A DNA stretch of 59,336 nt, the filler included, from Sluysia triapertura (Eukaryota), in assembly GCA_046118255.1 (NCBI GenBank). It is 4 parts of 4 records of this genome, joined end to end, with 100 filler letters (N's around TTAATTAATTAA, not from the genome) between each part and the next. Parts side by side here need not be neighbours in the genome. Positions count along the whole stretch, not along the records: positions 1 to 15,323 come from JBJNIA010231454.1; positions 15,424 to 35,002 come from JBJNIA010057655.1; 2 more parts are not named here. One strand, written 5' to 3'. Positions 1-59,336 of this stretch are shown in pieces. Every line of letters starts with the position of its first letter. Position 1 is the stretch's first letter. The notes below the pieces were generated by a model, which saw only the letters and a list, made by a program, of their open reading frames with translations, was not told the origin of the DNA and searched no databases. The position numbers and the translations under genes were made by a program.

Positions 1-954
1 CGAACAAACTATTACTTATTTATAGTTTCCAATTTTAGTACATTTTTAATTACTCTATATTACATTTAGTTAAATAAATTTCGTTTCAAAAATACAAACT
101 TTTTATTTAAGAGGCTATTGATGTTCCTGAGTCTTTCAATACTTCTACACACCCTTTTATCATCGAATTAATCAATGTATTTACACTTTTTATTTCAATC
201 TTTTCCAATCACTCAATATATTGTTATACTGTTTTCCTTAACTGCACACTTTAAAGGATAATAAATTTTCTATTTTGCTGGCTACTTTAACACTTTTAAT
301 ACATCTTCACCGAACTTTAGATCGATGACAAGGATAATATTGATATTTTCTGGAAGTTTGACCTACGGAAGTACTACTTCTTTTATCAAATCATCACTAA
401 AAGTTGATGGAACTGATCCTCCACCACAAATTCTCTTAGAAAATATTTCTTTTCAAATTATATTTCTTCTTATCTAACAATATTATTAATACGATTTTCG
501 GTAAAGTTAATTCTTGCTATTTTATGAGCATCAGTGTAAGTGGAGGTTTAGCAAGTATTTTAATGAATTTGACCTAGCTCTAAATCTGACAATGTTGTAT
601 TTTTCACATACCTTATTAAACTCATTTTCTGCCTTAGGATGTCCCATTGCTTTTTATAACTATTATCCAAATAACCTTTTGGCAATACTTGCATTATGTT
701 CCCGTTTTTTGAGTTAAAAAATGCAATATTTGGATGCTTGGGAAAAGATTGAAATAAAAAGTGTAAATACATTGATTAATTCGATGACAAAAAGGTGTGT
801 GTATAAATATTGAAAAATACTAATTTTGTATAGTATTTTAAATAAAAAGTTTGTATAATGTGTGTCCTATGTTTTTGAAACGAAATTTATTTAACTAAAT
901 GCAATATAGTAATTAAAATATGTACTAAAATTGGAATAAGTAATAGTTTGTTCG
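1..954 (-). mobile_element. Internally deleted Tc3-like (Tc1/mariner) DNA transposon with long inverted repeats; probably extends past the window start
   Basis: 1-~95 is the reverse complement of ~871-954, and ~143-207 of ~741-813. Broken minus-strand motifs in Tc3 order: KNTTLSDLELGQI, AKPPL/TDAHKIARINF, LDKKKYNL (cf. SDEKKFNL), SKRICGGGSV (cf. RRNFGGGTV), EKIEIKSVNTLINSMIKR (Tc1-type C-terminus). Confidence 0.8.
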
Positions 955-2199
955 TGTTTTATTTATTAAATTGTATTGTTAATTTGTTTTAATATATAAA
1001 TTGTGTTTGTACATACAGCAAAGTATACATTATGATATGATCTTTGAAAAATTGAAAGAAAAATGTTTGTCTATAATAAAATAATATAATTTTGTAATAT
1101 ATTTTATCTTTAGTATATAAAAATATATAATTTTATTCACAAACTTTTCGAGAAATGAGACCATCAAAGATATAATCTTGATAATTATGAGGAATTATAA
1201 AAATATAATAATTCCTACAAATTATCAAATTGTACAATAAATTGTAACCTTGAATTCAAATTTAAATATTAAATTAATATCACTAAATTATTAATATACA
1301 TTTATTAATTTCCGTATTATAATTCAACAATAATTAATAATTGTCTTGTTACTATTATTTTATAATTTATATTATTTAATGTGGACTAAGATTTATATAC
1401 GTGTATAAATTAAATTTGGGATCAATTAAAAAAGAATCTAAATTAAAATCAACTTAAAAATATAAAACTAAATCCATCGATTTATTACATAATAACTATA
1501 ATATCTTTTAGAAATAATGAAAAATTTGGAAAGCAAGATGAATATTTCATTGAAACATAATAATAATAATAATCTATACAGAATCCACAGTGATAATAAG
1601 AGCTAGATGATAGGTTGTATACTGTTTATGTTTCAAAAATATACAACCAGTACTACCAGAGAATGTCAAATTACTGGAATATTATGAAATATTTAGGATA
1701 AAGGCAAAGTTGCTTCTGTTTCAGAAATATTATGAATGATTTTTTAAAGCGCTTTTTAATACTTATTTTGCAGTAGATATGAGCACAATATAAATTAATA
1801 TATTATTATTATCTATTAAAAATGTGGCAATACTATTTTCATACACGATCTCAATAATTTCCATAACTTTATTTTGAAGAGGCTTAACATTTTGAATACC
1901 AAATTTAATATAATCTTTTTGTGCTCTTCAGACTTTTTATGCAATCTTAGTTTTTTGATTTAAATTTAACATTTTTCTTATTTTTTAAAATTTCCAAATA
2001 TTTGGGACATTTGTATGAATTAGCTGCATGATTAAAGTCATTATGACTTTGACACAATTTATTCACTTGTAGAACTGTTCATTTTCTTTGTTTGGAAAGG
2101 TTTTTAGAACAGTATAACCACAAACTTGACAGTGATAACATTGTGTAATACGATGATAACTCATAAAATTACTGTTATTTTTATTAAATATACAGATCG

Positions 2200-2420
2200 G
2201 AAATAAATTAAAAACACATCGAATACACGAGCAAAACATTTGGTGCATTTGGCAATTGTTAAATTTTTTATATTTTCGATCATTTTCTAACCTCGTCATT
2301 GGCTAAATCACTTTTAATGTCAGCTTTTAAGCTTGATCAAGCATATTCGACAGCATTAAACATTGGGCTACAAGGTCCGGGTCTTAGCAGGTGAGACATG
2401 GTGCTATATGCTTACCAATA
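2200..2420 (-). mobile_element. Tc1/IS630-like DDE transposase C-terminal remnant
   Basis: Minus strand reads SHLLRPGPCSPMFNAVEYA*SSLKADIKSDLA, matching the LxLxPYSPxLNPIExxWSxLK motif, with a stop at the conserved Trp. Confidence 0.65.
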
Positions 2421-2717
2421 TAATTTTTGATTTGTACGACTTATCGAAAGTTTAAAATTTTACAATTTTTAGCTACTATTAATCGTTACAAATAAATTTT
2501 TTGCCAAAATAATGTTGATTTCTTATCTAAACAAAAACATTTTCTGCGTGTTACTAAACAGTAATTTAAACAAGACATTAATTTTTGGCATGAAATCAAA
2601 TAATATCGGAAAACATAGTAAAGCCTAAGTAATAAAATAAGTTAAATAATTAAATGAAGTTTGTGAAACTTGGAAAACGATTGTTGATTGTGACTAATTT
2701 CCTAAAATGGTCCATCA

Positions 2718-4832
2718 TCACAAATGAGTTTCTCTATCTGGATCTTCCGTCGGAACTGATAATCTATGACTCGGTCTTGGCGCCGATGCACCTTCGTTGT
2801 GCGACACGGTTCGTCTTAGCTGCAAAAAACGATTTTTCGCTTTAAATGTTTCAAAAAGCGAATTGACGCGATGACTGATTAACACTCGATTATTATTCAA
2901 AACGTCGTCATCATTATCATCATCGTCACTTATCGAAAATGCCTTAGATCGAACAAACATCTTCCTCAAATTATGTGTCTTTACAGTTAAGACGTCAGGT
3001 TCACGTTCCGTTTTAAATAATAAATTATATCGATGATGATGTGTGTGCACCTTTGATTCATTTTTTGTATTTGGTGATTTTAAACTGGTGAGTAATGCAC
3101 GATAATTTTCCGGCATTTCGTTTAATGTTTTATCATTATCGATTAGACTATATGTTCGTTCAAATTTGGCCAATAAAATTGAATTTATTTTCTCATTCAT
3201 TATTGTCATTCTAGTAGCCGAACTTACATTGGACTTTTTCAAAAATGGTTTCAAAAATTTTTCGTTGAAATTTGACAATGTCTTTAAAAAATAATTTCGA
3301 CCACACTTTCCTACAATGGCTTCTAACCCAAACTGAAAAGCCTCGAACACTGATTCATTTAATTCATCATACAAACTCAATCGTTTATGCTGCTTGTTCG
3401 CTAAACCTATCTGTAACAAATGCACCAAAGGTTTCATTGATATTCCTTGTACAAAAACTGTAAACAAAATGATAAACAATGTCGTGGTGATTATTATTTC
3501 TTTGTTTAACAATGTATTTTCAAATGCTTTTCTTTTCAACAAAACAGCCAATGAAAACGCAACAGCTCCTCTCAAACCTCCATAAGATATTATAAACTTC
3601 TCCTTAACTGGAATATTCCGCAAACTGGTATGTGTGGCATTTATAAATCCCGATAAAATGTAGGTCACTACGAATCGAACAACTAAACAAAGCATTAGTG
3701 AAACTAAAGCGAACCCCGTATGCCATTGTAAATGCCCCACAGCCAATTCCATACCAAGAAAGAAAAATATTCCAGCTTCACAAATCGCCGATACTATTTT
3801 CATAAATCTTTTAAAAGCGATTCGAGATTTGTCTGATATGTTACCGTACAATCCATAGCTTGCTTGAATAACTCCACACAATGTCGCACTAATGATACCA
3901 CTCCATGCCAGCATGTCCGCTAATACGTATGATACATAACCAAATGTAAATAACAAAATCGGTTCGAATAGTTCCGTTTCTTTGGCAATCATGAACCGAA
4001 GAATCAAACAACTGAGTAAACCAATTATTACACCAATAAAAATACCTCCAAATGAAACTGTAAAAAATGACAAAAATCCCAACACAATATTTTTCCCACT
4101 AATAACTGTCATAACGGAAAATTCTTGCATTATTTCGTACAATACTACAGTTACAGCATCATTAAGTAATGATTCGCCGAATACCAAATAGTACAAATCA
4201 GCATTTACTCCCACTTCGTTGAAAATTGCTAATACTGCCACAGGATCAACTGCAACAATTAATGAACTAAATAGAAAACAGTTTTTCATTGATACATTCA
4301 ATTGTTTTATATCCCCGAATTGTGCAAATCCATACAATAAAATACCAATTATTAAAAAGTTCAATATTGTTCCAAAAACGGCAAACACCAAAATAGATAT
4401 GATATTATCGAGAAAATTTCGATGATACAAAGAATAAGCAGATTCTAATACAATAGGTGGTAATAGTATGAAGAAAAATAATTCCGGTGTCAATTTGTAA
4501 ACAACTAATTTTTCAGCTGGCAATGAAAATCGAAGAATCACTCCGAATAATATACCAACAATAATCAAAATACAAGACTCTGGAATCAATGACATCAGTT
4601 TGGGAATATAATAAACAATAATTTTCATCACTATCAGTAGTACAATAAATGTACTACAAATTAAATACGTTCTCAATTCATCGAATTTCCAATCAACTAC
4701 TTTGAAATCGTGTTCACTTGACGATCTATTAGAAGTGTTGGATATCCGTGCATCATCACTAGTAGGAACGTGAACATCACTTGCACAGATAATAAATCCA
4801 AAGTAAGCAAAACTAATCACTAAAGGTAGCAT
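2718..4832 (-). CDS. Sodium/hydrogen exchanger (SLC9A, NHE1-5-like plasma-membrane type), intronless, 704 aa
   Basis: Hydrophobic N-terminal leader; IPESCILIIVG, FFFILLPPIVLESAY, AVDPVAVLAIF, LVFGESLLNDAVTVVLY, YGGLRGAVAFSLA, FTVFVQGISMKPLV; hydrophilic C-terminal tail. Confidence 0.96.
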   Translation of the reverse strand: MLPLVISFAYFGFIICASDVHVPTSDDARISNTSNRSSSEHDFKVVDWKFDELRTYLICSTFIVLLIVMKIIVYYIPKLMSLIPESCILIIVGILFGVILRFSLPAEKLVVYKLTPELFFFILLPPIVLESAYSLYHRNFLDNIISILVFAVFGTILNFLIIGILLYGFAQFGDIKQLNVSMKNCFLFSSLIVAVDPVAVLAIFNEVGVNADLYYLVFGESLLNDAVTVVLYEIMQEFSVMTVISGKNIVLGFLSFFTVSFGGIFIGVIIGLLSCLILRFMIAKETELFEPILLFTFGYVSYVLADMLAWSGIISATLCGVIQASYGLYGNISDKSRIAFKRFMKIVSAICEAGIFFFLGMELAVGHLQWHTGFALVSLMLCLVVRFVVTYILSGFINATHTSLRNIPVKEKFIISYGGLRGAVAFSLAVLLKRKAFENTLLNKEIIITTTLFIILFTVFVQGISMKPLVHLLQIGLANKQHKRLSLYDELNESVFEAFQFGLEAIVGKCGRNYFLKTLSNFNEKFLKPFLKKSNVSSATRMTIMNEKINSILLAKFERTYSLIDNDKTLNEMPENYRALLTSLKSPNTKNESKVHTHHHRYNLLFKTEREPDVLTVKTHNLRKMFVRSKAFSISDDDDNDDDVLNNNRVLISHRVNSLFETFKAKNRFLQLRRTVSHNEGASAPRPSHRLSVPTEDPDRETHL

Positions 4833-6029
4833 ACTGATGACTCATATATAATAATTATATTTAGAAACACATTTTTATAATTATTTGATAGTACTTAAAA
4901 AAACGTTTTAAATTAGCAGTTTAAGTATTTTTAAATAATTTATTTAATATATGATAATTTTCAATAATCGATAGTATGCATTTTTATTTAATAACATTGT
5001 ACATATTTATTTAGTTTGTATAATACATATATATAAATGGCATTCAAAATGTGTACTATATACATTTTAAAAATCTATATATGAATTTACTTAAAAAAGA
5101 AGTTACATAATGGAATTTTGATTGGTTAGTTTTTCATAGAAATTTTTCGTAAATTTGTTTAATGATTTTTCACTTGACATACTTTCTTTAGTACATAGTA
5201 GTTCATAAATTTGTACTAACAATTAAATTATTTATATTAAAAAAATATTTAAAACTTAAAAAGTTCGTCTTATTTAATAAAATAAAATAATTTGAAATTT
5301 ATTAAAAGTTATTTATTTTAGTTGTACAAATCAAGATGAAAAATAAAAAACTATATATTATTTTGTGTTTTAAAGCTATATTCATTGTTTTAAGTCTCAT
5401 TAATTATTGAATATTTTGTGTGAAAAAATAACAATAGTTGTAATGATTTAATGACTTAAATCATATTATTGCATTAATTAAAGATATATCAAGGTATAGT
5501 TTAAAATGTACCATAGCTAGATAATTTATTACATCTGTTTGTACTAAATAATATTTCGAAAGATTTTAAATTTAAGGAATAATAAAATCTTTATTAAAAC
5601 TTTTAAAAGTAGATTTGTTAATTAATTTCATTACAATCATTTTAACTCAATATCTTTTTATACTATGTGAACATTTGAGAGAATGGCATAAGAAATGAAA
5701 CTAATTAGTGTTATGATAAATGAGATAAAATTAGTTAATTTTGATTGATTCTCTTATTTATAAAATTAAATTTCTAGGTTATAAAGATTATAAGTAGTAA
5801 AAGTACACATCAAGTCAATGCTCACTAAGAGATCATTTTTTAAACGTTATTGAAAGCTACATGTTGTATGTGGTGAAGATTAATAATGCGATTATAAAAA
5901 TATTTTGTATTTCTAACTTATTACTTAATTTCTTACCTATATTATTTCGATACTAGTCCTCAAATTCTATAATAAGCTTCTTCTTAATCAGAATTCTTAA
6001 AAAATCTTATATCTTATTGCAATTACTGG

Positions 6030-6150
6030 TCCTCACTCTGGGTACCAGTTTATTCTATGTGAGATAATTGAGTGCGCATAGAATAAAAGTTGAAATTACA
6101 ACTGTGAGTTCATCAACGTACTTGGACTTACCGGTTAGGGCCCGCCGTTG
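6030..6150 (-). mobile_element. Possible LTR-retrotransposon primer-binding site (elongator tRNA-Met-like) with adjacent hairpin-rich U5-like sequence
   Basis: The plus strand CCTCACTCTGGGTACCA resembles a CCA-ended tRNA 3' end. The minus strand TGGTACCCAGAGTGAGG is close to TGGTGCCCCGAGTGAGG. No LTR pair was found. Confidence 0.4.
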
Positions 6151-9100
6151 GATTTTATGAAATGAAAGTATCGAGAATTTAGCAAAATTTTGGGTGTTTA
6201 ATTATGTATTTTAAATGTCTGGAGGTTTATTAAATCGAATTGACAGTTTAATGAATATTTTGCGTGAATCCTATTATAAGGATCTTTTAAAAATTAGTTA
6301 CGTAGTTAAAAAATTTAACTAGAGCAATCTTTATCAAGTAAGAACTTTTTTATTTGAAGCTATTTAATTTAATAAAAATAACAATAAAAAGAAGCTATTA
6401 ATAAAAAGAACAATAATGATTTTTATTAAGCACAAAATAAATAGGATTTTACAACAAAATAATAATGACAATAAAATAGTTTACAAGGAATTATTCTGTA
6501 TAATTCCAATCAATAAAATTTTATTAAAGAATTTACAAAGATCTATTACAAGATCTAAAACACTTCATTAAAAGATTTTTAGTGTATTTTACACTGATAT
6601 TTAATGATATCTCTACTTAATGAACTAAACTAACGTATACAAAAAATTTTGATAGATTAATTCGTGAAATCTTTTCAAACCTTATCCTTCAAAAAACCAA
6701 TTTACCAAGAAAAATATGTAAATGAATATGTGATTTTTTATTGCTATTTATATACTTTCACGTATTAACCTTGAAAGTTAATTTTAAACAAAAATTATCA
6801 AATTAAAATTAATGAATAATTAAAACTAACAATAACTTTAGCGATAATTTCCAAAAATAACAATTTATAAATTTAAAATTTCAAAATTAATATCAACAAT
6901 TTATATTCAAAAATAAAGCACAAATAAAGTAATTTATAAATCAATAAATCAATATTATGTTATTAATAATTATTTCAATTCATTGCTTCAATTTATTGTT
7001 ATTTATAAATTATTACAAATATTCAAAAATTATAATGTAAATCTACATAATGTGAATAATTTAATGTAATTATTGTTTATTTAGGTGAAGTACATAATGC
7101 ATTCAAACAATTGTAATTTGATAATTTAAAAAAAGATTTTGAAGGTGAGTTCACCTAATAGATACGACTTAAATCTGAGCGAAGGCCTTATACTAGGATT
7201 TTATAAATTTTATTACTAAATAATTGCTTGTAATAGCTCAATGGCTTACGTTAAATTTGATGTCACTGATAAATCTTGACTTGTGAAGGCTTGATGCTTT
7301 AACAATTACGTTAAGTGAGCCTGTTACGGTCTGACAAATATGTCAATAATTTAACGAATTTAGTGCTCAGAAGATGAAATAAAAGAAAAAATATATTAAC
7401 ACATAAAAATTTAACTAATTCAATACACAAATTATGTAATAATAATCAGTTTAATGAGTACTTAAGGAACCTTGTCTCTTAGTACTTAGAAGTTAAAAAA
7501 GATATTAACCAAGCCTTTTACGGTGTTTTATTTTCTGTTTTCTTACAATCAGAAAAAAGAATTTATATCAAATAATCTTACTTATTCTTCTTTGATATCA
7601 TCATTGTTTTTGAATAATTTTTCTAGCTAATACTTGTTTTGTTATCCTCTTTGCTAAAAATTCTGTGGTGGCCAACTTTTTATTCAAAATTTAAATCAAT
7701 TCCACACATGAAAAATCTCAATTCATAACACTCCACAGTCAATTTTAATAAAGAATTTATATTAAACTACGATTACGATTGGCCACCCAATCACGGTTTC
7801 ATGAGCAAAAAAATTCGTTGATTGAGAATGCATAAGTTTGAACAAAAATAACCTTATTATTCAGAGTTAAATCACAATCAATTGAGTCAGTAATTATTAG
7901 TTTAAAAAAGGAGTTTTGGCTATAATATAAAATGAGTTTTAAAGAGCAAAAGTCGAAACTTCATAATTTTAAAAGATCCTTATCTTATTTAAAATTAAAT
8001 GCGTCAATAAAGTCTTCCGAATTCAAACAACCAATAATTGACGAAACAAAAGAATGTCGATAATCAATTTGAAAAATTCACATTGTATCTGTGTCAACAT
8101 ACAACCCAAATAATAGATTTGGATCACTATTTTTTGTTAAAAGCTAAATTTAATTCTAATTATCTGAGTACACTGTTATCAAAAATCAACGATAACAATG
8201 ATAAATGTTTGAAGCAAGTTCAAAATATTAGTAATTTAGTGGTTTTATGTTTTTAAGGTGTTTGTATTTATTTTTAATCTTATGATTTAGTAATATTATA
8301 TTTTTAAGTATTGCTATAAAAATTACGTTGAAGAGGTTTTAGTAATGAGCTTAGGATACCGCAAGTAACTTTAATTCTATACTTTAGGAGTAGGTTGATT
8401 AAGCCTCTAATAAAATCTATCGATTTGCTTTCTTTGTTTACCGAGTGTCGTGTAATCTGATTATGAACATCTCTTAATAAACTACAAGTCTTAACGTGTT
8501 TACACAAAAATTGAATTAAAATAACTTCAATAGTATTAAAAGGTTTATCTGCATTTAATCTTGTTATTTTTAATACACAAATGTTTATTACGACCTTATT
8601 CGATAACAATAAAAATCTTTTAATGTATAAATCTGGAGATTTAACAGGAAGACATGTTAGATTTAAATTAAAAGTTTTGTTTTCTTCTTCTTCTGTTTTT
8701 TTGTTGCACTCCACACTCTGTTGGGCTTCACGAATCCCTTTGATAATTCTATAAACTAAAATAAAGATTAATGAATGTATGAAACTAGGACTCACGTAAA
8801 TTGTTTTAATATTGGAAACGTTTTTAATGATGAACTCAGGATCTTCTTCGTTTATCAATTCACTTATTAACTACTTGTATTGATATTGTATCGTTAATTT
8901 CAGACCTTTAGTTAATTTTGCATATATAGCATAACATCCAATTTTGAAGTTGTCTAAGTAGAACTCGTCCCTTTATTGAATATGCACGTAATAATGTTTA
9001 AACATAGATTGGTCATCCTAATATCTGCTTGTGATAGACTTAAAATGGTACTGTTGACTATTAATTAGTAAGATTGGATTATGAAATTGTTCTTTTAACA

Positions 9101-9299
9101 CGTTCGAAACGATCAACTGATAAGTTACAACTTGAAACTTTCGGTAATTAGTCTGTAGGAATTTCAGGACATTAAAAACTTTATGTACAGATCTGTTTAT
9201 CATGATAAATTCATATCGGTATGTAATCATGTAAACGTAGTAATGGTGAATTGATTGAATAATATTATAACTACTAATGATTGACTGATATGGGTTTGG

Positions 9300-9800
9300 T
9301 AAAAAATTAAACGGTTTCTGGTAATAATGTGTAACATCATACTGATTCCTCTTTTTAGATCATAATTATCATCTATATCAGCAGTTTTATTTTGTATTAA
9401 AATCATCGTCTAGAAATCGTGAATAAGCTAATACATTACAGGAAAATGCTGATTCGATTAAAGACTTTATATTTCTACAAAATTGAGGTATCTCGTCATC
9501 TTTTACGTCTAATTCTACATAATTATCATTAATGATTATGCATTCTAATTTTTGTTTCAAATCTCGTGACACTAATCTAGGAGTGAAAATCATAGCGTTT
9601 GCATTTGGAGTTCGTCCTTCAAAAAATGTACTTTCGTCATAAAAATAATCAGATCGCGTTTTAGAAAAATTAAATTCGAATTGATGTAAATTCCAAAATC
9701 GACTACCAATAAAATTCGAATAGTTGCCTGACTGAATTGTTAACATCGATCTAGTGCTGTTTTTATTTGCTACGTAGAATTGTTTGCTTGAAATTTTCAC
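9300..9800 (-). pseudogene. Misato/MSTO1/DML1 (tubulin/FtsZ-like) fragment, disrupted
   Basis: MLTIQSGNYSNFIGSRFWNL and FEGRT...FTPRLVSRDLKQ match Misato segment II (TLQxGHYxNFVGxHWWN; FxEG...FTPRLxxxDLKG). Later RNIKSLIES...LDDDF resembles EDRxxFFVEECD...LxDGF. Stops follow. Confidence 0.75.
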
Positions 9801-9909
9801 AATTCGTTATAATTTTTAAGCACTACGAAAACAAATTTTAATTGTTTAACTTTCTTTATTATTTTAATTGTTACTATTATTACTATTTTTGCATGCTTGC
9901 TTATTGGTT

Positions 9910-9962
9910 ATCCAATCACGACTTCAAAAATAATTATTTGCATATAATAGTCGTGATTGGAT
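9910..9962. repeat. Perfect 14-bp inverted repeat containing CCAAT
   Basis: ATCCAATCACGACT (9910-9923) / AGTCGTGATTGGAT (9949-9962). Confidence 0.9.
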
Positions 9963-10005
9963 GATATGTGATATTGGAATATAAAATTAATTTTTTGATG
10001 ATTTA

Positions 10006-10064
10006 CCATCATCAATATTGACATGTTAATAAAATAGTGCATAGAGCGTCAATATTGATGATGG
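10006..10064. repeat. Perfect 17-bp inverted repeat
   Basis: CCATCATCAATATTGAC (10006-10022) / GTCAATATTGATGATGG (10048-10064). Confidence 0.9.
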
Positions 10065-13000
10065 CGACGACAACTAATAAATAGATAAAATTGTTAAAAA
10101 TTAAATTAATGACTGATTATAATAACGATAATAATAACAAAAATAATATTGCTATTATTATCATTATCATCTAACAAAATTAAATCACATAAATCCCTGT
10201 CTTGAAATTTACACGAGCTTTTCTTTGGAATACTTAATTTTCTACATATTAAAAAGAAGAATAAAACAAATGGCATGTTGTGAAGAAGAAACGGTAACGA
10301 GGTATACAACGCCTCAGTTATCGTTGTTGCTTCATTGTAAGACAATTAATTCTTTAAAATTATTTTAAATTTAATTTTGAAGATAAACAGAATGATTTGA
10401 GTTGTACGTGAAGTGACGAATGTTAGAATAAATTCATGAGATCTATTTAAAGTTTGTAGTTGAGAATAAGATTTATGCACTGAATATAATGGTTTGAGAG
10501 TCTTATTAAAAGGTTGTAGTTTATTAAATTTAAGAGACAATTACAAAATAAATCTTAGCGTATGTGTGATGTTGTTGAAAAATGTTGATAATGATTATGT
10601 GTAGATGAAATGAGTTTGAATTAGTATAATTGATTATAGGTTGTAACGAAAATGTTTTCTATGTTTCAGGTACTTATTAATGTTGAGTGGTGTTAATGTA
10701 TTTGTGATCTATATATTATGTGTTATGGTTGAGGTTTGGTTTGAGATAATGACTATTGAGTGAATGTTACGGATTATTCGGCACTAATTATCAAAGTATA
10801 GTATGAGGTGAATAATTGAGACTATTAGGTGAATTGTTGATATTTATGTTGTTGAAATATTAAAAATGTTGAATGTTGTTTGTGATGATTCAGTTAATGT
10901 AATTCGATAGTGTGAAATGTGGTTGCTTTAGATGTTATGTTTTTTTGTGAGCTAGTTGTTGTAATGTTTTAGTGACTTTTAAATTATGGGTGTTGGCCAC
11001 TACAAACGTGACAGTATAAGAAATTGAGGATGTCGTAATATTACAGTCATTCATAAATTTACATCAAACTCATCTACAAATATTCCACACACTCCATACA
11101 TTGTTATACAAGACTATAAGACCTAAATTAGAATTAATATATACATGTTGTGTCTTTCATACTTTTTATTTTACAAATTATCAATCAAAACTCAATAATT
11201 AAACAAATTCAGAATCTCGATATATTCTTTGAATAATCACAAAACTACAATTAAAAGATATAAATTATTCTTTATGACAACGACAATACAAAGTACCCTT
11301 TATAACAAAATACAAATTATTCTTTATAACAATATTGCAAATTACTCTCTATAAAAACGTAAATTACTCTTTAAAAAACAAATCACAACCAGGGGTGATA
11401 CAACTTAAATCTTTGTATTAATGCAAAATATACTCAATACAAAATAAATCACTAACCCTAGGTCCTCTAACTCTAAATATTTATATTGATCAATTGCTAG
11501 AGAATAAGCCCTGATATCAACGTTAACCACAGATATATCTAGGCAGCGTCCTTCAGCTAGAAAGTTTTGATATCTCAACTCTAATTCTTATCTCTATGGA
11601 TTTTACTTCTAACTTTATGCAAAAATGCAACTGCATATATAGCAGTTTTATGATGCTGTAGGAAATTAAAATCAAGAATTTAACAAGACGGAAATTAAAG
11701 CTGTCTATTCTCTTTTAGTCGGTAATAAGCCGAATTTCGGCAACAATTTCCATCATGTTCAAATTCAATCAAATTCAAATTTTACTTATCTAATGATAAT
11801 AGGATTAGTGGTCAACAATCCTCTTATCTTCTTAATATCACCTAATTAAAATTTAAAATCATTGTTACATTGCTATTATACCAATAACGTAATTTGTCAA
11901 CTTAATTTTAAAATAAAATTTATGAAATAATAAATCTATTTCTCACAGGAGTATTCTGCATTAATACGTTGTGCATCAACCGTACGTCGCACATCAAAGT
12001 GAATAACATATTTGAATTAGTATCTTTAAAAGCACTATTTGATATATACTTTATTAATACTTAGACATTAGAACATATTTAATCTTTAATTTCAAATTAC
12101 AAAAACTAATTAAAATAACTAATTTTTACGTTATCTACGTTGACGTGCTTCGCAATACTTCATTATTATTAAAACCAATACTTTATTATCAAAACCAATA
12201 ATAAAACTCAACATTAGACACTAAATTTAACATCATTATATCATGAGCAAACATTTTTCATTAAGTTATCAAATTAAATATATTTTAATTAAGTTAAGTA
12301 ACAAATGTACTTTAGTATTTTAACAAAGAAAGCCCTGTAAAATGTTATTTCTTCGTATTTCTCATCGTTTTATCTTGATTCAAGTATTTCACATACCTAT
12401 CTTATCATTACAATTCACCATAATCCCCTATCTCAATTCCTCAAAAACGTTCACCTTATTCTGTCATCCTGAGTCTTGAACCTTTATAACTACCCTTATC
12501 CTTCGCCAACCCAACAATATGTAAAAATAATTCACAATATTTAAATGTATGCAGACAATTATTTTAAAATTTAAAATTTAAAAATAAATATGTTATATGT
12601 TAATAAAATCAATAATTATGGCATTATTATTATATTATTGTAATAAATTATGTAAAAATAATTTAAAATATAATTAATTCTTTATAATATATTTCTTTAA
12701 ATTAATCAATTAATTAAATTAATTAATTATTATTTAAAATTAATTAATTATTCAAAATAGCTATAAAAAGCTATGATATTTTTACAAGTCCACACACTTG
12801 AAACAAAAATTTTTAAAGTATAATTTTCGAAGAATACTCCAGTTAATTGTTGGTTTCCTCACAAAATGATTTCATTACATTAATTGCTTACATTAGTCTT
12901 TCTGGATAAAATCATTTTTGGATCAATTTTGGATTAAACACGTCTTTTAGATTTATTCGTTAGTTCTATTATTTTAAAAGGTCTTTTTTAATTAATGTAA

Positions 13001-14619
13001 TATTTAATTAATATTTAATATTTATTTCAAGACATCAACCCTTTTTAATATAGGAGTTGTAAAATTCATAAATATAAAATAAATCCATTAAGATTATATA
13101 TCAATCTGAATAATCTTTATTGTACTATAATTGTTATAATTTTTTGTAATATACATTTATTTCAAATTTCTTGTTATCTATTATATAATATAAGATCCAC
13201 CGATTTTACTAGGTTGTAAAATATTCGAAAATTCAAGTTCATTTTTAAAGAGTTTAATAATAAGGTGCCGTTTTTTTAATACAGACGTAAAATACTACTT
13301 AAATTATCAATTTTGTTACAATTTCATAAACTTTATAATAGCGGTATTACCTAATAATAAATATAATTTGAAATAACATTTTATTGATTACCAGTATTAT
13401 TGATATAAAACACTCCGAAAAAATACCATTGATCTTGTCAACTGCTAAAGAAAGAGCTTCTGTAAATATTGTAAATAAAGTATTATAAATTTAAAATTTT
13501 TAAATTGTTTATTGTAAATAATGTTTTATAAATTTTAAAAAAGTATTTTTATTATGTACTTTTCATAAAAATTATAAAGTACTTTAAAGAATAAAATAAT
13601 AAATTGAATTCTAAATAACCGAATTATATTATATATTTCCAAATCAAAAAAGTTTTTATTAGTGATTTATGATAAATTTTCATATTAAAAATCTTTTATT
13701 GTTAATTAATGAGTTATGATGTTTGTATTTGATGAAGACAAAAATATATTAAAAGAGCGCGCGAAGAAAATAGAAGACAAAATAGTTTTAAAAAGATTTT
13801 GTACGTCAAGTTAAAGGAGACTTTCAAGAAAATACGTCTATGGTCAACGTCAAATTATCTAAAGGAGATTTGGAAAAACTATCCAGTGGTCAACGGAGAT
13901 TCAAATCAAGTGCTACAAAGATAATCCTAATATTAGTTGCAGTTATTTTCGTCAATGATCGATATCATTTCGTTATTTGGAGAAGATATATCATTATAAT
14001 TTATTATTTTCAATAAAGTAAAATACTAATTATTAAGTTTTCATCGCTCTAATATTTAGCGTTAATTATCGACTTAAAATCTTTAATAATTTTGAAATCC
14101 AAGTACTAAACCTGGATTAATATAATTTCAAAATATTCTTAAAATAACTAAAAAGAAGTTGTTTCTTTTATTTTGTGATTGTGTATTTTTATTATATTTG
14201 CTTTTACCATTATTAATTAATAATTTTGTATTTAATAAATTTTTGTACCTTTTTTGGGGATTTATGACATTTTTTAAAGTTATTCATGACATTATTCAAA
14301 ATCAGTTTATGTTTTTGAATTAAATTCATTATTATATTAATTCTTTTTAATATATTTTCATGTAAAAAGATATTAAAATAACATCTAACACATTTATTAA
14401 GGAAAACAATCATGAATTTAATACAAACTTGTTTAGAGACAATTTGGAAAACAATGAATGTTTATTAATACTTGAAAATGTTATAGTCCATGCTCTAAAT
14501 GGTTCTCTTAAAGAAAAATTAAAAATATAATTATGATAATCTAATAAAAATTGTAAAGTATAATAATTTACCTTAAAAAACTGTTTATCATTTACGTTAT
14601 ACATAGCATTATACATAGC

Positions 14620-14860
14620 GTAGTACACGAGTGAATGAATCATTTTGATATGCATGGCCACTGATCGAAGAACTTGCTAGAGCTTGATTAGTTTTCAAAG
14701 CAGTCAGTAAACTAATAATACGTTCAGCAGCATGATTAATTTTTTGACACCATAGAATGGTTATTGTAAATCGTTAACTCCATGTGCATATATACAATGT
14801 TCACCATTTCTAAAATATATGCGACGTGCTGCACATATATTGTCCAGTTGTTGGGATTGT
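14620..14860 (-). pseudogene. CCCH zinc-finger gene fragment
   Basis: ICAARRIYFRNGEHCIYAHGVNDLQ* resembles C-x8-C-x5-C-x3-H..GxxEL with the second Cys lost. A stop and frameshift follow. Confidence 0.5.
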
Positions 14861-15323
14861 CCAACTGTAGAACAGGAGATGATTAAGAAACATAAAGAAC
14901 TATAAAATCAAGGAATAACTGGTACAAATGATGGATTAGACATTAAAAATATTGTTGAAATAAGAAACATGAAAAAGAAAAAATTTATAATGATGCTAAA
15001 AGTTAAAGAATATCTTAAGGTTCAAAAGACCTTATAAGGGTTTGAGACCTTATGGAAGCTTGAGATTGACTTGGAGAACGTTTAGAAGTATTAAGGTATC
15101 TTTGAACTTTGGAATCTTTGGATTATTGAAGACTTTAGTGACTTTTAGTATTTTAGGAATATCGATAAGCATTTGAGATTCTTTAGAGAACCTTATAAAG
15201 TGTATAAAATCTTTAAAATGATTGAGAAATAAAATCTTTGTTCAAGATAATAAAGATAAGTTTAACATAGTAATAATTAACATGAAGAAGTAGAAAAAGG
15301 AATCAGAGAGGTGAAGGTGAAAA

Positions 15324-15423
15324 NNNNNNNNNNNNNNNNNNNNNNNNNNNNNNNNNNNNNNNNNNNNTTAATTAATTAANNNNNNNNNNNNNNNNNNNNN
15401 NNNNNNNNNNNNNNNNNNNNNNN
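15324..15423. other. Artificial scaffold linker (N44-TTAATTAATTAA-N44)
   Basis: Same 100-nt design three times in the window; TTAATTAATTAA gives stops in all six frames. Confidence 0.97.
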
Positions 15424-15699
15424 ATTTTTATATTGGAATTAAATTTGTTTTATTGGAACTAAAGTATGTTATATTTTTAATTTTTGTTAATTTTATATTA
15501 AATATTTTTAAATTTTGTTAATTTTATAATAACGTGACTACTTAAAAAATTATTTTTAAATTTTTAAAACATTATATAAGTCAGAGTAATTTAACATACA
15601 AGACAATTATTTTCACAATAATTTTTTCAAGCAACTGTGTAACTAAAAACCCGTGAAAATAATTGTACGAATAATTGAAAAAATTATTGTGAAAATGGC

Positions 15700-15880
15700 G
15701 ACAAAATTTTAAAATGCTAATTGTAATTTTTTCAAGTGGCGTTCTCATTAAACGTATGCTAGTTTATATACTGGTCATCAGCCAGTGGGAATCTATGAAA
15801 GCTCTAGAACATTCTAGAAGCTTCTATTCTGTTTTTAGATACACTGCCTCAATTTATTTGCGGAAAACTGAAGGGGTATC
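15700..15880 (-). repeat. Dispersed repeat shared with the Helitron-linked 5' region at 44690-44800 and 45410-45500
   Basis: TGGCG...CTAGTTTATATACTGGTCATCA...TTCTAGAAGCTT matches 44700-44790. Confidence 0.65.
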
Positions 15881-16344
15881 TAAAAAAAGGATTAGTGATT
15901 TACTTTTTTTGTTATTTTTTAATGTTAATACAGGCGTCAGCATTTATTGATTTTATTTAGCTAGTGATTTTTAATATTTAGAGATTTATAACTTTGAAGT
16001 TGATAATAAAAGACGTGTTGTTATTAAAAGAATAATTAGTTTTATTTATATAATATAGGTGTATAATTATGAAAGAATTTTCATTGTACAATTGTAATAT
16101 TTTAAATAATATATCGAGATTCCGAATTTGTTTCGTTATTGGATTTTTAATTTTTATGTGACATAGGTTTAACAGTTCAACTTTTAACATTTTAACATTT
16201 TATTTCATTATTGGGTAAGTTAAATCTAAAATTTATAAGTGAATTAAAGAAATCAATTGAGAAGTAAGGGTTTTATTAGTAAATACAATCATAAAATAAC
16301 TTTAAAATATTGTACGAATAGTTAACAGACTCGATATCTGATGA

Positions 16345-16500
16345 TAGGGATATTATAAAGAATGTCTTTCCGATTTTTATCGATATAAGATATCATAATT
16401 AGCGTAACTAAAAGCAGTTGTTTGGTAGTCAGTACCATATCTATAATAAATTGCTTGTCCAGATTGACTTACAATGAAAATATGTATTTCTTTGGCACAA
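16345..16500 (-). pseudogene. MON1 (first longin domain) fragment, frameshifted
   Basis: KEIHIFIVSQSGQAIYYRYGTD (cf. KHIFILSEAGKPIYSRYG), then after a frameshift LIMISYIDKNRKDILYNI (cf. ALVSFVE..D.IRSI). Confidence 0.65.
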
Positions 16501-18554
16501 AAAGGTAATCTAAATGTTCTGTCGGAGTAGCTCAATACAAGCATTCATTTTTATTGACTTAAAATTAGTTTCTAATCTTTGTTGTTCAATTGCACTTCAG
16601 TGGTGCTGTTGAGGTCAGAAATTCATTATTTGAAAAAGATACATTGAGACGTAACCTACGATTTTACCACGTGAAGATGGACACAGATTTGAATTGTACA
16701 TAGTTGACTTATTCAGATCACGCAATTTTGGAGCTTCAATCACTAACAAAAAACAAATTAATCGGCACATTATTGTAGCTCTGGAGCTTGAGAAAGTAAC
16801 TAATAAGATCAATTATCAGTTTATCACTTATTACTAAACGATTCACGATATTACTCATATTCTTTTGATCTTTTGATCTAATGCAATTGTGTTTAATTGA
16901 TTATTCACGAATATCTATTTTATTTTAGGGTTCAATAAGAATTCGTAATAATTGTAATGTTTCTAATGTATCAAAAATTATCAAATTAAAACTTTTATTA
17001 AATGGTTTATTTGTTTAATTCTTGTTCCACAATTTTTATTTTCTTTTATTGTTATATTCATTAATTGCATTTTAAAAATTATTTTCACTTAAACACATTT
17101 TATGCCTTAAAACATTTACTCTTTTTTGATTTCTGCTTTCATAGAAATAAGGACATTTCTTTGGGTCTGCTGTTAGATATGAAGAACGTTGCGGTAATTC
17201 TGCATTGATCATTCATTGATCGGAAAGTAAAATCTTCATTATGTGACAATATAATATAATATTCTTATGAAAATGGCATTAAATATGTTTTAAAGAAGTT
17301 GAAAACACACAATAACGAACACGATAAATAAAACGATTCATCGATATTACAAGTATTATACAACAGACTTTGAGTACGAAAATATATTTCTTATAAATCT
17401 TATTCTTTTATCTCGAGCTTAACAACTTGGATCAACGTTTCTTAATCGTTGCAGAACTTTCAAGAAAAAACGTAAGATAAGGGTCAAAATACACTCAAAA
17501 TCGAATGCTATAATTCCAGTCTTCAATTCGCTCTGATTTTCCTAATTTAAATTAGGATATAATCTTAGTTTTAAAATATTTATATTTTAATTATTTGAAT
17601 TTGTATGGCATGTTTTTATATTACGTTTTATGTACATTAATTTTTTACTGTGAATATCCAGATAAGTACTTTAGTATTAAATTTTTAATTACGATACTTC
17701 TTGTAGTGTCCTGCCTACCTCAACTCTTAACACACACAACATTAACATCCATTGCACTCTACATTAATATATTATAACTTAAATAAATGATAATCTCTTA
17801 ATTCACATAACATTATATAATAAATTATACTAATCAGTCACACTCAATTCGTCTATATTGTCCCATACAAATATATTATTTTAGTATAATTTTTATATTC
17901 TTTTCTTTTGTTTATACTTCCTTTTAGTATTCGTTTATTGTCTTTAAATATATTTTCATTTTAAAGCAAGATCATTTATCACGAAATAAAAGATATTAAA
18001 ACAGAAGACATATTATACACTAGATTATTAAATTATAATATAATTTAATTTATTACTTTAGTTAAATTATGATAATATAAAAATATTAAAGTTTATTTTT
18101 TATTTGTTAATGTTCAATGATTTTTATTCGTAAAATTTTACAGTAAAACTCAAATTATATCGAATGTTTTTTTTTAATTATTATTATTATTATTATCAAA
18201 ATTGCTGTATGATTTATAATTATTAATCATCGTAATATTATAATCAAATGAAAATTATTTAAGTGACTTTTTCTGATTATTGTTATCTGTTTCAATTTTA
18301 GAAATTTAAATGTTACTAACTGTTAATCAATGTATCTCTCTCTGCTAGAGATATTCGAGTAATATTCGTTTTATAATTTACTTTTAATTATTTCTGATTG
18401 TTTATCTAAAGACTTTTATTTTGATATTGTTGGTACTTTTTTTGTTTTAATATTCGAATTTTTAAAAGAAAGCAAGAGAAACGTTACTGCCATAAAAATT
18501 AAATGCAATTTATTTCCAAATCAGAAAAAGTTTAAATTTTATTGAACAAAAAAC

Positions 18555-19067
18555 ATGAGCGGTTTAAAAGAATTGAAATCAAAACTTATACAAACGAAAG
18601 AAGAGATCTATCATGTAAAATCCGAAGTTGATTGTAAAAATTCTGCCATTATTCTAGAACAGGAGCGAAAAGCTGAAATTTCAATTGAGATGAATGCTAT
18701 AAATAAACATAAAGACGAATTGGAAGCTTTAATTCATGAGTATCATGTAAAATTGAATCTTAGTACAATTGAATTAGATGAGACAATATTAATCAATAAT
18801 TCCTTGGAAATCGCCAGAATAGAAGTTGAGCAGACTCAGGCTGATCGAATTACGAAGTCAGAACATGATGATGTTAAAAGTATGATGATAAGTGCAGAAA
18901 CACCGATATTGTTTGTAAAAGCAGCCGAATTATTTATAAGCGAAATAACACTACGTACTTGGATTCATACAGAACGTAATAAACGACGTATTTTACAACG
19001 TAGTGATATTACAGTGCCACTCCGTGATGGTAAGGCAATTCATGTTATTTATCTTTTATCAATTTAG
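18555..19067 (+). CDS. Chimeric 170-aa ORF: tropomyosin-like coiled coil (aa 1-~103) fused in frame to a partial NF-YC histone fold (aa ~105-159); function uncertain
   Basis: The N-terminal part aligns by eye to short-tropomyosin N-termini (heptads, EQERK..EMNAIN). DDVKSMMISAETPILFVKAAELFISEITLRTWIHTERNKRRILQRSDI matches NF-YC [51 protein letters not shown] donor at 19030, AG at 19066-19067. Confidence 0.7.
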   Translation: MSGLKELKSKLIQTKEEIYHVKSEVDCKNSAIILEQERKAEISIEMNAINKHKDELEALIHEYHVKLNLSTIELDETILINNSLEIARIEVEQTQADRITKSEHDDVKSMMISAETPILFVKAAELFISEITLRTWIHTERNKRRILQRSDITVPLRDGKAIHVIYLLSI

Positions 19068-19469
19068 GTGTTAGTTTTATTTCAAAACTCACCCCAAATC
19101 CAGAAGAAGATGATGTTGACATACAGAAATCATTACTTGAACTAGGCAGATCGAAACATGGAGCTACAGTGCGAGAGGACGTGTTGCGTGCAGACCACAA
19201 CAATGTTTTAACCGAACTTTTAGAGTATTTGCATATTATTCGTTTTTTTATTACTATTTTATATGTAAAAAAAGATTTCAAAATTATTATCCTTATATTT
19301 GAAAAAGCTATAAATGCCAAAGCAATATGTTATGCAGGATTACGTAGTTGTTTGAATTTATGTGAATCATTCGATGTAGGCCAAGATGTTTGTGGAATAT
19401 TAATCGATGAATATAAGTATGATAATTATATACATAAAACAGTTATAATCGATATTTTATCAAAACGTT

Positions 19470-19860
19470 ATTTTAAAAAAGGTCATAGCTTGCCTAAATT
19501 AACTGATTTTCAAATCGATTCTAAAGATCGCAATAAAGTCTTAGAATACGATAGTTTAAACGTAAAGGCCTTTTTCACCATTAAAGAGTGCAGCAAAGGC
19601 CTTGAGTTAGATTCAAAAAATGCAACTCTATTTTGTAATTGTGCTATGCCTTATATTAAATTAAATGATTTTCAAATTGATTTTAAAGAGTGCAATGAAG
19701 TTGTACAACGTAATAGTATAGACGCTAAGGCATTTTTTAGACAAGACCTACGTAAGGAAGGTCTTTCAATACTTGATAGAGCTATTGATGATTTCAAAAT
19801 TGTATTGAGGCTAGAACCCGAAGATAAAACTGCGAGGTTGATGCTTGAGCAACTAAGTCC
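19470..19860 (+). pseudogene. TPR co-chaperone-type (RPAP3/SPAG1-like) fragment with an internal duplication
   Basis: SKGLELDSKNATLFCNCAMPYIKL..ECNEVVQ..AKAFFR..AIDDFKIVLRLEPEDKTA. KLTDFQIDSKD..VKAFF repeats KLNDFQIDFKE..AKAFF. The rest of ORF 19169-20326 is intron-like or LINE read-through. Confidence 0.75.
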
Positions 19861-20139
19861 GCGAGGTGTCGTTGATTCAATATTCGATAATAATTCGTTA
19901 GACTATTCACTTTTATTATTTATCTTTAACTATTTCAAATTTGTTCATTTTTCTGAATTAATAACAATTAATAAACTATTAATGTACCCTATACTACATG
20001 ATGTTGTATTTATAACCTTTTACATTCATGCTAGATTTTTAATTGAATATATCGATTTTAGTTATTATTCAAAATTCATTTTGTTCAGTAAAAGTAATTT
20101 TAATAATAATGATTCCTCAAAAGACCTTAAGTCTTATTT

Positions 20140-20620
20140 TTCATTAGAAATAGTTATCAATCAAAAAATTAAATTAATTTTCGCCCTGATCTGGCCATTT
20201 CAAGCCAAACTTATTTTTCACTCATTGATAACTAGCAACATAGTTTTTAACAATGGTTTGTTGTGCTCAATTTCAGACAGGAAAGTGAAAAAATTACAAC
20301 TAGTAATTAATCAAGCAGCAAACTAATTCTCCAAGTTGGAATAAGATCTCATGTAACACCTTATCTCAAAGAATTACATTGGTTGTCAATAAAAGCAAGA
20401 ATAGAATTTAAAATGGTGGTGGCCCAGCCTACATCTACCTAAAGATCACATCAATCATAACATTCTTCGACACAAATCTCATTGCAAAAAATTACATTAA
20501 AACAAATATCACTTGTATCATTCACAACATTAGAACACTCATCCTTATAAAATCGCATATGCCTAACAAAATCCTTTTGCTAACATTTTTAGATCAAAAT
20601 AAAACACAGCGCATTATCGT
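20140..20620 (+). mobile_element. L2/CR1-group LINE ORF2 C-terminal remnant
   Basis: FHSLITSNIVFNNGLL...KKLQLVINQAA / LILQVGIRSHVTPYLKELHWLSIKARIEFK matches the post-RT LQxVQNxAARL...HITPxLxxLHWLPxxxRIxFK motif. Confidence 0.85.
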
Positions 20621-23600
20621 CTTGCCATCATTACGAACATATATGTAGTATCAATGTATACTAACGCGAATATTATCCATTTGTGATTACATTAATAAAG
20701 TTCAATAATTTTGTAATTTATCGAGTTGACATTTAATTTAAACTCAATCACTAATTCTGAAAATAATTCAAAACTTACCAGCACAACTTGTTCAACGAAA
20801 AGTAGTGCATCATCCGACCCTACACATTTTGTTTCCACGTATTGTAATCTCGATGAATTAGACAAGGGATTTAATAGTACAAGAAATCAAAGACAAAATA
20901 AACTTTCTATGTTACCAAGAAAGTATTTAAATCAGAGAAAGAGTACTTTGGCCAATATGTTCTTAAATAATATTATTAAACCAGATACAGAGCAAACTGC
21001 GGATAGTTTTGATTCTTTAAACACATCTGATCAAATGAAAACCGTTCGAATTTCTACGAAGATTGAACAATTGAACATTGTTGTTGGTGAAGAAGAAAAA
21101 CATTTATAAATTATATCGAGGAAAGACATCGAAACACATGAGAGAATTCTACACAGAATTTCGAAGCTTTAATCGACAACAAAGTGTAGCAGAAATCATC
21201 AATGCAATTAAAGTAATTCAATGTTTTTGAACTATATTTAACAAATCAGATGAAGATGGGTACTGCAAGTGAACAAGTTTTTACTGTAAAAATAATATCG
21301 TATTTAAAAAATCAAGTTAAATTATTTTTCGAGTTATTATTGAGTTTGTCTGATTGATGATGTTTATGTTTCAACCTTATTAGCATAAAATAATGTTTGA
21401 TAATATTTTATCAACTAAATGGTATCATTTTGGACATCATTTTTATATGTAATGTTTTTTATATTTTAGTTTTCGTATGTTTCACTATTAAATTATAATT
21501 TTACGGACTGTTTCTTGATGCAAAAATATTTATCATTATTGTGATAAAATGTCAATTACTATTATTATCACTTTTAAATCACATCTTAACTTTATAATTT
21601 GGGTTAATACGCCATCTTTATAAAATTTCATATCGTTTACCAGTTTTTTATATTCAATGTTTAAAAGCATCCAAAAGTTTTCAAAATTACAATTAACAAA
21701 TAAATAAAGATTACACGGAGATTTATTTAGAACAATTTTAATAATGATCAATTTATTCTCATACATGTCATTTAAATTTTTTGATGTTTCACCATCTAAA
21801 TAAAAATTGCAGATTGTAGCATTAGTTATAAAAATAAAATTTGATTACTTTATGTTCATCGTAAACAGCACGAATATAGATTGTTGTTTTGATTTCGTTA
21901 TTTAATTCTGATACCCCATTTCCATTTGTCTCGATCGACAGTAAAATAGCTCGACTTAGTGACACACATAACTGTAATAACTTTTCTACACTTTCTGGTT
22001 TTTGCAACGCCATATTCTTTGATGTCGAATTCGAAAAATCCTCTTGGTTTTCAAGGCTGGCTTCTTAGATTATACATAAGAATCGTTATTACATGGATTC
22101 TCGCTTGACTTTATATCACTTAGAAATTGTACGATCAAACTCACAACCTTAAAACTTAAAATGAAATTCCTTTAGATGAACTTAATGAATAATAATACTT
22201 TAAAAGGTTTTAAATGTAAGTTTTGAATGCTGTTTACTAGTTTTACGTGAATTTTTTAATATTATTTAATGTTTCTTGCTAAAGATATATTGGAGTGTAG
22301 AAGGTTGTGACTTAAGTACTTTGGAATAGTATAAATGTTAAAAAAGAGTGACGCATGTACATTGTTGTTCTGAAAGAATTTATTTATAAAAGATCGTGAA
22401 TTTAGATTGTTTGGAATGATTTGAAGGTGTATGGTAATTAATTTCGAATGTGATTGTGATTGGATTGTGCTGACATGGCGAATAAAATATTTTTGATGAA
22501 TTTCTTAATATAGTTTGATGGTTTTAAATGTAATTGTGATTTGTATGTTATGAGATTGTGGATTTACATTGACTCAGGGGATGAATTGTAAATAAACGAC
22601 CTTCAATATCTTACAGTGATTAGCCATTTTTATGCAGTTGGTTGTAGATTGTTAATTATTATTGTGCATTTTGCATAAATTGTTGCCTTAAAATTACTCA
22701 TTTTGATTTACGTATTTCTTATTTCACGAGATATTCACGAGATGTTCCTTCTTGCACGGCAACATAGGAATTAAACAAAATTTATTCAAAATGCAAAATT
22801 ATTAAAAGTATAGATCTATTAAATATTTTGCCAAACTTCAATTGTAGTAAAAAAATTTAATTTTTCACTTTAGTTTCACTATAATGGACATAAATTTAAA
22901 AAATCGAAATAACTTTTTTAATTAAAGTTTTGCATTATTTCATTTTGTCGATCTCTCTTAACAGAATAATACTATATAGATTTTAAATTTCAAGGTTAAA
23001 TTTAATCTCAGCATTATGTAATTATGTTAGATGTTCTTGTTTATTTATGCTTGAGCGTATATTCGGATGTGAAATTCACATTTGCAAATATTTTGTAATT
23101 TATTAAAAACTCAAACAGTGCTCGGATCAACAAGACACCGAGCAGAAGCAATTTTACTATCAATAATGTCAAATCGCTCGAAGTCTCCTTTGTATAATTA
23201 CCTTAAGAGATTGTATTTGCGTAATTAAATTATTTCCAATATTAATAACGATAGTATTATTTAAAAGATTTAAACAATACATAACAATATTCAATAAATG
23301 AAATTATGGTAGTACTATTAAATAATTCGTATATCATAGTGTACAAAAATTTCGTTAATAATAAATTCAGTATAATTCATCGTTAATAAATAAATGCTAG
23401 TATGGTAGTAATTTTCGTTAATTATAAATTCAGTACAGTGCTAGTATATAGTAATAATTCATATATGTATGTATAATATATACAAAAAAATTCATTATTT
23501 ATAGTGTAATATTATTAATAATAATAATAATAATAACAATATTAGTAACAATAATAATAATAAATGATATTCGTTACCTTTTATGTTTTATTAAATTTCA

Positions 23601-24059
23601 ATATTAAGGTTAATTTAATTTTTTATTACTTAATAATAATTTTAATTATTTTATTTTTTAATCTAAAATTTTGAATTTATATTAACTATTAAATCTCATT
23701 TTAAATTGATGAAAGGCACTATAATGAAAATGATTTTAATTTTACTTATAAATATGAAATTTACAATCTTATAAATATTATGTTACATGTATGATAAATT
23801 TTGAAGCATGCAATACACATAACGTAACACCACAATTTTCACAGTGGTTTCTTTTCTCACTCTTGCATTTTTATGGAAACACAAACGATACAGTTTAGCT
23901 TTATTTTCTTATAGTAAACAAATAAATGATATTACCAACAATAACAATAACTGACGTAAAAAAGGCATATGAATAAATAAATGTTCCGACAAAAATTCTA
24001 ACCGGAGTATATATAAAAAGTAGACATAACATGAGAAACACGCAGATGTGTCGTGATAA

Positions 24060-24146
24060 TTATTGCTGATCAACAAGGGAAGCCGGTGAACCTAACGGCG
24101 TATTCAATGTAGTTGAAAAACGACTAGTCAATACAAAAGCATTACG
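24060..24146 (-). CDS. HID1: Candidate terminal exon of HID1 (RNAFVLTSRFSTTLNTPLGSPASLVDQQ*)
   Basis: Phase 0, compatible with the upstream exon. The AG at 24147-24148 ends a ~90-nt AG-free pyrimidine-rich tract containing CTGAC. No homology to the canonical HID1 C-terminus. Confidence 0.35.
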   Translation of the reverse strand, partial: RNAFVLTSRFSTTLNTPLGSPASLVDQQ

Positions 24147-24530
24147 CTAGCCCGTGAACAGTCGTGGAAGAGGTTAAAGACATAATTGGTCAGATGAGTG
24201 AGAAATATAAATAAAGAGGAATTTAATTATTATTAATCTTAATTTTAAGAAAATATTTAAAAATGTAATGTATGTGTAAGTTAAACCAAATTTCATTTTC
24301 CAGAAATTTCTAAGACTGTTTTTCTATTTCAGAAACTAATGTTTAGCAACCCAGAAATCCGCACTTGAAACCCAAAGATTATTTTTCTTTAAGAGTTTAT
24401 TCCAATGGACAGTAGTATTCAAATATTTAAGAGCTAAATTTTCAAGAATTGAAACAGCAGTTTTACGAGTTTAACGAAATAGAAAATTTGAGTTAAATAT
24501 AAAATTATAACACAAAAGATAAATAAATAC

Positions 24531-24979
24531 CTCCGTATTCACACTGCGTTGACTAGATGGAATACTTGTTGTGTGAGACGAATTATGATTATTTGATGTT
24601 TGTTGTGATGTTGTTTGTGTACTTGGTGGTATTGAATGATGACTGCTTATTCCTATTGGAGCTGGGGAATTTAAAGTCATTATAGTCATCCGAGCAAGAC
24701 GTCTGGACTTTTTACTAAGTGCATGTGCAATACTACCTGGATCAGTTGCCAATCCACTAAGATTATGAAATATTTGACGCTTACGAATCATACAATAGAC
24801 GAGATTACTGTTACCATCAAATTGGTACTGAATAATATTATTTAGTGTTTCCAATAGAAAAAATATTGAATGATGATTGGAGGGACTGGAAAATAAAAAC
24901 CATGGTGTACTAAATGCTTCAACAAGATGAATCAATTTCGTTGATGTTGAAGTTGCCAATGATTTTAAATATGGTGAAA
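24531..24979 (-). CDS. HID1: HID1 exon
   Basis: SPYLKSLA..KLIHLVEAFSTPWFLFS..FFLLETLNNIIQYQFDGNSNLVY.MIRKRQIFH; TTTCAG acceptor, GTATTT donor; phase 1 start matches the previous exon. Confidence 0.93.
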
Positions 24980-25910
24980 CTGAAATACAAAAATAATCTT
25001 ACGTCATTTGTGTTAATTTATTTACAACATCGATATAAACATTTAAATCAATGCGTTATATATAAAAATTACTTGTATATATAGAGTACTGAGGAAAATA
25101 TTTTAGAAACGAAATAACATTATAGCAGTATAGAAGTTAATTTTTGTTTTAGTTAGTTTTATTTTATATTTCAACTAAAAGCACTATGTATTGATTTTAT
25201 TATGTCGTAAATTCAAATGGAAGACAGATTATTGTTAATGCAATTATAATAGGAGAATAAGAGATCATATCATGATTGTGAAAATATCAAACACTTCAAG
25301 GCATGAATTATTAATATGAATGAATCTGTAATTTTGTCACGTATTACAAAAGTAGCCTATTGTTAAAAAATAGAGCTCATAAAAATCCTTTGCATTGTCT
25401 TTTAATTTTTTCTATAATATTGGAGAATATTGGGGTCATTTTATCATGTTATTACATTGCCACAAACATAATCTCTATTGATTTTGAAATCATTTTACAC
25501 ATTTTCACTACACAACTGCAGTTGCATTATTCATAAGACTTGTGCTATAATTCACATATATTTATTGAACGTGTAGAACATATTTGTACACTTTTCCTGA
25601 GTACTTTTGAAAACCCAATGGACACGAAAAGGTTAAATTAAATATTCGTTGTAAAATACCATCACTTCAACCTTAAAATGATTATGTAGGATAACGGGTT
25701 TAAGTGCTAATGTAAAAGGATTGTGATTTATAAACAAAATTCCGACTTATATGTCAAATGCTTTATTTATCGAACATTTTCTTCATCACCCACATTTTAT
25801 TTAATGAATTATTGAAGAATTATATATGAAGTTTTATTTAATTAATTCAAAACCATAAAACTTAAAACAGATAAGAATCTTCAAAAATTAACATTTTAAA
25901 TTTTTTTGTA

Positions 25911-26897
25911 TTAGATTGAAAAAGACTTCCCAGAAAAATGAGAAATATAAAAAATACATGTATTTATAAATTCCAAATATACTTAGTCAAATAAATAACC
26001 ACCATCCAATTCGATAACCATCTTCTTTCTCTATAGTAAATTTTTATTAAATTTGAAGCCGAAATATTTGACCAGTGTCAAATACCAAATTCTGTCTTGC
26101 AAAAAAATGATTATTTGAAGGAGCAGGATTTGGACTATAACTTGGTCGCGGAAGAATTTCTCAATTAAATCTTTCTAAAGTTCTCCTTTTATATTGGTTA
26201 ATAGTAGCCGAACCTCTTACATTTTCTGGTGTAAGCGATGTAACTATTGACAATATATGTCATGCAATACCATTTCGTTCATTTTCAGTAATTCACAATA
26301 TATGATTTCAGTCTCGCCTTACCAAACACAAAAAAGAACATTTTTTAATGTAAGCCACTTTAAGAAGTCGGTTTAGCTGATTAATCTATAGAAAGCAAAT
26401 GTTTTTGCGACTCTTGTTATGATACAATACCGATTTTTCATCTTCCATGAAAATTCTGTCTAAAAAAGATTCAATATTTAGTCTTATGATAGAAAAGTTA
26501 CAAGTGAGACTCAGAAATTTCTGCTCCGCAGAAACTCAAGCACCACAATATAGTATCTATTAAAGTAGTTTTAAATGATTTAAAACAGTTTTCTGGCTGT
26601 GTATCGTAACTGTCCCCACTTGAAAGTATTGGACTGGATTCAATAAGCATAATCTTCTAAGTCTATTGTTTAAGTTGAAGTTTCCATATCTAAATTTTTG
26701 AAATTTATTTTAAGTTATTCTAGGGCTTAGAGAATTTGAAGATATTTTGACATTTTATTAAAACCTTCAGTGGCTTTGGAACTAGTATTATACTCCAAAG
26801 TAATAAAATTAACCTAATATATGTTTTAAAAATTATTACGATTTTGTTAAATTTGAGCTGTTCAATTTTTAAATCTCCACAGAACTCTCTAACCTAA
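25911..26897 (-). mobile_element. Degenerate mariner (DD34D) element in a HID1 intron
   Basis: TA-flanked TTAG(A/G)TT termini. Minus-strand LDRIFMEDEKSVLYHNKSRK (cf. LDRIVTGDEKWILYDN), EILPRPSYSPNPAPSNNHFF (cf. HPPYSPDLAPSDYHLF), VIELDGGYLFD*. Confidence 0.85.
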
Positions 26898-27002
26898 TAT
26901 TATTATTTCATCTATTAAAATAAAATGAAGCAATAATTTAGACATCTAAAAGAAAACTTATTTACAATGTCGATAAACATAATAAAGAAATAACAAACAA
27001 AC

Positions 27003-27696
27003 TGTTTACAATAACAGTCAAAAAGCAATCATAGAGAGGTTGTATTCCAGAATGTCCAGTTGTTATAATTCGATGAAAGACCAATATTAAGAGATCAGCA
27101 TGATTGCCTGTAAAAACAGGAACGTCTATTGGTAATCGCTTATTGTATGTTGTGTTAAGTTTAACACCACAATTTCGTTCTCCGCTAAAAAGAAGTAATA
27201 AAAATGCACCAATATGCATTACACCAAGCCGAGCAGGATCAGTAGCTGCATTGCTCATGTGATACAAAATAGGTACTAAAATATCCATCAGCACTTCACT
27301 TTTTAACAAATAATTCATAAAATTCCGATTAATTTCACAAAATCGCCATAACAATATTAGTAATTCTTGATGAAACTGGATTTTCTTGATTGATCGTGGT
27401 AAATAAGTCGGAGTGAGTGGATTATTAAGAAGTCGAACAAATCCAGTTAATAGAACTTCAAAATCGTCACCTTTATGAAGTCGACTCATAAAATTGACAA
27501 ATAGATTATCAGGGCCATCGAGATCAAAATCCTGAGTCATGGTGTCACTAGAAGATGCACTTTCTACACTTTCTCGTGGAGTGCTAGTTCCACTAGAATT
27601 CGAAGTTGAAGATAATAATTTTGAAGCATGGCTAGCGTGAATTGCAACAGAATCAGGTTTTTGGCCGGGATGACATTCCAATGTAACACATAAGAA
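27003..27696 (-). CDS. HID1: HID1 exon
   Basis: FLCVTLE..GPDNLFVNFMSRLH..KKIQFHQELL..SGERNCGVKLN..PVFTGNHADLLI..LYDCFLTVIVN; AG/GT boundaries. Confidence 0.95.
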
Positions 27697-29152
27697 CTAC
27701 AAATCAGTAAAATCATAATTATAATACTACGGTACTAAACATATAATCTGAAGTGTAATTAAATATACAATATATATATTAATTACTAAACATATTTTTT
27801 TAATACTATTAAATAAATCAATAATAAAATTACTAATTTATATACATTTACATAATGATTTAGTTAATATATTTAATGTCAGGATGATAGTAAAATAGTG
27901 TGAAAATTTCAGATTGCCACATGATTTCAATAAGTAATTGTTATTTACTGGCATAACATCATGTTTTTATAATAATATTTTAATACGATTATAAATTAAA
28001 ATTAAAATAATAATTCATGAAAAGTTAGATGTTTTTTCAATTTTTCTGCTTTATCTCCTGCGTGGCGGCTACCCATACCTACCTTTCGCTAGCCTGAATA
28101 CGGTAGTGTTTATTGGTGGCTATTATGTACTTATAAAATTCTCTTTACTACAGCGGCTCCCAATCTACTGCGAAAATCACATTCTAAAGAAAGTTTGTTT
28201 ATTTTCATAATGAATTTGTAATTTTATAATAAATAAACAATTTATGATTATTTATTAAAATATTAAAAATATATTTTAAATATTCAAATTAAATAAAAAT
28301 GAAATCGATTGTATCGCAATAAATAAATAAATGATTCTCTTAAATTTTAATCTTATTTACTAATCACCACTACTGCACTCTTTATACATATATTATACCA
28401 TACTAATCTAAATTTAAAGTTGTTTAATGAATGCATTAAATTAATTTTTTAATCAATTATTTGTCTCCATTTTCTAGATCAAAGAAAACTTTTTACATTG
28501 GCTTTTTGAAGCAAAATGATGGAAAATTTTGGGATTTATTAATCAATAAATATGATGCTGCAAAATGAATACTTAAATAAGCCTCTTCTGTAATGTTGAA
28601 GATTTTAGTTTAAACAATCTGTAATATGTGTTAACAATGTGTAAACAATTTTTATATAAAAATTTATGTAAAATTCTAGATGTATATATTTAAAAATTAA
28701 TGGTCAATATTATTGATAACGTATAAATAAAATTAAATATTAAATATTAGGAAATTTTATTATCAATTAAAGAATATATAAAATATTCGAAAATTATAAT
28801 AATTATTATTAAGTACACTATTCAAAATATTGATCTATTCGTCAAAAATAATTTTTGTTTAAAAAGATATAATGATTATTTAAAAATACTTTCATTGTAG
28901 AAGTTTTGAATATTTATTGGAAATTACAAAAATGCGGAATAAAAAAATGATTGTCTTTATGAAAGAAAAATTTATCTAGAATAGAGAGTGATAAGATAAA
29001 TGCTATGTCACATACGTATTATTTCAAAACGTTGGAACTGGCTCTAAGTAAACACCAAATCAATAAAATATTATGAAATATTTTAAATGACACCATTCCT
29101 TTAATAACTTTTGATATTCGAGCTATAATAACAATTAATAATCTTAGTTTAC

Positions 29153-29512
29153 CTGTAAGGCCACTTCAACTAGCGGTTCTCTGTAATCACTAAACATTAG
29201 ATGATTATATGGCATACCAAGACCAACAGGATCATATGAAAAAATAGTATTTAAAAGAGAAGCAAACAAAGGTAAAGCGAAACGATTATGTATCCTTGAA
29301 GTAATGTAGGAAACCCATCTACCAGGTTGCTGATTTAGTGCTTGATCTGGATTTAAATACATGGTTGCTGAACAACATACGAGTAACAGTTTAACCATTT
29401 CAGTTCGACGAAAATCATGTGAACCAGCAGATCCTGGAGATCCATTAAATCCAACACCATTTTCCCATATATACTCACAAGGATCCAGTAAATGAATTGC
29501 TTCAGGATTATC
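29153..29512 (-). CDS. HID1: HID1 exon
   Basis: DPCEYIWENGVGF..ALPLFASLLNT..YDPVGLGMPYNHLMFSDYREPLVEVALQ; TTTCAG / GTAAAC; 360 nt, phase 0-0. Confidence 0.95.
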
Positions 29513-32085
29513 CTGAAAAATAATGAATAAATAATAGAACATTTTAAATTAATAATATGAAAATTTTTAACAATTTTTCTATTTAGACTATTGTGTTGAA
29601 ATATACTACTCATTTAAATTATGAATATTAAACTTTGTCAAAATGAGAAAACCAATGAAATAAACGCTTTTTGCTTAACAAAATTAATATAATCAATGGA
29701 GTATTCGTTCATGAAAGCTCACCCAACAAATTTACAATCTATTCATGTAGTGAACTTCAGATCAACTTATAATAATAATAATCACAAATAAACACCTACA
29801 TTAATTAACACGTACTACATAAACAAGTTATTGAGTAAATTACAACATATCAAATCACTAAATAAGAACACAAACACAGTTCTAATATTTCTTAATTGAT
29901 TAAATTTCGTACATTATTATCGTAGTTGCAAAACCTTGAATTTTGTTTTTAAGTATGTTACTGGTATTTGCATCACTATTATTTTTATTATTCCCACTAC
30001 TACCACTTGTATCTATTTCATTATAATACTGTGGAATAAGTACAATATTTCTGAAATGGAAAGAACATTGTCTCCTTTTTAAATATTTTAAAATAAGTAT
30101 TCAACATAAATCATACGTTATAATATTTCTGAAACAGAAAAAATTTTGCCTTTCTAGATATTTCATAATCTTCCAGCAGTTTAACAATATAACTATATTA
30201 TATATACGTACATTAATATATTAAACACTATTAATTAAATAATATAAAAATAAAATTAAAAATAATTAAAAAAAGCAATTAGTACTATGTTATTAGAATG
30301 TAATTTTTTCAAAAAATCAATAAATCGGGATTTTAACTTGGATTCAAATGGAAATACTTCTTGGTGTGGAACTGTGTCAAAATACGTGTTTAAATTTACA
30401 GATTCAAATATGATATATTACTATGATTCTTTTGTAATTAGTGGCACACTACTAACACTTTTATTAACTCAATTAGTTCGTATTATTGTGTTTTATAGTT
30501 TCACGTTGATCGTACGACTGGAAAGATAAGCATATTTAGAACTTTACATAATTGTTTATTAATTATTATATATTTTGACATATTGTATACAGGAATTGTT
30601 TTACTAATTTTACACTTGATTTACCTTGGATTTACGCAAATCCATTATATTGGTTTTGCTATTTTGATGGTTTATTGGTAATTTTAAGTTTTATGATTTA
30701 CTTGTATAATGATCTATAAAATCGTTATATTTGAGTTGTATTTGTTCTGCTAATAATATTTTTGTATAGTAATCTTAAATCTTCAGGTGTTTTATATTTG
30801 TTTACTTCGTATAAACCATATAGTTTTCTTGATTGCAATTGCGATTATAATGCTCGAAAAGATTTAATAATTTACTGGACCATTCTTAAGTTTCTTTTTA
30901 TTGATGGATTAATTCCAATTTTATTATATTTTTCAATTACATCTCTTTATTTGTGATATTGAGATTATGCGCTGCAATGGGAGGTTTAGAATATTCAGCC
31001 ATACTGTTTTACAATTATTGATGCAATTTCGCAAAACCGAACGTATGCGAGTGGTGAATGTAAAACATGACCAAAGGGTATCCATACTAAATTAATGATT
31101 TCAAATACAATTTGGACAGTCAGAGTGTTGTTAATTGTGAGTAATAGCTTTTATATTATTCAACTGTTCTCATCGATCTACGTTGATTGTTTCGTGTTTA
31201 ATATAAAATTTCAGTTTTATTTTGTTCATTTAAGTGAAGCGTTCAAGACTTTGATATTTTGTTGTCTACGTGTCCTTAAGCCGAAACTAAATTGGCTAAA
31301 ATTAAATAAATTCCTAAATGTAAAAAAGACACATAAAATTAATGATTGGTTCAGGTGAATTATTATATTTTAATAAGTATATAAAACCTATAAAACCCAC
31401 AACAGAAATCAAAATAATAATACAAAAATGCCAGTTTTATTTCTGGTTTATGGTTTTCTTTATTCATCGACAATTTTTAATTTAGAAGCCAGCTTTTTAT
31501 TTGTCACAAAATTTCCTCCACTAATATCCAAAGTATTCAAAAAAGAATGGATTCTTTAAAATATTTTAGAAAATTTTGATGTGGGCCACAACATAGAGAG
31601 TCTGAAATACTCTATTTTCTGCCTTGAAACTCAAAGCATTTAATCAGGCATATAAGTAGTACCATACAACGCGATTAATGTATTAACAGCAGTTATTATT
31701 ATTATTATCATTTTATGAATAATTTCAAAAAATTTATTTGTTCATTCTTCAACATATATAATATCTTTATTTTATCTTCTAATGAATTTCTTTTCCTTAT
31801 GCTTCGGGCTTTATCTTAATAAGCATTTCTTAATATTTACGCATACCGTAGATTATAAAATTATGCATTTAGCAAACATTTGATTTGTTTTTTTGGCTTA
31901 TAGGTAGGACAGAATAAAGATTAAAATGTAACCCTTATTTTTATGTCTGTAATGACGAAAATAAGTTTTCGGCATCAGAAAATCATGTATAAATGGAAAA
32001 AATCATGTACCTGATTGAAAAATTTTTACACATTATTTTGATGAATTAATTTAGATAATAAATAAATTAAAAACAATAAACTAAC

Positions 32086-32139
32086 AGGTCCTGGTTTTTT
32101 CTGTGCATAAACCGTAAAATCAGGATAGAAGAGTAAGGT
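32086..32139 (-). CDS. HID1: HID1 54-nt exon (absent from the ORF track)
   Basis: TTAG|TLLFYPDFTVYAQKKPGP|GTTAGT matches HID1 DLLFCPDFTV; in phase with the next exon. Confidence 0.88.
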
Positions 32140-32162
32140 CTAATTATAAATAATTTTTAATG

Positions 32163-32163
<1 letters not shown>

Positions 32164-32216
<53 letters not shown>
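32164..32216. repeat. (AAT)n microsatellite
   Basis: Direct reading. Confidence 0.95.
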
Positions 32217-32217
<1 letters not shown>

Positions 32218-34619
32218 TTACAAATTTTTTTTATTTTTTGCTTTAATTTATAATTTATTTCGAAATGCTTTTTAACTTTATAAGATATATCAATTACTTG
32301 CTTTCGATGATTATTAAATTTTAAGGTTACTATGATTTCATTTACATTTTACAATTAACGCAGTTATTGTAAGTATTATAAACGTTTATCTTTAAAGTAC
32401 ATCTGATAATTTTTATATGGTATGTATTGTATGAAGTACCACAAAAATAATTAGTTTCAAAAAATAAAACATTTTTTAATCCCCTTTTTATTCATTATAA
32501 AGTCGCTAAATTATTAAATTATGCTTAGTTTTTAATATTTTTACGGCAAGATTTATAATTTTATTGAAGACTTTTAAATTAGTTCAAAAATGTCATCATG
32601 TATCTCATATTGTGGCCATTATGGTTTAACACAATCAACAACAACAACACAAAGTTCATTAATTACAACTTTTAAACATGGATACCAAAGAAATCTCTTA
32701 AACAGATATTAAAAGTGTCTACATTCGTAACAGAGAATGGTCAATATCCTACAACTTCAGGATTTAGATATATTAATTTTTATATATTAATTAGATATAT
32801 TAATTTTTGCAACTAATTATTTTAGTAATGGTACTTTACTAATGTTTACTACTTTAGTAATGTTTACTAAGACCTTAAACGTTTTCCAATGAAATTAGCT
32901 ATAAATTTTAGAATAAAATGTGAAGCGATTGAATTGCAAGTGTTGCGATTATTAAAGAAATGTTTAACATTGACTACGAAATTGATATGGATTAAAATTC
33001 CATCTAATTTTTTGATGAATATTATCAACATTAAAGAGAATATTTATGTAACAATTTTATCATCCAAATTTTGACCATCTTCAAATATAACCAATACTTG
33101 TTAACAAAATATATTAATATTATTTAATATATAGTGGCTATCCTCATCAATACAACCTACAAACGTCAACACTGCATCATCAATTGGGCACAACGCAATA
33201 TACCAGTCAACGCTGAAACGTTTCGTAAAGTTTTGTTCAATTTAATTGATGGGGAAACATTATTTGTGTCATTTAAAGTACGGTATTTTGACTTTTATTT
33301 TTATTACTTTTTAGTCAATTATAATTTTTACTTTAGTTCCATCTCCAATATGTTCACAGACATTTCAATATTTTATGTATAAAACTTTGATATTTAACAT
33401 TTATTTAGTTGATTCATTTTATAATTGGAATAGATACGTTCTAGATTGTTTTATTTTATTAATTTTAATGTAAGCATTTTTAACAGAAGTTCAATAAATG
33501 TAATCAAATAATTGAGTTTAATAAATAATTTTAATTAAGACTAATTTTAATAATCTTTCTTCTAATAATTATAATAAATACAATTTCAATAATCATACAC
33601 CAAATAAATGTTATAATCTTTATATAATGATAATACCATTATTAATTCTACATATATTTTCACTATATATTATTAAATAATGCTTTATATTAAATAATTT
33701 TATTGAATCTATATAATTTCATTGCAATTTTTTTTTGTACATAATTAGACTATATGATAATACGATTACTATAAAAGAATTTTGATATTGAATTTTAATA
33801 AGCGAAAATCAATATAAAAGGATAGTTGTTCAAGTTTAATGAACACAAGAATTGATTTAACTTTACGACATTTTGCTAATCGGGGAAACAGCTTCAATCG
33901 ACATCAATCCTACTGAGGTCTGGAAAAACAAATCTATTTTATGAACAATTAACCGTATTACGGAGGATTGATCAGGATACATAAGAAAATTATTTTCATG
34001 CGATTGATCTAGAGGAAATTTCTTTATTATTCATTCAAATTACGGTCCAACATAATTTATAAATAACATTTTGAAGTGTACTCTTAATTAATAAAATTTG
34101 TCTTAGTACTAAAATTATCATTATATAAGGCTAGATTATAATTTTAATCTGTAACATTACTCTAATATCAAAATTGCCGTTGTTAATTATTGTTAATTGT
34201 ACTTTATATAAATAATTGTTTTACATAAATAATCCTTTTATTTGTAGTTTAAGGGAGTTGACAATAAAGCTATTATAAAATAAAATTAGAATTTGATAAA
34301 ATAAATTAAAGTCTAATGAAGTGAAAGAAAAATCTGTAGAGTTGAATCAAGAGACACCCAAGTAGGACGGGAGCAAAGTTTTATAAAGAAAGCATTTCTA
34401 TCTCAAGATATCTTCGACAAGTATCGGAGTTCGTACCTTCCAGATAAAGTTTCTGAATTAGTAAAATACATTAGATATAGAATTTTAGACTATTGATTAT
34501 AGAACCTACATAGCACTTAAAATGAAAATTTACGAAAGAAGATTTACATCAGCAAACAAATAAAATAAAAACAACAAGAACCATTTTCATATTAAATAAA
34601 AATAAAATCAAAATTTTTA

Positions 34620-34633
34620 CAATAATAATAATA

Positions 34634-34674
<41 letters not shown>

Positions 34675-34705
34675 TAATAATAATAATATTAATAATAATA
34701 ATAAT
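34620..34705. repeat. Interrupted (AAT)n microsatellite
   Basis: Direct reading. Confidence 0.9.
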
Positions 34706-35002
34706 TAAAAACAAATTGAAATTTAATCCTTTACCATCATATTTCGTTTTTGTACTTGCATGTATTTTATTAATATGTAATTAATAATTGTACTTATGTT
34801 TATTTTAATCAATATGATTTCAGTTGTATTGTTGTGTTTTTCGTTAAAATTAATAACCCTTTTCAATAACTAAAATCAAATAAAACTGAATCTCTAGATA
34901 TTTTTATATAACAATTATATAAATTAAATATTATAACACAAATCTTTATATCACAGTTATAGTTATAATAATAAAACCTTTTATATAGTTAATCAAATTC
35001 TC

Positions 35003-35102
35003 NNNNNNNNNNNNNNNNNNNNNNNNNNNNNNNNNNNNNNNNNNNNTTAATTAATTAANNNNNNNNNNNNNNNNNNNNNNNNNNNNNNNNNNNNNNNNNN
35101 NN
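35003..35102. other. Artificial scaffold linker
   Basis: N44-TTAATTAATTAA-N44. Confidence 0.97.
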
Positions 35103-37834
35103 GTTTGTGTTAAATTTTCTTTTACTTTCAAAAAACTATTATAACATACTTACTAAGCTAAGGACAAATTATTAATAGAAACTATAGTAATATTTATAAA
35201 AAGCATACCTACAAATACGATAAAAAGTAGGGAAAGTATTTATAATATAATATCGTGAATTGTTGTTTAAATTTATTGCATATATAGTTTTAAAAATAGT
35301 ATAAATTCATATATAGGAAAAACGTGCATACAACATTATTTCATTGGTAAAGTTAATTAGACCATACTACAGTAGATTATACAAGTACAAGTATCTACTA
35401 TGTAATTACTTAATTTATATTATATTCTCAATAAACCATTTTAGAACAATAAAACTGGAGGAATTTTATTGTAACCTTAAAGCAATTTTATGTACCATTT
35501 CTTGGGTACTTTCATTTCAATCATCCTTAATTATTCATTAATTCATTTATTAAGTAAATTAAGCTTTAAACTCGATATATGCGTACATCGTTTTTGCATT
35601 GGAATTATCGAATAAGTTGGGATTGAAAGTTTAATTTTATTTTAAACTGGCTGTGCGTAAATTTTGTTTTCAATGTATTATAAGAAATTTTGAGTAAATT
35701 GCACAATTATTTGTAAAATTTATGCTCAAGAATTTAATATTCATAATTTCCATATACAATTTGGAACATTTGTTGCTAACTATTTAGTTTAATAATGCTC
35801 ACCGTTATTTTCTTTGTATATAATACCATTATTGGAGGTGTTTATGGTAAGATTTTATTTTGATTTTATAATGTATTATAGTTAACCTATTATTTAACCT
35901 ATTATTATCATTCCATGTTACATTCGTAATTAAAGTTCTACACAAACACACAAATGTATCATAATTAAAATTCAGAAATAAATCACGGCAATCTTTTGAC
36001 AAAAACATTAATGCCACTATTCTTATTATTATCATTATTATTATTATGATTATTACAAGCCGTGGTCAATTATTTAATAACCATTTTATTTATATTTCTT
36101 TTAATAAAGTTTTCAGTTGTAACAACTTTAGACACTGAAAGTAAAAATGTCTATTCAAAAGTATAGTGTTGGAAATATTTTTTACGTAATTTTTGAAACA
36201 CCATTTCTACAAGAACAAAGTTATTTAAATTATTATTTAAATATTAAAATTAAATAATTTATATATAAGGATATATTGAAAGTATTTTCCCCAATCAAAA
36301 AATGTATTAAATGTGTTTTTCACATTGTTTTAATATAAGTAAGTCTCTTTCGAAATGTCTCACTATTTCCTTTTTATTTGTTAAGATTATTAAAGCCCTA
36401 CGAACTTTTTGGATAATTTCATCTTTGTTTAGGTTTTACAAATTATTATACATGTGATTAGACAATATAGACAATTCAAATCTTGTGAGCTAATTAGCTA
36501 ATTTAAAACCTTGATTTTGTAAATAATTTGTTGAATAGTGTGAGTCATGATTCTTGCTATTTAGCCATATCTAAATCTAATAATGAAATAATATGATTTT
36601 CAATTCCAGCATATTAAATTTAGTTAAATTTACTTTACATTAGGGCGTGACATTCCCAAAAAATTTATTATTGTCAGTAGCCAGAAAATAAAAATTTGAC
36701 AGTTACTAAAGGTAATATGAAAGCTAACTTTTCCTTAATTTATAAGTATTAAAATTGAGTATGAATTTAGTTTCAAAAATATAGTAAGGTTTTTTATAAG
36801 TTATTAGAAGATTTAGATTCGAATGTTATCAAATAAATTTTACTTTACTAAAGCAAATCAATTCACGTCACATTAAATTACTCGTTGGAAATAAGTTCTT
36901 AACTGGTTTTTGCTGATAGAGATGAAAGTGCCTTCTAAATCAGAAAACTAAATATATCTAATTCTATAAAACAATTTATTAATCAAAGCATTTATGAAAT
37001 GTGATTATCAAAATAGAGGTCACATGAATTTTGTATTGTAATTTTCATTTTTATTTTATTAAAGTGATCGGTTTCAATTTTATTCAAACGTCTTAATTTA
37101 GTTAAACTTTGATTTTATTTCAACTGAAACGTTTATTTTAATTCAGAAGTTTGATACTGTAATTGCTCAAGCATAATAATTCGAATCTAAGTGATTGATA
37201 ATGAGATTAACAATATTTACTATAATGTTGTAATAATCGGAATAATAATTTAAAATTAATTAATAAATAAAATAATTAGGAGTGTCTAATATTTACAATC
37301 AATAATTTTTTGTGTACCATTTGTACTTTTTATTGATATGTTTTTGATGTATTTTCATTGTCCAGTGTGTAGGGTATTCTTTTAATAATATTGAATAAAA
37401 AATTAAGTTTTATTCAATAAGTTTTCAAAATTTTATTTATATTTTATATTATATATAATGTTTCAGATACATTTTAATTATTAAAATATTAATAATAAAC
37501 AATTTCGCAAATAATAAATATTTAACGCTTACTTTTAAAAACAATAACAGCGTTTTTATTTAGTTTTTATGATTACGGAAAAATACGTTACTTTTATCCA
37601 TAAGAGCTTATCAAACAGCTTTTCTGTTTTAATTTAAACTTCAATTTAGTATATAAAGAGAATAGCGCATCATTTACACTTAATATATTTTTAAAAATTA
37701 AACAGTTATTGAAGTTTTAAATAAAATCTTTTTATCAATTTAACTTGTCTTCCTTAAAATGTTAATCGTATTTTAATGTTTCAGTGTTTATATTTTATTT
37801 CATAATTTCTAAATTTCTACATTTTGATAACTAC

Positions 37835-37975
37835 AGCTAAATACCTGAAAATCAATGAAGAAAAGTTAGAATTTATAATCTTCAGTAATAAAAATAACTA
37901 CAATACCAAAAAAATGAAGCAAATTTAATTGTAGGTGATAAAACACTAGATGCGAAGCAAAAAGTACGAAATGAA
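37835..37975 (+). mobile_element. LINE (L2/CR1-like) RT C-terminal fragment
   Basis: YLKINEEKLEFIIFS ... LIVGDKTLDAKQKVRN (cf. LKLNxxKTEFLxF ... VRNLG). Confidence 0.55.
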
Positions 37976-38923
37976 CATAGAATACTAATTTTGTTAAAAA
38001 GTATTAATATTAATTAAAGAAAATGTCAAATATTATAAAATTTATTTATAAAGAAACAGTTCATTCATTATGTGGTGACTTAACTCTTTATTCAAAATTT
38101 TACCATTTCATAATACTACACAAACACACAACAACTAAATAACTTAAAATATTAAATCTTAATAATTTAAAATTTCTTCAATTAAAAATTCAAAATTTAG
38201 TAAAAAAATGAAATTTCTATAAAAACAATTTCAACATCTTTTTAAATCTCTTTCGTTACTCTTCTTCTTACTCTTTTCTTCTGGCTTCCATCGATTTTAA
38301 AAAGAAATAGCTATAAGAATGAATGCAATACATGATTCAAATTATGTATTTCTGCACATTATAATCAATTCGCATTGTAGTCAATTCAAAGCGAAGGTCT
38401 TGTTCGAGTATCAAATATTACTGAAAACAGAGAATTACTTATTTTCTTTTTGCAAATGTGCTAATGTCTCTAATAAAACTTAATTCGAATAGATTCCAAC
38501 CATCAGCTTTATCAGTACATCAGCATTTTATTAATCTTAAACCAACTAGTGGTAGTCACAATGGGGTAAAATTATGGATTTTCTGTTTTTAAGAATTTCA
38601 ATAAACTTACAGATTTGCATGGTAATTATAATGGGAATATTTTTGATGAACGATTCGTGCATTTTAAATTCACGTAGTATCATTATAGTAATAGATTAAA
38701 TAGTCTCGATAGAAGAGCTAAAAGAAGCATAGGAATGACGTTCTTCGTGATTACCGTTTATGCTATGTATTTTACAATCAACAACACCCTCAGATATCAA
38801 CATCTCAAGAATTAGCAGTTACAGGTCAGTTGTTAATCATGGTGAAGCCTACAGTGAAAATGTATTCAATAATTTAGCTATTATGTCACCAAACAAAAAT
38901 AATTGCGATAAGAATACACATGA

Positions 38924-38924
<1 letters not shown>

Positions 38925-39006
<82 letters not shown>
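38925..39006. repeat. (AAT)n microsatellite
   Basis: Direct reading; explains the poly-N and poly-L ORFs. Confidence 0.95.
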
Positions 39007-39398
39007 TTGCTGTTAGCTTTAAGTTATCAAAAATGTTCCACAAACAAAGCAGTGTCCAATTTTAAATAAAAGTAATAACATAAAAGATAATTATAAAACA
39101 ACGATGAACAAGCTAGATTCGTTCATTTCAAATAACCTTTTATTTTGCACATTATTTGTAAATCAATTTTTAATAAAATAAGTTTTTTCTGAAAGAATTA
39201 TTTTGAACCATCAATTATAATTTAAAGAAATCAAATATTTATATAATAATAATTATTATTATAATTAAATTTCCTATTTTATTCGTTATTTTACGGCAAT
39301 GTAGAAAGTTAACATTATGTAGAAATATATATATGAAGTACTAAAATTAGTAATCTTACCACAATTTTTCATCACAAAAACATTGTACCACAATTATT

Positions 39399-39813
39399 AT
39401 GGCGTCAACTCAAACATCATCAGTTAAAGCAATTACTGAAGATAATGTTTACGGAATTCCACTTACAGATTTTTTAGGAAATCCTGAAGAATATGGATAT
39501 GCTAATAATTTTGAAGCTCGTAAAAATTAAGGGAGATTTGCTTCCAAAGTACAGATTATGCGAAATGAATCATTTTGAATCAATATCAGATGATCCGATG
39601 ACATTTGAAACAACTTATGAGATAACAAATCAGTTACATGGATTTGAGAAATCGAAAAGGTAGATAGAGTGAATTCACGGCTAGGTGTTAATGTTTTGAT
39701 GCAATATTCTCTAGATAAAGGCAAACCAGTATTGGTAAAAGTGAAAAGGCGACTACTTGAAAAATTTAGAGAATCATTTAGAGTTCCTGAAAGATCAAAA
39801 CACAACTCTGGAA
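39399..39813 (+). pseudogene. Prefoldin subunit 3 (VBP1) pseudogene fragment, several frameshifts
   Basis: YGIPLTDFL; PKYRLCEMN; TFETTYEITNQLH; VDRVNSRLGVNVLMQYSLDKG (cf. TDKVCLWLGANVMLEYDIDEA); KNLENHLEFLKDQNTTLE (cf. LEEDLDFLRDQFTTTEV); ends at a GTAAGC donor. Confidence 0.85.
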
Positions 39814-40029
39814 GTAAGCTTTGTTAACTGTCTACTCTCTACTATCTTTAGTGATATTACTTGTGATCAATTCATTCTCCCATGTAATAGCATTTTTAAT
39901 ACAACAATTGTAAATTTGTTTTGTTCTCAAAGAAAAATAATAAAATTATTTATTTCATAATTTATTTTTATGCTCATAATAAACTTTATTTTAACGAGAA
40001 ATTTTTAAACAACATTCGACCTAAACAAT

Positions 40030-40172
40030 AATATCTAACAACATAGATTTTAACAATGGCTTATTGTACTCAATTTCATATGTAATTACAATTGATAATT
40101 AATCAAGCAGCAAAACTAATTCTTCAAGTGGGAAGAAGATTTCATGTAACACCTTATTACACTGATTGCCAA
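40030..40172 (+). mobile_element. L2-like LINE fragment, same segment as ~20225-20390
   Basis: Shared CAACATAG.TTTTAACAATGG, TAATTAATCAAGCAGCAAA and CATGTAACACCTTAT. Confidence 0.8.
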
Positions 40173-40404
40173 TCATGATTTTATCATGTTTTTATCTTTG
40201 GTACTTTATTAATTTGCTTATGAAGCATTAATTTATGATAATCATTAAATTTATAAACTATTAAAACATTTATCTTTCTAAAAGTTGTCCTTAATCATAT
40301 GAATCGAACAAAAACACAAAAAGTCCATATATATATATATATATATATGTTATACGAATTGGCAAAATAACAATGATAAAACGACAATCACAGATAAAAT
40401 AACA

Positions 40405-41318
40405 AACACCACTGTTCATTTGATTATGTAAAAGACGATTTCCAACATATAAATTCAAGCTTCGGCAATCAGTGATGTTTCTGGCAACACAACACATAGG
40501 TTTTGATATATTTTCCGAGCAATTTTCTTGCCTCATAAACAACCTAGTTACCAATTCTTCGATACTATCAAAGGCATCTATACTAATGCTCAATAATTTA
40601 AACGACTCTAAGTGAAACGTAACTCTATCGTGTCCTCTAACTGACATCATGCAACGTCCAAAAGCTTGTTTCATTAAAATACTGGTCTTTTCTTGCAAAA
40701 TCTACTCTTTTAGTCTTTAATTCACGTAAATTCAAATTTAAAATTTTCACTAGTCTTTGTGTTTCATTTTTTAAAGGCAGTACTGCTATCGATATAGGAA
40801 TCTTATTATGATTAATTAATTTAACGTTACGCGATGTTCTTAGTGTTGAATGTGTGGTTACATGTTTCACAATTGTTGTCAAATGTGCAACGTACTTTAC
40901 ACATTTTGCTCGATAACTCTTTGTTTGAAAATTTTGAAAAAATAAAAATGAAAATTCAGTAAGTAATACCCTTTGAGAACATTCATTATGATTTATCTTG
41001 CAAATTAAGTATTTTGCTGCACTTAAGTACATTATTTAATATACAATAAATATAATCAACAATTTTCCAAAACATTCCTTTATCTTGTTGAGAAGAATTT
41101 TCAAAATTACTGATATCTCTGATAATATTTTGAATTCCTCTAGAATCCTTCACTGATTCCATTCTGAGAAATGTTTCATCTCTAACAACGTCATAATCTA
41201 TTCTAAACCTATTTAAAACTCGCATAAGAAAACTCATAATATTTGAAATTAATGTCTCATTAGATTTCATTGTGAAAAATGCATCATCTGAGAAATACTC
41301 CCAATTTAAAGTACACAA
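40405..41318 (-). pseudogene. Disrupted fragment, tentatively APC-like armadillo region
   Basis: Order-preserving weak similarity: RGIQNIIR..MFWKIVDYI (cf. AALHNII..VLHLLEQI), TSILMKQAF (cf. VCVLMKLSF), IEELVTRL..SENISKPMCCVARNIT (cf. MRALVAQL..SEDLQQVIASVLRNLS). Three frameshifted ORFs. Confidence 0.35.
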
Positions 41319-41565
41319 AAAAATATTAAAGTAAAATTAAATTTGATAATTTTTTGAACACTGAAAATTTTGTAAAATTAAGAATAAATTATAATAAAAA
41401 TAATATAAAAAAGAATGCAACAGAAAAATAAAAAGAAAAATAGTACTATATTATAATTAAAATAGGGGAGTAATCACGTATTCTACGACTAGTAGTATCT
41501 GTAAATTATGCTTCGAAAGACTACCATCTAAGTTTGGATCAAACGCATCAGCCAACTTTAAACCT

Positions 41566-42308
41566 ATGATTTCGACTAATGGTGATAGTTCCGTTACAAT
41601 TTCGTCACCATATGCTCCGAACCTAAATAATTACTCATTATCAACAAAACATATTGAGAGATGTCGAGGTGCATATAAAAATAATTTAGACGTAAATAAA
41701 ATGATACACGATTTATTAAAAGATTTATGTGATGATTTGAGAGTCACAACATTTGGCTTTATAATTCTTCAAAATGTGAGTCTACTAATAAGAGCAGATA
41801 GCTGTTCATTAATTTTGATAAAAGAAGATCCGGTAACTCCTCAACCGATGTTTGTTAGTGAATTGTGTGATTTAATCATAGATGATACTTCGAACGAAGT
41901 TGAAAGGCATTGTCATGACAATATTATTCGATTTCCATTTAATCAGCGTATAATGGGTCACGTGGCCCAATTAAAAATAGATAAACCTGTTAAAAATGTA
42001 TATAAAGTTAAACGAACAAATGCAGAAATAGATGAACCTGTTAAATATGTATAAAGAGTTAAACGAACATATGTATAAATGGATAAACCGACTAGTAATA
42101 TGGCAAAGTGTGTTTTGTACATGATTCTAAAAGACAATATTATTATCTTTTACGAATATTACGATTAGCTAATAAAGTTAATCAATTGCAGCATCCATTC
42201 AGTCAAAGAGATGTTGAAGTTTTTCAAAGCTTTCTAAGTCCTAATCGAATTAGTATCAAAAATACAAAAGTTTGTGGTCAATCTAAATTAAAAATTCGAC
42301 GAAATCAG
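41566..42308 (+). pseudogene. cGMP phosphodiesterase (PDE5/6/11-type) GAF-A fragment, disrupted
   Basis: DLLKDLCDDL..ILQNVSLLIRADSCSL..VSELCDL..IRFPFNQRIMGHVAQ..NAEID, then NKVN..FSQRDVEVFQSFL..IKNTKVCGQSKLKIRRNQ. A 51-bp tandem duplication (41980-42081) carries a stop. Confidence 0.85.
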
Positions 42309-43754
42309 TACAGAACAATGTTCGAGCAAATTTCAGCTGGAAGTAGAAATATAGATGTCCGTGACGAAAAAGTATTTCTGTTAAAAATTAATTTTTTAAC
42401 TTCCAATTCATTCACGTTGTTTATTTCAGATAGTCTACCCAGCAGCGAAGCTCATTACATGTGGAAAGACGCAGCAGCAAATTCAACCCATTCGAATGTT
42501 TAAATTTTAGACGTTTGATTTTTGCTATAAATCGTAAAAAAATAAAATTTTTCTCTTTTGTGACTTTTAATAATTTATTTTACTATGTATATAAATGTAA
42601 AATTGAAGTCAAAGTACATTGTAAAGTATTACATGAACAATATAACAGCAACGATAGAACCCCTTACTACTCTACTTTACCAAGTTCTAAATGTGTAGTA
42701 GATAAATCAATAAGTAGATATGGAGCATCGATATCAGGTGTTTTAACGCGCTCCAGATCTTGACAAAATTTTCTAATAGAATTTTCACATAATTTCTCAA
42801 CCACACTTTTACTTTCTTCCGCTCTTACATATTTTACATTTAATAAAATATTCCGATTACGACATTTATCAAACTTTTCATAAATTTTACGATCAACATG
42901 CATTTTCTGATAGTTTGATTCACGTTTTTTCTAGTCATCACGTGTGAAATTATTTTTATATCCTTCATTTTCTTTTTTTGCAAGTGTGGAGAGAAATAAT
43001 AATCGAAGGTTAGAGAAAATTGAGTGAGTTATAATAGAAATTTCATTGTTTTATGAATTCTGTTTGATTTTACGATTGTTTGTGGTTGGATGAGTGTTTT
43101 GTTTCCTTGTTCTACCACATTTGTTTGGCCGTAACATAATCCATTTATAATTTCATAAACATTTATTTATTGATTTAAATTGGTTTGAATTAGATTGTGT
43201 TTGTAATTATTGGTTTTCCATTTCTATTTTAATAAAATCATAGGTTTTTGATATTTTGATGTCATCGTCTAATCTGGGATCTTAACTATTTGCAATTTTT
43301 ATTTTATTGTTTACTTCTTGATGTAAGACAATTTTGAAATATTTCTTATACAGTTCATAAAATATTTTTAAAGATATATTTTATTTTATTTTTGTTACTT
43401 TACTACAAAATTAAATTACCAGTATAAAATTATTCTGGCAACAATAATAATAGCAATTATTATTATATTTAAATGGCGAATATTATTCAAGAAAATATTT
43501 ATATATCCGAAAATTTATCTACTTAGTATACCAATTATTCTAGAGCAGCCCTTATTTAATTTAACAGCTGTTCTCTCAATATTTTCTCATTCTTGTTCTT
43601 TGTTTATTTGCTAATGACTAATACAAACTTTTCTAAACTAAATTGCACGAAGTGGGTTTGGTTTTCAATTACTTATTCTATATATTTTTCTAAAATTTTA
43701 AATTTAATATTTTTTTTATAATATAATGATAATAAAATAATTAAGTACTAATCA

Positions 43755-43777
43755 TTAATTAATTAATTAATTAATTA

Positions 43778-43826
<49 letters not shown>
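43755..43826. repeat. (TTAA)n + (AAT)n microsatellite
   Basis: Direct reading. Confidence 0.9.
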
Positions 43827-44129
43827 TTAGTAATAATTTTATTACTATTAATAAATTTTTTCAATTTGTAATATTTACGTTTTTAATTGTATTTTATTAT
43901 TTAAAATTATTTATTATGTTATTACAATAGTTTTTGCCCTATAATCGATAATTAAATTTGGATTTAATGGATTGATTTTAGTTTTATAATTAAGCAGTTA
44001 ACAAATAAAATGCTCTGATGAAAAATCAATGTTGAAAAAAATTTCTTTTATCCGTGAAATTTTGAGGTGTAATAGAATTATTTCCTTTTTGAAAGATGTA
44101 TTTTTTCGAAAATTACAAAATTTCAGAGT

Positions 44130-44800
44130 AGTGCTGCAGTTTTTCTAATACTTAACCTATGGAAAAATAATTTTGAGCAGGGTCCAGTTACAGTAAACGT
44201 GTTACAACGTATAGGGGGTGTTTCTGTAACTAATAAGTTGAAAGATCACCTAAAAAGTAATGTTTCTACCTAATAAATTAATGGTAGAAGGTCTTATAAT
44301 CGCTCAATAGTATTAATTTATTGATTAAATAACGCGAAAGTATTAATTTTTTTATTCAAAAAACACAAAAACCTTAAATAATTAAAGTACTAGAAAGAGA
44401 TAACAAAAATAATTAATTTAAAGATTAAAGCTCCGTGAGCGTTTAATCTAATGCTAATATAATTTGAGTAAATTTTACCCCTCAATATATCGGGGACTTA
44501 AAAACTTTATAAAATAATATGAAATTTACTGTATTTTATGATTTTAACTTCGAAAGTCAAAATTGCCCTTAAAAAATATATGAATTACCTAAATTAATAT
44601 TGTCCAGAGAATGATCGAGGAATAACTTGAAATTATGACAATTACTAAAATGCACAATTATCTTGGATCATACGTGAAATTGAAAAAATTTGTATTTTCT
44701 AAAATGGCGATTTTCATTGTATTTATACTAGTTTATATACTAGTCATCATCCAATGAAAATCGATGGAATGTTCTAGAAGCTTTTATTCTATTTTTAGAA
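44130..44800 (-). mobile_element. Inverted copy of the region upstream of the Helitron RepHel remnant
   Basis: 44130-44240 is the diverged reverse complement of ~45905-46018 (AACCTAyGGAAAAATAA, GTTACAGTAAACG, CTGTAACTA). 44700-44790 matches ~45415-45500. Confidence 0.65.
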
Positions 44801-45399
44801 GCTAATTTTCTTTTTTGAAAAATTATTTCTTTTTGGAAAATAATTTTCTTTTTCCGGATTAATATATGGTTTTAAGGCGTTTTATATCATTTTGATTAAT
44901 TTCTTGATGGCTTTAAATAGTTTTAAATAATTTTAAAGTGTCATTATGACATTTTTGAATTATTTTGTAAGGTTGAGATGGCAACCTAACATATAATATA
45001 ATATAATAATAATAGTACCAAATATAATAATAATCGTTTTAAAAATCTAGAGCCTTAAAATTAAAAAATAACAACGTGTATTCATGCACGTGAGTAAGAA
45101 AATAAAAGAACTATAAATGCATTTATGAAGTAAAAACACAATTGATTTTAAAGTTTTTGATTGAAAGTAGAAAAGATAATAATAGTTCGATTTTCTTATA
45201 ACTTGATTTAAAGATACTTTTAAAATTGTGAATTTTAAAATCTAAATGACTAATCGCATTAATAAAGATCAAACATGAACAGGAATATGACCAACAAGAA
45301 GAAAACAATCGGAACAACCCTTTAAAATCATTAAATTTCTTAAAAGACAATTATTTTCCAAAAATAAAAAATAAATAAATAATAAAACTTATTACTAAA

Positions 45400-46320
45400 A
45401 ATAAAAAAGAAGTTTCTCGAATGTTGAACATTTTAGAACATTTCTAGCAGCTGATAACTAGTATGTAAACTAACCTCACTTTAAATTTAGACACCATTTG
45501 TAATTGTCTTTGATCTATAAATCAGTATTTATTTTATTTTGGTTAAATCATTCCTACGAGTATCAATTTTCTTTCCAGTATCCAAACAATCCATGCTTAA
45601 GTAAACACTTAAAATATTGATTATATTATTTTAAAACCACGATCTACTGAGAGTAAAATTGTCACACTAAAATTAAAAGCCATTTGGTTAAAGATCCTGA
45701 AAAGATTTTAACTACAAATTAATCATTTAATTTTCTATTAGTTTGCATTTTTAGTTTTGTAAATAAAATATTTATTATTTTAATAAATTTGTCATTTAAC
45801 TGAGTTTTGATTAAAAGGCTAATTAAATTTTTTTCGAATTTTAAAGCCATTGTAAACAGTTTTAAACAGATTAGAAGTGTTTCTTGAATAAATATAGTAT
45901 GATTGTTAGCTAATAGTTACAGGAACGCCAATATCACGTTATAAGTCGTTTACTGTAACCTGACCATAGTCAATTTTTTATTTTTCCGTAGGTTTAGAAT
46001 TAGGAAACCACAGCGCACAATATCGCTTTGAATGAAGCCACTGTCAAAGAATATCATATCTGACTTTAATTCATTTAATTTTGTGAAAGAGAATCCTTTT
46101 GATGGGGAATGTACCTACTGCTGCCACAAAGGTCGTACTTACACCTATGAAACCACTGCTATCCTGATTCTGAAAACTTCATTGGCCTTTGCATCGTTTG
46201 GAGAAGAGGTTAGTCAGGTGTCTGGATATGCCAAGAACTGATATAAAAATTTATCACAGGATAACTGCACTTCATTTTATTCTATCTCTGTTTGGTAAAG
46301 AAGGATGCAAAATAAGAAAT
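45400..46320 (+). mobile_element. Helitron 5' region with RepHel N-terminal remnant
   Basis: NSFNFVKENPFDGECTYCCHKGR, SLAFASFG..VSGY and KIYHRITALH match the RepHel N-terminal CCxxGK, NSxxAFASMG and GQIYHRxGxLxP motifs. A TATA-like TAGTATGTAAACTA lies upstream. Confidence 0.75.
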
Positions 46321-47445
46321 GGCTGCACATTATCTGATTTTCATAGTTATATCTATTCAACAGTAAATTTTCAACACGTGTAAAAATAGAGGAAAATAAT
46401 CTGAACTTCGAGGATTAATGGATCAACAATTGTACGAATCTTACATATTATACATAATAAAATCTCTAAGACTAGATAGAACTTCTGATAATTAAAATTC
46501 TTATCAATTTGTATAAGACCATTTTATGTTGTGATTTTTTTGCTTTTTATACAAGAAACGATAAATTGAGTTATTCTGGAAACGGAAGATCCAGAAATAA
46601 TAAATGTTAAAAATTTAAAATTAAACATGGAACAAAACAATTTGAGAATTTATGTCTTTGTACATATCTATTTAAATTGTAGAACATTATATCTAAATAT
46701 AATTTATTATATTCGTTAAAATAATAAATAATAGAAAATAGTTAGACAAATCAATATGTGCGTTTGCATCAAGTTTAATAATATTGAACAAAATTTACTT
46801 TTTTTAGTTTTTATTTCAGTTTCAATGACATTTTGGGCATACATTTATTTATAAGTATTATAATCAATGTAATATATTAAATGTTACCCAAAAAAACTTC
46901 ATAAAAATTAAATAATTTCTTAATACATTATCCGCAAATACTTTATTTATATATATTTTATAAAAGTGTAATAAAAATAAAACTAAAAGTACAGTTTGAT
47001 TTGTTATATTTGTTATACAAAAATTAAAAATTTATTGTTTAAAAATATGTTTAATTTTATAAATCAATCACTGAATAAAAATTATGAAAAGTAAAAACAT
47101 AAATTATTATTTTTTAAGTAGAAAATAATTACTTTAAATGTTAGGAAAAATTTAGATTAATTAAAATAATTAAATTTTAACCTATTTATTTACCATTTTT
47201 ATATTCAACCAAAATAAGCACATTTTCAGCTACAAACATATTTGTATAAGTTTTTCAGTAAGTATTTATATGACCCTATTGTATTTATTTTCATGCTACA
47301 CTAATTTTTGATTATGATTTATGATTGTTTAGTGGTTTTATCATATTTTTGTTAAATATAGAATAATTTAAATAAAATAAACTTCTCGATAATTCCAGAT
47401 AATTTCACAAAAAAGACACATTTATAAAATCAATTTGTGTTTTAC

Positions 47446-47446
<1 letters not shown>

Positions 47447-47487
<41 letters not shown>

Positions 47488-47619
47488 GTAATAATAATAG
47501 TAATAATAATAATAATAGTNNNNNNNNNNNNNNNNNNNNNNNNNNNNNNNNNNNNNNNNNNNNTTAATTAATTAANNNNNNNNNNNNNNNNNNNNNNNNN
47601 NNNNNNNNNNNNNNNNNNN

Positions 47620-47688
<69 letters not shown>
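47447..47688. repeat. (AAT)n and (ATT)n arrays flanking the artificial linker at 47520-47619
   Basis: Direct reading. The arrays are on opposite strands either side of the gap. Confidence 0.95.
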
Positions 47689-47690
<2 letters not shown>

Positions 47691-49243
47691 ATAAATAAAT
47701 AATTCATTCAATTTGTAAATAATTTCGTTTAATAAATTTTAGTCTTTTATCATTCATTGTGGTTGCCCACATTACCTAGATCTAACACATTTTACTTCTT
47801 AATTATACAGCATCAGCAGATTTTCCTGGAAATTATCATTCTGCAGATTGTACCCTGCTGCCAACTTTTATTTAAAAATAATTGTTACTAACTTGAATAT
47901 TCATTACGAAAATCATTAATTCATAATATCACTTCATTTGACACTTCATTTGTGAATTAATACCCTGCAACTATAATGTTGAATTACGTACTGACCGGAT
48001 TCATAAAATAAAGCATGTGAAATGCAGTCTAAAAAGAGTATTATCAAACAGATTCCAATCAGAATTGTAATTTATAAATATTTTATAAATTCCATTGATT
48101 TTGTATTTAAATTGTAATTAAATGTGACTAATTTTTGTTTACATCATTACTAACCAATCATATATCTTAACATTACTTTATAAACTAAATGGTGTAGTGG
48201 CCAACACTCATAATTTGAAATTCATTAAAGCATTATAACATCTAAATGAATCACATTTCACACTATCGAATTACTTCAACTGAATCATCACAAACAACAT
48301 TCAACATTTATAATATTTCAATAACACACATATCAACAAGTCGTCTAACACTGCAAATCATTCACCTTACTTCATACCTCGAATTAATGCCGAATAATCC
48401 ATAATATTCACCCAAAAGTCATTCTATCAAACCAAACCACAACCATAATACATAATATATAAATCACAAATACATCAACACCATTCAACAACATTAACAA
48501 GTACCTCAAGCATAGAAAACATTTACGTTACAACCTCGAATCAATTACACTAATTCAAACTCATTTCATCTACACATAATCATTATCAACATTTTTCAAC
48601 AACATCACAAATACGCTAAGATTTATTTTGTAATTGTCTTTTAATTAAACAAAATCCAACCTTTCATTAAGCATTTCAAACCATTATATTCAATGCATAA
48701 ATCTTGTTTTCAATTATAAACCTTCAATAAATCTCAATAAATTATTCTAACATTCTTCTTTTCAAACACAACTCAAATCAGTCCTTTTATCTTCATAAAT
48801 AAACATAATAAGGCTTTAAAGAATTCATTATCTTACTATGAAGCAGCGACGACAACTGAAGTAGTGTATACCACATTTCCATCACTCCTTCATGTAACAA
48901 CAATCGTTTTCACTTTTCATTTCACTTTATACATGTAAGAAGTATTAGATTTCTAAAGAAAAGTTCGTGTAATTGTTATTAAGGACAAGATTTATGCGTT
49001 TTATTTCCAATAACAATAATAATAATAACAGTGTTGTTATTATTATTGTTATTATTATTATTGTTATTATTATTATTATCAATTCATTAAAATATTGAAA
49101 TTTTCATCTAATGAAAATCAACCTGGTTGCTACCATCACCAGTGTTGACATTATATGTCACATATTCCATTATCGTGCCACCACTGATGGTCAATCATCA
49201 GTTTTCTCGTCGTTAATTCCATATAATTGAATCCTATACACCA

Positions 49244-49293
49244 CCCAATCAGAGTACATATTACTGAAAATACTTACTAATACTCTGATTGGG
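49244..49293. repeat. Perfect 13-bp inverted repeat containing CCAAT
   Basis: CCCAATCAGAGTA / TACTCTGATTGGG. Confidence 0.9.
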
Positions 49294-49512
49294 CAAGTCA
49301 AAAATAGATTGGTAGTAATAATGGTAGCAAATAAAAATTCTCAATAACAATACAAAAACTGGAGTAATTACAAAGACAATAATTTCAAGAGAGACAAAAG
49401 AAAGAAAAATTATTATTATCACGATTATTATAATAGTATATGTTCACAATCTAAGCTGTTAAAAAACATTGACGAGTCAGCAAATAATACTACGAAAAAT
49501 AACTGAAATACC

Positions 49513-50979
49513 ATGGAGTTTAAAAGATTTTCTGAAACACAAGACAAATATGAAGTGATCCGAAAAAGGACACTTACAAGATTGATTAATCCTATTTTTT
49601 TAGAATCGAACGATTATTCATATTTTAATCATGTACAAAGTTGGAATCTACCTGAGTCACATTTTAAATTATCTAAAGCATTATCCAGCTATCTTGATGA
49701 TAATATCACAATTTGCGAAATTCGAACTCTAAAGATAAATGTCGTTATTTTCATTCTTAGATCAGAATTACGAGAAATGAAAGTAAAATTAGCATGTACA
49801 TTCGATGAAGATAGTTATATAGAATTTAATGCAACAAATGACGAAGTACCTCAATTTTGTAGAAATATAAAGTTTTCAAATGAATCAGTATTTTACAATA
49901 ATGTTCTAGTTTACTTAAGATGTCTAGACGACGGTTTTAATCGAAATGAAACAGCTGATATAGATAGCGATTATGATAAAGAAAACCGGGATCAGCATGA
50001 ATTTAGATATTATTATGAGAGTCTGTCTAATCTTTTACTAGACGTATACCAATCAATTACTAGTACTTATACTATGACCCAATCACTTCATCCGGATTAC
50101 TCATACAGGGTTACAAGTCGAATCGAATATATCATGACACACAAATCAGTATATAAAGTTTTTAATGCTCTGAAATTCCTAGAGAACGATTATCGAAAGT
50201 CTCAAATTCTAACTCATCAATTGATAGTTGCAATTTTATATTCCAATCTTACGAATGAATAGTCAATTCCAGCACAACACTATAATTTTGGCTCCATTAC
50301 AAGCAGATATTAAGATGTTGAGAGACAGGACCAATCCATGTTCAAGCATGATGACGCGTACATTCAACAAAGAAGTCAATTCTACTCATTTAGTCAATCC
50401 CAACAATGGATGTTATATTATATATTTAAATTTAATTAATGGTCTGAAACCAACGATGCAACATCACCACTTTAGCAAATTACTACAATACAAGTCATTA
50501 ATAAAGAAGATCTCGAGTTTTTTATTAAAAACTTTTCCAATGTTAAAACAATTTGCGTGAGTTCTAGTTTTATACATTCATTAACTTTTATTTTAGTTCA
50601 TATAATTATCAAACTGGTCTGTGAAGCCCAACAGAGTGCGGCGTATAACAAAAAACAAGAAGAAGGAGATAAAAAAGACAAAACTTTAAATATAAATTCA
50701 ATATATTTAATTATCAAATATAGGTCAATTAATGTGTTGCTATTAAATTTTCTGATCCATATTTTAAAAAGATTTTTAATCTCACCTAGTAAGACTGCGA
50801 CGATCGCATGTGTATTGACATTGACGGGGGTTAACCTTGGTAAATCTTTTGTTGCCATTGAAGTTAAGTTTATTCAACTCGTGTTCAAACACATTAAGAT
50901 CTGTAGCTCGTCAGTACATGCCAAACTTAAGATTATGCGATACTCGGAAAACAAAAAAAACATATATAGATTTTATTAG
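49513..50979 (+). pseudogene. Diverged Misato-like ORF series (249, 110 and 140 aa, frameshifted)
   Basis: Paralogous to 8304-9800: ESNDYSYFNHVQSWNL, VPQFCRNIKFSNES..LDDGFN, HKSVYKVFNALKFL, SFIHSLTFILV. Confidence 0.65.
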
Positions 50980-53900
50980 AAGTTTGTGCGATCTGCACCT
51001 AAAGTCCAACATTTATGTTCTTTACTAAACTCTCTACGTAATTTTAAAATAAAGAATACCATGCTAATGGTGATACATAAAAATTTAATAGCGTCGCGAA
51101 ATTTAAAAATTAAAAATTTATTGAAACCTTCAAAAAATAAAAAACAACCAAATTGGTGCCAGGAGCATTACTCCCTAAATATGGATTAAATTAACTTTTC
51201 TTATCAATCAAATAGCAGTAACATTAATAATTTCCAATAAATAATAATAATAATATTAAAATATTACTTTATACAATTATTATATCATTGTAATTGTTTA
51301 TATTTGTGTTCAAATGTAATTATTTGAATTTTAAATGTCAAATGATAAATAATTTAGTGTGACTCATATTTATATTGATTATAAAAGAATTATTGAAAAC
51401 ATCGAATGATAATAGGAGAATGTAAAGATGGAAAAACTACGAAATTGAAACAGACAATAATATTTAATGAAATTTGTCAATTATTGAATATTTCAATTAT
51501 AATTTATAATTTTCGTAAACAATTTGTTAGCAGAAATGAATTCAAAATGAATGAACTTATTATTTATGCTAATAAAGAATTAAAACTTTATAATGAATGA
51601 ACAAATCAAATGATAATAAAAAAAAACGAAACAGCAAAACTATTTTAATTATTGTCAATGTTGAATAATGATTAAATCGAATAAAGGAAAGACCGAATGA
51701 ACGAATGGAATATTGATTAAAAAATTAATACGGAAGAAAATATTAATTATGTTGTTAAAAGAAAATATCAAACATTAGAAAACGAACTACACATACATTG
51801 ATATCTAATAATAGAAAAGTGAGAAAGAAACAATAATTTTCAAATAAAAAGTAAATCGTATATAATACCTAATTTAGTAACAAATGAATTCAAAAACAAC
51901 GACGCCTATGATATGATCATATAAAATTAATATTATTATCATTATGTATTGTGATTACTATTATTATCAATAATGCATAAACACTCCAAAAATGTAAAAA
52001 TTATGTTACTATAGTAACTCACACCTTTATATGATTGGTTATTATATTTATAAGACAAAATTGTACTATTAAATAATGGTAATAATAATAATATTTATAA
52101 TAAATAATAATATTTATTATTATTATTATTATTATTACTATACTTTTCAGATTATATAGTTTTATAATAATAATAATTATTATTATTATTACAATTATTA
52201 AAACCAGACGGTTTCATTAACCTTTTCAATCCTACTGGAATATATGTCCCAATAAATTTCAAATAAACATAGAAACAAAGAAACAAAAGTTATTTAATTT
52301 ATACTGTCCCGCGACATTTCCGTAGTTATAGTACTGAGGTATGTTCTTGATAACGTTGCAGGTCTGTACATGCTGGTAATATTTCATGTATGTGTGTGTA
52401 TATTAGTCTGCTTATTATACTAAACATTAGATGCAAAAATTGTTTAGAAGAAATAGTATTGAAAGGGTAAATCTATGAAATATTGACTATTTTTTCAAAC
52501 ATTGAAAAAAAATAATACATGACATATTGATAATAATACATATTTTATTGATAAATTGTACAAGAACACGATTCAGTAAAAAATATTAAAAAATATTCAT
52601 TTTATTTCTATTTTGATTTACTGAATTAAATTTTAAAATGTTATCCAGCTTTCCAATTTACGCTTTTTTTCAGCATTTTACGACGATATCACTTCAGAGT
52701 GTAGATAATATTTTTAAATACTTTTTTCTTTTAAAACAAAGTTATTATTTGTTTGATAATAATAATGATAAAATAATGATAATGATAATAATAAAGATAA
52801 TAAAAATAATAATAATAATGATGACAATTACAATTATAATTAATAATAATAATATATTAATTTATATTGCGTTAATATCTATTCTAAAATAAATCATCTA
52901 TTATACTATTTCTGATATAGAAAAATCTTTGCTTTTTTCTTAAATATTTCGTAATAACACAATACTTTAACATCTCCAGTATTTGATTGTAAATTTTTGA
53001 AACAAAAGATCTATCTTACACTGTTATAATTAATTTAAAGTTTATTATTTTAGTTTTTAAATAATTTTCTTCTTTGTAAACGTTAATGAAGAATCTTTTG
53101 AAAATAAAAAATCATAATTAAAAGAGGATATAAAAATAGTTTCTCATTGGTTTATTCGTTTATTGGTAAATTTTAAGATTATCTTACAAAATTAATAATG
53201 TATTCTATTATTAGTTCTTTTAATTCGTAGGAAATTTCTCCGTCCTCAATGTTTCATGCTAATCAAAGAAAAAGACGTTTAATTAAAATATTTTCTTAGA
53301 ATACCTTTTGGACAAAATAAATGTAAAAATTAAAAAACAGTTTTACCTTTAAGTAATAATCCATATTCAATCGAAATACTAATATAATTCTCCAATTAAA
53401 ATTGAAATTAAAACTATTGATAGAATAGAGTAACCAATTGAATTCTATAACAAGTTTTCTATTATTCGAAATAACAATTATTCGCAACGAAGGTGCAGAA
53501 CTATTTTGATTGGATATTTCTAAATTTATTGATTTTAATCCATTTTTGGATCACTGTTTCAAATTTTTTTTCTTTTAATAACTACAACTTCTAAATAAGG
53601 TATAGCCATTAAAATAAGGAGATTATATCACGTGCTCCATGAAAATATTAAGAATTCTGGCTATTTTGTTTTAAATCATTGTAAACTTCAGATTGAACAT
53701 GTTAAGCGGAACTTTGTTCTTTGTATTTGTGGCTGGTAATGTGTTAATATTGATCTCTTATTCTTGATTAGTAATGTTTGAGTAGCCATGTACAAAAAAT
53801 GTTTTCGAATGACATTTTTAATTTCAAATTCGAATTAAATAGATCAATTTAATTAATAAAATTTTCAAAAATTTAACTACTTATAAATAATCAGTAGAAC

Positions 53901-54779
53901 ATTATATGAATTATTCAATCTTCCTAGTTTAACTATTCTTATACATATATACGCAAAAAATTAATTCTGCTGTTCATATTTTAGACAAAATCCACGAAAA
54001 AAGTCATTTTTTTCCATAATAAGTTTCGTTTTAGTAATTTTTATTAACATTCACTAAAAAATCATTTATTATTTAAATACAAATACAATTGCGATGATAA
54101 ATATTTAATTTAAATTACTAAACCATGGAAAATATGCATTAGTTTCTTTTATTATTATTATTATCATTATTATTAATTACTATTATTATTATCATTAATT
54201 ATTATTATTATTATAATTATTATTATCATTAAAATTATTGTTATTTTTTATTATTACTATTACTATCATTAATTATTATTATTGTTGTCACTATTATTAT
54301 TATCATTATATTACCATTATTATTGTTAAGAAACTTCAGATATACTTAGAAACACCTTAACCAGAATAAAAATGAGAAATTAAAATCACTATTTCACTTA
54401 GAATTAACCTACATTAACAAACATTCGCATATGCTGAAATACGAATACTAATAAACAAGGCAAATATTAATAATTAAAGTACATATTGTCTCTACCCACT
54501 GAGTTATCAGCCCCCTCTAACAATTTTGTTTTATTATAGTCAATTACACTATCATTATTCTATGGAATTTTAGGCCTATATCCCAACACTAGTTTAAGCA
54601 AACTAAACCAATAAGATGCTAGAGAAAATAATCGAAATCTTACTGCTTCCCGCACATTATTGTAATACAAAGTACAATAACAGATATAATTGGCACTTAT
54701 AATTGAATACACACAAAACATATACTGTCATACCTTCTGAAAAAGCATGACTCATTATTATCGTTGCACAGACAAATGT

Positions 54780-56150
54780 AACATAAATTCACATCAAGAC
54801 GTTCAATAATGAGCCTCACATTAATGGCCTTTTCGGTAATTTGTAAAATAATCAATTATTAAGACGTATATTGATGACATTTTAAAATAATTGATATTTA
54901 TCTTTGTTTCAGTAAAACTAGATACTTTTGGTACTTCTTCTAGAAGAAAACTTAGCTTCAAATTGACTCTCATAAATAAATATGTAAACTGTTTCAGCTG
55001 ACACATTAACTAGTAATGCACATTGTGCTAAATATGAATTTTCTGATGAACACGTTCTATTATTGACTATAGAATGTAAGTAGTACTCAAATCATGAAGT
55101 GGTGGAAGAAGAAATTTTATGAGCAATTAAATGATACAATACAATAAAAATACATGCGGAGAAAATGAATAATGATCATGTGAATGAGGTACTTCTTTAT
55201 GAGTATAATACATAAATAACACATAGTAACAAGAATACCATTAGCGACGCCAAAATTTATACATATACATATTACATCAGTAATAAAATATTAGTAACGA
55301 TAATAAGAAAGATGCATAAGGAAGCGAAAAAATGATTAAAAACAATTGCAACGATAATATGAACAAAATTAGAGTAATAATATAACAGCGATAATAACAA
55401 ACAAAATTTGAATGAAATTTGTTTATAATTGTTAAGAGTTGATTGGGAGTTCACTACAACGATTCAGTATAATGAAGGTATTTATTTCGATCATCAATTA
55501 TCTGGAATAGTGTGCAAGTTCTCGGGTCACATCTCCACATAACATATTCTAACATATTCACAATACATCTCATTCAGGAGTAAGAGCAACATACAAAGTA
55601 TTACGTTCCAAAGTTGTACGGCTTTTATGAACAAGAATGTTCAACACCATGCGAAGCCTGTTTAACTTAAATAATAAAGATAAATTAAACAAGAAATCCA
55701 TCCATTTAAAATATCATTCGTCACAATACAATAATATTGTATCTTGTCAATTTGCTAATCGTTCTAAATCAAAACTCACAAATACGCAGAATTGATAAAG
55801 AACTAAAGAACATCTTTTTAATTTTGATAAAAATAATTATGAGATATCGGACAATACTGAATTAATTAGTAAAAATAAGGCATTGGTAGCTGTAGAAGTT
55901 GAAATAAATAATACGCTCCATTTATTCATAATTCTAATAAATTGCAAAGTACTAATACCAAATTAATGAAAACATCTATTTTATAAAGTACGATCCAAAT
56001 TATGTTCACAGTTTGACTCTAAGTTTTAATACCAAGATAAATAGTATTGAAAACAGACTACTAGAACCACATAAAATATAGTCAAAATTCTAATTTTTAC
56101 AACATAGCATATGTTATTATATATAAAGGTGATGAAACACTGATTCATGA
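54780..56150 (+). mobile_element. Highly degenerate Ty3/Gypsy pol remnant
   Basis: KTYIDDIL (RT YxDD, ~54862-54885) followed by HNTSHSGVRATYKVLRSKVV/FMNKNVQ (integrase HHCC region, ~55560-55645); RT precedes IN. Confidence 0.7.
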
Positions 56151-57053
56151 TCAAAATTCCACTGAAGTCATATTACATCTTCACCATATCTCAGCTTACA
56201 CCTGGAATTCATATAAATATCCATCTAGATACACAAGATATGAAATCTAGGTCCGATATTTTCTAAATCGGTCATTCGCATATATTATTCTTGGTCTATG
56301 GAACGTTTACTTGCAGATTTACCTATGCAATAATTTGTGCTATTGGTTGATTTATATTGTGAGTCCCTTACAATCTTAGTTTTACACACTTAGGCCTAAG
56401 TTCTAAGCAGCAAAGAATAAGAAGTGGAGGTTTCCTAAACAACGAAATGAGTGTATCTATAAGATTTCATTGACACATTGCATTTAATGATTTAGATGTT
56501 TCTAAACATTACTTTCTACGAACCTTTACACGATTTATTGGATCAAGGTCATCTTTCAATTAAGAATACTTCTAATTTAATATGATGAAACGGCTGCTTA
56601 TAATAAAATTTTAATAATATTTTAAAAGAATTTAAGAAAAGAGGACAAGAAAATGTTAAAATATGACCTTGAAATTCCAAACAGAAACAAAAGAAATAAT
56701 GATTTTTTATTTTATACCTTCAACGCCATCGTTTCATCATTCTTCTACTTCAAATATCATTCTGATTACGTTTATTGTTTCACAAATTTTTCAATCTTCA
56801 GTTTACTGGAATTTTCAAAAATCAAATAAATTAATATAGAACACCATCTTTACAATGACATATTATTTTCGATAATTTAAATGCACATACTTAATGACAA
56901 TTCAACAGATATCTGACAAATTCATGATGGGTTTTGTTTGACCCTTGAACTTCGATTATACATATTTAATAGGCAGGCCGCTCATGTGATGGGGTACAGG
57001 CCTAAAGTGCTATAGAACAATTGACTATAATAAAACAAAATTGTTAGACATAG

Positions 57054-57092
57054 TTGATAGCTCAGTGGTCAGAGCATCGAATTGCACAGCTG
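57054..57092 (+). other. tRNA-Cys-like 5' half (tRNA pseudogene or SINE head)
   Basis: ATAGCTCAGTGGTCAGAGCATCGAATTGCACA: A-box/D-arm and GCA at the anticodon position. No T-arm or B-box follows. Confidence 0.5.
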
Positions 57093-58115
57093 TGAAGCGA
57101 GAATGTCAGTCTATTTTATGAATAAAATAGAAATACAATAAAAAAGAAATACAATATCTTTCTGTAATTTAATTTGAAACTGTCTCTGTGTCTATTTTTG
57201 CTTTAAAATGAAAATTTCGCTTACCAAATTTAAAATTTCAATTGGAGTTGTGCACAAAATGTTTCATTTTAATTTCCTAATAGAAATTGTGCAGTAAAAC
57301 AACATCCATAAAACGAACTCCTAAAATGTAATATTTTCTCTAACTTGATTATTTTTGGTGCAGAATAGAAATTCGACTTATTTGTGTATATTTCTATAAC
57401 TCATATTTTAGCCTCTAAAATAAAATACAGTGTCTACCTTCTTCCATAAGTTGAACTTCTTCAAATTTGAAATTTTCTCATTACTTATTTTAGATATAAA
57501 ATGGAAATAATGCTTTATAATTAGACCAAATAGTAATATAAATTATGTGAGTTTCTGTGTCCGTGTCGTCTAAATGAAATAAGATATTCATAACATAGAT
57601 AAGCGACTATAGTTCCGGAGCAATTCATCAGATGGATTATTGACAACAGCCACAGTTAAAAGATAATTAGAAATATAGCTTATTTTCATAAGTACAAATT
57701 AATAATAATTTATAATAATAATGATAATAATAATAAATAAAACATTAAATATTTTAATAATGCATCCCCTATGTATGTAAAATGAAATCATGTTTAATCA
57801 TGTAAAATAGAAATTTGATATTGTTAACCAATAAATACATTGTCACTAACTAATGAATGTATAGAGTTAGATATTAAAAAACAGATTACGAAAGTTTTTA
57901 CAAAGTCTTTTGCTTATTCATAATTTTTGATTAGATGTTTATAAAATGGAAGTGATTTTTAATGGTTATTTCGTAGTTGTAAACTTCAATAAACGAAAAT
58001 ATTTATAATTCACAGGGTTTTTCATATAATTTAATTCTCTTGTCAAATAATTTAAGCATTTTTTCATTTACAACTTAATCTTTTTTAGAAATTAATTAGA
58101 ATATTGTAATTATAA

Positions 58116-58134
58116 TGTGTGTGTGTGTGTGTGT
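58116..58134. repeat. (GT)n microsatellite
   Basis: Direct reading. Confidence 0.9.
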
Positions 58135-59336
58135 TATTCAATAAAATAAAATAATTTTCAATACAAGGCATTTATTTTTTGATATAATGTATAAGTGTTT
58201 CATTAATAATTATTTGTTTAATTTGTCTTTTACTATTATGGGTTTTAATTTTTATCAAAATATTCCACTTAAGTTTGTAAGTAATTCATCAAAATTAAAT
58301 AATAACGTTTAGTCATCAAATTCTACAATAAAGTTTTGTAACCGATTAAATTAATGAGAAAATTGTATTATACATGGAGTAGGATAGATGTTTTGAAGTG
58401 TATTTTATATCTAAATTTCTTATTTAAAACACAAAGAGGTTGATTCATGTTCATAGTGTCATTTGTGATTTTGTTACTAATTATTGACTATTTTCGACCA
58501 AAAAATATAAAATTAATTTCACCTTCATTGATACAGAAAGATTTGTTAATAATGAAAACAAATTATTAATTAAAGAATTATGTATTATAAACATGGATAA
58601 TAATTTGATAATTGTCTACATCAGAGGTCCAAATGTTTTCGCAACCCTAATTTTTTAACACCAAAAAATTAAAATATATTTAATAATAACATATTAGACC
58701 AAACTCTTGTTGCGACTGTTATTTTCATTAAAAATAATTGTATTAAAAATTATTTAAAATTAGAATTATTGAAAAATATTTAAAGAAGATTTACATTATG
58801 AATACTTTACTATAACTTTGAAATAATTCCGAACCCACATATTGAAGAACACTGATCTCACCATCAAAAGAAGATAAAAGAAGATAAACAATTGAACAAA
58901 AGAAGATAAAACAAAAAAGCACTTAATGAAACATACCAAAGAAATAAACATTTTTGTAGAAATTACGATTGAATCATTTCCAATTTACTAACATCTAATG
59001 AAAAATTAAAAATCACTGGCCAAAATCATATGCGTACAAACAATATCTGGCAGTGGCCAATCGACTAACATTTTCAAGTATTAGATTCAATTTCGTGAAA
59101 CATTATTATATTAGCATATATTATTCGAAAAAAGGCTGACCTATAAAAAGATTTATATATCAATATAATATTTAAGTTTTTTAAAAAACACTGAAAAATG
59201 AAATTTATTTACTGCTAACAATTTATTTTAAAATATAAAATATAAAATGTAAAATGTAAAATTCTTTTATTAAATATTAAAAGAAAAACTACATCTGTTT
59301 GTTTGTTTTTGTTAATGCTTCTAATAATGACTAATT

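Follow-up and report, generated by a model that had tools for sequence, protein, structure and literature searches.

Gene and LINE fragments in one spliced reading frame at a repeated locus of Sluysia triapertura

Capture of gene fragments is a known process, with Helitrons and Pack-MULEs among the elements that perform it, and captured scraps usually decay. In the window, which is the whole 59,336-nt stretch of Sluysia triapertura DNA analysed here (assembly GCA_046118255.1), a preliminary description had recognized a string of short fragments from unrelated host genes and proposed a locus that collects them. How did these fragments come together, and what keeps some of them readable? We give an even chance to the reading that the core of this mosaic is a member of a family of chimeric transcription units, high in copy number and selfish or passenger in nature, whose open frame would protect the RNA.

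Three modules of the mosaic

The mosaic holds up, but it separates into three parts: a CCCH piece, a minus-strand patchwork and a plus-strand core. Pieces do occur on both strands of the stretch as a whole, as had been described, but not inside the modules, each of which is co-oriented. The window carries three identical artificial contig linkers of the type N44-12 nt-N44. Because one of these cuts between the CCCH piece and the rest, the two adjoin only artificially; the finger keeps its identity (Pfam E 4e-5) and loses its membership in the locus, since it belongs to another contig. An Rfam search gave no matches. Depths are taken from X1, the one public run with the core, which may be the run from which the assembly was made; summed depths should not be read as copy numbers. 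The features upstream of the core are as follows:

14758..14814, minus strand, broken CCCH zinc-finger piece (PF25427, Pfam E 4.4e-5), followed by a linker
15324..15423, no strand, artificial contig linker (N44, 12 nt, N44)
15540..16334, no strand, high-copy repeats (summed depth 7,400–41,000 in X1)
16407..16484, minus strand, broken, single-copy piece resembling the first longin of MON1 (PF19036, E 0.0085)
16892..17014, minus strand, broken, single-copy piece of the N-terminal CH domain of IFT81 (PF18383, E 5e-6)
17150..17530, no strand, single-copy block without an open frame (5–9 stops per frame)
17702..17930, plus strand, high-copy repeat starting TGTAGTG (summed depth 55,000, with loose ends, in X1)

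The region 16280–17540 is a broken, single-copy patchwork on the minus strand, composed of IFT81 and, weakly, MON1. The MON1 assignment made earlier is retained as weak, since the Pfam match is accompanied by a PDB E-value of 0.4 and only two PDB matches, both to MON1A. The IFT81 piece was absent from the preliminary description, and a single 1627-nt X1 contig (depth 15.8) contains both pieces. The block at 17150–17530 had been called coding-like; stops in all frames speak against this, and the one minus frame searched had no PDB match. The repeats at 15540–16334 contain a perfect 22-nt inverted pair (15609–15630/15675–15696).

A spliced frame through unrelated pieces

The core (18555–20326, plus strand) is one 577-codon frame, with one stop, once a 38-nt GT-AG intron is removed. 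This spliced frame was not part of the preliminary description. It runs through a coil, a planarian-type NF-YC piece, pieces X and Y and a TPR piece, and closes with an AT-rich tail followed by one L2/CR1 piece. The core and the blocks downstream are:

18555..18791, plus strand, ATG and charged coil-like piece, in fewer family members (bin depth 1,498)
18792..19029, plus strand, NF-YC N-terminal and histone-fold piece (PDB E 3e-17)
19030..19067, plus strand, GT-AG intron, 38 nt, phase 1; excision joins two ORFs in frame
19068..19477, plus strand, coding-like pieces X and Y flanking a spacer (spliced-frame analysis)
19478..19885, plus strand, RPAP3/SPAG1-type TPR piece (E 8.5e-17)
19886..20203, plus strand, AT-rich tail, 21% GC, 106 stop-free codons
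20195..20421, plus strand, L2/CR1-type ORF2 piece near the C-terminus (E 5e-11, profile from RT-bearing loci)
20717..21270, plus strand, coding-like block with a 130-codon ORF, moderately repeated (X1 bin depth 230–2,262)
21825..22064, minus strand, 80-codon ORF, low copy (X1 bin depth 113–252)

The NF-YC, TPR and L2 identities proposed earlier all hold. The NF-YC piece matches residues 13–105 of Schmidtea NF-YC (E 8e-32); a 14-codon in-frame deletion removes the first helix of its histone fold, and 10 of 48 residues differ from P0134. Within the TPR piece is a 162-nt in-frame internal duplication. The L2/CR1 piece, an internal ORF2 fragment with X1 loose ends at 20203 and 20414, reads in frame with the chimera until the stop at 20324–20326 and has no relative among viral contigs. 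The coil piece had been thought tropomyosin-like, an identity that the analysis did not bear out: PDB matches to E 10 included no tropomyosin, Pfam gave no match, a heptad test gave P 0.14, and the last ~25 residues of the supposed tropomyosin are NF-YC. Pieces X and Y matched nothing in 1.84 billion representatives, nor in the PDB. For the four blocks described earlier as coding-like no donor was found in the frames searched, and exact look-ups of window ORFs returned no match.

The spacer at 19030–19067, which the preliminary description had called intron-like, holds as an intron: its excision restores one frame, and a near-identical X1 contig (depth 91.5) skips it, with a short side of 27 nt, below the 31-nt rule of the tool. 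Three 1-nt family indels, among the best 12 of 134, are located inside this intron. A second proposed intron at ~19224–19308 did not hold up: as GT-AG it would span 83 nt (19225–19307) and shift the frame, and it is still present in the contig lacking the first intron. Rather, an 81-nt, AT-rich spacer (19226–19306) is retained between X and Y, in frame and stop-free. Copying purely at the DNA level, as had been suggested, is too simple because of the near-identical intron-less contig and because an insert resembling a read-through intron, present in a planarian NF-YC record, is missing from the NF-YC piece. Conversely, both the window and a contig of depth 1087 carry the first intron, and its retention in most abundant variants counts against our preferred reading, since repeated RNA copying is expected to remove it.

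Neutral simulation of the 577-codon frame yielded 4 expected stops at 5% divergence and 8 at 10%. The AT-rich tail has no stops in 106 codons, compared with 10–18 in the other five frames, an openness matched by 0 of 52,334 local non-coding windows (overlapping).

Abundance, variants and a second family

Single X1 contigs over the core reach depths of 430, 1067 and 1087, against 11.8–23 for single-copy contigs; therefore the core belongs to a high-copy family, probably of hundreds of copies. Bin depth is 1,498 over the coil piece versus 7,300–22,800 downstream. In primate mosaic segmental duplications, core duplicons are high-copy and copy number falls in the flanks. The core shares such a high-copy centre with declining flanks, but its pieces measure 100–400 bp rather than kilobases, and the second family described below is neutral at the protein level. 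A collapsed segmental duplication of neighbouring genes is unlikely given such short, in-frame pieces.

X1 variants are described for the best-supported ones: 12 of 134 indels, 15 of 64 joints, 40 of 864 substitutions and 8 of 11,029 pieces. The family contigs among them diverge 12–18% from the window. Six of seven exonic variants of known net length keep the frame (+6, +3, -1/+1, -165, +162 and +144; +1 does not), those in the TPR region not being independent of its internal duplication. Against our preferred reading, an abundant variant at 20119 shifts the tail frame and two of five joints with unknown filler are not multiples of three. At core sites differing from nearly all family contigs, seven of nine differences are non-synonymous (best 40 of 864 substitutions).

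Could the mosaic be a misassembly of collapsed repeats? The contigs are short and the family high-copy, X1 may be the source run, no piece among the best 8 of 11,029 covers the whole stretch, and no listed contig bridges the coil/NF-YC, TPR/tail or tail/L2 joins. Against this, an X1 contig with one difference covers 16104–17730, diverged contigs bridge NF-YC/intron, spacer/Y and 20517–20847, a single frame is not expected from random misjoins, and the second family occurs on two contigs. We consider misassembly very improbable. The earlier proposal of serial fragment collection from unrelated genes is supported, with several junctions bridged in X1.

The second family, family B, has two copies in the window, 27% apart:

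8233..11004, minus strand, copy 1, carrying an N-terminal piece of Misato (PF10644, E 1.4e-14)
48193..51154, plus strand, copy 2, with a sharp 5' edge, TGTAGTGG, common to both copies

Across 343 aligned codons, differences number 92/98/89 by codon position. Neither copy has an in-frame stop, versus about 14 expected (0 of 3000 permutations), while amino-acid identity is 0.501 against a null of 0.497, with no excess identity or conservative change. Family B is thus stop-free yet its amino acids drift randomly, which suggests that translatability is selected and the protein is not. Such neutral-looking averages could mask mixed positive and purifying selection, and both copies are frameshifted, which counts against the preferred reading. 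By extension from family B, selection would have removed stops from the core and left amino-acid changes alone.

These results bear on two alternatives. The core may instead represent a fast-evolving host protein family, shaped by birth-and-death and diversifying selection through exon shuffling and ordinary duplication. The intact ATG-to-stop frame, exact splicing, frame-keeping variants and a TPR duplicate dN/dS of 0.45–0.79 (28 codons only) agree with this, and Drosophila Ssk-FB4 provides a precedent for a young protein family amplified by a transposable element (PMC8277862, partial text). We judge it somewhat unlikely, since family B lacks excess identity or conservative change, the first histone-fold helix is gone, LINE sequence and an AT-rich spacer would be translated as protein, and searches of protein collections over lengths of 229–732 and 93–298 residues found no homologue. 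A piRNA or siRNA source regulating the donor genes, which abundant degenerate copies of host sequence and the absence of protein constraint in family B would suit, is improbable: the pieces in the core all run in the sense direction of the spliced frame, NF-YC already differs at the residues given above, and stop avoidance is not explained by such a source alone.

Element ends, vehicle and likeness to known systems

Helitrons or Pack-MULEs had been suggested as the vehicle, and the terminal tests failed for both. Folding at 1155 CTRR sites found no Helitron hairpin below -4.1 kcal/mol in 15424–24400, and the best one, at that value, is AT-only. The only sharp edge seen, that of family B, does not begin with TC, and Pfam gave no RepHel match in the window ORFs scanned. 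Among 106 inverted pairs within 15424–24400, the 25 longest include no credible bounding TIRs, nor does self-BLAST reveal any in family B. By eye no TSD is evident in the flanks, the 3' ends being ill-defined. No flanking LTR pair was found, as the repeat at 17702–17930 has no second copy on the same contig and the family B start is absent at its 3' end. Mobility is inferred from abundance because no element ends, TSD or enzyme was found. Cargo of a Helitron or Pack-TIR, with ends eroded or outside the compared stretch and the open frame a secondary filter, would account for abundant intron-bearing variants, co-oriented pieces, stepwise depth and the several pieces that are gene 5' ends, as in bat Helitrons (PMC4224331, partial text); given the missing TIRs, the weak hairpin and the family B edge, it is unlikely.

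A LINE-tailed retroelement was also rejected. The core lacks a true LINE 3' tail, its ORF2 match ends about 90 residues short of the reference end, 120 X1 contigs depart at 20414, and L2 similarity is not significant downstream (20415–20720). Nor was a reading of family B and the core flanks as decayed L2 ORF2, which would have supplied a LINE 3' tail, supported: of 25 translated segments compared with three LINE proteins, none beat all 100 shuffles (best z 3.4), and C/A-rich stretches are mutually similar only at z 3–4.

In the core, unrelated gene pieces and a LINE piece are joined sense-wise in one frame. Under the preferred reading, they would have been acquired one after another, from either DNA or RNA templates. 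Nonsense-mediated decay would spare just those joins after which the spliced RNA can still be translated almost to its end, and surviving RNAs or loci may be re-copied by enzymes supplied in trans. The family would then spread non-autonomously, its protein being junk, and inserted copies would decay later, as the minus-strand module may have done.

Helitrons of maize and bat (Helibat) resemble the core in holding several host fragments per element by sequential capture, in reaching tens to thousands of copies, and in their nested retrogenes and bias to 5' gene parts (PMC4224331, PMC6431247, partial texts). In bats, captures of a promoter and first exon attain higher copy number (PMC4224331, partial text), and intact ORFs are in the minority, in 4 of 36 TFPT copies (PMC4224331, PMC6431247, partial texts). 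Unlike these, the core has no Helitron termini that we could find, and its joins between several donors preserve a single frame. Pack-MULEs and animal Pack-TIRs, including Ssk-FB4, likewise keep introns in DNA-level capture, are multicopy and may be expressed, but no TIRs or TSD were found for the core, and Ssk-FB4 has one nearly whole gene (PMC8277862, partial text). LTR-mediated chimeric retrocopies share partial pieces, multiple parental genes and further rounds of copying (PMC5131818, partial text), whereas the core has no flanking LTR pair and its abundant variants keep an intron. The planarian giant Gypsy element Burro is also a many-copy repeat whose single long frame includes host-like domains, but it has LTRs, Gag and Pol, none of which was found at the core (PMC6431247, partial text). 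A literature search, with most subscription papers outside it, did not turn up an account of any flatworm family of this kind.

Possible, if doubtful, is the wider claim of a class of terminus-less, non-autonomous selfish elements that pose as spliced mRNAs, gather up fragments of housekeeping genes and LINEs, and face selection for end-to-end translatability alone. If so, several families at hundreds of copies, with neutrally evolving long frames, would form a standing supply of proto-genes. Unrelated scraps kept in one long, high-copy frame would allow selection for translatability to be told apart from selection on the protein, across hundreds of natural replicates, and would bear on the origin of chimeric and de novo genes and on RNA surveillance as a filter of mobile DNA. 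In annotation, such units would give rise to spurious NF-YC or TPR paralogues in the hundreds. The single-sequence AlphaFold model of 19070–20323 has a pLDDT of 33.

A single spliced frame in the plus-strand core

The region divides in two: a minus-strand module (16280-17540), a stop-broken patchwork carrying IFT81 and MON1 pieces, and a separate plus-strand core. The core frame runs from an ATG at 18555 to its sole stop at 20324-20326, giving 577 codons once the 38-nt GT-AG intron at 19030-19067 is removed. Its pieces, in order, are:

Coil-like piece
NF-YC, from about residue 13 to residue 105, carrying an in-frame 14-codon deletion
Pieces X and Y, flanking an 81-nt spacer of 14% GC
TPR with a 162-nt in-frame duplication
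Tail of 106 codons, 21% GC
LINE piece

The NF-YC, TPR and LINE frames are each independently known, and all three agree in the core. The tail contains no stop, against 10-18 for each of the remaining five reading frames; shuffling gives P 1.5e-4, and 0 of 52,334 overlapping local windows match this openness. It may be of non-coding origin or an unassigned coding piece, and requires an in-frame join under either origin. NF-YC likeness is clear as far as the intron donor, whose GT falls within a glycine codon; past the donor a weak likeness persists, at 3 of 12 residues, and is ambiguous as to where the intron came from.

The mosaic, which the preliminary description presented as a string of host gene fragments at 14620-22070, is real and more structured than described there. 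Its NF-YC, TPR and L2/CR1-type pieces were confirmed, while support for MON1 was weak. The CCCH finger was correctly named but is placed beyond a linker, on another contig: the window consists of four contigs, with identical N44-12 nt-N44 linkers between them at 15324, 35003 and 47520. Searches did not bear out the tropomyosin-like identity or, in the reading frames they covered, find a donor for any of the proposed coding-like blocks, of which 17150-17530 has no open frame. The IFT81 piece is newly recognized.

Abundance and length variants in run X1

X1, a public sequencing run, contains 0.63 of the sequence words and may be the assembly's own source. Its contigs were placed on the window at 80% likeness. 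A single 1627-nt contig (depth 15.8, one difference) spans the minus-strand module, whose joins are therefore genuine in that run and present as a single copy; misassembly is a highly improbable account of the mosaic. Over the core, single contigs reach depths of 430, 1067 and 1087 and are 12-18% different from the window. Summed depth, which by the tool's own warning is not copy number, is 7,300-22,800 over 18720-20044 and 1,498 in the coil bin, and drops from 2,262 to about 110-250 across 20575-22164. Read roughly, these depths indicate a few hundred copies of the core family, with pieces added onto subsets of them. A further abundant repeat at 22165-22694 (summed depth 3,000-11,000) has weak likeness to 44876-44967 and 48451-48514.

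One X1 contig, at depth 91.5 and with a single difference across 248 nt, omits exactly the intron and retains the spacer, the form demanded by the core frame. This form is only suggestive because the contig's short side, 27 nt, falls below the tool's 31-nt rule. The run's cover of intergenic sequence suggests that X1 is DNA; if so, the contig would suggest an RNA that was transcribed, spliced and then reverse-copied. Signs of the template point both ways: abundant core variants retain intron 1, yet there is the intron-less form, and an insert of 15 residues that resembles a read-through intron in P0133, a planarian NF-YC record, is missing from the NF-YC piece.

Among the best-supported 12 of 134 indels and 15 of 64 joints, 6 of 7 exonic variants of known net length keep the frame; 3 of 5 joints with unknown filler, from the same 15, are multiples of three. 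Three 1-nt indels among those 12 lie in the core intron.

Frame and protein in a second family

Family B, a second chimeric family, has two copies in the window:

8233-11004 (-), copy 1
48193-51154 (+), copy 2

The two have a sharp 5' edge in common, and both contain a stretch derived from Misato. Likeness is 78-96% over the first ~560 nt but 60-86% in the coding part, unevenness that suggests recombination among copies. Segments were picked as open in copy 2, making copy 1 the independent half. Neither copy has in-frame stops, versus 11-29 per segment in the other two frames; 14 stops were expected by permutation, and 0 of 3000 permutations lacked stops. Across 343 aligned codons, differences number 92/98/89 by codon position, amino-acid identity is 0.501 versus 0.497 expected by permutation, and conservative changes are not in excess. 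Each copy carries a few frameshifting indels, as would be expected from decay after insertion.

In the core, 7 of 9 changes at sites where the window departs from almost all family contigs are non-synonymous, and NF-YC differs from its relative P0134 at 10 of 48 residues, thin evidence for protein drift. The clean test that the frame is kept while the protein is not comes from family B, and we infer the same for the core by extension. A fast-evolving protein family is a somewhat unlikely explanation, and a small-RNA source a very doubtful one.

Candidate mechanisms and surroundings

The likeliest mechanism, which we hold with evenly balanced confidence, combines accretion, a translatability filter and re-copying in trans. 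Sense pieces would accrete stepwise; survivors would be joins leaving the spliced RNA translatable, hence safe from the nonsense-mediated decay pathway; and chimeric units would be re-copied in trans.

Tests for element ends, run over 15424-24400 for TIRs and Helitron hairpins, turned up neither of these and no flanking LTR pair; no TSD was evident by eye. The core LINE piece is internal to its LINE. The core family works like Helitron (PMC6431247, PMC4224331), Pack-TIR (PMC8277862) and LTR-mediated (PMC5131818) capture, but it failed the terminal tests for each of them; cargo of an eroded Helitron or Pack-TIR is accordingly unlikely. The core family is outside known families on present tests, and we found no account of such a flatworm family in literature whose coverage mostly excluded subscription papers. 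The idea that the core flanks and family B are decayed L2 failed in comparison with LINE proteins. A second fragment from the same LINE region (40026-40166) is 80% alike to 20223-20364.

GC is ~25% across the window. The mosaic sits downstream of a multi-exon HID1/Dymeclin-family gene at 24474-29548 (-), Atlas feature score 0.95. An intronless Na+/H+ exchanger gene of 704 codons at 2721-4832 (-) has its top match in Schmidtea mediterranea (50% identity, 648 bits; Schistosoma best, 467 bits), and one of the closest relatives of the NF-YC piece clusters with Schmidtea NF-YC. These matches point to a flatworm, probably one close to the planarians. ORFs of 100-200 codons without a Pfam match cluster on both strands at 39354-43030, possibly a third mosaic; 41461-42500 appears GAF/phosphodiesterase-like by eye only. 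A weak innexin match (E 0.017) lies at 54921-55091 (-). C/A-rich stretches beginning TGTAGTG, a motif whose count alone (6) is close to chance, occur at 17702, 29746 and 48193 (+) and at 11004 and 55458 (-); those at 29746 and 55458 have ~44 nt in common.
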